From positions 96,001-160,000 of the forward strand of contig CAWDRG010000002.1 in assembly GCA_963804645.1 (NCBI GenBank): a stretch of DNA of 64,000 nt, given 5' to 3'. Of the stretch, positions 1-64,000 are shown piece by piece (positions within the stretch are counted from its first letter, which is position 1; every line of letters starts with the position of its first letter). The notes beneath the pieces were generated by a model. The model had not been told where the DNA came from, made no database searches, and saw only the letters and a program-made list of their open reading frames with translations. Origin of the DNA: an uncultured Bacillota bacterium. GTDB taxonomy: Bacteria > Sysuimicrobiota > Sysuimicrobiia > Sysuimicrobiales > Segetimicrobiaceae. The position numbers and the translations under genes were made by a program.

Positions 1-537
1 ATTCTCAAACAGCCGCAGCCACTTCGTGTGGTGCGGCAGGATTGCCGTGTGCAACATGTCGGGATTCGTGACGACGACGTGGCCGGCCGCGCGGATCGTG
101 CGCCGCGCATCGCCGGGCGTGTCCCCGTCGTAGGTGAAGGCGCCGATGCCAGCGCCGAGCCCCGTGATCAGCTGCTGCAACTCGTCGACCTGGTCCGCGC
201 CGAGCGCTTTCGTCGGGAACAGGTACAGCGCGCGTGGTCCCCCGCCGCGCAGAATCGTGTCGAGCACCGGCAGATTGTAGCAGAGGGTCTTCCCGGAGGC
301 GGTCGGGGTGACGACGACGAAATCGCGGCCCGCCCGTGCCTCCTGGTAGGCGCGTGCCTGATGGGTGTAGAGCCGCGTGATGCCGCCGCCGGCGAGCGCG
401 TGGCGCAGCCGGTGATCTATCTCGTCAGGGAACTCCGCAAACTGGGCGGGCTTGGCGGGAAACGTGCGCCATGCGGTGAACTGCTGCGCGAACCGGGAAC
501 GGGTTCGATACGCGTCGAGTATCTGCTCCAGCGTCAT
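1..537 (-). CDS. DEAD/DEAH-box SF2 helicase, YprA/MrfA (DUF1998-type) family, 5' portion (runs off window)
   Basis: Not in the ORF track; translated by hand from ATG 537: MTLEQILDAYRTRSRF...LYTHQA (Q motif)...VVVTPTASGKTLCYNLP (motif I)...ALYLFPTKAL (Ia)...TYDGDTP...VVVTNPDMLH (Ib). Frame stays open to base 1. Confidence 0.9.
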   Translation of the reverse strand, partial: MTLEQILDAYRTRSRFAQQFTAWRTFPAKPAQFAEFPDEIDHRLRHALAGGGITRLYTHQARAYQEARAGRDFVVVTPTASGKTLCYNLPVLDTILRGGGPRALYLFPTKALGADQVDELQQLITGLGAGIGAFTYDGDTPGDARRTIRAAGHVVVTNPDMLHTAILPHHTKWLRLFEN

Positions 538-590
538 ACGTGCCCCCCCGCGGTGTCGGGCCCGAGCCAGCATTCGAACCATGTGTTCGG

Positions 591-608
591 GTCGAACGCG
601 CGTTCGAC
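591..608. promoter_or_regulatory. LexA/SOS box (Gram-positive GAAC-N4-GTTC type)
   Basis: Perfect 18-bp palindrome GTCGAACGCGCGTTCGAC 54 bp upstream of the helicase ATG. A degenerate second site CGAAC-CATGT-GTTCG lies at 575-589. Confidence 0.75.
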
Positions 609-764
609 GGCGTATTTGCAGGTTCCTCCTACGGGGGCCGCCGATTGGAGCTGCGAGGGAGGCGCGTGGGCGGAGGCTTCGTGCCTCTGTCCCGTGGCGA
701 GCGAGCATGATGAACCGCGACTGACCAACAATTTATGTGTATAGCCGCCGCTGGTGCGCGGCGC

Positions 765-3700
765 TTAGAAGTGGATGAGGAGACCGGCGCTGAAGGTCTG
801 GTTGGTCTCGTTGCTGCTCCATGCCGCGTCGTAGCCGGCGTAGAGATCATAACGATCGGAGGCGTGGAGCGTGATGCGGGCCCCCGCCCCGACCGCGTTG
901 GGCGCCGCGGTAATGCCCGTCGTGAGGAACGGCCCCGCCGACGCGGCACCCAGCAGCAGCGTCTGAATCTGCGGAACCGGCTCCGTCGCCAGCGTCGTGT
1001 ACTCCGCGTGCAGCGTATACGTGATCTGGGTCCCCGCGGCAGTCGTCTGCGCGTAATCGAGGCGGACGCCCGCGAGGCCCTGCAGCCAATCCGCCGTCAC
1101 GGCATTGACCCCGAGATCGATCGAGCCGGCCCCCGACTCGTTGAACGCGGGCTCCGTCAGATGCACGTACTGGATGCCCAGCGTCGGACGGACGGTCAGC
1201 GCCCCCGCCTGCAGCCGGTAGTCGGCCTCGAGCCCGGCCATGATCTCGTTCCCCGTTCCCGATGCCGTTGCGGTCCTGGACAGATCCCCGAAATTGATCG
1301 GCCGGGTCGTCTGGAAGTTGTTCACCCCGTAGCCCACGAGCCCGCGCGCCTCGAACGCGCCCGCAGTGTAGCCGCCGTACACCGCCCCGGCGACCGTGGT
1401 GATCCCCGCCGTCCCATTACCGTTCGCGAGGGTGAGCGAGGACTGCCACGTCCCCGCGGCATATCCCCACGTCAGCCGCGGGCCGGCCGCGTGATCGTAT
1501 CCGAGCAGCAGTCCCGTGCTCTGGTTCGTGAACCCCGGCGCGTTCGCCGTCCCCTGCAGCGTCTGGCTGCTGGTCAGCGGCGTCAGCCATCCCGTCGGAT
1601 CCCCCGGTTCGGCGCCGGCCCATGTGACCGGTCCCGCCTGGCCGCTGAGTCCCGGCGCGAACGCGGTCAGCGCCGGCGTGGCCGCACTGGTGCCGCTCTG
1701 CACGTCGCTGAGGTGCTGGAAGACCAGATCCATCGCCGACCACGTGTCCTCGGCGGTGACGGTGGGGAGATTCGTGTACACCACCCCGGTGAGCGCGTCG
1801 AGCGCCGCGCGCACCTGGTTCCCCGTTGACAGGCTGGTCAGCGCGGTGAGCACCGTCGCCAGGTCCCCGCTTGCGGTCGGGGACGCCAAATCGAGCACCC
1901 GCGCCACCGCGATCTGGTTCGGCGTCTCCGCGAAGTCGCTGAAGTTGAACACGCTCCCGATCGTCAGCGTCAGCGCGTCCGCAGTGTAGCCGAGCGTGTA
2001 CTGCACGAACAGGTTGCCGGTGGCGTCCACCGTCCCGAACGTGCCGCTCAGCCCCCCGGCCGCGTTCAACAACGTGTACTGCCCCGGCGTGTACACGCCC
2101 GGATCGAAGGCGAGCGTCAGCGTTCCCGCGACCGTCGCCGCCCCGCCGATGCTCAGCTTGGATGCCGCGGTGGGCGACACTTCCGTGGCGAACGTGCCGC
2201 CTGCCCCCTGCGTGTAGATCCCGCTGATCGTGAGCGTTCCAATGCCGCTGCTCCCCGGCATCACCGTCCCCGCGACGTTCGTGACCGCTCCGCCGATGGT
2301 GCCCGCGCCCCGCAGCGTCCCGCCGGCATTGACCGTCACGGGCCCGAGGATGCTGCCCGTCGTGTCAGCACCGACGACGAGCGTGCCGCCGGTGATGGTC
2401 GTCCCGCCGGTATAGGTACTCGCCCCGCTGAGCGTGACCGTGCCACCGCCAATGATCAGCGCGCCAGGGCCGCTCAGCACCCCGGCGTACGTGCCGGCCC
2501 CGGCTTGGTTGAACTCGATGGTACCGTTATCCGCAATGTTGCCTTGGAGGCTCGCTGTCGTGCCCACGAGCGTCGTGCCCGCCCCGACGGTGGTCCCACC
2601 GGTGTACGTGTTTACCCCGCTCAACGTGAGCGTCCCGCCTCCGTTTGCCGTGAGCGCGCCGGGGCCGCTCAGGACTCCGCTGTACGTGCCCGCGCCCACC
2701 TGATTGAACTCGACCGTCCCACTATCCGCGATATTCCCCTGCAGGCTCGTCGTCGTCCCGATGAGCGTCGTGCCGGCCCCGACCGTGGTCCCGCCGCTGT
2801 ACGTGTTCGTCCCGCTCAGCGTGACCGTGCCCCCGCCCATGAGCGTCAGCACGCCCGACCCGCTCAGCACCCCGGCGTACGTCCCCGCGCCCGCCTGATC
2901 GAACTCGACCGTCCCGGCGTTCACAATATTGCCCTGCACGCTCGTCGTCGTGCCGATCAGCGTCGCGCCCGCCCCGACCGTCGTCCCGCCTCCGTACGTG
3001 TTCGCCCCGCTCAGCGTGAGCGTGCCCCCACCCGTCACCGTGAGCGCGCCGGGTCCACCGATCATTCCCGACAGCGTCCCGGCAAAGCCGTTCGTGTTGA
3101 CCGCCCCGCCGCCCGCACCGAGCGTTACCCCGCGCGCCGATACCACGTTCCCCGCCAACGCCAGCGTCCCGTTATTCAGCGTCAGCCCCGTCCCCGCGGC
3201 ACCCAGGTTGCCGTCGTTACTTACGCTCAGCGTGCTGCCGCCCGTCACCGTCGTCCCGCCCGAGTACGTGTTCACGCCGCCCAACACCAAGGTGCCTCCG
3301 CCTGTTACCGTGAGTGCACCCACGCCACCCACCACGCCCGATAGCGTCCCGGCAAACCCGTTCGTGTTGACCGTCCCGCCGCCCGCGTTCAGCGTCACTC
3401 CGCGCGCCGACGTGAAGCCCGCCCCCGCGAGTCCGAGCGTCCCGTTATCCAGCGTCAGGCCCCCCGCGGCATTGCCCAGGTTCGCGTCCGTGCTCACGCT
3501 CACCGTCCCGCCGCCCGTCACCGTCGTCCCACCCGTGTACGTGTTCACCCCACTCAAGGCCAGCGTGCCCCCACCCACGGTGATCCCGCCCGCCCCGCTC
3601 ACCACGCCCGACAGGGTCAGGGTCCCCGTGTTCGCCCCGTTCCCCACCGTCAGCCCCGCCGCATCATTGACGGCCCCCGACAGCGCGCTCGCCTGCCCCG

Positions 3701-6700
3701 TCGCCACCACCAGCGTCCCGCCCGTGCCCGCCGTCGTGAGGCTCCCCGCCCACATGATCCCCGTCGACATGAACAGCGTCCCGGTCGTCGCCCCGCCGCC
3801 CACCTGCGTGCCGCCCAGCGTCAGCGCGCCCACCGCCGAGCCGAGTTGGCCCGCATTGCTCACGCTCAGCGTGCCGGCGATGACGTTCGTGCTCGTCTGC
3901 TGGTTGTTGTTCGCCGTGAGGACCAGCGTCCCGTCGTTCGGATTCTGCGTGTTGAGGTCCAGCGTCGTCGCCGTGATCTGCGTCCCCCAAAGCAGTTGAC
4001 TATTCGGGGGCGCCTCGCAGTCCAGCACCGGGCTGCCGGAGCAGGCGCCCGCTATCAGTGTCAACTCCACGGCATTCGCCTGATAGGTCAACTCCGGGGT
4101 GAGCGCCCCGATGTTCGCTCCTCGCTGCGTGAGCGACCCGAACGTCCCCGACACACCCCCCGCCGCCGTCAACAGCGTGTACGCCGTCCCCGCCGTGTAC
4201 GCCCCCGCGTCGAACGTCAGCGCCAGTGCCCCGCCGAGCGACGCCGCGCCGGTGACCGCCAATTCACTCGCCGTCGCCGGGTTCGCCTCGATCCCCAGCG
4301 TGCCGCCGCCTCCCTGCGTGTAGTTCCCCGTCACCGCGAGGGTCCCCAGCGTCCCCGGCGTCCCGCCTGCCGTCACCGTGCCGGCGTTCGTGACGCTGCC
4401 CCCCACCGCCCCATAGCCCGTGAGCGTTCCACCGGCCTGCACCGTCACGCTCCCGCCGTACACCGCCCCCGGCGTCGCGCTCGTGCCGACCGTCAGCGTC
4501 CCATTCGTCACCGTGAACGTCCCCGTCGCGCCGCTGCCGTTCCCCGTCAGCGCCACCGTCCCCGGTCCCGTCAGCGCCAGCACGCCGGTGCCGTTGAGTG
4601 TGCCTGACAATGTCAGCGTTGTCCCTGCGTTCGGGGTAAACGTCCCACCCCCCGCGGCCACGGTGACCGTCCGCGCCGACGCAAACGTACCGGTCGTCGC
4701 CAGCGCCCCGTTGTTGAACGTCATCCCGCCGGCCCCGGCTCCGAGGTTCGCGTCGGCCCCCACGCTCACCATGGCCCCGCCCTCGATCGTCGTGCCGCCC
4801 GCGTACGTGTTCACTCCGCTCAGCGTCGTCGTCCCTGCGCCCGCCGCAGTCAGGCCGCCGTTCCCCGAGATCACCCCCGAGAACGTCACGGCGTTGCCGC
4901 CGTTATTGAGCGTCCCCCCACCGTTCAGCGCGATCGTTCGCGCCGAGGCCCCGAAGCCCGCGCTGTTGATCGCCAGCGTCCCGGTATTCAGCGTCACGCC
5001 GCCCGCGGCGTTCCCGAGGTTACTGTCGCTGCCCACGCTCAGCGTCCCGCCCGTCACCGTCGTCCCGCCGGTGTACGTATTGATCCCGCTCAGCGTCGTC
5101 GGCCCCGCGCCCGACGCCGTGAGCCCGCCGTTCCCCGAGATCACCCCCGAGAATGTCACCGCGTTGCCGCCGTTGTTGAGCGTCCCCCCACCGTTCAGCG
5201 CGATCGTCCGCGCCGACGTGAGCGGGGCCGTCGTCAGGAGCGTCCCCCCGGTCAGCGTCAGTCCACCCGCGGCGTTGCCGAGATTGCTGTCCGCGCTCAC
5301 GCTCAGCGTTCCCGCCGTCAGCGTCGTCCCGCCCGTGTACGTATTCACCCCCGACAGCGTCGTCGTCCCCGCGCCCGCCAGCGTCAGCCCGCCGCTTCCC
5401 GAGATCACTCCCGAGAACGCCGCGGCGTTGCCGCCGTTGTTGAGCGTGCTCCCTCCGCTCACCGTGATTGCCTGCGCCGCGGTCCCAAACCCCGCTCCGC
5501 TGATCAGCAGTGTCGCCGCGTTCAGCGCCAGCGTCGCCGAGCCGGCCCCCAGGTTGCTCGGAGTGCCGATACTCAGGGTGCCTCCGCTCACCTGCAGCGT
5601 CCCCGTCAGCGTGTTCGTCCCCGTCAGCGTCGTCGTGGCCCCGCCCAGCACCGTCAGCGTTCCACTCCCCGAGATCACCCCCGACCACACCGTGTTGAAC
5701 GATCCCACGCTGAGCGTCCCCGTCCCCGGCACCGCGATCGCCCGGGCCGAGCTCCCGAACGTCCCCGCCGTGACCAGCAGCGTCCCGCCGTTGAACGTCA
5801 CCCCGCCCGCCGCGTTCCCGAGATTGCTGTCCGCGCTGACATCCAGCGTCCCCGCGTTCAGCGTCGTGCCGCCCTGGTACGTGTTCGTCCCCGTCAGCGC
5901 GACCGTCCCGCCGCCGACGGTCACCCCGCCCGCCCCGCTGATCGTCCCCGACAGCGTCAGCGCCCCGACATCACCCGCATCCCCAACGGTCAGCCCCGCC
6001 GCGTTCGCGATGTTCCCCGACAGCGTGCTCGTCTGCCCGGTGCTCACCAAGAGCGTCCCGCCCGCCCCCGCCGTCGCGACGCTCCCCGCCCACACGAGGC
6101 CCGTCGTCATCGACAGCGTCCCGTTCGTCGCCCCGCCGCCTGCCTGCGTCCCGCCCAGCGTCAGCGCCCCCAGCGCCGCCCCCAGATTCCCCGCCGCGCT
6201 CACGCTGAGGGTGCCCGCGATCACGTTGGTGCTCGTCTGCTGGTTCGCCGCGTTCGACAGCACCATCGTCCCGCTGTTCGGACTCTGCGTGTTCAGGTCC
6301 AACGTCGTCGCCGTGATCTGCGTCGCCCACGGCAGCGTCCCACCGGTCGGCACTTCACAATCCAGCGGGTCCGGCCCCGTGCACGCGCCCGGCTCCAGCG
6401 TCACGTTCACCGCGTTCGCCAGGTAGGTCAATTCCGGCGTCAGGAGGCCGAGGCTCACACCGCCCAGCGTCAGGGTCCCGAACGTGCCCGAGACACCCCC
6501 GGCCGCCGTCAGGATCGTGTACTGCGTCAGCGCCGTGTACGCGCCCGCATCGAACGTCAGCGCCAGCGTTCCCGCGAGCGACGCCGAGCCGCTGATCACC
6601 AACTCGCTGGAGGTTGCCGGGTTCGCTTCAATGGAGAGCGTGTCACCGGCGCCCTGCGTGTAGTTCCCCGACACCGTCAGCGTCCCGATCGTCCCGCCCG

Positions 6701-9700
6701 GCGCTACCGTGCCGCCGTTCGTCACGTTCCCGCTCACCGTGCCGTGCCCGGCCAGCGTCCCGCCTGCCTGCACCGCCACGCTGCCGCCGTAGGTCACGCC
6801 GGGGATCGCGGCACTCCCCACTTCCAGCGTGCCGCTCGTCACCGTAAACGTCCCCGTGGCGCCGCTCGCGGTGCCGGTCAAGAGCAGCATCCCGGCGCCG
6901 TTGAGGGCCAGCGCCCCGCTGCCCGTCAGCGTCCCCGACAGCGTCAGCGTCGTCCCGCCGCTCGGCGTGAACGTCCCGCCCCCCGCCCCCGTCGTCACCG
7001 TCCGCGCCGACGTGAACGTCCCCGTCGTCGCCAGCGTGCCACCACTCAAGGTGACGCCATTCGCTGCGGCGCCCAGGTCGGCATCGGCTCCCACGCTCAG
7101 CGTCCCCGCCGTCAGCGTGTTCCCGCCCGTGTAAGTGTTGCTCGCGTCGGACAGGACGACGGTCCCCGCCCCGTTCAGCGTCAGCCCGCCGGCGCCGCCC
7201 AGCGCGCCCGACAGCGTCAGCGTCGTCGCGACGTTGGGGCTGAACTGCCCACCGCCCAGCGTGATGCTCCGCGCCGAACTGAACGTCGCGGTGCTCACGA
7301 GCGCGCCCCCGTTGAGGGTCACCACGTTGGCGGCGTTGCCGAGATTGTTGTCCGCGCTCACGCTCAGCGTGCCGGTCGTCACGGTGGCGCCGCCAGTGAA
7401 GATATTGCCAGTGGAAAGGACCACCGTCCCGGCCCCGTTGAGGATCAGAGAGCCCATGCCATTCACCGTATTATTGAGGGTCAGCGTCGTCCCCGCGTTC
7501 GGGCTGAATTGCCCGCCGCCCAAGGTGACATGACGGGTCGAGGTGAACGTCGCGGTCGTCACGAGCGTCCCGGTGTTCAGCGTCAGGTTGCCAATGGTGT
7601 TGCCGAGGTTGTTGTCGGCGCCGATGCTCAGCGTCGCGTTCGTGAGCGTCGTCCCGCCCGAGTAGGAATTCGACCCACTGAGCGTGACGGCACCGCCGCC
7701 GGTCACCGTCACCGTGCCCGGCCCGCTCAGCACCCCGCCGTACGTGCCGCTTCCTGCCTGATTGAAGGCGACGGCGGCGTTGTCTGCAATGGCGCCTTGC
7801 AGGCTCGTCGTCGTGCCCTGCAGCGTTCCTCCGTTCACGGTTGTCCCGCCAGAGTAAGTGTTGGCTCCGCTCAGCGTCGTTGTGCCCGCGCCCTGGAACG
7901 TCACACCGCCGCCCGTAATGACTCCTGACAGTGTGGCGTTGAATCCACCGTTGTTGATGGTGTTCAGGGACCCGCTCAACGTGATCGCCTGCGGCAACGT
8001 TCCGAACCCGGCCGCGTTGATCAACAGCGTCCCCTGGTTCAGCGTCAAACCGCCGGGTGGGCCGCCGAGATTGCTGAAACTGCTCACGCTCAGCGTGCCG
8101 TTTGAGGAAACCGTGGTCCCGCCCGTGTAGGAGTTTGTCCCGGAAAACGTAACCGTGCCAAAGCCTGTGACGGTCACGTTCCCAGGCCCGCTCAGCACCC
8201 CGCTGTATGTGCCGTTGGCCATACTGAAGATGACCGCCGCGTCGTCTGTGATGGCGCCCTGCAGGCTCGTCGTCGTTCCTTCGAGCGTCCCCGCGCTCAC
8301 CGTGGTTCCGCCCGTGTACGTGTTCGTCCCGGTGAGCGTCGTGGTGCCCATCCCGAGCAGCGTGAGGCTCCCGGACCCCACGATCGCCTCCCCAAACGCC
8401 GCGTTGAAGCCGTTGTTGTTAATCGTGCCGGCGCCCGCCAGCGTTGTCGCGGAATTCGACAACGAGAACGACGGCCCGGTGATCGACAGTGTCCCGCCGT
8501 TGAACGTCAATCCCCCGAACCCGAGATTGCTGAAACTGCCCACGCTCAGCGTCGCGTTCGTGATCGACGTCGCGCCGGCGTAGCTGTTCCCCCCGGTAAA
8601 CGTGAGCGTGCCGCCGCCCGTCACCGTCACGCTCCCAGTCCCGGAGAGCGACCCGGCGTACGTCCCGCTCCCCGCCTGGTTGAACGTCACCGCTGCGTTG
8701 TCCGTGATGTTGCCCCGCAGGCTTGTCGTCGTTCCCTGCAGCGTCCCCGCGCTGACCGTCGTGCCGTTCGAGTACGTGTTCGCCCCGCTCAGCGTCGTGG
8801 TCCCCGCTCCCTGGAACGTCACGTTTGCGATCCCCGAGATGATTCCCGCCAGGGTGGGGGTGAATCCACCGTTGTCGACGGTGTCTTGGCCTCCGCTCAG
8901 CGTGATGGATTGCGCCAGGGTTCCGAACCCCGCCGAGTTGATCAGCAGCGTCCCGGTGTTCAGCGTCAACGTATCGGACGCCGCTCCGAGGTTGCTCGGC
9001 GCCCCCACGCTGAGCGTGAGGTGCGACGTGACCGTCGTGCCGCCCGTGTACGTGCTCGTCCCCGAGAACGTGACCGTGTTCGTGCCAAGACCGGTCACCG
9101 TCACGTTCCCGGTCCCGCTCATCGCCCCGGCGTACGTGCCGCTGCCCGCCTGATTGAAAATGACGGCCGCGTTGTTCGTGATGGCACCCTGCAGGCTCGC
9201 CGTCGTCCCCTGCAGCGTCCCCGCGCTCACGGTGGTCCCGCCCGAGTAGGTGTTGGCCCCACTCAGCGTCGTGGTGCCCGTCCCAACGAGCGTCAACGCG
9301 CCGCTCCCCGAGATCACCCCCGAGAGCGTCGGCCCGCCGGCACTGCTCCCGTTGTTGATCGTCCCGCCGCTCGCCCCCAGCGTGACCGCCCGCGAAGAGC
9401 TAAATGATTGTGAGACCAGTAGCGTGCCGCCGTTGAGGGTCACCGAGTTCGCGGCGTTGCCGAGATTCGAGTCGCTCATGACGCTGAGCGTCCCACTCGT
9501 GACCGTCACGCCGCCCGTGAACGACCCGAAATTGCTGAGCACTAGCGTCCCCGCACCGCTCATCGTCAGCCCGCCGGCGCCGCTCATCGTTCCACTCAAC
9601 GTCAGCGTCGTCGCCGCGGCCGGGCTGATCGCCCCGCCGCCGAGCGCCACCGTCCGGATCGAGTTGATCGTCGCCGTCGTCACGAGCGCCCCGCCATTGA

Positions 9701-12700
9701 GCGTCACCGTGTTGACCGCGTTGCCCAGGTCGGCGTCCGCCGCCACGCTCAGGGTGCCCGCGCTGATCGTGACGTTGCCGGTGAAGCTGTTGCTGGCGTT
9801 CGTGAGGGCGAGCGTTCCCGCGCCGTTCAGTCTCACCCCCCCGGCGCCGCTCAGTACCCCCGACAGCGTCAGCGTCGTCCCGCCGTCCGGGCTGATCCCC
9901 CCACCGCTAAGGCTGATCCCTCGCGCCGAGGTAAAGGTCCCGGAACTCTCGAGCGTGCCGCCGTTGAGGGTCACGGTGTTCGCCGCGGCGCCGAGGGCGT
10001 TGTCGGCGCTGACGTCCAGGGTCCCGGCGGTGACGGTCACCCCGCCTGTAAACGTGTTGGCGCCGGACAGCGCGAGCGTGGCCCCGCTGTCGTTAAAGGT
10101 CAACCCAACGGACCCGCTCAGCACGCCCGACAGCGTCAGCGTGGTCCCGCCGCTTGGACTCAGGGTCCCACCGCCCAGCGTCACGTTCCGCGCGGAACTG
10201 AACGTTGCGGTCGTCACGAGCGCACCGCTGTTGAGCGCGACCGCGCCGGCCCCCCCGAGGTTATTGTCGGCGCCCACCTCCAGCGTGCCGGCCGTGAGCG
10301 TCGTGCCGCCCGCATACGTGTTCATCCCGCTGAGCACCAGCGTGCCGGCGCCGTTGAGGATCACCGCGCCGCCGCTCAGCACGCCCGACAGCGTCAGCGT
10401 CGTCCCGCTATTTGGACTCAGGGTGCCGCCGCCGAGGGTGACCGCGCGGGCCGACGCAAACGTCGCGGTGGTCGCGAGCGTCCCGCCGTTCAGCACCAGG
10501 GCGCCCGCGGCGTTGCCCAGGTTGTTGTCGGCGCTGACGCTGAGCGTCCCGGCCGAGACCGCGGCACCGCCGGTGTAGGTGTTCGTCCCGCTCAAGGTGA
10601 GCGTGCCGCCGCCGACGCTCACCCCGCCCCCGCCGCTGATGATCCCCGACAGCGTCAGCGCTCCGGTGTCGCCCGCATCCCCGACCGTCAGCCCCGCCGC
10701 GTCGGCGACGTTCCCCGACAGCGTGCTCGTCTGGCCGTTGCTCACGAGCAGCGTGCCACCCGTCCCCGCCGTCGTGATGCTCCCCGCCCAGGAGATCCCG
10801 CCCGTCATCGAGAGCGTCGCGCCGGTCGCCCCGCCGCCCGCCTGCGTCCCCCCTAGTGTGAGCGCCCCCGTCCCGGACCCCAGATCCCCGGCCGCGCTCA
10901 CGCTGAGCGTCCCGGCGATCACGTTCATCGTCGTCTGCTGGTTCGCCGCGTTCGTCAGCATCATCGTCCCGCTATTGGGGCTCTGGGTGTTCACGTCCAA
11001 CGTCGTCGCGGTGATCTGGGTCGACCACGGCAGCGTCGCGCCCGACGGGATCTCGCAGTCCAGAGGGTCCGTTCCCGTGCACAGCTGCCCGTAGAGGGTC
11101 ACGTCGACCTCGTTGGCCATGTAGTTCAGCGCCGGTGTCAGCGACCCGATGCTTGCTCCGCCCTCCGTGAGCGCCGCGAACGCCCCGGCCACACCCCCCG
11201 CGGCCGTGAGGATCGGGTACACCGTCCCCTGGAGGTACGTCCCCGCATCGAACGTCAGCGCGAGCGTGCCCCCGAGCGACGCCGAGCCGGTCACCACCAG
11301 CTCGCTCGACGTCGTCGGGTTCGCTTCAATGGAGAGTGTGTCGCCCGCGCCCTGCGTGTAGTTCCCATTCACCGTCAGCGTCCCAATCGTCCCGCCCGGT
11401 GCGACGGTGCCGCCGTTCGTGACGTTCCCGCTCACCGTGCCGTGGCCCGCGAGCGTCCCGGCCGCCTGCACCGCGACGTTCCCGCCGTAGGTGACTCCGG
11501 GGATCGCGGCGCTGCCGACTTCCAACGTCCCGCTTGCTACCGTAAACGTCCCCGTGGCACCGTTCGCGGTTCCGGTCAGCAGGACCATCCCGGCTCCGTT
11601 CAGCGCCAGCGCCCCGGTGCCGCTCAGCGTCCCCGAGAGCGTCAGCGTCGTCCCGCCGCTGGGCGTGAACGCGCCGCCGGCTGCGCCCGCCGTCACCGTC
11701 CGGGCTGACGTGAACGTCCCCGTCGTCGCCAGCGTCCCTCCGTTGAACGTCACGGCGTTCGCCGCGGCGCCCAGGTTGTTATCCGCGCCGACGCTCAGCG
11801 TGCCGGCCGTCAGCGTATCCCCGCCGGTGAACGTGTTCGCCCCGGACGGCGCGAGCGTCCCGGCGCCGTTCAGGGTCAGCCCGCCGCTCCCCGCCACGGC
11901 GGTCGAGAGCGTGAACGTCGTTCCCACGCCCGGGGCGAAGATGCCGCCGCCGAACAGTGTAACCGTGCGCGCGGACGTGAACGTCGCCGTCGTCGCGAGC
12001 GTCGCGCCTTCCAACGTCACGCCCCAACTGGCGTTGCCCAGATTGTTGTCGGCGCCGACGCTCAGCGTGCCCGCTTCGATCACCGTTCCACCCGTGTATG
12101 TGTTGGTCCCGGAGAGGGCGAGCGTCCCGGCGCCATTGAGGGTCAGCATGGCGCTTCCGCTTACGACGCCCGAGAGCGTGAGCGTCGTCCCGGCGTTCGG
12201 GGCGATGACCGCGCCACCCTCGGTGACGTTCCGCGACGAGCTAAACGTCGCGGTGGTCTGCAGGATGCTGAACGGGGTGCTCAACGTCACCGCGTTCGCG
12301 GCCGCGCCGAAGTTTGCGTCGGCGCTCACGCTCAATGTGCCGGCCGTCACCGTGACCCCGCCGGTGAACGTGTTGGTCCCAGACAAGGCGAGCGTTCCCT
12401 GCCCGTTCAGCGTCAGCCCCGCGCCGCCGCTCAGCACGCCCGACAGCGTGAGCTTGGTCCCGCTGTTCGGACTCAGGGTCCCGCCGCCGAGCGTCGCGCT
12501 CCGGGCCGAGCTGAACGTCGCGGTCGTCTGGAGCGTACCGCCGTTGAGCGTCACCGCGTTCGCCGCCGCCCCGAGGTTCGCGTCGGCGCTCACGCTGAGC
12601 GTGCCGGCCGTGAGCGTGTCGCCCCCGGTGAACGTATTGGTCCCCGATAGGACGAGCGTGGCCCCGCTGTCGTTGAAGGTCAGCCCGGCGGACCCGCTCA

Positions 12701-14165
12701 GCACGCCCGACAGCGTGAGCGTGGTCCCGCTGTTCGGACTCAGGGTCCCGCCGCCGAACGTCACGTTCCGGGCCGAGCTGAACGTCGCGGTCGTCACGAG
12801 CGTGCCGCCGTTGAGCGTCACCGCGTTCGCCGCCGCCCCGAGGTTCGCGTCGGCGCTCACCTGCAGCGTACCGGCCGTGAGCGTGTCGCCACCGGTGAAC
12901 GTGTTGGTCCCCGACAGCGCGAGTGTGGCCCCGCTGTCGTTGAAGGTCAGCCCAGCGGACCCGCTCAACACACCTGAGAGCGTCAGCGTCGTGCCGCTGT
13001 TCGGACTCAGGGTCCCGCCGCCGAGCGTGATGTTCCGCGCCGAGCTGAACGTCGCGGTTGTCTGGAGCGTGCCGCCGTTGAGGGTGACCGCGTTCGCCGC
13101 CGCCCCGAGGTTCGCGTCGGCGCTCACCTGCAGCATACCGGCCGTGAGCGTGTCGCCACCGGTGAACGTGTTGGTCCCCGACAGCGCGAGTGTGGCCCCG
13201 CTGTCGTTGAAGGTCAGCCCAGCGGACCCGCTCAACACACCTGAGAGCGTCAGCGTCGTGCCGCTGTTCGGACTCAGGGTCCCGCCGCCGAGCGTAACGT
13301 TCCGCGCCGAGCTGAACGTCGCGGTTGTCTGGAGCGTGCCGCCGTTCAATGTCACGGTGTTCGCGGCATTGCCGAGGTCGGCGTCGGCCCCCACGCTCAG
13401 GTTGCCGGCCGTGATTGTGAGGTTGCCGGTGAAGCTGTTGCTGGCGTCGGAGAGCAGCAGCGTGCCCGCCCCGTTCAGTGTCAGCCCGCTGCCGCCGCTG
13501 AGCAACCCCGAGAGCATCAGCGTGGCTCCGCTGTCCGGCTGGAACGCGCCGCCGCCGAGCGTGACGCTCCGCGCCGATGCGAACGTTGCGTTCGCCTCCA
13601 GTGCCCCGCCGTTGAGGGTGATGGTGTTGGCCCCGCCGCCGAGATCGGCATCGGCCCCCACGCTCAGGTTGCCGGCCGTGATCGTGACGTTGCCGGTGAA
13701 GCTGTTGCTGGCGTCGGAGAGGAGCAGCGTGCCCGCCCCGTTCAGTGTCAGCCCGCTGCCGCCGCTGAGCAACCCCGAGAGCGTCAGCGTCGTCCCGCTG
13801 TTCGGACTCAGGGTCCCGCCGCCGAGCGTCACGTTCCGCGCCGAGGTGAAGGTCGCGGTGGCTTGAAGCGTGCCGCCGTTGAGCGTGATGCCGTTCGCAC
13901 CGGCGCCGAGGTTATTGTCCGCCCCGACGCTCAACGTGCCGGCGGTGATCGTGTTGCCGCCGGTGTAGGTGTTCGAATGCGAGAGCACGAGCGTCCCGGC
14001 GCCGTTCAACAGCAGCCCGCTGGAGCTGCCCACCGTGCCCGACAGCGTGAGCGTCGTGCCCGCGTTCGGACTGATCGTGCCGCCCGCGAACGAATCCGAG
14101 CCCGAGCTGGTGAACGTTCCGGTGCTCTGGAACGTGCCTCCGGCAAGGTCCAGTCCGAATACCAC
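765..14165 (-). CDS. Autotransporter, intact 3' ORF (4,466 aa): passenger repeats, autochaperone-like domains and translocator barrel
   Basis: ORF track. Linker AETPNQIAVARVLD...ALDALTG, then a barrel at ~1600-765 with amphipathic strands ending YDAAWSSNETNQTFSAGLLIHF. Confidence 0.92.
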   Translation of the reverse strand: MVFGLDLAGGTFQSTGTFTSSGSDSFAGGTISPNAGTTLTLSGTVGSSSGLLLNGAGTLVLSHSNTYTGGNTITAGTLSVGADNNLGAGANGITLNGGTLQATATFTSARNVTLGGGTLSPNSGTTLTLSGLLSGGSGLTLNGAGTLLLSDASNSFTGNVTITAGNLSVGADADLGGGANTITLNGGALEANATFASARSVTLGGGAFQPDSGATLMLSGLLSGGSGLTLNGAGTLLLSDASNSFTGNLTITAGNLSVGADADLGNAANTVTLNGGTLQTTATFSSARNVTLGGGTLSPNSGTTLTLSGVLSGSAGLTFNDSGATLALSGTNTFTGGDTLTAGMLQVSADANLGAAANAVTLNGGTLQTTATFSSARNITLGGGTLSPNSGTTLTLSGVLSGSAGLTFNDSGATLALSGTNTFTGGDTLTAGTLQVSADANLGAAANAVTLNGGTLVTTATFSSARNVTFGGGTLSPNSGTTLTLSGVLSGSAGLTFNDSGATLVLSGTNTFTGGDTLTAGTLSVSADANLGAAANAVTLNGGTLQTTATFSSARSATLGGGTLSPNSGTKLTLSGVLSGGAGLTLNGQGTLALSGTNTFTGGVTVTAGTLSVSADANFGAAANAVTLSTPFSILQTTATFSSSRNVTEGGAVIAPNAGTTLTLSGVVSGSAMLTLNGAGTLALSGTNTYTGGTVIEAGTLSVGADNNLGNASWGVTLEGATLATTATFTSARTVTLFGGGIFAPGVGTTFTLSTAVAGSGGLTLNGAGTLAPSGANTFTGGDTLTAGTLSVGADNNLGAAANAVTFNGGTLATTGTFTSARTVTAGAAGGAFTPSGGTTLTLSGTLSGTGALALNGAGMVLLTGTANGATGTFTVASGTLEVGSAAIPGVTYGGNVAVQAAGTLAGHGTVSGNVTNGGTVAPGGTIGTLTVNGNYTQGAGDTLSIEANPTTSSELVVTGSASLGGTLALTFDAGTYLQGTVYPILTAAGGVAGAFAALTEGGASIGSLTPALNYMANEVDVTLYGQLCTGTDPLDCEIPSGATLPWSTQITATTLDVNTQSPNSGTMMLTNAANQQTTMNVIAGTLSVSAAGDLGSGTGALTLGGTQAGGGATGATLSMTGGISWAGSITTAGTGGTLLVSNGQTSTLSGNVADAAGLTVGDAGDTGALTLSGIISGGGGVSVGGGTLTLSGTNTYTGGAAVSAGTLSVSADNNLGNAAGALVLNGGTLATTATFASARAVTLGGGTLSPNSGTTLTLSGVLSGGAVILNGAGTLVLSGMNTYAGGTTLTAGTLEVGADNNLGGAGAVALNSGALVTTATFSSARNVTLGGGTLSPSGGTTLTLSGVLSGSVGLTFNDSGATLALSGANTFTGGVTVTAGTLDVSADNALGAAANTVTLNGGTLESSGTFTSARGISLSGGGISPDGGTTLTLSGVLSGAGGVRLNGAGTLALTNASNSFTGNVTISAGTLSVAADADLGNAVNTVTLNGGALVTTATINSIRTVALGGGAISPAAATTLTLSGTMSGAGGLTMSGAGTLVLSNFGSFTGGVTVTSGTLSVMSDSNLGNAANSVTLNGGTLLVSQSFSSSRAVTLGASGGTINNGSSAGGPTLSGVISGSGALTLVGTGTTTLSGANTYSGGTTVSAGTLQGTTASLQGAITNNAAVIFNQAGSGTYAGAMSGTGNVTVTGLGTNTVTFSGTSTYTGGTTVTSHLTLSVGAPSNLGAASDTLTLNTGTLLINSAGFGTLAQSITLSGGQDTVDNGGFTPTLAGIISGIANVTFQGAGTTTLSGANTYSNGTTVSAGTLQGTTTSLRGNITDNAAVTFNQAGSGTYAGSLSGTGSVTVTGGGTLTFTGGNSYAGATSITNATLSVGSFSNLGFGGLTFNGGTLSITGPSFSLSNSATTLAGAGTINNNGFNAAFGEAIVGSGSLTLLGMGTTTLTGTNTYTGGTTVSAGTLEGTTTSLQGAITDDAAVIFSMANGTYSGVLSGPGNVTVTGFGTVTFSGTNSYTGGTTVSSNGTLSVSSFSNLGGPPGGLTLNQGTLLINAAGFGTLPQAITLSGSLNTINNGGFNATLSGVITGGGVTFQGAGTTTLSGANTYSGGTTVNGGTLQGTTTSLQGAIADNAAVAFNQAGSGTYGGVLSGPGTVTVTGGGAVTLSGSNSYSGGTTLTNATLSIGADNNLGNTIGNLTLNTGTLVTTATFTSTRHVTLGGGQFSPNAGTTLTLNNTVNGMGSLILNGAGTVVLSTGNIFTGGATVTTGTLSVSADNNLGNAANVVTLNGGALVSTATFSSARSITLGGGQFSPNVATTLTLSGALGGAGGLTLNGAGTVVLSDASNTYTGGNTLTAGTLSVGADADLGAAANGVTLSGGTLATTGTFTSARTVTTGAGGGTFTPSGGTTLTLSGTLTGSGALALNGAGMLLLTGTASGATGTFTVTSGTLEVGSAAIPGVTYGGSVAVQAGGTLAGHGTVSGNVTNGGTVAPGGTIGTLTVSGNYTQGAGDTLSIEANPATSSELVISGSASLAGTLALTFDAGAYTALTQYTILTAAGGVSGTFGTLTLGGVSLGLLTPELTYLANAVNVTLEPGACTGPDPLDCEVPTGGTLPWATQITATTLDLNTQSPNSGTMVLSNAANQQTSTNVIAGTLSVSAAGNLGAALGALTLGGTQAGGGATNGTLSMTTGLVWAGSVATAGAGGTLLVSTGQTSTLSGNIANAAGLTVGDAGDVGALTLSGTISGAGGVTVGGGTVALTGTNTYQGGTTLNAGTLDVSADSNLGNAAGGVTFNGGTLLVTAGTFGSSARAIAVPGTGTLSVGSFNTVWSGVISGSGTLTVLGGATTTLTGTNTLTGTLQVSGGTLSIGTPSNLGAGSATLALNAATLLISGAGFGTAAQAITVSGGSTLNNGGNAAAFSGVISGSGGLTLAGAGTTTLSGVNTYTGGTTLTAGTLSVSADSNLGNAAGGLTLTGGTLLTTAPLTSARTIALNGGGTLNNGGNAVTFSGVISGNGGLTASGAGPTTLSGINTYTGGTTVTGGTLSVGSDSNLGNAAGGVTLNTGTLAINSAGFGASARTIALNGGGTLNNGGNAVTFSGVISGNGGLTAAGAGTTTLSGVNTYAGGTTIEGGAMVSVGADANLGAGAGGMTFNNGALATTGTFASARTVTVAAGGGTFTPNAGTTLTLSGTLNGTGVLALTGPGTVALTGNGSGATGTFTVTNGTLTVGTSATPGAVYGGSVTVQAGGTLTGYGAVGGSVTNAGTVTAGGTPGTLGTLAVTGNYTQGGGGTLGIEANPATASELAVTGAASLGGALALTFDAGAYTAGTAYTLLTAAGGVSGTFGSLTQRGANIGALTPELTYQANAVELTLIAGACSGSPVLDCEAPPNSQLLWGTQITATTLDLNTQNPNDGTLVLTANNNQQTSTNVIAGTLSVSNAGQLGSAVGALTLGGTQVGGGATTGTLFMSTGIMWAGSLTTAGTGGTLVVATGQASALSGAVNDAAGLTVGNGANTGTLTLSGVVSGAGGITVGGGTLALSGVNTYTGGTTVTGGGTVSVSTDANLGNAAGGLTLDNGTLGLAGAGFTSARGVTLNAGGGTVNTNGFAGTLSGVVGGVGALTVTGGGTLVLGGVNTYSGGTTVTGGSTLSVSNDGNLGAAGTGLTLNNGTLALAGNVVSARGVTLGAGGGAVNTNGFAGTLSGMIGGPGALTVTGGGTLTLSGANTYGGGTTVGAGATLIGTTTSVQGNIVNAGTVEFDQAGAGTYAGVLSGSGVLTLMGGGTVTLSGTNTYSGGTTVGAGTTLIGTTTSLQGNIADSGTVEFNQVGAGTYSGVLSGPGALTANGGGTLTLSGVNTYTGGTTVGAGTTLVGTTASLQGNIADNGTIEFNQAGAGTYAGVLSGPGALIIGGGTVTLSGASTYTGGTTITGGTLVVGADTTGSILGPVTVNAGGTLRGAGTIGGAVTNVAGTVMPGSSGIGTLTISGIYTQGAGGTFATEVSPTAASKLSIGGAATVAGTLTLAFDPGVYTPGQYTLLNAAGGLSGTFGTVDATGNLFVQYTLGYTADALTLTIGSVFNFSDFAETPNQIAVARVLDLASPTASGDLATVLTALTSLSTGNQVRAALDALTGVVYTNLPTVTAEDTWSAMDLVFQHLSDVQSGTSAATPALTAFAPGLSGQAGPVTWAGAEPGDPTGWLTPLTSSQTLQGTANAPGFTNQSTGLLLGYDHAAGPRLTWGYAAGTWQSSLTLANGNGTAGITTVAGAVYGGYTAGAFEARGLVGYGVNNFQTTRPINFGDLSRTATASGTGNEIMAGLEADYRLQAGALTVRPTLGIQYVHLTEPAFNESGAGSIDLGVNAVTADWLQGLAGVRLDYAQTTAAGTQITYTLHAEYTTLATEPVPQIQTLLLGAASAGPFLTTGITAAPNAVGAGARITLHASDRYDLYAGYDAAWSSNETNQTFSAGLLIHF

Positions 14166-16721
14166 GTTTGTCGCCCAGGTTTGCCGCGGCGCTGGCCTGC
14201 AGCGTGCCGCCGAAGATCCGTGTCCCGCCGTTGTAGGTGTTGGTTCCGGACAGCACCAGCGTCCCGGGGCCGTTGAGCGTGAGCGAAAACCCGCTGATCA
14301 CTCCGGACAGCGTCAGCGTCGTCCCCGCGCTCGGCACGAATGGTGCCGGCCGTGAAGGCACGCGCCGACGAGAATGTCGCCGTGGTCTTCAGCGTGCCGT
14401 TAATCGTCACCGCGCCGGCGGCGTTGCCGAGGTTAGCGTCCGAGCTCACGGACAGGGTCGTCGCGGCGCCGCTGATGTTTGTGCCTCCGGTGTAGGTGTT
14501 GCTAGTCCCGGACAGTGTCAGGGTGCTGTTGCCGGTCACGGTCAGCCCGCCGGACCCGCTGAGGACCCCGGACAGGGTGAACCCGTTGTTCCCGGTGTTG
14601 ATCGTGCCGCCGCCGAGCGTGACGTTCCGCGCCTCCGTGAAGCTCCCTCCCGTGTACCACAACGTGCCGCCGTTCAGCGTGATGGTGTTCGCGGCGTTGC
14701 CGAGCTTGTTGTCGGCGCTGAACTGCAGGGTGCCGCTCGTGATCGTGACGCCGCCGGTGAACGTATTCGTCCCGGAGAGGACCAGCGTCCCCGCGCCGTT
14801 CAGCGTCAACCCGCCGGCGCCGCTCATCACGCCCGACAGCGTCAGCGTGTCGCCGCTGTCCGGCTGGAACGCCCCGCCCCCCAGCGTCATATTCCGCGCC
14901 GAGCTGAACGTCGCTGTCGCCTCGAGCGCCCCACCGTTCAGCGTTACGATATTGGCCGCAGCGCCGAGGTTGTTGTCCGCGCTCACGCTCAGGTTGCCGG
15001 CCGCGATGGTGTTGCCGCCCGTGTAGGTGTTCGTCCCGGAGAGCAGGAGCGTCCCCGCGCCGTTCAGCGTCAACCCCCCGCTGCCGCTCAGCACGCCCGA
15101 CAGCGTCAACGTCGTCGCGCTGTCCGGGCTGAACGCCCCACCGCCGAGCGTCACCGCGCGCGTGGAGGTAAACGTCCCGGCAACTCTCCAGCGCTCCCCC
15201 GTTGAGCATCACCGCGTTGGCCGCGGCGCCGAGGTTGTTGTCCGCGCTGATGTCCAGGGTGCCGGTGGTGACAGTCACCGCACCCGTGAACGTGTTCGCG
15301 CCGGACAACGCGAGCGTCCCCGCCGCGTTGAACGTCAGCCCCACACTGCCGCTCAGGACGCCGGAGAGCGTCAACGTCGTTGCCGCGCTCGGGGTGATCG
15401 CGCCCCCTCCGAGCGTCACGTTCCGCGCCGAGGTGAACGTCCCGCTGGTGTCCAGAGCGCCACCACTTAGCGTCACCGCCCCCGACGTATTGCCCAGGTT
15501 CGCGTCGGCGCTCACCTGCAGCGTGCCGGCCATGATCGTCGTGCCACCGGTGTACGTGTTCGTCCCGGTGAGCACCACCCGGCCAGCGTTGCTCATGATC
15601 AGCGCGCCGCTCCCGCTCACGACCCCAGAGAGCGTTAGAAGACCCAGCGCGGTGGGGCCGAAGGTGCCGCCGCCCAGCGTGACCGCCCGCGCCGAGGTGA
15701 AGTTTCCGGTGGGAACCAGCGTGCCTCCGTTGAGGATCAGCGTGTTCGCGGCGTTGCCCAGGTCGTTGTCGGCGCCGAACTTCAGCGAGCCGACCGTGAC
15801 CGTGACGCTGCCGGTGAACGTATTCGTCCCGGAGAGCACCAGCGTCCCCGCGCCGTTCAGCGTCAACCCGCCGGCACCGTTCAGCACGCCCGACAGCGTC
15901 AGTGTCGTCGCGCTGTTCGGACTGAACGCGCCGCCGCCGAGCGTCATGTTCCGGGCCGACGCGAACGTCGCCGTCGTCATGAGCGTGCCGCCGTTCAGCG
16001 TGACTGTTTCGACCGTGTTGCCCAGGTTCGCGTCCGCGCTGATCTGCAGGTTCCCGGCCGTGATCGTCGTCCCGCCCGTGTACGTGTTCGTCCCGGAGAG
16101 GACCAGCGTCCCGGCGTTCAGCGTGAGCGCCCCGGCCCCGCTGATGATCCCCGACAGCGTCAACGTCCCGCTCCCGTTGCTCCCGACGTCCAGCGCCGCG
16201 GCGTTGTTGATATTGCCGGTGAACGTCCCCGACTGCCCGGCGCTCGCGCTCAGGTCCCCGCCCGTGCCCCCGGTCGTGAGGCTCCCGTTCCACGTGAACC
16301 CGGTGGTCTCGAGCAGGTTCCCGAACGCGTTGCCCCCACCCGCCTGCGAGCCGCCGATCGTCAGGGTGAGGCCGGCTCCCGAGCCGCCGAGGTTGGCGGC
16401 GCTGCTGACGTCGACCTGGCCGGCGTCGATCGTCGTGTGGGTCTGGGTGTTAGTCCCGCCGAGCGTCAGGGTCCCGTTGTTGGGGCTGGTCGTGTTGATG
16501 ACGAGATTCGTGTCGGTGATCGCGGTGTTGTACGTGAAGTTGCCGGTCGGCACTTCACAGTCCGTCGTGCCCATGCCGTTGGAGATGCAGCTCTGCGCCT
16601 CCGCGGGTACGACGAGCCCCGCGCCCGCGAGCGACACCACCAGCGTGACGACGACTGCGGAGGACCACAGCGGTCTCCAAGTTTCCCCGAGCGCTCGCCG
16701 TTCGCTACGCCACGTCGACAT
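765..16721 (-). CDS. Giant autotransporter adhesin (type Va) with PATR/beta-helix passenger, ~5,317 aa if three +1 frameshifts are corrected
   Basis: N-terminal signal peptide ending AEA|QS, dozens of G.GTL.LSG.NTY/FTGG.T..AGTL repeats (PATR), and a C-terminal beta-barrel ending in F. The reading continues across single extra bases at 15181, 14339-14340 and 14167-14169. Alternative start GTG 16781. Confidence 0.88.
2400..3020 (-). repeat. Three tandem 195-bp (65-aa) SLQGNI..GTVEFNQ.GAGTY repeats
   Basis: gaactcga at 2511, 2706 and 2901 (spacing 195). Confidence 0.8.
12370..13870 (-). repeat. Near-identical 267-bp (89-aa) tandem coding repeats within the passenger
   Basis: gtgttggtccccgacagcgcgagtgtggccccgctg recurs at 12901 and 13168 (offset 267). 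The protein unit SGVLSGSAGLTFNDSGATL...SPNSGTTLTL is 89 aa. Confidence 0.85.
14168..15180 (-). pseudogene. Autotransporter internal frameshifted segments (ORF-track frames 14006..15154 and 13912..14361)
   Basis: Same PATR repeats in shifted frames, bounded by single-base insertions. Confidence 0.8.
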
Positions 16722-16781
16722 GCAGAGGTTCACGCGAGTCCATGAGACGGCGCGCGCCGCGTGCGACAGCCATCGAGGCAC
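15181..16781 (-). CDS. Autotransporter N-terminal segment (signal peptide, Cys cap, PATR repeats)
   Basis: ORF 14502..16781 is repeat-like down to ...GGALES, then runs out of frame after an extra base at 15181. Confidence 0.82.
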
Positions 16782-16889
16782 GCGCGCGCAACCCGGGCAT
16801 GTGGCGTATCGGGATCACTGGTCCTTGTGACCGGCCGATCGGTGTCGTCTGCCATTGCGCTGCTGTCGCGGGGAGCCGGCGCAGACATG

Positions 16890-16922
16890 AAAACAGCCGG
16901 CACGTCCCGTCACGTCTCCGGC
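16890..16922 (-). terminator. Intrinsic terminator (riboswitch expression platform)
   Basis: Minus strand GCCGG-AG-ACGU-GACGGG-ACGU-G-CCGGC followed by UGUUUU, directly after the aptamer. Confidence 0.65.
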
Positions 16923-17002
16923 GTCGGCAACCCCGCTACCCCCCGTGGAGGTCCGGCAGCTTTGCGTCCCTGGGTTACCCCAGGTTTGCCATTTGTCGAC
17001 CG
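16919..17002 (-). ncRNA. c-di-GMP-I (GEMM) riboswitch
   Basis: Minus strand CGGUCG-ACAAAU-GGCAAA-CCUGGG-GUAA-CCCAGG-GACGCAAAG-CUGCCGGAC-CUCCACGGGGG-GUAGCGGGGUUGC-CGAC. It matches the Vc2-type core: GGCAAACC, GNRA loop, GGGACGCAAAG, GUAGCGGGGUU. Confidence 0.92.
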
Positions 17003-17125
17003 TACGTCCTCACTGGGACCGTCCCGTGTCTGACCCCGGCGCCCGCGTTCCCCGGGCGCACCCGACAAATCGTACAAAACACCCTACCATATAACGCGCA
17101 CCTCCGTATATGGGCCGGGGATAGG

Positions 17126-17158
17126 AAAAACGGCCCACGCACCCTCTGCGTGGGCCGT
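17126..17158 (-). terminator. Intrinsic terminator downstream of the coxL/xdh-like gene
   Basis: ACGGCCCACGCA-GAGGG-TGCGTGGGCCGT followed by TTTT on the minus strand. Confidence 0.75.
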
Positions 17159-17241
17159 GCGGATGGCCCAAAAGGACCAAGGGACTGATGCCGGGTGGGG
17201 GACACGGCGTTTCGGAGACCCGCGGCCGCGTCGACGCGGTG

Positions 17242-19545
17242 CTACGCCCTCGCGCGCCGCACCGCGGTGGCGATCCGTTCCGGCGTGAGCGGCATGTCGA
17301 GGTGCTTCACCCCGAGATGCGCGACGGCGTCCACCGCGGCGTTGACCACCGCCGGCGTCGAGCCGATCGTCGCCGCCTCCCCCACGCCCTTGGCGCCGAG
17401 CGGATTTCGCGGGGTCGGCGTCACCGAGACGCCGCGCGTCACGCGCGGCATGAAATCGGCCTTGGGGATCCCGTACTCGGCCAGGGTCCCGGTGACAAGC
17501 TGCCCGGCGTCGTCGTAGATGACGGCCTCGAGCAGCGCCTGGCTGGCGCCCTGCACGATGCCGCCGTGGACTTGACCGTCGACAAGGAGCGGATTGATCA
17601 CCCGGCCGCAGTCGTCGACGGCGACGTACCGGGTAATCCGGGGCACGTACGTCTCCGGATCGATCTCCACGACGCACACATGGGTCCCGAAGGGAAACGT
17701 CGTGCCCTGCGACTTGAACCGCGCCGTCGCCTCGAGTCCCGGATCCTGGTCCGCCGGCACGTGCTCGCCGTTGTACGCGGCGGTCGCCACTTGCGCCACG
17801 GTCACGACCCGCGCCGGGGTGCCGCGGACCGCCACCGTGGCGTCGGCCAGCACGAGATCCGCCTTCGCCGCTTCGAGCATGAGCGAGGCGACGCCGAGAA
17901 TCTGCTCGCGCACGTCGTACGCGGCGAGGTGGACCGCGGAGCCGCCGAGCGCCATGCTGCGGCTGCCGCTCGTCCCGCCGCCCTGCTGGACCAGGAGCGT
18001 ATCGCCGTGCACCACCGTAATGTCTTCGATCGGGATGCTCAGCGCGTCCGAGACAATCTGCGCGAACCCGGTCGCGTCCCCCTGGCCGTGCGGCGACGTG
18101 CCCGTCACGACCGTGGCGCTGCCGTCCTTGTTGACGCGCACGGTCCCGAGCTCCCACGGACCGAACGCGCAGATCTCGACGTAACTCGCGATGCCGATCC
18201 CGACGAGGCGCCCCTGCGCGCGCGCGGTCTGCTGCTCCGCGCGGAGCCGCGGGTACTCCGCGAGGCGCAGCGCCTCCTCGAGCGGCTTCGCGTACTCTCC
18301 ACTGTCGTAGTGCGCGCCGCTCGCTGCTTTGTACGGAAACTTCTCCGGCGCGATGAAGTTGCGCCGCCGGACCTCGGCGGGATCGACGCCGGTCGCGTCC
18401 GCCACGAGCGCCATCGCGCGCTCGAGGTAGTAGCTGGCCTCCGGCCGGCCGGCGCCCCGGTACGCGCCGGTAGGGCAGGTGGTGGTCAGCACGCCGAGGA
18501 GCTCGCAGCTGAGCGCCGGCACCTCATACGGTCCCTGGATCATGAGGGGGGTGAGGGTCGGGACGATCGGCGTGAGCCACATGTACGCGGCGCCGAGGTC
18601 GGCCAGCACCCTGGCGCGCAGGCCCCGCACGCGGCCGTCCCGGTCGGCGGCCACCTCCAGCGCGGCGACCTGCCCGCGTCCGTGCGTCATCGAGAGGAGA
18701 TTTTCCGAGCGCGTCTCGATCCACTTCACCGGCCGACCCAGCCGTCGCGCGAGCTCGGCGACCACGACGTCCTCGGGATACGTGTTCAGCTTGGCGCCGA
18801 ACCCGCCGCCCACGTCCGGCGTGATCACCCGGATCCGGCGCGCCTCAATCCCGAGCAGCTCGCTGAGCGCATCGCGGACCGAGTGCGCCTCCTGCGTGGA
18901 TGTCCAGACGGTGAGCATCCCCTGTCCCTGGCTGCCGTCGTACATCGCCACCGTCCCGCGGGGCTCCAGCGGGACCGCCGCGACGCGCTGGTTCACCATC
19001 CGCTGCGTCACGACGACCGGGGCATCCCGAAATGCGGCCTCGACGTCCCCCCGTTCCAGCAGCGTCCGGAACGCGACGTTCGTCCCGAGAGTCGGATGGG
19101 CAAAGGGGGCACCCGCCGCGGCGCGCTCGAGGTCCACTACCGCAGGCTCCGGGGCATATTCAATGTCGACGAGGTCGGCGGCATCGCGGGCCGCGGCGGG
19201 GGTCTCCGCGACCACGACCGCAACCGGCTGGCCGGCGTAGCACGCCACCGCCTCGGCGAGCAGCGGGTGCGGCGCCGCGCGCATTCCCTCGACCGGGATC
19301 ACGGGGAGCGGCTTCGGGACGTTCCGGAGGTCGGCGGCCGCCAGCGCGGCGACGACCCCGGGATGCCGTCGGGCCGCGTCGAGGCCGACCTTGCGGATCC
19401 TGGCGTGCGCGTGCGGGCTTCTGACGAACGCGGCGTGCAGCATGCCGGCGAGCGCCAGGTCGTCGACGTACGACCCTTCGCCGCGGATCAACTTGGGGTC
19501 CTCGATCCGCTTGATGCGCGCGCCGACGTGCTGGGAAAGCGCCAT
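17242..19545 (-). CDS. Xanthine dehydrogenase-family molybdopterin-binding large subunit (form II CoxL/CutL-like)
   Basis: MALSQHVGARIKRIEDPKLIRGEGSYVDD, RSPHAHA, GGGFGAK, AYRGAGRPE, HGQG, GQVHGG, NPLGAKGVGE. Start set at ATG 19545. Confidence 0.92.
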   Translation of the reverse strand: MALSQHVGARIKRIEDPKLIRGEGSYVDDLALAGMLHAAFVRSPHAHARIRKVGLDAARRHPGVVAALAAADLRNVPKPLPVIPVEGMRAAPHPLLAEAVACYAGQPVAVVVAETPAAARDAADLVDIEYAPEPAVVDLERAAAGAPFAHPTLGTNVAFRTLLERGDVEAAFRDAPVVVTQRMVNQRVAAVPLEPRGTVAMYDGSQGQGMLTVWTSTQEAHSVRDALSELLGIEARRIRVITPDVGGGFGAKLNTYPEDVVVAELARRLGRPVKWIETRSENLLSMTHGRGQVAALEVAADRDGRVRGLRARVLADLGAAYMWLTPIVPTLTPLMIQGPYEVPALSCELLGVLTTTCPTGAYRGAGRPEASYYLERAMALVADATGVDPAEVRRRNFIAPEKFPYKAASGAHYDSGEYAKPLEEALRLAEYPRLRAEQQTARAQGRLVGIGIASYVEICAFGPWELGTVRVNKDGSATVVTGTSPHGQGDATGFAQIVSDALSIPIEDITVVHGDTLLVQQGGGTSGSRSMALGGSAVHLAAYDVREQILGVASLMLEAAKADLVLADATVAVRGTPARVVTVAQVATAAYNGEHVPADQDPGLEATARFKSQGTTFPFGTHVCVVEIDPETYVPRITRYVAVDDCGRVINPLLVDGQVHGGIVQGASQALLEAVIYDDAGQLVTGTLAEYGIPKADFMPRVTRGVSVTPTPRNPLGAKGVGEAATIGSTPAVVNAAVDAVAHLGVKHLDMPLTPERIATAVRRARA

Positions 19546-19738
19546 GGTGTCACCATCCTGGGAATAAGACTGGGTGGGCTGGGAGCCTCCCGCCGCGGTG
19601 TTTCGACCGCGCGGCGGCGGGCCCCTCCCGTTCGGGGGGAACGCACCCGGCCGGCGCGAACATCCCCTCGCCGCGTCGGCCCGATCCATCGGCGTCGGTG
19701 TCCGCATCGACGACTCGTTTCGCGCTGGGTGAGAATGT

Positions 19739-21046
19739 ATGAGCGACGCTCCGATGTCGGTGGCGGATGTCATGACCCCAACGACCGTGGCGGTGCCGGC
19801 GGAGGCGACCGTGACGACCGCGGTCGACCTGATGCTGCGGGAAGACCTGCCGGTGCTCCCGGTCGTGTCCGACGGGCGGGTCGTCGGGTTGGTCACGCCG
19901 ACGCAACTCCTGCGGTGGCCGAACCAGCGCCGCGTAAACGACATCATGACGACGCCGCTCCTGTGCGCGACCCCCGAGCTGTCGCTGGTGCAGGCCCACG
20001 GCGTCGCCACGCACCAGCGCCTCGAGGTCCTGCCGGTGACCCTGGACGGGCGCCTCGTCGGTCAGATCACGCTGCTCGCGATCCTGCAGGCCCAGGGCCA
20101 GCAGACAGATCCGCTGACGGGGCTGCCGTGGGCAACGGCGCTTCGGACGTGGGCCGCGTCCGCGCTGCGCCGGGGCCACGAGATGGCGATGGTGTTTGTC
20201 GATGTCGACAACTTCGGCGTGGTCAACAAAGCGCTCGGCCACGTGGAGGGCGACAAGATTCTTCGCGCGCTCGCGTCGCTGGTCGGGGCGTCGCTGGATC
20301 CGGGGAGCGATCTCTTGTGCCGCTACGGGGGGGACGAGTTCGCGATCGCCACCACGCGGGCGCACGACGCGGCCCGGGCGCTGGCCGCGCGCATCCAGCA
20401 GGACAGCGTCGTGCCCGCGGTGATCCGCGGCGCGACGCGGTACGTCACCGTGAGCGTCGGGTTTGCGGGGGGCCGCCGCGTGCATCCGCGCGGCGATGCG
20501 CACGTGGCCGCGACCGTGGACGATCTGCTGTCGATCGCGAGCCACGCCTCCACCGCGGCGAAGGAATCGTCCGAGCGCGCGCGGCGGACCGCGTGGGCGG
20601 ATGCCGGTCGGTGGGGACCGCCCGGGGGACCGTCGGACGAGGCACGGCTGCGCCTCGTCGAGGTGATCGTGTCCAAGGATCCGCAGTGGGCGACCGCTTC
20701 GGTGCAGCTGCGCCTGGGTCCGCTCGAGGGGACCGGGACCGCCGGGGCACCCGGCGCCCACGCGCAGCCGGCGCTGCTGGTGGCGCAGGCGACCGTCGCG
20801 GCCATCCTGCAGACGGTTGGCGATCGGTTCGTCTTCGCGGTCGACGAGCTCACGGAGGTGCCGACCCGCAGCGGGGTGCTCGCGGTGGTGGTCGTGAACA
20901 ACGGGTCGGATTCCACGCCGGGGTTCGTCGGCGCGGCGCGCGCCGCGGACCCATCCGATGCGGTCGCCAAGGCGGTGCTCGACGCCCTCAACCGCCCACT
21001 CGCCAAGCCGCTTGCGGAAATTCTCCGGAGGGCGGCGCACTCGTGA
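19739..21046 (+). CDS. CBS-pair + GGDEF diguanylate cyclase with an extra C-terminal domain
   Basis: Two CBS motifs (VADVMTP..LPVV..GRVVGLVT; VNDIMT..LPV..GRLVGQIT), then DPLTGL, DVDNF..VN..GH..GD and RYGGDEF. About 130 further C-terminal residues end AVAKAVLDALNR. Confidence 0.9.
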   Translation: MSDAPMSVADVMTPTTVAVPAEATVTTAVDLMLREDLPVLPVVSDGRVVGLVTPTQLLRWPNQRRVNDIMTTPLLCATPELSLVQAHGVATHQRLEVLPVTLDGRLVGQITLLAILQAQGQQTDPLTGLPWATALRTWAASALRRGHEMAMVFVDVDNFGVVNKALGHVEGDKILRALASLVGASLDPGSDLLCRYGGDEFAIATTRAHDAARALAARIQQDSVVPAVIRGATRYVTVSVGFAGGRRVHPRGDAHVAATVDDLLSIASHASTAAKESSERARRTAWADAGRWGPPGGPSDEARLRLVEVIVSKDPQWATASVQLRLGPLEGTGTAGAPGAHAQPALLVAQATVAAILQTVGDRFVFAVDELTEVPTRSGVLAVVVVNNGSDSTPGFVGAARAADPSDAVAKAVLDALNRPLAKPLAEILRRAAHS

Positions 21047-21115
21047 TCGCGCGCTCGGCCCGGGGGGCGGAGCTGGCCGGCGCGCGCGTCGGTCGCCACC
21101 GGGTCGGGGTCTGAC

Positions 21116-22309
21116 GTGGGTGCGGCGGGGGCGACGCCCGAGGAACGTCCCCGCCGGTCGGCCGACCCGGGGCCGCCCCGTCCCCCGCAGGGCTCACTCG
21201 GCGAAGTCGCCGCGGTGTTCCTGCGTCTCGGACTGACCGCCTTCGGTGGCCCCGCGGCGCACATTGCGATGATGCGCCGCGAGCTCGTTGAGCGGCGGCG
21301 GTGGCTCACCGACGACGCGTTCCTCGATCTCCTCGCCGTCGCAAACCTGCTCCCCGGGCCGAGCTCCACCGAGATGGCGATCTTTCTCGGCTACGTGCGC
21401 GCGGGCCCGCTCGCGCTCGTGCTCGCGGGAGCCCTATTCATCCTTCCCGCGATGGTGATGGTCCTCGGGTTCGCGTGGGCGTACGTGCGCTACGGCACGC
21501 TCCCCGCGGCGCAGTGGGTGCTGTACGGGATCAAACCCGTGATCATCGCCGTGATCGTCCAGGCGCTGTGGGGGCTCTCCCGCAGCGCGTTTCGGCAGCG
21601 GTGGCTCGCCGCGGTCGCGGCGGCGGTGGCCGGCCTGTACCTCATCGGCGCGAATGTCATCGTGCTGCTCGTGGGCGCAGGCATAGTCGTCGCGGCGGTG
21701 CGGACGGGGCGCCGCGGGGTCTCCGGCGCCGCGGCCGCCCTCCCGCCCCTGGCCGGCGCCGCGGCGATCTCCTCGGTGCCGTTTTCGCTGCCGACCCTCT
21801 TTTTCACGTTTCTGAAGATTGGGGCCGTGACGTTCGGCAGCGGATACGTGCTGCTCGCATTCCTGAGAAGCGACCTCGTCTTGCGCCTGCGCTGGCTCAC
21901 CGACCGGCAGCTGATCGACGCGGTCGCCGTCGGACAGTTCACGCCCGGTCCAGTGTTTACGACGGCGACGTTCATCGGCTACCTCACGGGCGGTCTCGGC
22001 GGCGCGCTGGTCGCGACGCTCGCGATCTTCCTGCCGGCGTTTGTGCTCGTCCCGCTCGCCTATCCGCTGATCCCGCGCTTCCGACGATCCCCGGCCGCGG
22101 GGGCGTTTCTCGACGGGGTGACGGCGGGCGCGCTCGGGCTGATGGCAGGCGTTACCTGGCAGCTCGCGCGTGCCGGGATCGTGGACACCGCGACCGCGGT
22201 GCTCGCCGTCGTGGCGTTCGGAGTATTGCTTCGGTTCCGCATCAACTCTGCCTGGGTGGTGCTGGGAGGGGCCGTCGTCGGCGCCGCGGTCCGGGCCCTG
22301 GCCCGATAG
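21116..22309 (+). CDS. chrA: Chromate efflux transporter (long-chain CHR family)
   Basis: FLRLGLTAFGGP, LPGPSS, FLKIGAVTFGSG and FTPGPVF in two homologous hydrophobic halves. Confidence 0.92.
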   Translation: MGAAGATPEERPRRSADPGPPRPPQGSLGEVAAVFLRLGLTAFGGPAAHIAMMRRELVERRRWLTDDAFLDLLAVANLLPGPSSTEMAIFLGYVRAGPLALVLAGALFILPAMVMVLGFAWAYVRYGTLPAAQWVLYGIKPVIIAVIVQALWGLSRSAFRQRWLAAVAAAVAGLYLIGANVIVLLVGAGIVVAAVRTGRRGVSGAAAALPPLAGAAAISSVPFSLPTLFFTFLKIGAVTFGSGYVLLAFLRSDLVLRLRWLTDRQLIDAVAVGQFTPGPVFTTATFIGYLTGGLGGALVATLAIFLPAFVLVPLAYPLIPRFRRSPAAGAFLDGVTAGALGLMAGVTWQLARAGIVDTATAVLAVVAFGVLLRFRINSAWVVLGGAVVGAAVRALAR

Positions 22310-22638
22310 TGGACCCCACCGAGCGGTCGCTCCGCTCGGCGCTCGCCCCACCCACCGGTCTCTCTGCCTGCCTCGGGACCCGCGCCCGCGCCCATGACCA
22401 CCCCGCGTGCCTCGGGATCACGACCGCCGCGGTGGTCGCTCGCCGTGCGATGCGCCGCGCCGACACCGCGCTGCGGCCGTCGCCCCCAAGGACGTCCGGA
22501 CGCATCGCCGCGTGCGGCTGGCTGAGCGTGTGGAGTGCGTATCGGGGCGTGATGCCGCGAGGGCCGCGTCCGATCCTCACCCTGGCACGACGCCGCGCAG
22601 CAACGGGCGGGCTCAGGCCGTTCGGGGCATGACACCGC

Positions 22639-22671
22639 GAAGCGGTGGGAGGTGCATCCCCCCACCGCTTC
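22639..22671. terminator. Stem-loop between convergent chrA and fasciclin genes
   Basis: GAAGCGGTGGG / CCCACCGCTTC 11-bp inverted repeat. Confidence 0.5.
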
Positions 22672-22721
22672 AACGCAACAGTGTGACTCGCACGACGACG
22701 CGCTGGCGTCGCGGAGTGCGC

Positions 22722-23327
22722 TTACATCTTGGGCATGATCACCGTGTCGATTCCCTGGACGATTCCGTTGGCCACCTTCAGGTCGGCCCAGTTGATCGCC
22801 GCGCCGTTGACCGTGTAGACCTGCCCGCCGGATGACGTCGTGCCCCGGTTACCGGACAGCATCGTCCCAGACATCATGGCGTTGCTCGTCGCGAAGGTGA
22901 GCGTGCCGCCCTCGGCCGACGTCGCCGTCTTGATCTTGAGAAGGTCCGAAACCGTGTAGGCATGGCCGGTGATCACGAGACCCTTCAAAAACGACACGAG
23001 CTTCGCCTTATCGGTGATCAGCGTGTTGAGCTGCGCAGACGGCAGCTTGCCGAACGCGCGGTCATCGGGTGCGAACACGGTCAGCGGGCCTTGTGCCTTC
23101 ATGGTGGCAGCAATCCCCGCGTAGTTGATCGCCTTGAGCAGGGTGGAGAAGTGCTCCTTCGGATCAGCCGCGGCCGGGGCCGGGCTCGTGAAGACATCCA
23201 TAGGCGTCTGCCAAGCGCCGCTCGAATTCTGAGCCTGCGCCGGGTTCACTTGGATACCACCCGCCACCAGCAGGGCCCCCGTCGCCAAGAGCAGTGCACC
23301 AATCGTGAGTTTCCGCAATAACGTCAT
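22722..23327 (-). CDS. Secreted fasciclin (FAS1) domain protein
   Basis: Signal peptide (AQA|Q), FSTLLKAI, GPLTVFAPDDRAF (H1) and NGIVQGIDTVIMP (H2). SD AAGGGAG spacing favours ATG 23327 over 23333. Confidence 0.88.
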   Translation of the reverse strand: MTLLRKLTIGALLLATGALLVAGGIQVNPAQAQNSSGAWQTPMDVFTSPAPAAADPKEHFSTLLKAINYAGIAATMKAQGPLTVFAPDDRAFGKLPSAQLNTLITDKAKLVSFLKGLVITGHAYTVSDLLKIKTATSAEGGTLTFATSNAMMSGTMLSGNRGTTSSGGQVYTVNGAAINWADLKVANGIVQGIDTVIMPKM

Positions 23328-23875
23328 GCCCATCTCCCTTCTCTACTCGGAATGAATTGATGATCTCCGACGGGCGAGCATCGCTCGATCGAAGACCCCC
23401 TGCTCGAACCTGAACACACGGCGGACCAGGCCGGAAACGCCACTCGGTCATGCACCTCGCTCGAAGGATCCTCCCCGCAGAACGCCTAGGCATCCGTGTA
23501 TCTACAACCGGAGAATCAGGCACACGGTCTCGCTATCCTCAAGAGAATGGTATTGAATGCGCCGTGCCCCCACCATAGGGTCCTGACAGTATCTATTATA
23601 CGTTAGATTTGGCGAGATTTGGTGGTTTTCCCTCCAAGGTCGGGTGTTGCGGGGACGCGTCATGACGGCTCCTGTTTTTGCATCCGGAGACACCCGCGCG
23701 TAGGGCGGCCCAACCGGAGACGTGCGCGGATCGCGAGGGAACGGACGCGGGGCACAGGCCCGATCTTGGGAGTCAGGGGAAGATCTCGACGTCCACAGAG
23801 ACGTCAAACGCGCGGACGGATCCCCCCGGCCGCGCGTTTGACGATTACAAAACCCAGGTAGTGCGTGGAACAACT

Positions 23876-23918
23876 ACACGGGGGCCGAAAGTGCCCGGAA
23901 GACCTCCGGCCCCCGTGT
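23876..23918 (-). terminator. Stem-loop immediately after the pilin stop codon
   Basis: ACACGGGGGCCG / CGGCCCCCGTGT 12-bp stem. A second 14-bp stem lies at 23802-23843. Confidence 0.55.
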
Positions 23919-23920
23919 GA

Positions 23921-24385
23921 TCAGCAGCCGACAGGAAGACAGGTTTCGGTGGACTGTCCTTGGTTCGTCCCGCTGACGAACATCGTCACCGTGTAGGTTT
24001 CACCATTCTCCAACCCCACGTTGTTCGACGGCCACGACACGGTCAGGTCCGGCGCCGTGGTACCGGACACCGTTCCGACGTTGTAGGTGGCGCCGGGAGT
24101 GCCCGAGACCCAGTTCCAGTACTTGCCGGCCTGCTCGTTGAACCCAATCGTGGCGTTGCTCTGGCACTGCGTGACATCGAGCGTCTGCAGGTAGCAGCCA
24201 TAGGCCAGCGAGCGCCACTCCTGCGCCATCCCGTTGGCCTCGTCGATCGCGGCCTTGTTACGGGCGCCCAGGTAGGACGGCAGGGCCAGTGCCACGAGCA
24301 GCGCGAGCACCGCTGCGACCACGACGAGCTCGATCAGCGTGAAGCCTAACTCGTTCCCGCTCCCCTTCTGCAACCGCTTCAACAT
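23921..24385 (-). CDS. Type IV pilin (PilA-like), 154 aa
   Basis: MLKRLQKGSGNELG|FTLIELVVVAAVLALLVALALP: class III signal with E+5 and P+22. Two Cys pairs, C-terminus TCLPVGC, SD GAGGGGGGAG. Confidence 0.88.
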   Translation of the reverse strand: MLKRLQKGSGNELGFTLIELVVVAAVLALLVALALPSYLGARNKAAIDEANGMAQEWRSLAYGCYLQTLDVTQCQSNATIGFNEQAGKYWNWVSGTPGATYNVGTVSGTTAPDLTVSWPSNNVGLENGETYTVTMFVSGTNQGQSTETCLPVGC

Positions 24386-24496
24386 ACAATCTCCCCCCTC
24401 TACTGTCCTACCATATGCGGGTGGATGCCCCAGCCGCCCGCGGACCCTCCCACCCGGTCGATGTCTGAGACCTAGTGCCATTGGGCATAACACTAA

Positions 24497-24526
24497 GTCC
24501 TTTAGTACCATGTCCTTTAGTACCAT
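24497..24526. repeat. Perfect 15-bp tandem duplication GTCCTTTAGTACCAT x2 upstream of the pilin gene
   Basis: Read directly at 24497-24511 and 24512-24526. Confidence 0.9.
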
Positions 24527-24672
24527 ACGAGGGCTGGGACCTTTGAGCAATAGGACTTTTGGACCAACTCGCCCGATTCGAGTTTAGGAATTTTTGTTAT
24601 GGGAACGTTATAAAACACGCTCTCTGTCGCGACACGTGGGAGCAGACGTTCGAGCGTGGATCCGGCGCGACC

Positions 24673-25464
24673 CTACTGCATCGAGCGCGTGGCCCCGCCG
24701 TCAATCACGATCGTGGTCCCCGTCACGTAGCTGGCCTGGTCGGAGGCCAGAAACACCGCGACGTTCGCAAACTCCTGAGGGTCTCCGTAGCGCCCGGCGG
24801 GGATCAGCGCGACGGCCTCCTGCTCCGCCTGCTCGACGCTCGTGCCAGCCGCGTTGGCCGCCGCCTCGTCGATCGCGCGCACCCGTGCGGTGCGGATCCG
24901 GCCGGGCGCGAGGTTATTGACGAGAATCTTGTACGGCGCCAGTTCGAACGACAGCGTCTTCGTCAGCGCCACCACGCCGGAACGAAACACGTTGCTCAGG
25001 ACGAGGTTGGCGATCGGCACCTTCACCCCCGAGGTGATCACCGTGATGATGCGTCCGCCCCCCTGCGCCTTCATCGGTCCGACCGCCCCTCGAATCAGCC
25101 GCACCGCGCTCATAAGATTCTGCTGGAACGCCTGCTCCCACTGCGCGTCGGTCAGCGTGAGGCCTGATCCAGGGGGCGGTCCGCCGGCGTTGCAGACGAG
25201 GATGTCCAAGCGGCCGAACTCCGCGGTCGCGGCGCCGAGCAGCCGGTCGACGCCTTCCGGGTGCGACACGTCCGCGACGAGACCCACCGCCTTCCGTCCC
25301 GTTTTGGCGGTGATCTCCGCGGCCGCGCGGCGGATCATCTCGTCGCGCCGACTGCCCAGCACGACACTTGCCCCGGCGTCCGCCAGCCCCTCGGCAATGG
25401 CCCGTCCGATCCCGGCGCTCGCGCCCGAGACCACCGCGACACGCCCTGTCAAATCAATCTTCAT
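24673..25464 (-). CDS. SDR-family oxidoreductase (FabG-like subgroup with SNxxR in place of YxxxK)
   Basis: SGASAGIG, CNAGGP, LSNVFRS, NNLAPG, YVTG..IVIDGG. Confidence 0.9.
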   Translation of the reverse strand: MKIDLTGRVAVVSGASAGIGRAIAEGLADAGASVVLGSRRDEMIRRAAAEITAKTGRKAVGLVADVSHPEGVDRLLGAATAEFGRLDILVCNAGGPPPGSGLTLTDAQWEQAFQQNLMSAVRLIRGAVGPMKAQGGGRIITVITSGVKVPIANLVLSNVFRSGVVALTKTLSFELAPYKILVNNLAPGRIRTARVRAIDEAAANAAGTSVEQAEQEAVALIPAGRYGDPQEFANVAVFLASDQASYVTGTTIVIDGGATRSMQ

Positions 25465-25755
25465 CGCATCCTCCCCTGAGTGCAGTCACGCTGGATCGGC
25501 CCCGCCGGAGGTCGGGTCACCGTCTGGACGCGGCCCGCCGTGCCCCGGGTGGTCCGCTGGAACGAGCCCCCGGTGGGCACGGTAGCGTTGTGACAAATCT
25601 ACTCTTGTGGTTCTCCCATGTCTACGTGTAAGGGCCACGCATCACGCGCGGCGCCCCGGGAGGAGTTCGCCATCCGCGCTTCGAACGAGTGCGGGACGGT
25701 GACTGTGCTGAGCGATGCACCGAACCCAGACGAGCCGCGGCCGCAACAACCGTAG

Positions 25756-27003
25756 ATGATACCGACCAGCGCACGCCGCTTCCTCTGCGCCGTGGCCGTG
25801 ATGGGCGTGTGCGCGCTCGTGTGCGCGGGCATCGGCGGCGCCCAGGATATCAAGCCGCTCACGGTCAGCGTCACCGGCGGTCCGGCCCCGGTCGAAACCC
25901 TTCGGCTGGCACTGGAGACCGCCGTCCGCGCGGCCCTCCCCGAAGCCCGGGAAGCCCAGATCGATGTGGTCGCCGTCGCGCCGGCGCTGGCGCCGCTGAA
26001 CGCCGGCGCGAGCGCCAGCGTGCGCGCGACGGTAGTGATCTCGTCGATCTCGGGACCGACGCTGCGCCGCACGCTCCCGGTCGTGTTCACGAACGCGATC
26101 CAGCCCTGGTCCGACGCGCAGGTGATGCTCGTGAGCAACAGTCCCGAGACGCTGCCGTTCGGCAAAGTCTTGTACAACGGCACGCTGGTCTCCGGGCAGA
26201 TCGCCCGCCTCCTCTACCACCACCAGAACGGCTCGAAGACCGACACCATGACGTTTGAGGTGACGCTGAGCAATCCGACGTCGGGACCGCTGACGCTCTG
26301 GGTGACCGGCGCCGACGCCGGCCCCGCGTCGAACGAGGTCGTCGTCGGGCACGCGGCGGCCCTCAGGTTTCTCGATCAGGAGACCTTGCACGCCGGCTTC
26401 GGGATGACGATCCCACCCAACACCACGATGCCGCTGTTCGTCCAGAACGTGGCCCCGCTCGGGCTCGTGAGCGGCGTCGCGCAGGTGGCGCTGGTGACGG
26501 GCGATCGCCTCAACCTGCAGGTCGTCGCACGGCTGGGCGGGGAAGCGGATCCCCCGACGGCGAGCTACGCTCCGGACTTCGATGCGACCCACCAGCGCGG
26601 CGCGTTCGGACAGCCGGCGATCGTGCGGGCGCTCCAGTACGCGGCCGGCGGGCCGCCGCTGGTCATGACGCTGGCTGCCGACGCGGACCTGCTGCGGGGC
26701 GCGTCGAACGTGGCGCTGCAGGGCAATTACGGGGTCGTCTACACGTTCAACGTGGAGGTGTCGAACCCGACCGACGCGCCCGTCGTGGCCTCGCTCGTGA
26801 TGCACGCCGACGGGGGCCAAGCCCGGGGCGCATTCGTCGTCGACGGGCAGCTCGTGGACGGCCCCCTGGTCGAGGCGAATGCGCCGCAGCTCGTCACCAC
26901 CGTGCGTTTGCCCCCCGGACTGACGCGGACGCTCCAGATCATCACGATGCCGGAGAGCGGGTCCAACTACCCGGTGCGCCTGCTGCTCGGCCCCGCCCCG
27001 TAG
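25756..27003 (+). CDS. Secreted hypothetical protein (SNSPE and GNYGVVY motifs, reminiscent of DUF3370-like proteins)
   Basis: Signal peptide, GC3-rich codons, beta-rich composition. The family resemblance is from memory only. Confidence 0.72.
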   Translation: MIPTSARRFLCAVAVMGVCALVCAGIGGAQDIKPLTVSVTGGPAPVETLRLALETAVRAALPEAREAQIDVVAVAPALAPLNAGASASVRATVVISSISGPTLRRTLPVVFTNAIQPWSDAQVMLVSNSPETLPFGKVLYNGTLVSGQIARLLYHHQNGSKTDTMTFEVTLSNPTSGPLTLWVTGADAGPASNEVVVGHAAALRFLDQETLHAGFGMTIPPNTTMPLFVQNVAPLGLVSGVAQVALVTGDRLNLQVVARLGGEADPPTASYAPDFDATHQRGAFGQPAIVRALQYAAGGPPLVMTLAADADLLRGASNVALQGNYGVVYTFNVEVSNPTDAPVVASLVMHADGGQARGAFVVDGQLVDGPLVEANAPQLVTTVRLPPGLTRTLQIITMPESGSNYPVRLLLGPAP

Positions 27004-27040
27004 CCGCCGCCCGGACTCACGCGCGGCGTCGGGCCACACG

Positions 27041-28510
27041 CTATCGAGGTTCGAGCGGGACAAACGTCTCCGAGGCGCCGATGCCCGTCCACCGGACGGG
27101 CCGGCCGTCGATCACGCCGGAGATATCATCCGTGGTTCTCAGCTGGAGAAACGCCCGATCAAGCGGTGCCCCCGGCGCGCGCGCGGCCCCGAGGGGGGCG
27201 CTTGCGAGCCCGTCCCAGACGCGGACGTCCACCCGGACGTGGTCGCCGCCGTTCGTCGCCTCGAGCGTGATCGCCCCGGGGATTTTGACCGGGTGCCCGT
27301 CGAGCGTCGGGCCGGTATGCCAGCCCGTGTACGCCGTGCGCCGGATCTCGAACACGCCGACGAAGCCGTCCCGCCCCGAGCCAGTCGGAGCCCAGAGAAA
27401 CAGCGCCGCCGGGCGGGCCGCCGCCTCGGACGTCCCCGGCCCGTACAGCGCGCCGTACAGCAGCGCGCCGTGCTGCCCGGACGCTTCGCCCCACTCCCAC
27501 GTCACGTCGCGCCACGTGCCCCAGTTGTGGTCGTGGTAGGCGGGCGCGTCCCGCAGCTGGATCGACGCATCGCCCGTCTGAATCGACCCCGACATCGTGC
27601 CTCCGACGACGGGCACGACGTAGCCTGAGATCAGCGCGCGGCCGGCGGCCTCCACGGGAGGAAGGTACCGTCCCGGGGCCGGGGTGACCGTGAGGTCCAG
27701 TTGGAGGCGCGGATCGCGGACCGTAACGCGGTAGGTCCCGGACACGACCCAGACGCGCGCCGGCCCGATGCGCTGCGAGGCGGAGGTCGTCGAGATTCCG
27801 CCGGGATCGAGCGACGCGGGAAGCGCGAGGTCCTCGACCGGCCGGCCCGGCCGGCGCAGCCGGAAGAGGACCGCGCCCTTCCCCTCGCCACCCGCCACCA
27901 CCGTCAGGTAGCCATACGTCCGCGAGGAGGGATCCACGAAATTGAAATAGTCCCACTCCGCCCAACTGGGACGGGCGGAGGCGGCCGGTGCGTGGAATCG
28001 GTCGATCTCGTTGTAGAGGGCGTCCGACGTCGGGTCCCTCCACGCCAGGTCCGACGGCGTGTCGGCCGCGCCTGTGACCGCCCCCGGGACGCCGACCGCG
28101 CGATCGAGGGACGGGATGCCGGCCGATGCGATGGCCAGCCGCACTCCGCCCCGAGTCCGGACGTAGATCTGTCGATCACGCAGCTCGGGCGCCGCCGCGG
28201 CGATCAACGGCCCGACGCGCGGCCCCTCCAGCACGTCCCCGACCACGAACGCGGCGGAGGGAATCGTGAGGTAGAGGCCTGTGACCCCGTTGACCGCGAG
28301 CACCCCGGGGTCGACCCCCTCCGGCAGCAGGACCAGATCGCCTCCGGCCGCGAGGTTCGGATCGCGGGCCTGGCTGAGGAGGGCCTCGCCGACCGACAGC
28401 AGCGCGATCATGACGGCCACACCCATCCCGTAGCCGACCAGCAGCAGCACGGCCCGCGCCGGCCGGTCGGCGAGGCTGCGCCACGCGAGCATCCACACCG
28501 CGCGCGTCAT
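27041..28510 (-). CDS. Fusion: MacB/LolC-type permease N-terminus (TM1 plus part of the periplasmic domain) with a CrtC/AttH/lipocalin-like domain
   Basis: [32 protein letters not shown]-terminus, followed by EWDYFNF, YHDHNWG and WEW motifs. Confidence 0.75.
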
Positions 28511-29205
28511 ACGATAGCGCCGTCCTTCATGCGAATCCGCCGGTCCGCGTCCGCCGCCAACTCGGGGTTGTGGGTGACGACCACGACGGCGATGTCGTCC
28601 TGCGTGAGGCTCCGCAGCAGGTGCCCGATCTCGCGCCCCGTCGCCTCGTCCAATTCTCCGGTCGGCTCGTCGGCCAGCACCAGCGCGGGGCGGTTCGCGA
28701 GCGCCCGTGCGATCGCGACCCGCTGCATCTCTCCCCCGCTGAGCTGCCCGGGTCGGTGGTCGAGCCGCGCGGCGAGCCCCACGCGGTCGAGCAGCGCGCG
28801 CGCGCGCGCGCGCCGCTCAGGCGTCGGGACACCCGCTTCCATCATCGGGAGTCCCACGTTTTCCTCGGCGGTCAGCATCTGCAGCAGGAAGAACCGCTGA
28901 AACACGAATCCGACTTGGCGCAGGCGCAACCGCGCGAGTCCCGCATCGGTCAGCGCCACGGTGTCGTGCCCGAGCAGCGTCACCCTGCCCGCGCTCGGGG
29001 TGTCGACGCCGCCGAGCAGGTGGAGGAGCGTGGACTTTCCGCAGCCGCTCGGCCCGACGATGGACAGGTACGCGCCGCGCTCGATGTCGAGGCTGACGCC
29101 CCGCAGCGCGTGCACGGTGCCCCCCGGCATCCGGTAGTCCTTGGCGATGTCGCGAGCGGAGGCGACGACGCGATCGCCGGCCGGTCGGCCCGCGGCACCC
29201 GTCAC
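28507..29205 (-). CDS. ABC transporter ATP-binding protein (LolD/MacB-like)
   Basis: [44 protein letters not shown] overlap with the upstream stop. Confidence 0.93.
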
Positions 29206-30422
29206 GAGAGCACCTCGGCGTGCAGGGTCGCCGAGATCCCGAGGCGAGCCGCGAGCGCGGCGGGGTAGACGCCCCCGAGCGCGCCCGTGGCGAGGAGCAG
29301 GACCGCGGTCCGTCCGACCGCCCCGGACGTGAGCGTGAAGAAGTGGAGGTTCTCGGGCACCCCCGGCGCCGCGCGCAGGATCGCGTCGAGATAGCCGCTG
29401 ATCACGAGCCCGAGGGCGATCGCGCCGGGCAGGCTGGCCGCAGCGAGCAGCAGCCCCTCGAGCAGCACGAGCGCGCCGATCCGCCGCCGCGTCATCCCGA
29501 GCGCCCGCAGCATCGCGATTTCGCCGACGCGCTCTCCGAGCGACAGGGTCACGATCGCGGTGATCAGCAGAAATGACACCAAGAGACTGAGCGAACTCAG
29601 AATCAGGGCGAACTGGTTGAAGTACGTGAGCCGCGCGCCGGCGCGGCCGAGAAAGCGCTGGATGCTCAGCGCATCCACGCGCGGGTCCTGCGCGTCGATC
29701 CACGCGACGAGCGCGTCGATGCGCGCGGGATCGGCCACCCGGATGAGGATCAGGGACACGGGGCCGGGGGCGCGCCCCTCGACCCGTCGGAGATCGGCCG
29801 TCGGCAGCGCGATCGACCGCTGCGTCGCGAGATCGAAGTAGAAGTCGCCGATGCCGACGACGCGCACCCGGGTCGGCGCGGCGAATCCGGTCAGCGCCGA
29901 CCGCGCGGCCGCGGACACGACGAGGGTGTCCCCGACGCGCGCGCCGTCGAGGCGCGCCATGACGGGATTGACGACGGCCGGGACCGGGCCGTCCTCGGGC
30001 GCGGCGTTCCCGCGCGGCAGGTCGCGCCCCGCCAGCAGCGCGTAGGCGCCGGTGCCGCCGTGCGGCACGCCGAGCGCGAACGACGCGAACGTGTCGTCGC
30101 CGCGGCGCACGTACACGTTGGTGGCGACGACCGGGACCACGTCGGTCACGCCGGGCCGGGCGGCGATCGCCGCCGCGAGCCGGTCCCCGTCGGGAATCTC
30201 GGCGTCCCCGGAAAACGGGAGCGTGCCGCGCGGGACGACGCGCACCGCGAACCCGAGGCGGCTCAGGACCTGCCCGAGGCTGGTCACCAGCCCGCCCGAG
30301 AGCATCGTCATGTCGAGGAGCAGCGCGCCGGTTACGCAGAGGCCGAGCACGACGAGGGCGGTGCGCACGGGGGCGCGCCGCAACCCCCGCACCGCGAGAA
30401 ACCAGAGGGCGGCCATCGGCAT
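29202..30422 (-). CDS. ABC transporter permease (MacB_PCD + FtsX), full length
   Basis: LAVRGLRRAPVRTAL (TM1), periplasmic domain, ERVGEIAMLRALG, three C-terminal TMs. Confidence 0.88.
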   Translation of the reverse strand: MPMAALWFLAVRGLRRAPVRTALVVLGLCVTGALLLDMTMLSGGLVTSLGQVLSRLGFAVRVVPRGTLPFSGDAEIPDGDRLAAAIAARPGVTDVVPVVATNVYVRRGDDTFASFALGVPHGGTGAYALLAGRDLPRGNAAPEDGPVPAVVNPVMARLDGARVGDTLVVSAAARSALTGFAAPTRVRVVGIGDFYFDLATQRSIALPTADLRRVEGRAPGPVSLILIRVADPARIDALVAWIDAQDPRVDALSIQRFLGRAGARLTYFNQFALILSSLSLLVSFLLITAIVTLSLGERVGEIAMLRALGMTRRRIGALVLLEGLLLAAASLPGAIALGLVISGYLDAILRAAPGVPENLHFFTLTSGAVGRTAVLLLATGALGGVYPAALAARLGISATLHAEVLS

Positions 30423-30424
30423 CC

Positions 30425-31318
30425 CTAGCGTCCGAGCTGCTCCAGCGGGCGGCGCCGCAAGAGACGCCACGCCGTGGCGGCGCCGGCGGCGACGCCGAGC
30501 GCGACCGAGAGGCCGACCGCCGCGAGCAGCACCGGAACCGTGATCTCGGAGAACACGAGCGGTGTGTCGAACAGGGCACGGTAGTAGGCGTTGATCAGGG
30601 CCGAGAGTCCGTACCCGAGGGCCACCCCCACGAGACTGCCCGCGAGCGCGATCGCGGCGGCGATCAGCACCACGACTGCCGCGACGGTCCGGTGCGAGAT
30701 GCCCATCAGCCGCATCACGCCGACCTGCCGCCGCATCTCCTCGCCCCGCAGGGTCATGATCGCGAGCAGAAACACGCTGCTCGCGAGAATGGTCACGACG
30801 CTGATTGCCCGATGGAAGCGCGCGATCACCTCGAAGGTGGTCGATCCGCGGGCGGCGAGATCCGCCGACGTGTACGCGCGGAACCCGAGCGCAAGCGCGT
30901 TCAGGCGGGCGACCACGTCCGCGGGACGGTTCGGCGGCCGGACGCGCGCGACCACGCTGTCGACGGCGTCTCCCCCGCCCTCGAGTGTTTGGAGATCCGG
31001 GAGGCGGAGCCGCACGTCCACGCGCGTGCGCGAGATCTCGGTCGGATAGACCGCGGGCTGGTAGACGGCGGCGACTCGAAACGTCCGCCACGGTCCGGCG
31101 GCGGTGGCCGACAATTCGATGCGGTCGCCCGGGACGACCCCGAGAATCTTGGCGGACCTGTCGGTCAGCGCGACGGGCGGATCGGCGCCGCCGGACGTCG
31201 GGGACACGGGACCGGCGGCATGGCCTCGGAGCGTGCCGAACCCGAGCAGCAGCGCGACGAACACGAGACACACCCCGGCCGGCCGAGCCCACGGCCGCGG
31301 GGCGGTGCGAGATCTCAT
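30425..31318 (-). CDS. FtsX-family permease lacking the normal N-terminus, with its own signal-peptide-like start
   Basis: MRSRTAPRP..VCLVFVALLLGFGTLRGHAA, then ALTDRSAKILGVVPGDRIEL, EMRRQVGVMRLMG and three TMs. Confidence 0.8.
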   Translation of the reverse strand: MRSRTAPRPWARPAGVCLVFVALLLGFGTLRGHAAGPVSPTSGGADPPVALTDRSAKILGVVPGDRIELSATAAGPWRTFRVAAVYQPAVYPTEISRTRVDVRLRLPDLQTLEGGGDAVDSVVARVRPPNRPADVVARLNALALGFRAYTSADLAARGSTTFEVIARFHRAISVVTILASSVFLLAIMTLRGEEMRRQVGVMRLMGISHRTVAAVVVLIAAAIALAGSLVGVALGYGLSALINAYYRALFDTPLVFSEITVPVLLAAVGLSVALGVAAGAATAWRLLRRRPLEQLGR

Positions 31319-31324
31319 AGCGAT

Positions 31325-31333
31325 ATGATAGCA
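31325..31333 (-). promoter_or_regulatory. Extended -10 (TGcTATCAT) placed for a leaderless transcript of the ABC operon
   Basis: TGCTATCAT ends 6 nt before ATG 31318; no SD is visible. Confidence 0.55.
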
Positions 31334-31404
31334 GGCCGCGACGCGACTACCGCGCGCCGCCAGCGCCGCAGGGAGCGACCGGGGCCGTCGTGGAACACCC
31401 TCCC

Positions 31405-32487
31405 ATGACACCCATCCCGATCGAGGTGCCACCGATCTTCGACGGTCACAACGACACGGTGCTGAGCCTGGAGCGCACCGGGCGGTCGTTCTTCGAGCGA
31501 TCCACGGAGGGGCACATCGATTTGCCCCGGGCCCGCGCCGGAGGGCTCGGCGGCGGATTTTTCGCCGTCTATCTGCGCGACCCCGTCGTCGTCGAGCAGG
31601 CCAAGTCTGGCGAGGTGTCGGCGGAGTGGCGGCGCGGCGTCTACGGCGACGAGCGGACGTGGCCCGAGCCGATGTCCCTCGAGTACGCGCAGTCGCACGC
31701 GCTCACGCTGCTCGGGCGGCTGCTGCGGGTCGCGGCGGCGTCGGAGAGACAGGTGCACGTTGTCCGTACCGCGTCTGAACTGCAGCACGACCTCGACCGC
31801 GGCGTCTTTGCCATGCTGCTGCACTTCGAGGGCGCCGAGCCGCTCGACCCCGGCGGAGAGGCGCTCGAGGTGTTCTACGCGGCCGGCGTCCGATCGGTCG
31901 GGCTGACCCACAGCCGCCGCAACCGCTACTGCCAGGGCGTGCCGAGCAAGTTCCCGAGCTCCCCCGACCTCGGGCCCGGCCTCACCGACGCGGGGAAGGC
32001 GCTCGTGCACCAGCTCAACGCGCGGCGGGTGATGATCGATCTGTCGCACCTGAACGAGCGCGGGTTCTGGGATGTGGCGCAGCTCAGCGACGCCCCGCTG
32101 GTCGCGACGCACTCCAACGCGCACGCGCTGTGCCCGCACCCCCGGAACCTGACCGACCGGCAGCTCGACGCGATCCGGGATTCAGGCGGCGTCGTGGGCG
32201 CCGTGTACGCCTGCGGCTTCCTGCGCGCCGACGGCCGGCGGGATACGAGCACGCCGCTCGAGACCCTCATGGACCACATTGACTACCTGGTGCGGCGGAT
32301 GGGACTCGATCACGTGGCGCTCGGCTCGGACTTCGACGGCACGACGGTGCCCGACGAGCTGCGCGACGCCGCCGGGCTGCCTCGGGTCGCGGCCGCGCTC
32401 CAGGCGCGCGGCTATCGGGGGGCAGATCTCCAGAAGCTGCTGGCGGGCAACTGGGTCCGCGTCCTACGCGAGACCTGGGGCGCCTGA
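31405..32487 (+). CDS. Membrane dipeptidase family (peptidase M19)
   Basis: DGHND, HIDLPR, HFEG, MIDLSH, ATHSNA, RNLTD, GSDFDG. Confidence 0.93.
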   Translation: MTPIPIEVPPIFDGHNDTVLSLERTGRSFFERSTEGHIDLPRARAGGLGGGFFAVYLRDPVVVEQAKSGEVSAEWRRGVYGDERTWPEPMSLEYAQSHALTLLGRLLRVAAASERQVHVVRTASELQHDLDRGVFAMLLHFEGAEPLDPGGEALEVFYAAGVRSVGLTHSRRNRYCQGVPSKFPSSPDLGPGLTDAGKALVHQLNARRVMIDLSHLNERGFWDVAQLSDAPLVATHSNAHALCPHPRNLTDRQLDAIRDSGGVVGAVYACGFLRADGRRDTSTPLETLMDHIDYLVRRMGLDHVALGSDFDGTTVPDELRDAAGLPRVAAALQARGYRGADLQKLLAGNWVRVLRETWGA

Positions 32488-32618
32488 GCCGACCGCCGGC
32501 CACAGGCGCGAATGGGGCCGCGCACTGACCGCGACCCGGGTGCGGCCGGTGCGCGAGGCTGGAGGAATCCGGAGTGGAATCCCCACGACGCGGTGCGCAC
32601 GCGTGCGCTGAAGATCAA

Positions 32619-34208
32619 ATGAAAGGCCAACGCGGAGAGCCCACCGTACACGCAGCACGGTCTGTGAGGACGTGGCTCCGTATCGACGTCGCCCTTGCCG
32701 CGCTGGCGTTTCTCGTGCACGCGGGATTCGCGAACCGGTACGATTTCTTCCGCGACGAGCTGTATTTCATTATCTGCGGACGCCATCCTGCGTTCGGGTA
32801 CGTCGACCAGCCGCCGCTCGTCCCGTTGATCTCCGCCCTGACGCAGGCCGCCGGCGAGAACCTTGTTCTCCTCCGGCTCGTCCCCGCGCTTGCGGCGGGA
32901 GCGACCGTCTTCGTTGCGTGCGCGATTGCTCGGCTGGCAGGTGGCGGCCGCTTCGCCCAGGTCGCGGCCGGGATCCCAACCGGACTCGCGCCGATGTTCC
33001 TCGGACTGTACGCGACGTTCAATACGACCGTCTTTGAGCCACTCGCGTGGACGCTCGTGGTCTACCTGGCCGCTCGTGCGATCGTCAAGGGCGACCACGC
33101 TGCGGTGCTCTGGCTCGGACTCGTCGCTGGCGTCGCGCTTGAAGTCAAGTATTCGATCCTGTTCTACCTTGGCGCCCTGGTCGTCGCGCTCTTGCTTCTC
33201 CCAGAGCGTCGCCTGCTGCGATTGCCGCAGGCGGGGATCGCGGCTGCGATGGCGCTCGCCCTTGCGGCGCCGAGCCTGGTCTGGCAGGCCATGCACGGCT
33301 GGCCGTTCGCCGAACTCCTCGCCGCCGCCCCCGGCAAGAATGTGGCAGTCGCCCCCGTGCCGTTCGTCCTCAATCAAATTGCCGTCATGAATCCGCTCTT
33401 CGCACCGGTGTGGATTGCGGGGGTGGTGTCGGGGTTTGTCGATCGCCGGCTCACGGCGTTTCGGGTCTTTGGCCTTGCGTTTCTGGTCGTCTTCGCCGAG
33501 ATCATCGCGCTGCACGGGAAAGACTACTACCTTGCGGCGGCGTATCCACCGATGTTTGCGCTCGGGAGCGTGGTGGTCGAGGGCGTCGTTCGCCAACGCG
33601 CGCTGCGCGCAGCCTACGTTGGACTAGCCGCCGCGGTGAGCGTCCTCGCGGCGCCGTTTTCGATGCCGATTCTCGATCCTCCGGCGACCGTGCGGTATAT
33701 GACGCGGCTCCATATCACTCTGCAGGGACGGGAGAATAACCTTGCCGCGAGGACGATGACGGTACAGGGCCGAGCCGATCGCAACACGGCAGCGGCCCTT
33801 CCGCAAATTTTCTCCGACCAGCTCGGGTGGCGCACATATGAACAGCAGATCGCGGGCGTGTATCATGCCCTCGGTTCCGAGCAACGCGACCGCGTCCCGA
33901 TCATCACCTCGAACTACGGCGAGGCTGCTGCGCTTGATTTTTACGGAGGGAGGGATGAGCTCCCTCCAGCCCTCAGCGGACACAACGAGTATTTCCTCTG
34001 GGGGACGCATGGATATGACGGGAGCGTCGTTCTGTTTGTCAACGGCAACATCACTCTCTACCGGTCGGCATGCCGCGAGGCGACGGTCGTCGGGACCTTC
34101 GGATCGACGTACGCGATGCCGTACGAGCGGAACGCGCCGATCATACTATGCCTGGGCTTGCGCAGACCGCTCCCACAGGTGTGGCCAAAGTTCAAGCACT
34201 ACGACTGA
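32619..34208 (+). CDS. GT-C glycosyltransferase (family 39 / PMT-2 / ArnT-like)
   Basis: YDFFRDELYF..GYVDQPP, KY, many TMs, K.YY, NYGEAAAL, SGHNEY. Confidence 0.88.
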   Translation: MKGQRGEPTVHAARSVRTWLRIDVALAALAFLVHAGFANRYDFFRDELYFIICGRHPAFGYVDQPPLVPLISALTQAAGENLVLLRLVPALAAGATVFVACAIARLAGGGRFAQVAAGIPTGLAPMFLGLYATFNTTVFEPLAWTLVVYLAARAIVKGDHAAVLWLGLVAGVALEVKYSILFYLGALVVALLLLPERRLLRLPQAGIAAAMALALAAPSLVWQAMHGWPFAELLAAAPGKNVAVAPVPFVLNQIAVMNPLFAPVWIAGVVSGFVDRRLTAFRVFGLAFLVVFAEIIALHGKDYYLAAAYPPMFALGSVVVEGVVRQRALRAAYVGLAAAVSVLAAPFSMPILDPPATVRYMTRLHITLQGRENNLAARTMTVQGRADRNTAAALPQIFSDQLGWRTYEQQIAGVYHALGSEQRDRVPIITSNYGEAAALDFYGGRDELPPALSGHNEYFLWGTHGYDGSVVLFVNGNITLYRSACREATVVGTFGSTYAMPYERNAPIILCLGLRRPLPQVWPKFKHYD

Positions 34209-34320
34209 CGTTGTCGGTACCCTCCAGGGGGGCGACCGCGCTGACTCGAGGGGAAGCACGCACGGCCCAGGACTTTTTCCTCTTATGGGTCTAACTCCGT
34301 TAAACGCTATCGCGCTTTGT

Positions 34321-34488
34321 TCATGGACGCCTGAGGAATCTCAAGTAGAAAGCTGCAAACACCAAGACAATGCCAATATTCACTGTCAGCCGTTCCCAGA
34401 ATCGGTCTCTGAAGAACACGAAATCTACACCGACGATGACGGCAGCCATCGCCACCACGTAAAGCACGACAGCTACCTGTCTGCCCAT
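34321..34488 (-). CDS. Small two-TM membrane protein (55 aa)
   Basis: MGRQVAVVLYVVAMAAVIVGVDFVFFRDRFWERLTVNIGIVLVFAAFYLRFLRRP; two hydrophobic helices and a basic C-terminus. Confidence 0.6.
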   Translation of the reverse strand: MGRQVAVVLYVVAMAAVIVGVDFVFFRDRFWERLTVNIGIVLVFAAFYLRFLRRP

Positions 34489-34833
34489 TTCAGTTCGGAT
34501 ACCCGATTCCACAAACTCATGGCGTGAATCGCGCCGGCGCCGTCGTTAGAAGATCCCCGGTAACAGGTGCCAATGCACTTTGGCACAATATTCCGTATAG
34601 CCGGGCAGATTTTGGGCAAGGAATTCTTCTTCGTCGAAGAGCCGCCAGACGAAACCGAGGATCGTGAGCACGGAGGCGATCAGCCCCCAATAGGAACCGA
34701 GCGCCAACGACGTTCCAATGAAGTACACTGCCGCGCTCGCATACATCGGATTCCGCACGATGGCGTACGGACCAGTGGAGATCACTTTTTGACCATGAAC
34801 GATCTCGACGGTTGCGGAGCCAAAAGAGTTTTC

Positions 34834-36293
34834 GCCTCTACCGGCTTTCGAGTGGGTACAGGTCCAGCCCTCCGCAGTGAAAGTAGATGGCCGTCTTGAA
34901 ATTGTCGACGTTCCGGAAGCCGCGTGCGGTCTTCTTGACCCACTGGATCGTGGCGTTGACGGCCTCGAGCCCGGCATTCGTGATGCGGTGGCGATGGTAG
35001 GTCAGCACGTTCGGTAGGTGCCTGCGGATCAGCCACGCGACCTGCGCCATAGGCTTGAGCCGGCTGTGCGTGGCGCGCCAGAACCAGCGCGCGAAGAACG
35101 TCTCCGCGGACCGGCGGTAACTGTACTCCCAGAAATGTCGGAAGCGCTCCTTGAGTGCCCAGGCGCGTCCCACTTTCAGGTCATCGCCGAGCAAGAGCCG
35201 GAAGGTGCGCCGCTGTTCGGGCTTGAGCTCGCTCGGCCGGCGTAGCCAAAGGTATTTCGTCCCCGTCAACCGACGATCGGAGGAGCGGGACAACTCCCGG
35301 TGTTCGGTCCGCCGCACCTTGTCCACGGCCGTGTGGAGATGCTTCACGACATGGAACTTATCAAACACAATCTTGTCCACCCCGTCGGGCACGTGACTGG
35401 TGACCGAGTGTATGTAGGGCTCCCACATGTCCATCGCGACGGCGGCGATGCTCTCGCGCTGGGCCGGCGTGCAGGTGGGCCAGAAGGCGTCGAGGCTTTC
35501 CGCTTTGCGATCCTCGTTGACGAACAGCACCCGGTGGCGTTGCAGGTCCGCCACCACGGTCAAGTACCGGTGGCCTTTGGTGATTGCCTTCTCGTCCACG
35601 CCGACGTACGGGATCGGTTCCGCTGTCCGGCGCGCCAGCCCGCGCTTCACCGCCCGGCTCTTAATCCCCCACGCTTCATCCCAGGTGATCCGGAGTAGGG
35701 CCGCCGCGCCGGTGACCGAGCATTCCCGCAGAAAGTCGATCGCCAACCGCTCAAACAACTGCGTGAACTGGCTGCCCGGCTCGGCCCACGGGATGGTGAT
35801 CTGCTTGATCCCGTGCTGAGCGCACTGCACCCGCGGGACATCGGCTTCAATCCACGTGCGCAGCTGGAGCGTGTCCAGATGCCGCCACCGCCGCGGACGG
35901 CGATCATAGCCCGGCGACGGCGTCTGACATTCCGGACACGGAAACGGGCCCGGGCCCGCCTCGACTTTCACCGTCACTTGCTCGCCGGGGATATCCACCT
36001 CCACCCCGACCACCTTCCACGGTGGCGTGAGCCCCAGGATCGTAGCGTATAACTCGACATCGCGCACCAGACCAGCCTCCTCACGAAGCGTTCCCGCCCC
36101 GCGGGTCAGATTGCGCCTGCCGACCATAGTGGCAGGGGTGCACCCGCCCCCGACGGCGGTCAAGAAGCGCGCAGCGCGCCGAAGGCCATGTTCTTGACGG
36201 CCGGCGGGGGTAGGTGTCTGGCTTTGAGCTGGTCGGCAGGCGTTGGTTTCTACTGGTCTACGCTATTTCACCCACACAACTTCCCGAAGAGCC
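34834..36293 (-). mobile_element. ISL3-family insertion sequence, 1,460 bp
   Basis: 8-bp TSD GAGTTTTC at 34826-34833 and 36294-36301. Imperfect IRs GGCTCTTCGGGAAGTTGTGTGGGT / GCCTCTACCGGCTTTCGAGTGGGT (16/24 identical). Confidence 0.93.
34838..36067 (-). CDS. ISL3-family transposase
   Basis: CPEC...C..H zinc finger, VGVDEK, AMDMW, FDKFH, TNAGLEAVN..K..ARGFRN. SD GGAGG precedes GTG 36067. Confidence 0.94.
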   Translation of the reverse strand: MRDVELYATILGLTPPWKVVGVEVDIPGEQVTVKVEAGPGPFPCPECQTPSPGYDRRPRRWRHLDTLQLRTWIEADVPRVQCAQHGIKQITIPWAEPGSQFTQLFERLAIDFLRECSVTGAAALLRITWDEAWGIKSRAVKRGLARRTAEPIPYVGVDEKAITKGHRYLTVVADLQRHRVLFVNEDRKAESLDAFWPTCTPAQRESIAAVAMDMWEPYIHSVTSHVPDGVDKIVFDKFHVVKHLHTAVDKVRRTEHRELSRSSDRRLTGTKYLWLRRPSELKPEQRRTFRLLLGDDLKVGRAWALKERFRHFWEYSYRRSAETFFARWFWRATHSRLKPMAQVAWLIRRHLPNVLTYHRHRITNAGLEAVNATIQWVKKTARGFRNVDNFKTAIYFHCGGLDLYPLESR

Positions 36294-36740
36294 GAGTTTT
36301 CTTTGAACACCCGGAATACCATCCACATTCCGACTATTACTAAAAGGTCGCCCGCTATGGAAAGCCAAATTGGCACATTCGACCAGCCAAAACGGCGATC
36401 AAGCGCGGGAACGATGAACGTGGCGATGGCCGGGATTCCCGCGCACAACACGATGATCTTTTGGATGGTCCGTTTCTCCGCCGCCGGCCCGTACCTAGTC
36501 CTGTTTTCAAGAAGGGTCGGGTTTTGTGTTGTGGAGAGCGTGAGAAGAACGCTTGATACGGCACCCACCCCGAGAAAGATCCACGCCTGCCAATAATCGA
36601 AAGTCCCCGCCGCAAGGAACAGCGCGAATCCCATAAGAACAAAAGTCACGACAAGCCCGCCCCACGTTTTTGCCTTGGGACTCTTCATGATCCAATAATC
36701 CTACACCACCTGCCATGTTGATACTATCCGAGATCTCCGT

Positions 36741-37913
36741 TTAGCCGACGCGATCCTCGAGCACGTCCCGGAGCACCGGGAGCCATCGCGCGCGCAGTTC
36801 CGGCGTGCTCAGGGCGAGGTGCCCCAGCGGGTGGTCGTACTCGTGGAGCTCGCTGTCGACCCCCGCGTCGCGCAGCGCCGCGTGCGCCTCGCGCGCGCCG
36901 ACGACCGGCACCAACAGATCGGACCGGCAGTGAAAGAACCGGACGCGCGCGCGGACGAGCCGGGCGGCCGCCTCGAGCGACCCGTGCCCGCGCGTCACGT
37001 CGTGCAGCGCGATTGCGCGGATGTTATAGAGGTACGCGTTCGGGTCGATCCCGCTGGCGGCGAACTCCTCGCCGCCCTGGCGCAGGGCCGCGGCACTCGC
37101 GAACCGGCCGTCGAGCACAGCGTAGGGGCTGCGCGCCGGGTCGGCCACCGCCCGGTTGAACGCGGCCGTGTACGCGTCCTGGCTCGTCGCGTACAGCCGA
37201 AGGATCATGCCCGCGATCGTCATGCCGGCGGTGGGAAACACCCCATCCTCCGCGTACCGGCCGCCCCGCCAGTTGGGGTCTGAGCGGATCGCCAGCGCCC
37301 GCGCCTCGGTGGTGGCCACCAGCAGATCGGGCGACCGGAAGTTGCCGCGGTCGATGACGATCCGGTCCGCGACGTCGGGGAGCGTCACGGCCCACTCCGC
37401 GGCCTGGAATCCACCCATCGAGACGCCGTACACCATCGCGAGGTGCCGGACCCCGAGGTGCCGGAGCAGGGCGTGGTCAGCGTGCACCATGTCGCGCAGC
37501 GTCGTGACGGGAAAGTCGAGCCCGTGCCGCGCTCCGGTGCGCGGGTCGATCTCATTGGGCCCGTCGGAGCCGTAGCTGCCGCACAGGCGGTTCGGGGCCA
37601 CGACGAAGTACCGGTCAGTGTCGAAGACCTTGCCCGGGCCGATCAGCGGGTCGAACGAGCCGGGTTCGGGATCGTCGGCGCGGTGCCGCCCCGCCGCGTG
37701 GGCGCTGCCGGTCGACCCGTGCAGCACGAGAATGGCGTTGCGGCCGTCCGGCGCCAGGCGGCCGTACGTCTCGAACGCGACGCGCAGGGACGGCAGGCGC
37801 GCCCCATTCTCGAACATCACCCCGTCCGTCGCCACCCGTGCGACTTGTGTCGTGACGATCCCGACGTTTGCGGCGTGCGGCACCTCGGATGTCCGCGGCC
37901 TCCACGAGGCCAT
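36741..37913 (-). CDS. Homoserine O-acetyltransferase-like (MetX-family) alpha/beta hydrolase
   Basis: FETYG, NAILVLHG, GPGK..DT..YFVV, GVSMGG nucleophile, RSDLL, LGHLA. Confidence 0.82.
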   Translation of the reverse strand: MASWRPRTSEVPHAANVGIVTTQVARVATDGVMFENGARLPSLRVAFETYGRLAPDGRNAILVLHGSTGSAHAAGRHRADDPEPGSFDPLIGPGKVFDTDRYFVVAPNRLCGSYGSDGPNEIDPRTGARHGLDFPVTTLRDMVHADHALLRHLGVRHLAMVYGVSMGGFQAAEWAVTLPDVADRIVIDRGNFRSPDLLVATTEARALAIRSDPNWRGGRYAEDGVFPTAGMTIAGMILRLYATSQDAYTAAFNRAVADPARSPYAVLDGRFASAAALRQGGEEFAASGIDPNAYLYNIRAIALHDVTRGHGSLEAAARLVRARVRFFHCRSDLLVPVVGAREAHAALRDAGVDSELHEYDHPLGHLALSTPELRARWLPVLRDVLEDRVG

Positions 37914-37933
37914 AGGTCACCTCCCGATCGAGT

Positions 37934-38830
37934 CTACAGCTGCATCTTGGGATCGAACGCGTCCCGGATCCCGTCCCCAACGAGATTGAACGCCAGCACC
38001 GCCAGCAGCACGAAGACGCCGGGAAACAGCGAGATCCACCACCCCGAGAGCAGATAGTCACGTCCGTCGGCGATGATGGTGCCCCACGATGGTGTCGGCG
38101 GCTGCACGCCCAGCCCCAAGTACGACAGGCTGGCTTCTGCGAGGATCGCCAATCCGACCCGCAGGGTGACGGAGATCACGACGACGGCCACGACGTTCGG
38201 CAGCAGGTGCCGGACCATGATGCGGAGGTTTGAGGCGCCGAGCGCCCGCGTCGCCACGACGAACTCGCGCTGCCGCAACCGCAGGAACTCCGCGCGCACG
38301 AGCCGCGCCGACGGCGGCCACGAGGTCGCCGCCAGCACCCCCACCAGCGCGGGGATGCTGGGCCCGAAGACGGCCAGCACCATGACCGCGATGAAGAACA
38401 CCGGAAACGCGAGCACGACGTCGGTCGCGCGCATGATCGCGACGTCCACCCACCCGCCGAAGAACCCCGAGAGCCCCCCGAGGAGCAGGCCGAATGCGAC
38501 CGCGGCGGACGCGGACACCACGCCGATCAGGAGCGATGTGCGCGACGCCCAGATGACCCGGCTCAGCACGTCGCGCCCGAGGTGGTCCGTCCCGAGGAGA
38601 TGCGCCGCGCTCGGCGCCGCGAGGCGGTTCAGGAAGTCGGCGTGATCCGGGGCCGCGGGCGCGACGAGCGGCGCCAGCACGGCCACCACGCCGAGGATAA
38701 GCAGGACGCCCGCCCCGACGACGCCCCGCGGATTTCGCGCCAGGCGGTCGAGGGGATGCGCGCGCCGCCGCGCGCGGGCCCGGGACGGACGCGCGGGATG
38801 GCGGGCGGCGGGTGCGGTGTCCGCGGTCAT
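37934..38830 (-). CDS. Peptide/nickel ABC permease (DppC/OppC-like)
   Basis: HLLGTDHLGRD, EAA-like loop, HLLPN, LSYLGLG, GDGIRDAFDP. Confidence 0.93.
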   Translation of the reverse strand: MTADTAPAARHPARPSRARARRRAHPLDRLARNPRGVVGAGVLLILGVVAVLAPLVAPAAPDHADFLNRLAAPSAAHLLGTDHLGRDVLSRVIWASRTSLLIGVVSASAAVAFGLLLGGLSGFFGGWVDVAIMRATDVVLAFPVFFIAVMVLAVFGPSIPALVGVLAATSWPPSARLVRAEFLRLRQREFVVATRALGASNLRIMVRHLLPNVVAVVVISVTLRVGLAILAEASLSYLGLGVQPPTPSWGTIIADGRDYLLSGWWISLFPGVFVLLAVLAFNLVGDGIRDAFDPKMQL

Positions 38831-38842
38831 CGTTGGGCGGGC

Positions 38843-39796
38843 TCAGTCAAACCGGATGCGCGGATCGAGCAGGGCGTACGACACATCGGTCGCCAGGTTG
38901 GTCAACAGGACGAGGATGGCGCCCACGACCGTGGTCGTCATGACCACGGGGTAGTCCCGCCCGAGCGCCCCGGCGACGGCCAGCCGCCCCAGGCCGGGGA
39001 TCGCGAAGATCGTCTCCACGACGAGCGCGCCGCTCAGGAGATTGGGGATCAGCAGCCCGACGACGGTCACGACGGGAATCATCGAGTTCCGGAAGACGTG
39101 CCGCCCGAGAATCCGTCCGGCCGTCAGCCCTTTCGCGCGCGCGACCAGCACGTGCTCCTCGTGCAGCGTCTCGAGCAGGGCCGAGCGCGCGTACCGGACC
39201 AGGAGCGGCAGGATTGAGAGGCAGAGCACGACCGTTGGCATCACGAGATACGGCCAGATCAGGCCCGGCGCGTACCCGGCCGCGCCGGCCGGGCGGAGCC
39301 CGCTGGCGGGGAGCCACGCGAGACGGTCGGTGAGCAGGAAGATGAGGACGAGCGCGACCCAGAAGCTCGGCAGCGCGATCCCGAACAGCGAGAGCGTCGT
39401 GACGGCGTGGTCCAGCGGCGTGTAGGGGCGCAGGGCCGAGACGAGCGCGATCGGGACGGACAGCGCGACGGCCAGGACCAGCGCGAGGCCGGCGAGGAGC
39501 CCGGTCGGGCCGAGCGCCTCGGCGGTCATCGCGAGGGTCGGACGGCGCTCCTGAAACGACCGCAGGCGCCCGGTCACGAGGTTGAGCATCATGACGCCGT
39601 ACTGGACCGGGAGCGGTCGGTTGAGTCCGAGTTGCGCGCGCAGCGCGCCGACGTCCGCGTTCGCCTGCTGTTCCGGGGCGATCAGGAGTGCCGCCGGATC
39701 GCCCGGCGCCGCCACCAGCACGGCGAACGTGAGCACCGTGACCCCGATGAGAATCGGGATCGCGTGCAGCAGGCGGCGACCGATGTACGACCCCAT
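38843..39796 (-). CDS. Peptide/nickel ABC permease (DppB/OppB-like)
   Basis: APGDPA, LGLNRP, ARAKG, VETIFAIPGLG, RDYP, LDPRI. Confidence 0.93.
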   Translation of the reverse strand: MGSYIGRRLLHAIPILIGVTVLTFAVLVAAPGDPAALLIAPEQQANADVGALRAQLGLNRPLPVQYGVMMLNLVTGRLRSFQERRPTLAMTAEALGPTGLLAGLALVLAVALSVPIALVSALRPYTPLDHAVTTLSLFGIALPSFWVALVLIFLLTDRLAWLPASGLRPAGAAGYAPGLIWPYLVMPTVVLCLSILPLLVRYARSALLETLHEEHVLVARAKGLTAGRILGRHVFRNSMIPVVTVVGLLIPNLLSGALVVETIFAIPGLGRLAVAGALGRDYPVVMTTTVVGAILVLLTNLATDVSYALLDPRIRFD

Positions 39797-39815
39797 CGCG
39801 GGGGTCCGCCCTGCC

Positions 39816-41546
39816 CTACGTCACCTTCCACTGGGAGACCGAGTCGTACAGCTGCGCGAGCTCGTGGACCGGGGGCATCGTGACGCGCCGGCGCACCGCC
39901 CACAGCTCGTCCGGCCGGAACAGGACCGCCCAGGCGACGTCGTTCTGCAGCACCTCCTGGAGGCGGAAGTAGATCGTCTTGAGCGCGCCCGCGTCGACGG
40001 CGCCGGCGGCCTGGCCGAGCAGCGCATCGACCTCCGGGTTCTGGTACTGCAGGCAGCGCGCCCACGACGACGTGCTGAGAAAGGCGCCCTCCAGTGACGC
40101 CTGCAGCGGCTCGATCGGCGGCAGTACGTAGAGCGACAGCCCGACCATCTCGATGTTCGCGGCGTTGGCGGGCTGCCAGTAGCGTCCGAAGAAATCGCCC
40201 CGCTCCAGCGGCTGCAGCGTGAGCGCGACCCCCACCTGCTGGAGGTACTGCTGCACGACGAGCGCGACGTCCTGGTATCGCTTCTCCGACAGGAAGTCGT
40301 AGCGCACCCGGAACGGGACGCCGTCTTTCTGCAAGACGCCGCCCGGGCCGGGCACGCACCCCGCCTCGCGCAAAAGTGTCTGGGCCTGGGTCGGGTTATA
40401 CGGGTAGCCTGGCAGCGACGTGTCGTACAGCGGGGAGCTCGGCGGGATGATGCTGTTGACGACGCGTCCGTAGCCCTTGGCGAGGGCGCGCACCATCGTG
40501 TCCCGGTCGACCGCCATCGCGAGCGCCTGACGCACCCGCACGTCCCTGAACAGCGGATGCTGGTGATTGAACGAAAACCAGTAGCAGTACTCCGCGGTCA
40601 TCTGGAGCGCGCGCACGCGGGGATCCTGCTGAAACGACGGGAAGTCGTCGGGCAGAATTGACGCGGCGTCGACGTTGCCCGCCCGCAGCTCCGCCTCGAG
40701 CGTGGACGGCTCCGGGATCCAGCGCACGACGGCGCGCTGGACCGTCGGGGCCCCGCGCCAGTAGCCGTCGAACGCCTCGAACGTCATGCTGTCGTTCTGC
40801 TTCCAGTCGGCGAGGCGATACGGCCCGGCCCCGATCGGCGCCCGCGCGTACGGCTGCTCCGTGATCCGGCTCATGTCGACGCCGGTCCACCCGTGCCGCG
40901 GCATGATGAAGTGATCGGATCCGAGGATGCTCTCCACAAAGAACGCGTAGTGTCGGTCGAGGGTGAACCGCACGGTTTTCGCATCGACGACCACGATGCC
41001 GCTGACGTCCTTGGTCTTCCCCTGCTTGTACGCCTGCGCGCCCTGGATCTGCAGCAGGTCCTCGTCGAGCAGCGGGTACTGCGGGTGCAGAAAGAACTCG
41101 TAGCTGAATTTCACGTCGTCCGCCGTCACCGGCTGGCCGTCTTGGAACCTGGCGCTTCGGAGCGACACGGTGTACGTCAGGCCGTCGCCGGACCGGACCC
41201 ACCGCTCGGCGAGCCTGGGGACGGGTTTTCCGGTGTTCCAATCCGGCCTGACGAGGACGTCGTGCACCAGCAGCAGCACGTAGAACGCGGTCACCTCGGT
41301 GGACCCGACGAGGCGTGTCGGCAAACCGAAGAGCGTCAGCACGACGGGACCGCCCGGCGTGGGCGCTGCGGCGGCGCCGAACGCCGCGGTGCCGAACCGA
41401 CGCGCCCATCCCTCCGCGAGCGACAGGGCGGCCGCGGTCGCCCCGGCCGCAAGGCCCGACCGCAGCAGGCGGCGCCGCGTCAGCGTGGGTCCGTGGGCGT
41501 TCGAGCCGATCGGGTCGACGGTCACCGCCGGGGTCTGTGTCTTCAT
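39816..41546 (-). CDS. Family 5 ABC substrate-binding protein (DppA/OppA-like) with Tat signal
   Basis: TRRRLL twin-arginine motif, LAERW, F.DG.PVTADDVKFS, PIGAGPY, VRQALAMAVDR. SD GGAGG precedes ATG 41546. Confidence 0.9.
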   Translation of the reverse strand: MKTQTPAVTVDPIGSNAHGPTLTRRRLLRSGLAAGATAAALSLAEGWARRFGTAAFGAAAAPTPGGPVVLTLFGLPTRLVGSTEVTAFYVLLLVHDVLVRPDWNTGKPVPRLAERWVRSGDGLTYTVSLRSARFQDGQPVTADDVKFSYEFFLHPQYPLLDEDLLQIQGAQAYKQGKTKDVSGIVVVDAKTVRFTLDRHYAFFVESILGSDHFIMPRHGWTGVDMSRITEQPYARAPIGAGPYRLADWKQNDSMTFEAFDGYWRGAPTVQRAVVRWIPEPSTLEAELRAGNVDAASILPDDFPSFQQDPRVRALQMTAEYCYWFSFNHQHPLFRDVRVRQALAMAVDRDTMVRALAKGYGRVVNSIIPPSSPLYDTSLPGYPYNPTQAQTLLREAGCVPGPGGVLQKDGVPFRVRYDFLSEKRYQDVALVVQQYLQQVGVALTLQPLERGDFFGRYWQPANAANIEMVGLSLYVLPPIEPLQASLEGAFLSTSSWARCLQYQNPEVDALLGQAAGAVDAGALKTIYFRLQEVLQNDVAWAVLFRPDELWAVRRRVTMPPVHELAQLYDSVSQWKVT

Positions 41547-41727
41547 CGCCTCCGCCTCCATCTGGTCTGTATCGTGTGCCTGGTTCGGCCCGCGGCGTCG
41601 AGACGTGCGGGCACCGCTCACGATCGTCGTGGGACCCCGCCCGCGTACGCTCGGTCGCGGGGGCGGGACGCTCCTCTTTGTGGTTGGAACGGCGGGTGAA
41701 ACGGGACGCGGAGGATGGGCCCCTCCG

Positions 41728-41781
41728 CTAGGGACAGATGCACTCTCGGGGACGCTGGGTGGATGAGCCTGCGGTGATCAT
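41728..41781 (-). other. Putative leader peptide MITAGSSTQRPRECICP
   Basis: 17-aa ORF starting about 4 nt after the predicted TSS; its stop overlaps hairpin 41708-41728. Confidence 0.3.
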
Positions 41782-41791
41782 CGTAGTCGCG

Positions 41792-41820
41792 ATTCTAGCA
41801 GACGGCGGCCGTGCGTACAA
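41792..41820 (-). promoter_or_regulatory. Sigma70-type promoter of the Dpp operon
   Basis: TTGTAC-N17-TAGAAT with TGn extension. Confidence 0.7.
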
Positions 41821-41930
41821 CGGTGAGACGGACCGGCGCCGGGGCGCGTCGAACCGGAGCGCTGAGATGACGACGCGACGGTGGAGTGGGCGTCACCTGC
41901 GGGCGTGCGGCGCGGCCGGCGGCGCAGGGC

Positions 41931-42437
41931 TTAGGGCGGTGTGTCCGTGCGCTCCGCCGCGGCCCGGATCGGGCCGGCGAGGCGGTCGAACGTCGCGGTG
42001 AGATCCTCGGGCAGCACCTTGGTCTCGCCGAGGACCGGCATGAAGTTGGTGTCGCCGACCCATCGGGGCACGACGTGCAGATGGAGATGGTCGTCGATGC
42101 CGGCGCCGGCCGCGCGGCCGAGGTTCATCCCGGCGTTGTAGCCCTCGGGCCGGTACACTTCGGTGGCCGCCTGCATCGCGGCCGTCATGAGGTGGAACAC
42201 CTCGAGGCGCTCCTCGTCCGTCAGCTGATCGGGACGCGCCACGTGGCGGTGCGGCACGATCATCAAGTGGCCCGAGTTGTAGGGGAAGGCGTTCAGGATG
42301 ACGTAGGCGCGGCGGCCCTGATACAGGATCCCGTGCTCGCGGTCGCGCCCCTCGCGCGGCAGCGTGCAGAAGATGCATCCCTCGGTCCGCGCCGCCTTAA
42401 TGTACTGCAACCTCCAGGGCGCCCACAGGTGCTTCAC
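41931..42437 (-). CDS. HIT-family hydrolase (Ap4A phosphorylase/FHIT-like)
   Basis: [30 protein letters not shown]. Confidence 0.92.
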
Positions 42438-43156
42438 CCGGCCTGGCTGCGCCGGAGCTGCACGAGCGCCTCCTGCGCGGCCGCCTGCTCGGCCTCCTTC
42501 TTGCTGCGGCCCCGTCCCTCGCCCAGCACCCGCCCGCTCACCTCTACGACCGCGACGAACATCCGGCTGTGATCCGGACCTTCCTGGCCGGTGATGCGGT
42601 ACCGCGGCAGCCGCCGCTCGCGCTGCTGGACGAGTTCTTGTAATTGGCTCTTGTGGTCGCCCTCGCCGGGCTCCTCGAGCCGGGACAGGTCCTCCGCGAA
42701 CCAGCGCATCACGCAGTGATGCGCCACCCCATAGCCGGAATCGACGTACACCGCCCCGACCACCGCTTCCAGCACGTCGGCGAGCAGCGACGCGCGCGCC
42801 CGCCCGCCGCCTTTCTCTTCGCCGCGGCCGAGGACGAGGTACCGCCCGAGGTCGAGCTGGCGCGCGACGTGCGCGAGCGGGCCTTCGCTGACGACCGAGG
42901 CGCGCAGCCGGGCGAGGTCGCCTTCGAGGCGGGTCGGAAACACCCGGTACAGGTGGTCGCTGACCGCGAGGTTGAGGACGGCGTCGCCGAGGAACTCGAG
43001 GCGCTCATAGTTGTCGCCGTGTCGGCTCCGGGCCTCGGTACCGACCGAGCCGTGGACGAGGGCCGTGTGCAGGAGCGTGCGGTCGCGGAAGCGGATCTCG
43101 AGCCGGGTCTCCAACTCGACGAGTTGGGCCTCGCGCTCCGCCGACACCTCGGGCAC
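42434..43156 (-). CDS. rnc: Ribonuclease III
   Basis: [11 protein letters not shown] signature and C-terminal dsRBD (GPDH..F..G.G.SKKEAEQ). Confidence 0.95.
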
Positions 43157-43158
43157 GA

Positions 43159-44397
43159 TCAGGACGGCCTCCGCGCAACCAGGATGGCGTTGTGGCCGCC
43201 GAACCCGAACGCGTTCGACATGGCGACGTCGATCTTCGCGGCCCGCGGGACGTTGGGGACGTAGTCCAGGTCGCAGGCGGGGTCCGGGACCTCGTAGTTG
43301 ATCGTTGGCGGGATCGTCCCCCGCTCGATCGCGAGCGCGCACGTGATCAGCTCGACGCCGCCCGCGGCCCCGAGCAGGTGCGCCGTCATCGACTTGGTCG
43401 AGCTCACCGGGATCCGCGGCGCCCATGACCCGAAGGCGCGCTTGATCGCCAGCGTCTCGAACTTGTCGTTGTACGGGGTGCTCGTCCCGTGCGCGTTGAT
43501 GTAGCCGACCTCGGCCGGCTCGATGCCGGCGTCCCGCAGCGCCATGTCGATGGCGACCACGGCGCCGTCACCCTCCGGATCCGGCATCGTGATGTGAAAC
43601 GCGTCGGCGCTCATCCCGTAGCCCGCGAGCTCCGCGTAAATTCGGGCGCCGCGGCGCTCGGCGTGCTCCCAAGCCTCGAGCACCACGACGCCGGCGCCCT
43701 CGCCCATCACGAACCCGTCGCGCCCGAGGTCGAACGGCCGCGAGGCGCGCGCCGGCGCGTCGTTGCGCAGGCTGAGCGCCTTCATGTTGCAGAATCCGGC
43801 GAGGCTGAGCGGCGTGATCGCCGCCTCCGACCCGCCGCAGATCATCGCGTCGGCGTCGCCGTGCTGGATGATCCGGGCCGCCTCGCCGACCGCGTGCCCG
43901 CCGGTCGCGCACGCGGACACCACGGAAAAATTCGGTCCGCGGGCGCCGACTTGGATGCTGACGATGCCCGACGCCATGTCGACGATCATCATCGGGGCGA
44001 AGAACGGGCTCACGCGGCTGGGCCCCCGCGTGCGGAGGATGTCGTACTGCTCTTCCCACGTGTGGGCGCCGCCGATCCCGGACCCGATCACGACCCCGAC
44101 CCGGTTCCGGTTCTGCGGGGTAATCGCGAGCTGCGTGTCCTCGAGCGCGAGGCGCGCCGCGGCGACCGCGAGATGCACGAACCGGTCGTTCCGCCGCACT
44201 TCCTTCTTGTCCAGGTACGCCGTCGCGTCGAAGTCCGTGCACTCGGCGCCGATCTTGCAGTCGTAGTCGGTCACGTCAAACGACGAGATCCGGGCCACGC
44301 CGCTTCGGCCCTCCATCAGCGCGTTCCAAAACGGATCCTTGCCGATGCCGATGGGGCTGACCACACCCACACCGGTGATCGCTACGCGTCGCCGCAT
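43159..44397 (-). CDS. fabF: Beta-ketoacyl-ACP synthase II
   Basis: [31 protein letters not shown]. Confidence 0.96.
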
Positions 44398-44445
44398 CGC
44401 TGCTCCATCACTGAGGCGTCTCGCGGCGCGCCGCGCCGCGGGGAC

Positions 44446-44694
44446 CTACGTGGCGGGAGCCTCGGCGTGGCTTTCGATGTAGCTAACCGCTTCGCCGACG
44501 GTCGCGATCTTCTCCGCGTCCTCGTCGGGGATCTCCAGATCGAACTCTTCCTCGAGCGCCATCACGAGTTCGACGACGTCGAGCGAGTCCGCCCCAAGGT
44601 CCTCGACGAACTTCGACTGCGGCGTCACCGCGCTGGCCTCGACGCCCAACTGCTCCACCACGATCGCCTTCACTCGATCGAACACCGGTGCCAT
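44446..44694 (-). CDS. acpP: Acyl carrier protein
   Basis: [20 protein letters not shown]. Confidence 0.97.
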
Positions 44695-44770
44695 CCGCGA
44701 CCACCTCCGTAGTCTTCCGTCCCGCGGGGCGCGCCGCGCCCCGCGGGGGGGTCCCCCCGCGCCGGCGCCG

Positions 44771-45517
44771 CTACCGCATCACGGTTCCGCCGTCGACGTT
44801 CAACACCTGCCCCGTAATGTACGACGCCTCGTCCGATGCCAGAAACGCCACCGCGGCGGCGATCTCCTCCGGCCGCCCGGTCCGGCCCATCGCGCAGTTC
44901 CTGAGCACGCGGGTGCGCTGCTCCTCGGTCATCCCCGCGGTCAGCCCGGTTTCGATGTACCCGGGCGCGACGGCGTTGACGGTGATGCCGCGCCCCGCGA
45001 CCTCCCACGCCACCGCCTTGGTGAACCCGATCACCCCGGCCTTTGCCGCGATGTAGTTCGCCTGCCCGGGGTTTCCTACCTCTGCGACGATCGACGTGAT
45101 GTTGATGATCCGGCCGCGGCGCTGCCGCACCATCTCGCGCAGCACGGCGCGCGTGCAGTAAAAGGTGCCGTGCAGGTTGATCGCGACGATCTCGTGCCAG
45201 TCCTCGTCCTTCATCCGGAGCGCGAGCCCGTCCTTGGTCAGGCCGGCGTTGTTAACCAGCACGTCCAGCCGGCCCCGCCACTCCAGCGCCTCGGCGCACA
45301 TCGCCCGGCAGGACTCGGAGGATTCGATCTCGGCCTGCACCATGTGGCCCTCGGATCCGGCCGCTTCGATCTGCCGCAGCGTCTCCTCCACCCCGGGCAC
45401 GTTGCGGTGGTAGTGGGCGACCACCGCGGCGCCGTCCCGGGCGAGCCGGACGGCGATCGCGCGGCCGATGCCGCTCGAGGCGCCGGTCACCAGCGCCACA
45501 CGGGCGTCGGCGCTCAT
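44771..45517 (-). CDS. fabG: 3-oxoacyl-ACP reductase
   Basis: [24 protein letters not shown]; position in the fab cluster. Confidence 0.94.
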
Positions 45518-46446
45518 CCGACGGCCTCCGCCGCGAGCGCGGCCGCGGTGGCATCGCGCGACTCGAGGTCCTCGACGTGGTACACGTCCGCGTCGACCGT
45601 CCGGCGGATCATGCCGCCGAGCGTCCGGCCCGGTCCCATCTCGACGAACCGGCGCACCCCGGCGGCGTACATCGCCCGCACGGACTGCTCCCACAGCACC
45701 GGCGAGGCCACCTGCGCGAGGAGGGACGCCCGGATGTCTTCCGGCGATTGGACCGGGAGGGCGGACGCGTTCGCAAACACGGGGATGCGTGCCCGGCGGA
45801 CCGGCAGCGCGGCCAGGGCCGGCGCGAGCCGATCGGCCGCCGGGCGCATCAGGCGTGTATGAAACGGCGCGCTCACGTCGAGCGACAGCGCCCGGCGCGC
45901 GCCCAGCCCGCGCGCCGTCTCGAGCGCCGCGCGCACCGCGGGCACCTCGCCGCCGATTACGACCTGTCCCGGACTGTTGAAGTTCGACGGCTCCACGACG
46001 CCCAGGTGCGCGTGCGGCGCGCACGCCTCGGCGACCTGCTCAAACGTCAGCCCCATCACGACCGCCATCATAGTCTCGCGCCCCGCGCACGCCTCCTGCA
46101 TGTACATCCCCCGCAGCCGAACCAGCCGCACGGCGTCCTCGAGGTCGATCGCCCCCGCGCACACACACGCGGAGTACTCTCCAAGGCTCAACCCGGCGGC
46201 GCACGCCGGTTCAAACGGAATCGCAGCCAGACACGCGAGGCTCGTGACGAGGATCGCCGGTTGGGTATTCGCGGTCGCGCGAAGGGCTTCCTTCGGTCCG
46301 TCGCTGCAGAGGGCCAGCAGGTCGATGCCGAGCGCCGCGCTCGCCCGGGTGAAGACGTCCCGCGAGGCGGCGCAGTGGTCCGCGAGTTCCCGTCCCATGC
46401 CGACGTACTGGGCCCCTTGACCGGGAAAGACCGCGGCGGTGCGCAC
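45514..46446 (-). CDS. fabD: Malonyl-CoA:ACP transacylase
   Basis: [24 protein letters not shown]. Confidence 0.95.
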
Positions 46447-46450
46447 CGAC

Positions 46451-47497
46451 TCAGTCAGCGGAACTGCCTTCGGAAGACGTCGCCGGCACCGCCAGGCGTC
46501 CGACCTCCTCGCGGATCGCCGCGACCATCCCCGCGCGGACCGTGTCCACGGCCAGCGCCACGGCGGCGCGCATCGCCTTCGCCCTCGAGCTGCCGTGTCC
46601 GATGATGCACACCCCGTTGACGCCGAGGAGCGGCGCCCCGCCGTATTCGGTATAGTCCATCCGCCGCCGGACCGCGTGCAGTCCCGGCAGGGCCAGGGCC
46701 GCGCCCAGCTTGACGCGCACCGTGCGCCGCAGCTCTTCCCGCAGCAGTGCGAAGATGCCGAGCGCCAGTCCCTCCCCGAACTTCAGCACGACGTTGCCGA
46801 CGAACCCGTCGCAGACCACCACGTCCGCGCTGTGATCGAAGAACTCGCGGCCCTCGACGTTGCCGATAAACCGCAGGCCCGACGCCCGCAGGAGTTCCGC
46901 GGCGCGAATCACGAGCTCGTTCCCTTTCGTCTCCTCGGCGCCGTTGCTGAGCACGCCGACCCGAGGAGACGCTACGCCGAGCACGCGCGCCGCGTACACG
47001 CTCCCCATTACCGCGAACTGCAGCAGGTGTTTCGGCCGGCAGTCGACGTTCGCGCCGACATCCACGAGGATGGCCCGGCCGCGGGTGGTCGGGAGCACCG
47101 CCGCGATCGCGGGCCGATCGATCCCTTCGATCCGTCCGAGGCCCAGGAGCGCGGCCGCCATCGCGGCGCCAGTGTTCCCGGCGCTGACCATCGCGTCGGC
47201 CTCGCCCCGCCGGACGAGTTCCACCGCGACCGGGATCGACGCCCGCCGCTTGCGGCGCAGCGCCATCGCCGGGGCTTCGGCCATGTCGATGACGTCGGGG
47301 GCTTCTTCGATCCGGACGTCCCGCTCGGCTTCGAGCGCGCGGACCTCCGCCTCGAGGATGCGCGTCGGTCCGACCAGGATCACCTCGACGTCAAGGTCCC
47401 GGGCCGCCTGCACCGCGCCCTGGACCACCTCCCGCGGGGCGTGATCGCCGCCCATCGCGTCGACCGCCACGCGCGGCCTGCTCCGCTCGGTGTCCAT
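46451..47497 (-). CDS. plsX: Phosphate acyltransferase PlsX
   Basis: AVDAMGGDHAP, SAGNTGA, DVGAN, CDGFVGN, YGGAPLLG, GHGSS. Confidence 0.95.
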   Translation of the reverse strand: MDTERSRPRVAVDAMGGDHAPREVVQGAVQAARDLDVEVILVGPTRILEAEVRALEAERDVRIEEAPDVIDMAEAPAMALRRKRRASIPVAVELVRRGEADAMVSAGNTGAAMAAALLGLGRIEGIDRPAIAAVLPTTRGRAILVDVGANVDCRPKHLLQFAVMGSVYAARVLGVASPRVGVLSNGAEETKGNELVIRAAELLRASGLRFIGNVEGREFFDHSADVVVCDGFVGNVVLKFGEGLALGIFALLREELRRTVRVKLGAALALPGLHAVRRRMDYTEYGGAPLLGVNGVCIIGHGSSRAKAMRAAVALAVDTVRAGMVAAIREEVGRLAVPATSSEGSSAD

Positions 47498-47517
47498 CCC
47501 GCAGCGGGTCCCGCTCG

Positions 47518-47715
47518 TCAGGCGCCGGACCGTTCCTCGGTCCGCACGTCGATCACCTGGCGGCCCGCATACGAGCCGCACGTCGGGCACACGCGGTGGG
47601 GCCGCATCGGCGCGTGACACTTCGGGCAGTTCACGAGCGTCACGGGGTGCACCTTGAAGTTCGCCCGCCGCTTCGCCGTCCGTGCCTTGCTGAACCGCCG
47701 CTTGGTGAGTCCCAT
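47518..47715 (-). CDS. rpmF: 50S ribosomal protein L32 (zinc-binding form)
   Basis: KRRFSKAR..CPKC...PHRVCPTCGSY. Confidence 0.95.
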   Translation of the reverse strand: MGLTKRRFSKARTAKRRANFKVHPVTLVNCPKCHAPMRPHRVCPTCGSYAGRQVIDVRTEERSGA

Positions 47716-47729
47716 CGGTCACGCTCCTT

Positions 47730-48314
47730 TTATCGGTCCGCGCCGCGCCGCCGCGCGCCGGACTTGCCCGCGCGGTCGCCGCTCCGTCCGCTCCATCCTT
47801 CGAGCGCCTGCAGCCGGGGATCGATCCCCACGGTGTCGCAGCCGCACGTCCCCGCGTTCCGGTCCGCGCCGCATCGCGGGCACAGACCCCGACAGTCCGA
47901 TGAACAGCGCGGGGCGATCGGTAAGGCGAGGACGAGGTGCTGCCGCACGACCTCGGTCAGATCGATCATGTCGCCCGGCTCGATCGGCATCAGAAAGGCC
48001 TCGGGGCCGAGCGGCTCGCCCGACGGCGTGTGCTCGCCGGGGCCGCCGCGGGAGAACTCCTCATCGATGGTGACCTCGAGCGGCTGCTCAAACGGCCGCA
48101 GGCACGCCCCGCACACCAGCGCCACCCGCGTCGCGACGCGCCCGTCGACCCGGATCATCGGACCGGCGCGGCTCAGCACCAGTTCACCGCTCACCGGCTC
48201 GCTGGCCGCCGCGTCCTCGGCGAGCGTTCCCAGCCGCTCGGAGAACGCCACCGCCCGCGCCGTTTCTCGGCCCGCGAGCAGATCCCCGACATACGCGCGC
48301 ACGTCCCACCTCAC
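47730..48314 (-). CDS. yceD: DUF177 / YceD family protein
   Basis: CGACL, IDL, P..PRC..DCRGLCPRCG, C.C, DPRL; lies upstream of rpmF. Start uncertain. Confidence 0.9.
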   Translation of the reverse strand: MRWDVRAYVGDLLAGRETARAVAFSERLGTLAEDAAASEPVSGELVLSRAGPMIRVDGRVATRVALVCGACLRPFEQPLEVTIDEEFSRGGPGEHTPSGEPLGPEAFLMPIEPGDMIDLTEVVRQHLVLALPIAPRCSSDCRGLCPRCGADRNAGTCGCDTVGIDPRLQALEGWSGRSGDRAGKSGARRRGADR

Positions 48315-48352
48315 GCCGCGTGCCCGGGCAGACACCCCGGGCACACCGGTTC

Positions 48353-48382
48353 ATTATACGGAGGCCATTTTCTCGTTGTCAA
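48353..48382 (-). promoter_or_regulatory. Consensus sigma70 promoter for yceD-rpmF-plsX-fab
   Basis: TTGACA-N18-TATAAT, embedded in the 3' end of the upstream gene. Confidence 0.8.
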
Positions 48383-48875
48383 GGCGCGTCGACGTGCTGC
48401 CGCCGCCTGTGCGCTCGCCGAGAATCGCTTTGCCCCGCCGGACCGTCGTCACGACCCGCGAGACCTCGGCGTCGAGCCGCTCGAACACGCCAAGCGCGTA
48501 GACGTCCGCCGACCGGCGCATTTCGTCCGCTTCCCGATTCGCGACCGCGCGGATGTCCCGCGCCTCGCGCTCAGCCTCGCGGACGACGTCCGCGTCGGCG
48601 TTGGCGCGCGTGCGCTCCTGGGCGTCCGCCGTGAGGCGCCGCGCCTCCTCCTGCGCGCGCCGCAGCACCGCGTCGGCCTCCGCCTGCGCCTGGGCGAGCC
48701 GGCCCACCTCCTTGGCCAGCAGCGCGCGCGCTTCGTGCAGGACCTGGCGGGCTTCATCGCGCCGGCCCGAGCCGCCAAGGCCGAACCACGACCCGCGCGA
48801 GTCGAGTAGCGCCTCGAGCCGATCGAGGCAGTGGTCGACGGACGGGGTCGCCGGTCGATCAGTACGTAGGGGCAT
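48354..48875 (-). CDS. Coiled-coil protein, DivIVA-like/SepIVA-like, between coaD and yceD
   Basis: LDRLEALL, A/E/R-rich heptads, ADVYA..F..L..V..V..G; conserved position in this cluster. Confidence 0.75.
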   Translation of the reverse strand: MPLRTDRPATPSVDHCLDRLEALLDSRGSWFGLGGSGRRDEARQVLHEARALLAKEVGRLAQAQAEADAVLRRAQEEARRLTADAQERTRANADADVVREAEREARDIRAVANREADEMRRSADVYALGVFERLDAEVSRVVTTVRRGKAILGERTGGGSTSTRLDNEKMASV

Positions 48876-48881
48876 CCACGC

Positions 48882-49379
48882 TCACCTCGCCTGTGGGTGT
48901 GTCATGCGGTGCAAACGCCTGGCCACGCCGTCGGGCACGAGGCCCGCGACGGAACCGCCAAATCCCGACACCTCGCGAATCAGGGTAGAGCTGAGGTACG
49001 CGAACTCCGGGCTCGTCATCATGAACACCGTCTCGATCTCCGGACGCAGCCGCTTGTTCATCGCCGCCATCTTGAGCTCGAACTCGAAATCCATCATCGC
49101 CCGGAGGCCCTTGACGATGACGCGGGCGCCGATCTGGTACGCAAACTCCACGGTCAGCCCGTCGAACCGCCGCACCTCTACGCGCGCGCGCCGGCCGACC
49201 GCCGCCCGCAGCATCGCGATGCGGTCCTCGACGGGAAACAGCGCCTGCTTCTCCACGTTCGTCGCGACCCCGATCACGACCTGACGGAACATCTCGCGGG
49301 CCCGGAAGATGATGTCGAGATGGCCGTTGTGCACGGGGTCGAAGCTCCCGGGGTACAGCACCGCCCCCGTTCGGATCAT
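48882..49379 (-). CDS. coaD: Phosphopantetheine adenylyltransferase
   Basis: YPGSFDPVHNGH, KGLR..DFEFE, LSSTLIREV. Confidence 0.96.
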   Translation of the reverse strand: MIRTGAVLYPGSFDPVHNGHLDIIFRAREMFRQVVIGVATNVEKQALFPVEDRIAMLRAAVGRRARVEVRRFDGLTVEFAYQIGARVIVKGLRAMMDFEFELKMAAMNKRLRPEIETVFMMTSPEFAYLSSTLIREVSGFGGSVAGLVPDGVARRLHRMTHPQAR

Positions 49380-49936
49380 CACGACCCCTCGGCGGTCTCG
49401 TAGTACCAGACGGCGGTCTCTCCATAGCGGGCCGTCCGGGTGCGGCGGAGCCCCTCGATCTCGCCCGGGTCGTCGCGCCAATGGCCCTCCGCGACCGCGA
49501 CGCCGCCCGGGGCCAGCGCCCCCGACGCAGCGATCGCGCGCAGGGTCCGGCCGCCGAGTTCTTGGCCGTACGGCGGATCGAGCACGATCACATCGAACCG
49601 CGCGCCCGCGGCCGCGAGCGACGCCACCTCCGTCACCGCGTTGGCCCGGCGTACCTGGCCGCGCCCCTCGAGCCGCGCGGCGCGGAGGTTGTCCCGGATC
49701 GCCGCCGCGCTGCGCGCGTCGCGCTCCACGAACACCGCGGTGTCGGCGCCGCGGCTCAGCGCCTCGATGCCGAGCCCACCCGCCCCGGCGAACAGGTCTA
49801 GGACGCGCGCCCGCTCGAGGCGAGGCGCCAGGGCGTTGAACACGGCTTCCTTCACCATATCGGAGGTGGGACGGGTCGCGGCGCGCGACGCGGTCTTGAG
49901 GCGCGTGCCCTTCGCGAGACCGGCGGTGACGCGCAT
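49379..49936 (-). CDS. rsmD: 16S rRNA m2G966 methyltransferase
   Basis: RPTSD.VKEAVFN, LDLFAG.G.LGIEALSRG, LDPPY. Confidence 0.95.
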   Translation of the reverse strand: MRVTAGLAKGTRLKTASRAATRPTSDMVKEAVFNALAPRLERARVLDLFAGAGGLGIEALSRGADTAVFVERDARSAAAIRDNLRAARLEGRGQVRRANAVTEVASLAAAGARFDVIVLDPPYGQELGGRTLRAIAASGALAPGGVAVAEGHWRDDPGEIEGLRRTRTARYGETAVWYYETAEGS

Positions 49937-49939
49937 CGG

Positions 49940-52120
49940 CTACCCCACCCTCGCGTTTTCGGGCTGCGCCGCCCCGAATCGGATGCCCAGCGCCCACGCG
50001 ACGCCCCGGTGCTCCGGGTCCCGCAGCTCCGGGTCCGCGGCGAGCAACTCCGCCCCGTCGTGGCGGGCCCGCTCCAGCCAGACCCGGTCCCGGACGAGGT
50101 TGGCCACCCGCAGGTCGGACATCCCGTGCTGGCGGCGATCGCCGAGCAGCTCGCCGATGCCGCGGAGCTCCAGGTCGCGCTCGGCGATCCGGAAGCCGTC
50201 GGTGGTCTCCAGCATCGCGTCCAGCCGGGCCTGCCCGTCCTCGGTCTTCGGATCGCTGACGAGGATGCACGACGACTGCGCCGTGCCCCGTCCGACGCGG
50301 CCGCGGAGCTGGTGCAGCTGCGAGAGCCCGAAGCGGTCCGCGTCTTCGATCACCATCAGCGTTGCGTTCGGGACATCGATCCCGACCTCGATGACGGTGG
50401 TCGCGACGAGCACCTGCGTGCGCCCCTCCCGGAGCGCCTCCATCGCGCGCTCGCGCTCGTCCACCCTCATCCGCCCGTGCAGCACGTCGACGCGCACCCC
50501 GCGGAGGATCGTGGCGCCGAGGCGCGCCGCGAGCTCGGTCGCCGCCTCGGCCTGGAGGTTGTCCGACTCCTCGATCAGCGGGCAGACCACGTACGCCTGC
50601 CGGCCCTGGGTCACCTGGTCGCGCACGTACTCGTAGATCCGGGGCCGCTGCGCGGTGGGACGCGCGTGCGTACGGACCGGCGAGCGCCCCGGGGGCAGCT
50701 CGTCCAGCACGGACACGTCGAGGTCACCGTACAGCGTGAGGGCGAGCGTGCGCGGGATCGGGGTCGCGGTCATCACGAGCACGTCCGGCCGCTCCCCTTT
50801 GTAGCGCAGCGCGGCACGCTGGGTCACGCCGAACCGGTGCTGCTCGTCGACGACCACGAGCCCCAGGCGTTGAAACGCCACGGCGTCCTCGATGAGCGCG
50901 TGGGTGCCGATGACGATGTCGGCCGCGCCGTCGCGCACCTGCTCGAGCGCCTCCTGCCGCGCCGCCCGGCTGAGCCCGCCGATCAGCAGCACGACGGTGA
51001 CCCCGAGGGGTTCCAGCAGCCGGCGGAGCGTGAGGTAGTGCTGCCCCGCCAGGATCTCGGTGGGCGCCATCAGCGCCCCCTGCGCCCCGCCGCCGACGCA
51101 GCGCAGCAGCGCCGAGGCGGCGACCACGGTCTTGCCGGACCCGACGTCGCCCTGCAGCAGGCGGTTCATGGGATGCCGGCGGTCGAGATCGTGCAGAATC
51201 TCCGTCGTGACCCGGTACTGGGCACCCGTCAGCGTGTACGGGAGGCTGCGCCGGAACCGTTCGACGAGTTCGCGGGCGTCGCCGTAGACCACGCCCCGCG
51301 GCTCCGCCTCCCGCGCCGCCTTCTGCCGCAGGAGCAGGATCTGGAACAGCAGGAGCTCCTCGTACACCAACCGGCGGCGCGCGGCCTGGTAGGCGTCGTC
51401 GCTCTCCGGAAAATGCGCCTGCCGGATCGACGCCGCGAGCTCGGGAAGCGCGTGGCGCGCCCGGAGTGCCGGCGGCAGCCACTCCGGCAGCGCGTCAGCG
51501 TGGTCGTCGAGGGCGCGCGACACGATCGTCCGGAGCGCCCGCTGCGTGAGGCCTTCGGTGCTGGCGTAGACGGGCACGATCCGCCCGACGTGCAGCGTCT
51601 CCTCGCCGGGTTCGATCACCTCGAACTCTGGCGCGGCGATCTGCACCTCGCCGCCCTGCCGCTGTACCCGGCCGTGCAGCACGACGCGCGCGCCCGCCGG
51701 GAGCTGGCGCACGATGTACGGCTGGTTGTACCACACGGCGTGGAGGATGCCCGATCCGTCCTGCAGGACCGCTTTAATGATGACGAGGCGGCGTCCCCGC
51801 GGACGGAACTGCCGGACCTGGACGACGGTCGCCTCGACCGTTTCCACCTGGCCGTGCTGGAGATCGTAGATGCGCCGGAGGTGGCTGCGGTCTTCCACGC
51901 GGCGCGGCAGGCGGAAGAGCAGGTCGGTGACGGTCAGGATACCGAGGCGCTTGAGGAGCTCGGCGCGCGCCGGCCCGACGCCGCGAGCGTACTGCACGGG
52001 AGACCCGGGGCCGATCGCCGGCGCGGAGGATGCCGGTTCGCGGGGACGCACCGGCGCGGGAGACGCGGGGGCCGCCTGGCGGGGTGCTGCCAGGGCCCTG
52101 CCCCTGCGTGCGTTCGCCAT
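49940..52120 (-). CDS. recG: ATP-dependent DNA helicase RecG
   Basis: GVGP, wedge domain, RLLQGDVGSGKT, DEQHRFG, TATPIPR, HQLRGRVGR. Confidence 0.96.
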   Translation of the reverse strand: MANARRGRALAAPRQAAPASPAPVRPREPASSAPAIGPGSPVQYARGVGPARAELLKRLGILTVTDLLFRLPRRVEDRSHLRRIYDLQHGQVETVEATVVQVRQFRPRGRRLVIIKAVLQDGSGILHAVWYNQPYIVRQLPAGARVVLHGRVQRQGGEVQIAAPEFEVIEPGEETLHVGRIVPVYASTEGLTQRALRTIVSRALDDHADALPEWLPPALRARHALPELAASIRQAHFPESDDAYQAARRRLVYEELLLFQILLLRQKAAREAEPRGVVYGDARELVERFRRSLPYTLTGAQYRVTTEILHDLDRRHPMNRLLQGDVGSGKTVVAASALLRCVGGGAQGALMAPTEILAGQHYLTLRRLLEPLGVTVVLLIGGLSRAARQEALEQVRDGAADIVIGTHALIEDAVAFQRLGLVVVDEQHRFGVTQRAALRYKGERPDVLVMTATPIPRTLALTLYGDLDVSVLDELPPGRSPVRTHARPTAQRPRIYEYVRDQVTQGRQAYVVCPLIEESDNLQAEAATELAARLGATILRGVRVDVLHGRMRVDERERAMEALREGRTQVLVATTVIEVGIDVPNATLMVIEDADRFGLSQLHQLRGRVGRGTAQSSCILVSDPKTEDGQARLDAMLETTDGFRIAERDLELRGIGELLGDRRQHGMSDLRVANLVRDRVWLERARHDGAELLAADPELRDPEHRGVAWALGIRFGAAQPENARVG

Positions 52121-52211
52121 GCCGCCCGCCTCCTGCGTCGAAGTGCGCCGTCTCTCCGGGGCGTGCCTGGCCGGATGCGCCTTATCGAAAGACAGTTCTA
52201 CACCGCCACCG

Positions 52212-52241
52212 TTGCCCCTGCTCGCGGTCCTGTGGTACACT
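52212..52241 (+). promoter_or_regulatory. Promoter of rpmB
   Basis: TTGCCC-N18-TACACT with TGn extension; SD GGAGG downstream. Confidence 0.55.
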
Positions 52242-52274
52242 CATCTTCGGCATACTTAAACGGAGGACACCCTG

Positions 52275-52466
52275 ATGGCCCGTCGTTGCGCCGTGTGCGG
52301 CAAAGAGCCCGTCACCGGCAATCGCGTCAGTCACTCGCACCACAAGACGAAGCGGCGCTTCCTGCCCAACCTGCAGCGCGTCCGGGTGCTCCTGGACGGG
52401 TCGCCCAAGCGGACGCTCGTCTGCACCGCGTGTCTCAAAGCGGGCAAGGTCAAGCGCGTCGCCTGA
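52275..52466 (+). CDS. rpmB: 50S ribosomal protein L28 (zinc-binding form)
   Basis: [30 protein letters not shown]. Confidence 0.96.
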
Positions 52467-52469
52467 GCG

Positions 52470-53369
52470 CTACATCACCCGCGGCGTTCCGGTCCTGAGC
52501 TCGGCGATCAGCGCCTCGACCTCGGGCCGGGCCAGCACGTAGCGGTCCCCGCAGAACCGGCACGTGATTTCGGCCTGCCCTTCCTGCGCGAGCAGCGCCT
52601 CGAGCTCGTCCGGCCCGAGCCCCAGCAGCATCCCCTCCACCCGCTGGCGGGTGCACCGGCAGTGGAACTCCACCGGGCTGACTTCCCCGAACGACGGGGT
52701 CAGCTCGCCGAGCGCGGCGCTGAGAATCTCCTCGGGCGTCCGGCCGTCGGCGATCAGCTGCGTGATCGGCGGCATCCGCCGGGCGCGCGCCTCGAGGTCG
52801 GCCACGACGTCCTCGGAGGCCCCCGGAAGCACCTGCACACAGAGCCCGCCCGCGGCGAGCACCCGGAGATCCGGAGCCACGAGCACCCCCAGCGAGACGA
52901 CCGACGGGAGCTGCTCGGATTTGACGAAGTAGCTCGCCAGATCCTCCGCGATCTCCCCGGACACGAGCGGCGCGGACCCGTGGTAGGGACTCTTGAGCCC
53001 GACGTCCCGGGTCACGTGCAGGGTGCCCTGCCGTCCGACGAGCCCGCCGACGTCGAGCTTGCGGGCGGGCGTCTCCGGCAGATCGGCCTGCGGGTTCACG
53101 GCGTAGCCGCGCACGCGCCCCCGCGCGTCGGCCTGCGCGACGATGGCCCCGATCGGGCCGTCGCCGAGCACGCGCAGCAGCACGGAGTGTCCGTCTTTGA
53201 GCCCGGCCCCGAGCAGCGCGGCCGCGGTCAGGCTGCGCCCGAGCGCCGCGGTGGCCGTGGCCGATGCCGCGTGGCGGATCCGTGCGTCCTCGACGGTCTG
53301 CGTCGTCACGGTCGCGAGCGCCCGGACCTGCTCGCCAGCGGCCGTCCCTCGAATCATATAGTCACCCAT
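52470..53369 (-). CDS. hslO: Redox-regulated chaperone Hsp33
   Basis: GDGPIG, LVSGEIAEDL..YF..SEQ, CRC...CRFC zinc motif. Confidence 0.94.
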   Translation of the reverse strand: MGDYMIRGTAAGEQVRALATVTTQTVEDARIRHAASATATAALGRSLTAAALLGAGLKDGHSVLLRVLGDGPIGAIVAQADARGRVRGYAVNPQADLPETPARKLDVGGLVGRQGTLHVTRDVGLKSPYHGSAPLVSGEIAEDLASYFVKSEQLPSVVSLGVLVAPDLRVLAAGGLCVQVLPGASEDVVADLEARARRMPPITQLIADGRTPEEILSAALGELTPSFGEVSPVEFHCRCTRQRVEGMLLGLGPDELEALLAQEGQAEITCRFCGDRYVLARPEVEALIAELRTGTPRVM

Positions 53370-53379
53370 CGCGTGCCTC

Positions 53380-54180
53380 CTACGTGTCCACCGCGCCGGC
53401 GCCGTGCATCGGGTTCGCGGGCCCGTGCCCGCGGCCGAGCGGCAGCGCCGCCTCGATGGCTTTCGTAATAAACGCCTTTGCCGCGCGCACAGCGTCGGGC
53501 ACCTCGCTCCCCCGGGCGAGATAGGCCGTGATCGCCGCCGAGAACACACAGCCGGTTCCGTGCGTGTTCGCCGTCCAGACGCGCGCGGCGTGCAGCCACG
53601 TGATCGTGCCGCCGTCGTAGAGCACATCCAGCGGCGCGCCCTCGAGGTGCCCGCCCTTCACCACGACCGCGCGCGGTCCCATCGCGGCGATCGCGCGCGC
53701 CGCGTCCTCCATCTCCGCCGCCGTCCGAATCGTCCGGCCGGTGAGGGCTGCGGCCTCGTGGAGGTTCGGCGTGACGACGCGCGCGAGCGGCAGCAGATCC
53801 CGCCGCAGCGTCTCGATCGCGTCCTGCCGGAGGAGCGGCACGCCCGCCTTCGAGATCATGACCGGGTCGACGACCAGGGGGTCGATTCGATTCCGGACGA
53901 TCGCGGCCACGACCGCGTCGATGATCGGCACGCTGCTCAGCATGCCCGTCTTCGCCGCGTCGACGCCGATGTCGGACACGACCGCGTCGATCTGCGCCGC
54001 GACGACGTCTGGCGCGATCTCAGCGATCGCGGTCACCTGCGCCGTGTTCTGCGCCGTGACCGCCGTCACCGCGGTCATGCCGAATACTCCCAAGGCAGAG
54101 AACGTCTTGAGATCGGCCTGTATGCCCGCGCCGCCCCCGGAGTCGGACCCCGCGATCGACAGCGCGCGTGGAATCGGCAT
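53380..54180 (-). CDS. thiD: HMP/HMP-P kinase
   Basis: IAGSDSGGGAGIQADLKT, KTGML, DPVM, TPN, THGTGC. Confidence 0.95.
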   Translation of the reverse strand: MPIPRALSIAGSDSGGGAGIQADLKTFSALGVFGMTAVTAVTAQNTAQVTAIAEIAPDVVAAQIDAVVSDIGVDAAKTGMLSSVPIIDAVVAAIVRNRIDPLVVDPVMISKAGVPLLRQDAIETLRRDLLPLARVVTPNLHEAAALTGRTIRTAAEMEDAARAIAAMGPRAVVVKGGHLEGAPLDVLYDGGTITWLHAARVWTANTHGTGCVFSAAITAYLARGSEVPDAVRAAKAFITKAIEAALPLGRGHGPANPMHGAGAVDT

Positions 54181-54219
54181 CGATGTCCCCTCTTCGACGG
54201 TCAGCCGGCCGCCGCCCGT

Positions 54220-55266
54220 TTATCTCGATCGCGCGAGGTGATCCCACCCGGCAGCCGCGAGCGGTCGGCGCCGCCCGCCGGCCCCGAGAATCCACCGCCC
54301 CGCGTCCAGGGGTACGATGTCGCCGATCCGGGTGACGGGGATGCCCGCGGTCCGCGCGACACTGGAGGCGAGCCGGGCAAACGCGGGGCGGGCCGTGAAC
54401 AACAGCTCGTAGTCCTCGCCCCCGCCGAGCGCCCACGCGAGCGGGTCGCGCCCCGCCGCGTGCGCGGCCGCCGCGAGGCCGTCGGGGAGCGGCAGGCGCG
54501 TTTCGTCGAGCAGCACGCCGACCCCCGAGGCGTCGGCCAGGTGCAGCGCGTCGGCGGCGGTGCCATCGCTCGTGTCGAGCGCCGCCGTCACGGCGCGGAG
54601 CTTCGCGAGCGCCCGGCCCGCCGCGAGCCGCGGACTGGGCCGCCGGTACGCGGCCCTCAGCGCGGCCGCGCCGCGCGTGCGCAGCGCCGGGCGGGACGCC
54701 AGAAACAGCCCGGCCGCGGCCTTGCCGGCCGTCCCGGTCATCCAGAGGCCGTCGCCCGGCCTCGCGCCGTCCCGTTCGAGGACCCGTCCCGCCTCCCCGA
54801 GGAGCGTCACGTCCACCACGACGCCGCCGGGGCTGCGGGAAACGTTGCCGCCCACCACCGACACCCGGTGCGCGCGGGCGGCCGCCGCGAGCCCGCGGTA
54901 GATCCCGTCGACGACGCGCACCGGCGTCTCGGGACGCACGAGGAGCGAGACGAGCGCGTAGCGCGGCGTGCCGCCCATCGCCGCGACGTCGCTGAGGTTC
55001 ACCGCGAGGGCGCGCCATCCAACGTCCGCGGGACGCGCGAGGTCGAAGCGGAAGTGCACGCCCTCCACCTGGACGTCGCACGTCGCCACGGCGCGGCCGT
55101 GAAACTCCAGCACCGCGGCGTCGTCGCCGATTCCGAGCACCACGCCGGGGCCCGTCGTCGGCACGAGCGTCGTCAGGCGCGCGATCAGCCCGAACTCTCC
55201 GAGCTCCGCGACTGTCCGCGTCCGGCCGCCGCGCCCCGCGCGGCTACCGCGCGAGCGCGGCATCAA
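54220..55266 (-). CDS. thiL: Thiamine-monophosphate kinase
   Basis: GEFGLI, GIGDDAA, NLSDVAAMGG, DTSDG, GGEDYEL. Confidence 0.93.
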   Translation of the reverse strand: MMPRSRGSRAGRGGRTRTVAELGEFGLIARLTTLVPTTGPGVVLGIGDDAAVLEFHGRAVATCDVQVEGVHFRFDLARPADVGWRALAVNLSDVAAMGGTPRYALVSLLVRPETPVRVVDGIYRGLAAAARAHRVSVVGGNVSRSPGGVVVDVTLLGEAGRVLERDGARPGDGLWMTGTAGKAAAGLFLASRPALRTRGAAALRAAYRRPSPRLAAGRALAKLRAVTAALDTSDGTAADALHLADASGVGVLLDETRLPLPDGLAAAAHAAGRDPLAWALGGGEDYELLFTARPAFARLASSVARTAGIPVTRIGDIVPLDAGRWILGAGGRRRPLAAAGWDHLARSR

Positions 55267-55894
55267 CCTCGTCCCGCAGCCGTCGCGTCGCCGCGACCAT
55301 GTCGTCGGCGAGCGTCACCGCGGTGATCACGGCCACCCCCGCCGCCCCGGCGCGGATGGTCGCCGCGGCGGTGTCGCGCGTGATGCCCCCGATCGCGACG
55401 ATCGGCAGCGCCGACGCGCGGCGCACGGCACCGATCCGCTCGAGCCCGACTGGCGCCCCCGCGTCCGCCTTCGTCGCCGTGGCGTAGATGGCCCCGACGC
55501 CGAGATAGTCGGCCCCGTCGCGCTCCGCCGCGGCGGCCTCCTCCGGGGTCGCGGCGGAGACGCCGAGCAGCGGTCCCGGCCCCAGGATCGCGCGCGCGGC
55601 CGCCGCCGGCAGATCGTCCTGCCCGACGTGCACGCCGTCCGCGCCACAGGCGAGCGCAAGATCCACGCGGTCGTTGAGCATCAGCGCCACGCCCGCGGCC
55701 CGGCAGGTCGCGGCGAGCGCGCGCGCGGTCTCCGCGATCACCCGCGCCGTCTCGTGCTTCATCCGGAGCTGGACCGCCGTGGCACCGCCGCGGACGGCGG
55801 CCTCCGCGATCTCGAGATGCGAGCGGCCGCGGGACCGTGCCGCGTCGGTAATCACGACCACGCGCCAGTCGCCGCGCCCGCGCGTGACCGTCAT
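55244..55894 (-). CDS. thiE: Thiamine-phosphate synthase
   Basis: [28 protein letters not shown]. Confidence 0.92.
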
Positions 55895-56724
55895 GAGTGC
55901 CGCGCCGGGTCCGTCGGCGGTGTCGCGGCGCCCTCGATCCGGCCGGCCATCGGGCTCGTCGGCTCGGCCAGCATGCGGCGCGGCATCCGGCCGGCCAGAA
56001 ACGCGTCGCGGCCGGCGTACGCCGCATGGCAGACCGCGCGGGCCATCCGCACCGGATCCTGCGCGCGCGCGATCGCCGAGTTCAGCAGCACCGCGTCGCA
56101 GCCCAGTTCGAAGACGATCGCCACATCCGACGCGGTCCCCACGCCCGCGTCCACCACGACCGGGACGCGCACGCGGCTGCGGATCAACTGGATGTTGTGC
56201 GGGTTGCGGATGCCGAGCCCGGACCCGATCGGCGCGGCCAGCGGCATGATCGCGGCACACCCGGCGTCTTCGAGCTTCTGCGCGGTGACCGGGTCGTCGT
56301 TCGTGTACGGCAGCACGACGAAGCCCGCGCGCACGAGGGTCCTCGCGGCGTCGAGCAGCTGCACCACATCCGGCAGCAGCGTCTCATCGTCGGCGATCAG
56401 TTCCAGCTTGATCAGGGACGTGCCGAGCGCCTCCCGGGCGAGCTCGGCCGTCAGCACGGCGTCCTTGACCGTGTAGCAGCCCGCGGTGTTCGGCAAGATG
56501 CGGTAGCCGCGGTCCGCGAGGACCCGGTACAGGTTTTCCTGGCCGGGCCCGGGGCTGACCCGCCGCAGCGCGACCGTGACCATCTCGGTGCCGGACGCGG
56601 CGAGTGCGTCGAGCATCACCTGCACGCTCGGATACCGTGCGGTCCCGACGAGCAGACGGGATCGCAACGTGATCCCCCCAAGATCCCACCGGTCCGCTTC
56701 CAGCTCCATCCGCCTCTCCTCCAT
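55891..56724 (-). CDS. thiG: Thiazole synthase
   Basis: SRLLVGT, LPNTAGC, IKLE, MPL..PIGSG.G, DAGVG. Confidence 0.95.
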
Positions 56725-56727
56725 AGG

Positions 56728-56985
56728 TCAGCCCCCCTGCATCGGGCGCACAATCTCGACGCGGTCACCCGACGCGAGCCGAACGGCCGGCCACTCGACT
56801 TTCGGGACCACGTGCTCGTTGACGGCAACCGCCACCGCCGTCTCCCGATCCACCTGCAGCGCGTCGAGCACCTCGACCAGCGTGGCACGGGCCGGCAGCG
56901 GCCGCACCTCGCCGTTGACGGCGATCCAGGCGTCGTGCGGAGGCGTCGACCCGCTCATGGAATGCGTCCCGGCTCCCCCGCTCAT
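56728..56985 (-). CDS. thiS: Sulfur carrier protein ThiS
   Basis: VNGE...AVAVNE.VV...GDRVEIV..MQGG C-terminus. Start 56985 (ATGA overlap) or 56958. Confidence 0.92.
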   Translation of the reverse strand: MSGGAGTHSMSGSTPPHDAWIAVNGEVRPLPARATLVEVLDALQVDRETAVAVAVNEHVVPKVEWPAVRLASGDRVEIVRPMQGG

Positions 56986-58247
56986 GCCGGGGCGCCCCGG
57001 TGTCCCGCGGCGGGCTCGACCGACGGACCCGGGCCGCCGGCGTGCGCGCGCGCCGCGCTCGGCCGGAACGCCGTGAGGAGGGGGCTTTCGCGCCCCTCGA
57101 CGAGCAGATCCGCCACGAGCAGGGCCGTCGCGGGCGCCAGCAGCACCCCGTGCCGGAAATGGCCCGTGGCCACGTACAGGCCGGGCACCTCGGTCTCTCC
57201 GATCAGCGGGAGATGGTCGCGGGTCGCCGGGCGGAACCCGACGTTCATCTCGACGAGTTCCAAGTCGTACGTCGCCGGCACGGCCAGGCGCGCGCGCCAC
57301 AAGAGATCCATTGCCGCGCCCGCGGTCGCGGCGGCATCGAAGCCCTGCTCTTCCATCGTCGCCCCCACCACGAGCTCGCCGCCGCGCCGCGGCACGAGAT
57401 ACGCCTCGGGGGCGCGCACGACGTGCCGCAGCAGCACCGGGCCGCGCAGACGCACGACCTGCCCTTTGACCGGGCGGACCGCGATCGGCGAGGCGGGCCA
57501 CGCGATGTCGCTGGCGCTCCACGCGCCCGCGGCCAGCACGGCACGCTCGCACCGGACGGCGAACTCGGCACCGTCCGCGATCCGGCCCGCCGTGCCGTCC
57601 GCGTCGGGGACGGCGGGTCCCTCGAAGTGTCCGCGCACCCCGACGAGCCGGCCCGCCTGGGCCTCAACGCCGCCGACGCGCGCGTGCGTGACCACGCGGC
57701 CGCCGAGTGCCCGGACGCCGCCCGCCAGCGCGCGCAGCATGGCCCGTGGGTTCACCTGGTGATCTCCGGGCGCGAAAAGCGCCGCTGTTACCCGCGGGCT
57801 GAGCAGCGGCTCGCGCTCCCTCGCCTGGTCCCCATCCAACCAGCGACACGAGAGGCCGAGCCGCGACTGGAACCCCCGCACGCGCTGGAGTTCCTCCTCG
57901 TCGTCCCGCCCGAGCGCCACGGTCAGCGTCCCGTCCGCGAGCAGCTCGCAGCCGAGGCCGCTCGCGGCCTCGACGTTCCGCACGAACTCCGGATACCGGC
58001 GCTGGCTCTCGAGACCGAGGTCCGCAAGCTCGGGGGTCTCGTACTCGGCCTCCCCGGTCACCGCGAGCATGCCAGCCGCGACGCCCGCGGCCCCCGCGCC
58101 GACACGCGACCGTTCGAGGACCAGGACGTCGACCCCGCGGCGCGCGAGCGCGAAGGCGCAGCTGAGCCCGATGATGCCCGCGCCCACCACGACCACGGCC
58201 GCCGAGGGCGGGAGCGGCTCGCGCGGCGCCGGTCCGGCCTCAGCCAC
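56982..58247 (-). CDS. thiO: Glycine oxidase
   Basis: VVGAGIIG, AAGML, PVKGQ, YLVPR, G.RP, GHFRHGVLLAP. Confidence 0.92.
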   Translation of the reverse strand: MAEAGPAPREPLPPSAAVVVVGAGIIGLSCAFALARRGVDVLVLERSRVGAGAAGVAAGMLAVTGEAEYETPELADLGLESQRRYPEFVRNVEAASGLGCELLADGTLTVALGRDDEEELQRVRGFQSRLGLSCRWLDGDQAREREPLLSPRVTAALFAPGDHQVNPRAMLRALAGGVRALGGRVVTHARVGGVEAQAGRLVGVRGHFEGPAVPDADGTAGRIADGAEFAVRCERAVLAAGAWSASDIAWPASPIAVRPVKGQVVRLRGPVLLRHVVRAPEAYLVPRRGGELVVGATMEEQGFDAAATAGAAMDLLWRARLAVPATYDLELVEMNVGFRPATRDHLPLIGETEVPGLYVATGHFRHGVLLAPATALLVADLLVEGRESPLLTAFRPSAARAHAGGPGPSVEPAAGHRGAPA

Positions 58248-59022
58248 GAGGATCCTCCCCGGCGCGGACGGCGGGCTGCGGCGCGGGGCCGCGTGCCGGG
58301 CCCGCGGGAAATGGGCGATGGGGCCGCGGCCAGCCCGCCAGCGCTCGCCGGAATTCGCGCGCCGCCTCGGCGGGATCGGGAGCGCCCAAGATCGCTCCGA
58401 CCACCGCGATGCCCGCGCACCCGGTCGCGGCCAGTGCACCGGCGCGGTCCGGCGTGATGCCGCCGACGGCCAGGACGGGCACCGCAACCCGCTCGACGAC
58501 GCGCCGCAGCGCGGCGGTGCCGCGTGGGGGCACACCCGGATGCGAGGCCGTCGCGAAGACGTGTCCGAAGGTGACGTAGTCCGCGCCGTCCCGCGCGGCC
58601 GCCGACGCGTCGCCAAGCGCGTGCACGGAGCAGCCGATGATCCGCCGCGGGCCCACGAGCGCGCGCACCACCGCGGGGGCCAGGCTCGCCGCCGCGAGGT
58701 GCACGCCGTCCGCGCCGACCGCGAGCGCCACATCGACGCGGTCGTTGATGAGGAGGCCGGCGCCGCGCTCTCGGCAGCGCGGCGCGATCTCGCGCGCCAG
58801 CGCGTAGAGGTCGGCGGCGGAAACCGTGCGGGCGCGGATCTGCACCCAGTCCACGCCGCCCTCGAGCGCGCGGGCCGCCGCGCCGACGAGATCGTGCGGG
58901 AACCGTGCCCAGTCGAGGATCAGGTGGAGCTGCGCGCGTGCCGCGGGCTCGCTCCGCGGCGTCCCGACCCCCTCTCCCCGAAGCGCCGGGTCCGCGCCTG
59001 CGCGGCCGGGGTCCACCGTCAT
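58240..59022 (-). CDS. tenI: Thiazole tautomerase TenI (ThiE paralogue)
   Basis: ThiE fold with GVHL, GCSVH, FGHVFAT.SHPG. Lacks the GQDD/T.TK of ThiE and sits between tenA and thiO. Confidence 0.78.
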   Translation of the reverse strand: MTVDPGRAGADPALRGEGVGTPRSEPAARAQLHLILDWARFPHDLVGAAARALEGGVDWVQIRARTVSAADLYALAREIAPRCRERGAGLLINDRVDVALAVGADGVHLAAASLAPAVVRALVGPRRIIGCSVHALGDASAAARDGADYVTFGHVFATASHPGVPPRGTAALRRVVERVAVPVLAVGGITPDRAGALAATGCAGIAVVGAILGAPDPAEAAREFRRALAGWPRPHRPFPAGPARGPAPQPAVRAGEDPRG

Positions 59023-59687
59023 AGCGGCCAGCCCACCATCCGCCACGCCATCTCCCAGAAGAGATACTCGTAGCGCTGGCTCGCGAGGAAGATGTCCGCG
59101 AGCGCCGCTTCCCGCGACGGCGGGACGTCCGCGCCGATCCGGTCGAGCTGTGCCGCCATCCACTGCGCCATCGCCGCGTACTCGTCGGACGTGTACATCC
59201 GGATCCAGTTGGCGTAGAGCGGCGCCTCTTCCGGCAGCCCCGACCGGCGCAGGTGCACCGCGATCTCGTAGTAGCCGTGCGCGCACGGCAGCACGGCGGC
59301 CAGGATCGCGGCGAGATCGCCGGTCTCCGCGACCAGGCGCAGATGGTTGGTGTAGGCCGCGGTGGCCTGCGCCGGCACGGTGTCCTCCAGGGCCTCCGGC
59401 GAGATGCCGGCCGCCCAGCACACCTCGCGGTGCAGGTCCATCTCGACGTTCAGGGTCGCGTTGAGCACGTCGGCGAGGCGCGAGGCGGTCGCGAGCTCGT
59501 CCGCGCGCGCCACCGCGAGCGCGAGCACCCGGCAGTACTCGATGAGGAAGAGGTAGTCCTGGCGCAGGTAGAACTGGTAGCGGTCGCCTGGCAGGGTGCC
59601 GTCGCCGAGGCCCCGCACGAACGGGTGCCCCAGGATCCGCTCCCGGGTCGGCGCGGCGGCGTCCTGCAGCCGCTCAAACAACGTCAC
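59019..59687 (-). CDS. tenA: Aminopyrimidine aminohydrolase / thiaminase II (Cys type)
   Basis: HPFV, YLRQDYLFL, E..LH, LPC, Y..WI..Y, EY.FW.M. Confidence 0.93.
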   Translation of the reverse strand: MTLFERLQDAAAPTRERILGHPFVRGLGDGTLPGDRYQFYLRQDYLFLIEYCRVLALAVARADELATASRLADVLNATLNVEMDLHREVCWAAGISPEALEDTVPAQATAAYTNHLRLVAETGDLAAILAAVLPCAHGYYEIAVHLRRSGLPEEAPLYANWIRMYTSDEYAAMAQWMAAQLDRIGADVPPSREAALADIFLASQRYEYLFWEMAWRMVGWPL

Positions 59688-60976
59688 GCGCGGTCCCCCC
59701 CGTCCGTCCCGCACCACGCCGCGATCGTCCGCGCGTAGACGCGCGCACACCGCACGAGGTCGTCGACCGCGACGTACTCGTCCACCGCGTGCGCCTGCCC
59801 GAGCGGCCCCGGACCGTACACGGCGGTGGGAATGCCGCGGGCGGCGATCCAGCCGGCGTCCGACACGCCTGCCGACATCCGGCGCCGGGGCGCGGCGCCC
59901 CAGACCGCGGCGTGCGCCGCGGAGAGCACCGCGACGCCGGGATGGTCGGCCGCGGTCTCGAACGCGGGAAACACCTCCCCGCGATCCTCGATCATCGAGC
60001 GGCCGCCCCACCGGAACGCCGGCGGGTTCGCGCGGAGCCACGGGTCGGCGTCGGCGGCCGCGCGGACGGTGCGCTCGATCTCCGCCGTTACCGCCTCCTG
60101 CGTCTCGCCCGGGTAGAAATGCACCGTCACCCACAGCGCGCACCGGTCGGCGACGAAAGCGGGGTGCCGTCCGCCCTCGATCGCGGCGGGATTGATCGTG
60201 GTCGTGCCCGGCTCGAATCCCGGATGCGACTTCGTGACCGCCCAATGACGCTCGAGGCGTTCCAGCACCTGCAGCACCGGTACCATCTTCTCGATCGCGC
60301 TCGCCCCGAACACACCGCCGCCCGCGTGGATCATGCGCCGGCGCTGCGCGTCGTGAAACGTGACGGGGCTCTGGATCGTGATCCACCCCGTGACCACGCC
60401 GCCCTGCCCGAGCGACACCTCCCCGGCGGTCGGCTCGGGCACGAGCGCGAACTCCGCCGCGGGCGAGTGGTCGAGCGCCGTCGGCGTGCCCGCCTCGCCC
60501 ATCTCCTCACCGGTCACCGTCTGCACGATCACGTCCCCGCGCGGACGGCCGAGGGTCCGCACGACGGCCTCCAGGGCCGAGAGCATACACGCGAGCCCGC
60601 CCTTCATGTCGGCGGCGCCGCGGCCCGACAGGCGGCCGTCCCGGACGACCGGGGCGAACGGCGGGGTCGTCCACCGCTCCGCGCCGCCCGTCGTGGCGAC
60701 GTCGACGTGGCCGTTGAGCAGCAGCGTGCGCCCGCCCCCCCGTCCCCGCAGCACCGCGACCACCTGCGGATCGCCCGGGTACAGCGCGACCGTCCGCACC
60801 TCCGCGCCGAGCGCCTCGAGCCGGGCGGCGACGAACGCTTGGACCGCCTCGGTGTTGCGTCCGGGCGGGCACGGGGTCTCGAAGCGGACGAGCGCCTCGG
60901 CGAGCTGCACGACCTCCCGTGCGCGGCCGTCGAGGTGGGCGTCGAGCGCCTGCGCGGCGACGTCGGTCCCGATCAC
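59684..60976 (-). CDS. ylmB: M20A deacylase, formylaminopyrimidine deformylase YlmB-like
   Basis: LNGHVD, GRG..DMKGG, GEEMGE, HDAQRRRMIHAGGG, H..DE; located between thiY and tenA. Confidence 0.85.
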   Translation of the reverse strand: MIGTDVAAQALDAHLDGRAREVVQLAEALVRFETPCPPGRNTEAVQAFVAARLEALGAEVRTVALYPGDPQVVAVLRGRGGGRTLLLNGHVDVATTGGAERWTTPPFAPVVRDGRLSGRGAADMKGGLACMLSALEAVVRTLGRPRGDVIVQTVTGEEMGEAGTPTALDHSPAAEFALVPEPTAGEVSLGQGGVVTGWITIQSPVTFHDAQRRRMIHAGGGVFGASAIEKMVPVLQVLERLERHWAVTKSHPGFEPGTTTINPAAIEGGRHPAFVADRCALWVTVHFYPGETQEAVTAEIERTVRAAADADPWLRANPPAFRWGGRSMIEDRGEVFPAFETAADHPGVAVLSAAHAAVWGAAPRRRMSAGVSDAGWIAARGIPTAVYGPGPLGQAHAVDEYVAVDDLVRCARVYARTIAAWCGTDGGDRA

Positions 60977-61947
60977 GGCAGCAGGTTCACGTAGAGGTCG
61001 TCGACCGGGACCGGCGCGGGGATGACCTTGTGCGCGGCCATCCAGTGGTCGAACGCGGTCCACCGCGCGGCGCTCTCGGTCTGGGTGCGCGCGTACGTCG
61101 GGAGCGTCGCCAGGAACGAGGCGCGGTTGAACGCGTCGTTGAGCGACGGGTTCAGGCGCACGTACTGCTGAAACGCGTCCTGCGGGTGCGCCTCGGTGAA
61201 CGCGATCCCGCGCGCCACCGCTCCGACGAATCGCCGCAGGACGGCCGGCCGGGTCGCGATCTGACGGTCGCCCGCGATCAGGACGAGTTCATAGAACGTC
61301 GGGACCCCGTACCGCTCGGGCTCGAACATCCCGACCGCCTGTCCCTGCTGTTCGATCTGGATCCGCTCGACGTTGCGGTAGGCGCCGACCACGGCGTCGA
61401 TCTTGTGCGAGAGCAGCGCCGGCACGAGGTCGAAGCCCACGTTGATCATCGTCAGGTTCGACTCCGAGGCGCCGTCGCTGCGGACGATCTGATCCAGCAG
61501 GGCGTCCTCGTACCCGTTCACGGCAAACCCGACGCGCCGACCGACCAGATCCTTCGGCGTCCGGATCCCCGAGCTCTTGAGAAACATGATCGTCGTGAGC
61601 GGCTGCCCGATGAGCACGCCGATGCTCTTCACCGGCAGGGTCTGGGCACGCGCCATGATCACGCTCGGCTCATAGTTGACGCCGACGTCCGCGCGGCCGA
61701 CAGCGACGAGCTTCAGCGGATCGTCGGCGTTCGCGGGCACCTGGAGGTTCACGTGCAGCCCCGCCTGGGTGAAGTAGCCCAGGCCGACGGCCGCGTACAG
61801 CGGCACGTGGTCAGGGTTCGGGAACCAATCCAGCATGAACGTCACCGTATCGGGCGCCGCCGCGACGGTCGCGCCCGGCGCGCACAACAGTGCGATCGCG
61901 ACCAGCGCCCCGAGCGCCGCCCCCCACCGCCGTCTCCTCTGTCTCAT
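60973..61947 (-). CDS. thiY: NMT1/THI5-like ABC substrate-binding protein (ThiY-like)
   Basis: Signal peptide, LDWFPNPDH, NVGF, GAYRN.E, P.FYEL. Confidence 0.88.
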   Translation of the reverse strand: MRQRRRRWGAALGALVAIALLCAPGATVAAAPDTVTFMLDWFPNPDHVPLYAAVGLGYFTQAGLHVNLQVPANADDPLKLVAVGRADVGVNYEPSVIMARAQTLPVKSIGVLIGQPLTTIMFLKSSGIRTPKDLVGRRVGFAVNGYEDALLDQIVRSDGASESNLTMINVGFDLVPALLSHKIDAVVGAYRNVERIQIEQQGQAVGMFEPERYGVPTFYELVLIAGDRQIATRPAVLRRFVGAVARGIAFTEAHPQDAFQQYVRLNPSLNDAFNRASFLATLPTYARTQTESAARWTAFDHWMAAHKVIPAPVPVDDLYVNLLP

Positions 61948-61970
61948 CCGTTCCCCCTTTGCATCTCGAT

Positions 61971-62816
61971 CTACCGGCTTCCCGGCCCGGCCGCGCGGCG
62001 CCACGGCAGCGCGAGCCACTCCGCGGCGGAAACCGCCACGAAGAGCCCGAGCGCCATCACGCTCAGGTAGACGATCGCGGCAAAGACCACATCCACGTGC
62101 AGCTGTGCGTTCGCGTGGATCATCGTGAATCCAAGCCCGCGCGCCGCGCCGACCCACTCGCCGATCACGGCGCCGATGACGCTCGTCGCGACCGCGATGC
62201 GCGTTCCGGAGAACACGAACGGGAGGGCGGCGGGAATCCGGATCTTCGTGAGGATCTGCCGGGGTCGGGCGCCGAGGATGCGCAGCAGGTTGACCATGTC
62301 GGGGTCGGCCGCGCGGAGCCCGTCCACCGTGTTGACGACGATCGGGAAGAACACGATCAGCGCCGCCATGACCACCTTCGAGGCCATGCCGTAGCCGAAC
62401 CATACGATCAGGAGCGGGGCGATCGCGAACACCGGGACCGTCTGGCTGGCGATGATCAGCGGGTAGACGGCGCGCTCCACCGTCCGCGACGAGAAGATCG
62501 CGAGCGCGAGGCCGATGCCGACGACGAAGGCCACCGCGAACCCGGCGAACACCTCCTGCAGCGTCACCCCGGCGTCCGCGAGCAGCATCGCGTGGTCCGC
62601 GATCACAACGCCGGCGATCCGGCTCGGGGCCGGCAGGATGTAGAACGGCACCCCGAACGCTCGCACCGCCCACTCCCACAGGGCGAGCACCACGAGCAGG
62701 AGCGCCGCGGGCGGCCCCGCCCGCCCGGCCCACCGCGTCCACCGGTCGGCCCAGCGGGCCGTGCCGGCGGGGCGTGGCTCGGCCGCGGGCAGCGCGTGGT
62801 GGTCGATGGTGCTCAT
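61971..62816 (-). CDS. thiX: ABC permease (ThiX-like)
   Basis: ILPAPS, QTVP.FAIAPL, FFP, P.ALP..FSG, GEW.G...GLG. Confidence 0.88.
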   Translation of the reverse strand: MSTIDHHALPAAEPRPAGTARWADRWTRWAGRAGPPAALLLVVLALWEWAVRAFGVPFYILPAPSRIAGVVIADHAMLLADAGVTLQEVFAGFAVAFVVGIGLALAIFSSRTVERAVYPLIIASQTVPVFAIAPLLIVWFGYGMASKVVMAALIVFFPIVVNTVDGLRAADPDMVNLLRILGARPRQILTKIRIPAALPFVFSGTRIAVATSVIGAVIGEWVGAARGLGFTMIHANAQLHVDVVFAAIVYLSVMALGLFVAVSAAEWLALPWRRAAGPGSR

Positions 62817-63598
62817 CGGGACGCCTCGAGTAGTTCCGGCTGCAGCCACGCGAGGATCTGCGCCTTGCGCTCGACCACGCCCGCGTCCGTCGGACGGCGC
62901 GGACGCTCGAGCGGTACCGCCAGTTCGGCGCGCACCCGCCCGGGGCGCGCGGTCATGACGTAGATGCGGTCGGACAGCAGCACGGCCTCCTCGACGTCGT
63001 GGGTGATGAACAGCACCGTGCGGCCGAACTCCTCCCGCAGCCGGAGGAGGTAGTCCTGCATCGTCGAGCGCGTCATCGCGTCGAGCGCGCCGAACGGCTC
63101 GTCGAGCACCAGCAGGTCCCGGCGGCACAGCAGCGTCCGCACCAGCGCCACGCGCTGGCGCATGCCGCCCGACAGCGTGGCGGGATACGCGCGCTCGAAC
63201 CCCTCGAGTCCGAACGTCCGCAGCCACCCGAGCGCCTCCTCGCGCGCCTCGGCGCGGTCGACTCCCTGCACCTCGAGCCCGAGCGCGGCGTTGTCGACCA
63301 CCGTGCGCCACGGCAGCAGGAGGTCCTTCTGCTGCATGTAGGCCACGCGGCTGCCGGTGGCCCCGAGCGGGGTCCCGTCGATCGTGACGGTCCCCTCGTC
63401 GGCGGGCACGAGGCCGGCGACGATGTTGCACACCGTGCTCTTCCCGCACCCGCTCGGGCCGAGCAGCGTCACGAACTCGTGCTCCTCGACGTGCAGCGAT
63501 ACGCCGGTCAGCGCGTCCACCGACGCGGCCCCCCTGCCCCGCGCGGCCGATGCGGGAAAACGCTTCGTGACCCGTTCGATCCGGAGTTTCGTGGTCAT
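62813..63598 (-). CDS. thiZ: ABC ATP-binding protein (ThiZ-like)
   Basis: [30 protein letters not shown]. Confidence 0.9.
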   Translation of the reverse strand: MTTKLRIERVTKRFPASAARGRGAASVDALTGVSLHVEEHEFVTLLGPSGCGKSTVCNIVAGLVPADEGTVTIDGTPLGATGSRVAYMQQKDLLLPWRTVVDNAALGLEVQGVDRAEAREEALGWLRTFGLEGFERAYPATLSGGMRQRVALVRTLLCRRDLLVLDEPFGALDAMTRSTMQDYLLRLREEFGRTVLFITHDVEEAVLLSDRIYVMTARPGRVRAELAVPLERPRRPTDAGVVERKAQILAWLQPELLEASR

Positions 63599-63631
63599 CG
63601 GGCCTCCCGTGTGCCCCGCGCGCATCCGCCG

Positions 63632-63671
63632 CGCAACGACAACGCGCCGCTCCCGGAACCGGGGCGGCGCG
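63632..63671 (-). terminator. Hairpin downstream of the TPP aptamer (expression platform)
   Basis: CGCGCCGCCCCGG-TT-CCGGGAGCGGCGCG followed by TTGTCGTT (weak U-tract). Confidence 0.5.
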
Positions 63672-63675
63672 CCTC

Positions 63676-63768
63676 ATACTCCCTCCGCTGGCATTACCCA
63701 GATCAGGTTCCGGGGTCGATGGCAGGCAGCCATCCTCTCAGCCTGGTATACCCAAGCTCCCCCACGCT
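63676..63768 (-). ncRNA. TPP riboswitch (THI element)
   Basis: Minus strand GGGGAGC...GGCUGAGAGG...GACCC.GGAACCUGAUCUGGGUAAUGCCAGCGGAGGGA, upstream of the thi operon. Confidence 0.96.
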
Positions 63769-63788
63769 ATTCAGTTGTTGGCCCATTC

Positions 63789-63816
63789 AGTATACCACAC
63801 AGCCGTGCGCCCGCAA
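63789..63816 (-). promoter_or_regulatory. Promoter of the thi operon
   Basis: TTGCGG-N16-TATACT with TGn extension, just upstream of the riboswitch. Confidence 0.6.
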
Positions 63817-64000
63817 CCGCGGCGCCGGGCCGGGCAGCGATTTCGCAAATGGACAGGGGGAAGCCAGACGCCTGCTGGTCTCGGGGCGGCATACAAGCTG
63901 TCGAACAGTCTTGCGGTAGATTCGCAGGCGGCACGAGTGCGCGAACGGGAACGGTGGGACGTGATGACGGGGGGAGGACCTGAAGAGTCCGAGTCGCGAC

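Follow-up and report, generated by a model that had tools for sequence, protein, structure and literature searches.

In the c-di-GMP-I riboswitches, the guanines of the ligand pair with G20 and C92, and the G-alpha site's 2'-hydroxyl makes a bond to the backbone at A47, as given in passages of PMC6140456 and PMC5888326. The same passages state that position 20 is A in the cGAMP aptamers and that G20A aptamers bind both ligands; wild type Vc2, which carries G20, discriminates against cGAMP (passages of PMC6140456). Three systems of this kind with known output lie closest to the element described here. Bc2, upstream of cap (collagen adhesion protein) in Bacillus thuringiensis BMB171, is presented in PMC4933901 as a c-di-GMP-I antitermination ON switch. 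The pilM riboswitch of Geobacter metallireducens, a 3',3'-cGAMP (GEMM-Ib) riboswitch, is an ON switch in which aptamer and terminator compete for the 3' strand of the aptamer (passages of PMC9262584). Cd1 of Clostridioides difficile is described in the same source as an OFF switch whose folded aptamer can stand beside the terminator, a separate antiterminator being formed by the ligand-free RNA.

The element analysed here stands on the minus strand of the window, that is the whole stretch of 64,000 nucleotides under analysis, and precedes a giant autotransporter gene. It resembles Bc2 in that the 5' UTR of a gene for surface adhesion, here a putative one, holds a class I aptamer with a terminator-based ON design, which in the present case is predicted. 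The target of Bc2 is a monoderm cell-wall-anchored protein, whereas the gene here encodes a type Va autotransporter of the outer membrane, in a genome that carries Omp85 and LpxC; and Bc2 was tested in vitro and in vivo according to PMC4933901, while the switch of the window is predicted. From pilM it differs in the ligand base and in the extent of competition: pilM carries A20, responds to cGAMP and has a terminator that sequesters the C92 equivalent (passages of PMC9262584), whereas here the base is G20 and only the outer P1 strand is shared. In relatives the overlap extends to the AA bulge and the G of the inner P1. A likeness to Cd1 is the short GUCG/CGAC P1, which lets aptamer and terminator coexist; unlike in Cd1, no antiterminator was found. 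Vc2 of Vibrio cholerae, the type example of RF01051, shares the fold, G20, A47 and C92 and a GNRA-type tetraloop, and differs in host, gene and platform. The features of the locus are as follows.

17130..17158, minus strand: intrinsic terminator, belonging to the molybdopterin oxidoreductase gene upstream, from the scan (12-bp stem, then TTTTTCC)
17079..17107, minus strand: candidate promoter block TACGGAGGTGCGCGTTATATGGTAGGGTG with a TGG-TAGGGT extended -10-like motif, from conservation with L068
16999..17007, minus strand: 5' strand of the outer P1, from covariation and constrained folds; CGGU 17002-16999 pairs with GCCG 16922-16919, and ACGU 17007-17004 can pair with 16915-16912
16923..17000, minus strand: c-di-GMP-I (GEMM-I) aptamer, from the full-length RF01051 match and its pair list
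16919..16926, minus strand: 3' strand of P1, from the leader comparison; inner CG 16926-16925, bulge AC 16924-16923, outer GCCG 16922-16919
16896..16922, minus strand: terminator-like hairpin GCCGG-AG-ACGU-GACGGG-ACGU-G-CCGGC, from folding
16889..16895, minus strand: U-tract UGUUUUC (5 U in 7), from the sequence
16722..16888, minus strand: spacer of 167 nt from the U-tract to the ATG, not conserved with relatives
765..16721, minus strand: giant autotransporter gene, from ORFs, Pfam and three-frame reading

The identity of the aptamer was analysed with cmscan and Rfam 15 over the 64-kb window, matches being counted only above the gathering scores (35 bits for RF01051). The RF01051 (c-di-GMP-I) model matched at 17000..16923 on the minus strand over its full length (1-87/87) with 62.0 bits and an E value of 9.9e-10. 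This was the single match of that model in the window, and the only other Rfam match over its gathering score was a TPP riboswitch at 63773-63663. The result is in accordance with the sequence-only reading, which had placed a full GEMM-I core about 200 nt before the start codon. The pairs of the model number 8 and 14 for the two parts, one of them being non-canonical (A-G), and a GUAA tetraloop of the GNRA type caps the first aptamer hairpin. The junction ACGCAAAG is intact and is invariant in 33 of 33 aligned leaders. An unpaired G16990 lies directly 5' of the first aptamer hairpin in the context ACAAAU-G-GCAAACC, which agrees with the G proposed earlier at the G20-equivalent position. By the model columns, and with what we take to be the mapping of Vc2 numbers to those columns, the ligand-contact bases are G16990 (G20 equivalent), A16963 (A47 equivalent) and C16927 (C92 equivalent). 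The features expected of a c-di-GMP-I aptamer were therefore found together, namely the full-model score, the two hairpins with ACGCAAAG and the tetraloop, the contact bases and a closing P1. Folding alone gave a different picture: the unconstrained minimum free energy (MFE) fold of 17010-16880 does not hold the canonical aptamer, the stability of this 131-nt fold is ordinary (z = -1.02), and ligand-free nearest-neighbour folding disfavours the canonical aptamer P1 (probability 0.00-0.12). Judged on its sequence, the element at 16923-17000 is certainly a genuine c-di-GMP-I aptamer, and it would be expected to bind c-di-GMP.

The layout of the leader was examined around this aptamer. The molybdopterin oxidoreductase gene, assigned by Pfam to ORF 17242-20010, is followed by its strong terminator at 17158-17130, because of which the riboswitch leader is regarded as a separate transcription unit. 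The promoter scan gave no sigma-70 consensus before the leader. The block 17107-17079 shares 26 of its 29 positions with L068, the orthologue of the window locus on a metagenome contig, with diverging flanks in the pairwise alignment; its putative promoter function is drawn from this one conserved block. Downstream of the aptamer, the hairpin is formed by GCCGG 16922-16918, the ACGU/ACGU arms 16915-16912 and 16905-16902, and CCGGC 16900-16896. In isolation it has a free energy of -13.4 kcal/mol, and for transcripts with their end at 16896 or 16889 the ensemble gives it a probability of 0.96-0.98. The GCCGG...CCGGC-UGUUUU hairpin noticed earlier right after the aptamer is thus present at 16922-16889. 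The simple terminator scan listed only 17158-17130 and did not call the hairpin 16922-16896, because its stem holds an internal loop. Homologous hairpins are present in L068, in the paralogues on contigs C8 and C18 and in the copy of the related genome G004, and the U-tracts of the relatives read UUCUUUC, UCUUUUUU or UUUUUG. With stem-loop and U-tract both present, the window site is borderline as an intrinsic terminator, at which termination is predicted to occur. An extension of its stem into the 3' strand of P1 had also been put forward; it can form only with a bulged U through the pairs C16923-G16894, A16924-U16893 and G16925.U16892, but is energetically neutral (-15.0 vs -14.8 kcal/mol). 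Beyond the U-tract, the 167-nt spacer contains a GC-rich inverted repeat around 16790-16745, and in the DNA search the relatives matched over the aptamer with its platform and over the coding part, not over the spacer.

The start candidates of the gene are ATG 16721 and GTG 16781, the latter opening the longest ORF, and they lie 202 nt and 142 nt, respectively, from the aptamer end at 16923. Reading of the sequence before ATG 16721 gave no SD-like run. If read through, the autotransporter has about 5,300 codons. The N-terminus, read by eye, is signal-peptide-like (MSTWRSERR...VVPAEA/QS), PATR repeats (PF12951) were found by Pfam in all three gene pieces, and the Autotransporter beta-domain (PF03797) is present in the last 911 residues with an E value of 1.2e-43 over positions 2-255/255 of the profile. 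The barrel together with the PATR repeats upholds the earlier assignment of the gene as a type Va autotransporter, and its family suggests a role as an adhesin. The G+C content of the gene is 70.0% against 68.6% for the genome, giving no sign of recent transfer.

The P1 design was compared in 33 non-identical GEMM-I leaders, of which this genome supplied 7 and 18 related genomes the other 26. MAFFT alignment misregistered the 5' flanks owing to variable junction lengths, and the leaders were therefore anchored by a script on two points, the CG that precedes the junction and the CG that follows the C92 column. The comparison revealed that in the P1 of the lineage a 2-nt bulge separates an inner CG/CG from an outer helix that covaries; the bulge after the 3' CG is AA in 29 of the 33 leaders and AC in the window copy. 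The mean length of the longest flank helix was 5.58 bp for cognate flanks and 3.33 +/- 0.28 bp (maximum 4.12) for non-cognate flanks in 500 permutations, a figure that is not a probability, the 33 leaders being related by descent. Covariation was seen at pair -3/+5 (GC 8, CG 7, UA 7, UG 4, AU 2) and at pair -2/+4 (GC 7, CG 10, UA 3). The curated consensus structure of RF03167 (c-di-GMP-I-GGC) draws an identical P1 with inner CG/CG, unpaired AA and outer pair. This model is the best one for L068 (65.3 bits) and for L038 (61.5 bits), while the window copy matches best with RF01051. The variant label of RF03167 was rejected for all three, which have ACGCAAA in place of ACGCGAA and are without the G of the position-47 column.

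The outer 3' strand of P1 has two settings among these leaders. By a crude rule, 16 of 33 have there an SD-like purine run with a start codon behind it, and 11, the window copy included, the start of an abutting hairpin with a U-run, 6 being unclear. As judged from these arrangements, a ligand-closed P1 would hide the ribosome-binding site in the SD-type leaders and turn expression OFF, and would hold the 5' arm of the terminator in the terminator-type leaders and turn it ON. The unconstrained MFE of the terminator-type leaders always includes the terminator. The extended-P1 state lies above the MFE by 2.4-14.0 kcal/mol in 8 relatives, by 8.6 kcal/mol in the window copy and by 9.7 kcal/mol in L068, with C18 left out of these ranges owing to an automatic cut inside its terminator arm. 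Energy gaps of this size are within reach of nanomolar ligand binding, for which passages of PMC5888326 give a Kd of about 1-2 nM. In L068, C18, C10_166818, C10_180033 and G010_C149, both the AA bulge (AA-UU) and the inner P1 G become part of the terminator stem, and aptamer and terminator are therefore mutually exclusive in these five leaders, which is the arrangement described for pilM in the passages of PMC9262584. The terminator of L068, GAAGCCGGA...UCCGGCUUC, has a free energy of -20.0 kcal/mol.

The window copy follows this design with some departures. Its outer pairing CGGU/GCCG is as in G010_C149, and the CGG/CCG core occurs also in L068. The outer 3' strand 16922-16919 is common to P1 and terminator, providing 4 of the 5 bases of the hairpin 5' arm, and the outer P1 pair probability is 0.53-0.69 before the hairpin 3' arm is transcribed. 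In comparison with L068, the window copy carries A>U at 16999 and A>C at 16923, and because these two derived substitutions add two pairs, GUCG 17000-16997 and CGAC 16926-16923 form a contiguous 4-bp helix. The U-tract opens with UGU and not with the UUC of L068, and the GAA/UUC extension is lost in the window copy because of the changes AA>AC and UUC>UGU. One extra base, U16991, is found in the junction before G20. By nearest-neighbour folding, the core, the GUCG/CGAC helix and the hairpin formed together have an energy of -46.3 kcal/mol, the MFE being -48.1 kcal/mol; the extended-P1 state is less stable than this coexistence state by 6.4-7.5 kcal/mol, 7.5 being the largest gap of the 10 leaders computed. 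In either P1 register, the pairs G17001-C16920 and C17002-G16919 still use the hairpin 5' arm. By sequence and folding model, the window copy appears as the least clear-cut of the terminator-type leaders.

These data modify the sequence-only reading on two points. The GUCG/CGAC P1 that it described is present in letters and can form as a helix, but it is derived in the window copy, the P1 of the lineage being the bulged one with the outer helix. A 4-bp P1 merely abutting the hairpin does not bring about mutual exclusion, as the two coexist at the energy stated above; this is the geometry of Cd1 and not that of an ON switch. The ON reading is rescued since the conserved, covarying outer P1 uses four bases of the hairpin 5' arm.

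The mechanism proposed on this basis is as follows. Without ligand, the hairpin 16922-16896 with UGUUUUC would form and, some 170 nt ahead of the start codon, stop most transcripts. Binding of c-di-GMP would close P1 through C16998-G16925 and G16997-C16926, the two-base bulge and the outer helix, in which U16999, G17000, G17001 and C17002 would pair with G16922, C16921, C16920 and G16919, an ACGU/ACGU extension being possible. The outer helix would hold 4 of the 5 bases of the hairpin 5' arm, the terminator would not form, and RNA polymerase would enter the gene. As a predicted transcriptional ON switch for the giant type Va autotransporter, this c-di-GMP-I riboswitch is given a probability of roughly 0.6, its direction being drawn from the layout of the leader. 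The reading is made plausible by the intact aptamer, the P1 architecture of the lineage, the terminator-type relatives, the recurrence of the arrangement before the C8, C18, G004, L038 and L068 copies, and the Bc2 precedent. Against it, the ligand need not prevent termination if the 4-bp P1 suffices for binding; the GAA/UUC extension is lost, the U-tract is short, RNA contigs cross the hairpin, and the canonical P1 is disfavoured without ligand.

The first of these objections leads to the main rival reading of the window copy, without competition between aptamer and terminator, by which the leader would act as a constitutive attenuator, as a weakly responsive element or as a Cd1-like OFF switch. 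The small difference between the coexistence state and the MFE, and the advantage of that state over the extended P1, speak for it, as do the two substitutions at 16999 and 16923, which create exactly the two extra P1 pairs, and the coexistence of aptamer and terminator in Cd1 (passages of PMC9262584). An OFF design, however, needs a ligand-free antiterminator. None appears: the hairpin keeps its probability of 0.96-0.98 in unconstrained folding and is found in every unconstrained MFE ending at 16896. The OFF-switch model was pursued with an antiterminator search of the hairpin arms against the aptamer strands, which gave only pairings of 4-5 bp that do not surpass the hairpin, and the model was rejected as the main reading. 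Moreover, the two outer pairs named above are available in either register, and the ON geometry is found in all relatives. Non-competition of aptamer and terminator is hence judged unlikely, with some real weight left to it.

The crossing of the hairpin was analysed with public sequencing runs. Of 16 such runs, 12 contain part of the stretch; 4 of these 12 are RNA libraries, all of one study. Over 16000-17500, RNA-library contigs cover 16803-17019 (X7), 16794-16970 (X10), 16269-16497 (X9) and 17182-17412 (X12) with no differences; such contigs give no depth, ends or strand, may stem from DNA carry-over, and leave uncovered regions uninformative. The X7 and X10 contigs cross the hairpin and the U-tract uninterrupted with no stop there, although contigs cannot show 3' ends. 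They hint weakly at transcription of the leader and at occasional read-through. Another X7 contig, which matches in part, has loose ends that agree with the leader of the C8 paralogue. The same observations could be taken to mean that the hairpin is not decisive and that the 167-nt spacer is the site of control, by Rho-dependent termination, by RNA stability or by translation. The X7 and X10 contigs end about 90-100 nt after the hairpin at 16803 and 16794, the GC-rich inverted repeat 16790-16745 adjoins the possible start codons, the U-tract is weak and ATG 16721 has no SD-like run before it. Yet contig ends are not RNA ends, and the spacer is unconserved with L068, G004, C8 and C18 whereas the hairpin is conserved, which makes control within the spacer improbable.

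The ligand of the ON switch was considered as well, since A stands at the G20 position in the leaders of C18, G004_C12, C10_166818, C10_180033 and C10_167950, and A20 marks cGAMP or bispecific aptamers (passages of PMC6140456). Sensing of 3',3'-cGAMP, or of both dinucleotides, by the window aptamer in place of c-di-GMP alone is nevertheless very improbable, as the window copy has G at position 20 and Vc2 with G20 discriminates against cGAMP in the passages of PMC6140456. The GGDEF domains of the genome point the same way. Ser or Thr was found at the PleD-D344 position in 0 of 6 (E, E, E, Q, D and one unalignable). This residue is a crude criterion for Hypr-GGDEF enzymes, the source of cGAMP.

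The integrity of the gene was checked by three-frame reading, which revealed frame changes near 15185, 14335 and 14165, all in the same direction, such that the passenger and barrel frame is split as assembled. A similar single frame break lies in a well-conserved region of a pilT-like gene behind another riboswitch (contig C4), and the three breaks are probably assembly errors. That the gene is a decaying pseudogene with a relic leader of no present function, as three frame changes within about 1 kb and the platform without the GAA/UUC extension might suggest, is hardly credible in view of the frame break in the conserved pilT-like gene on another contig, the 4,466 codons open after the last frame change to 765, the 62-bit aptamer with all contact bases intact and the RNA-library contigs over the leader and part of the coding region.

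The distribution of the aptamer and of its pairing with the autotransporter was analysed in 41 genomes, consisting of the own genome and 40 relatives, one of them unpublished (G034). The own genome has 5.3 Mb in 22 contigs with 68.6% G+C and 7 RF01051 matches, and an RF01051 match occurs in 41 of 41 genomes, with up to 14 in each. The host is, by its gene content, a diderm with LPS, since one Omp85 (PF01103, E 3.9e-31) and one LpxC (E 1.2e-84) are encoded and the profile search of the genome gave no match to Spo0A_C. The N-terminal module of the autotransporter together with PF03797 was found in 2 of the 41 genomes, G000 and G004. The riboswitch-autotransporter pairing recurs in three paralogues of this genome, one public MAG record and one metagenome contig. 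The paralogues on C8 and C18 have a GEMM-I aptamer (68.7 and 60 bits), a hairpin and a U-run upstream, and the G004 copy likewise. Eighteen loci with homologues of the N-terminal module, 11 on metagenome contigs and 7 on public genome contigs, were searched by cmscan. The aptamer was found in two of them: L068, the autotransporter N-terminus of which is 79% identical to that of the window gene, and L038, the only close named record, with 80% identity. No aptamer was found by cmscan in the remaining 16, all alphaproteobacterial ones included, where the upstream sequence sufficed. The next-best homologues in public genome contigs are alphaproteobacterial MAGs and one Pirellulales record.

The family is thus present in 2 of 41 genomes with its nearest outside homologues in alphaproteobacteria, yet every copy carries the c-di-GMP leader type of the lineage. 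A speculative account of this pattern, which we consider doubtful, would be that the lineage obtained its giant autotransporters from elsewhere and that each copy came under a native GEMM-I ON switch, one modular outer-P1 strand serving lineage-wide as anti-SD or anti-terminator. The leaders would since have split into G20 (window copy, C8, L068) and A20 (C18, G004, L038), so that different adhesin paralogues would be switched by c-di-GMP and by 3',3'-cGAMP or bispecifically.

Full-text literature searches, judged by titles, the opening parts of abstracts and passages of PMC6096418, gave no paper describing the pairing of a c-di-GMP or GEMM riboswitch with an autotransporter; to the extent of these sources, this agrees with the earlier remark that the pairing is not known to be characterised in this kind of lineage. 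The gene context is new in detail and expected in kind, and the riboswitch class is well known. As c-di-GMP-I antitermination of adhesin genes has already been established by Bc2, a specialist would expect the finding. The lineage-wide comparison is the more useful result, as it presents one conserved P1 design reused for opposite outputs. For the organism itself, the leader makes the control of a giant surface protein accessible to testing in a lineage that is uncultured and bears LPS.

The internal organisation of the giant autotransporter was analysed from its sequence. Its N-terminal module was found in three further internal copies having 48-53% identity to the protein's own N-terminal module, each of which is preceded by an autochaperone-like segment. 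The same pattern was also present in the autotransporter genes of contig C18 of the own genome and of the related genome G004, and the protein looks as if it consists of several passengers joined head to tail. The features of the gene and its start region are as follows:
3609-4040, minus strand, internal copy of the N-terminal module
5949-6377, minus strand, internal copy of the N-terminal module
10647-11078, minus strand, internal copy of the N-terminal module
about 16745-16790, minus strand, GC-rich inverted repeat GCGCGCGCGUGC ... GCACGCGGCGCGCGC, read from the sequence

The inverted repeat covers the first possible start of the autotransporter reading frame (GTG 16781). Two RNA-library contigs stop shortly before it, at 16794 and 16803, though such contig ends are not RNA ends. 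Within the gene (minus strand), three frame changes, all in the same direction, were observed within 1 kb, at about 15185, 14335 and 14165; the pilT-like gene behind the C4 riboswitch carries one break of similar kind (about 1900-1960 of its cut-out locus). Taken together, these breaks suggest single-base indel errors in the assembly.

C18 (1-27332) carries a tandem pair of giant autotransporter genes. The barrel of the first ends at about 10484, and the riboswitch (10940-11015) is located in the 450 nt that separate it from the second gene's start. The comparison of leaders revealed that A replaces G at the position-20 column in five related leaders, those of paralogous autotransporters included:
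C18:10940-11015, own genome
C10:166818-166897, own genome
C10:167950-168029, own genome
C10:180033-180113, own genome
L009, cut-out locus
As described in PMC6140456, this base separates cGAMP or bispecific aptamers (A) from c-di-GMP aptamers (G).

A GGDEF protein is also encoded near the riboswitch, 2.7 kb away on the opposite strand:
19739-21046, plus strand, CBS-CBS-GGDEF protein of 435 aa (GGDEF E 1.2e-21)
The GGDEF motif is kept, but the usual N-R-R stretch is missing from the guanine-binding region; the whole genome has only six GGDEF domains, this one included. Rfam cmscan of the whole window also gave a TPP riboswitch (RF00059, 63663-63773, minus strand), barely above threshold at 54.5 bits against a gathering score of 54.3.

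Other GEMM-I leaders precede different genes. Small secreted proteins lie downstream of translational-type leaders, whose outer P1 strand constitutes the SD sequence, at 1493-2121 of L002 (own genome, C10:167950 onward) and at many related loci; a Pfam match placed one of these proteins in the CAP/SCP family (PF00188, E 7.2e-17). Several of these riboswitch-gene units stand in tandem at about 1 kb spacing, and in relatives they are often at contig ends. At 1485-2642 of L011 (C76 of the related genome G001), a terminator-type (ON-design) leader is followed by a GAF-GGDEF diguanylate cyclase gene; if this leader is of the ON type, the cyclase would close a positive feedback loop of c-di-GMP.
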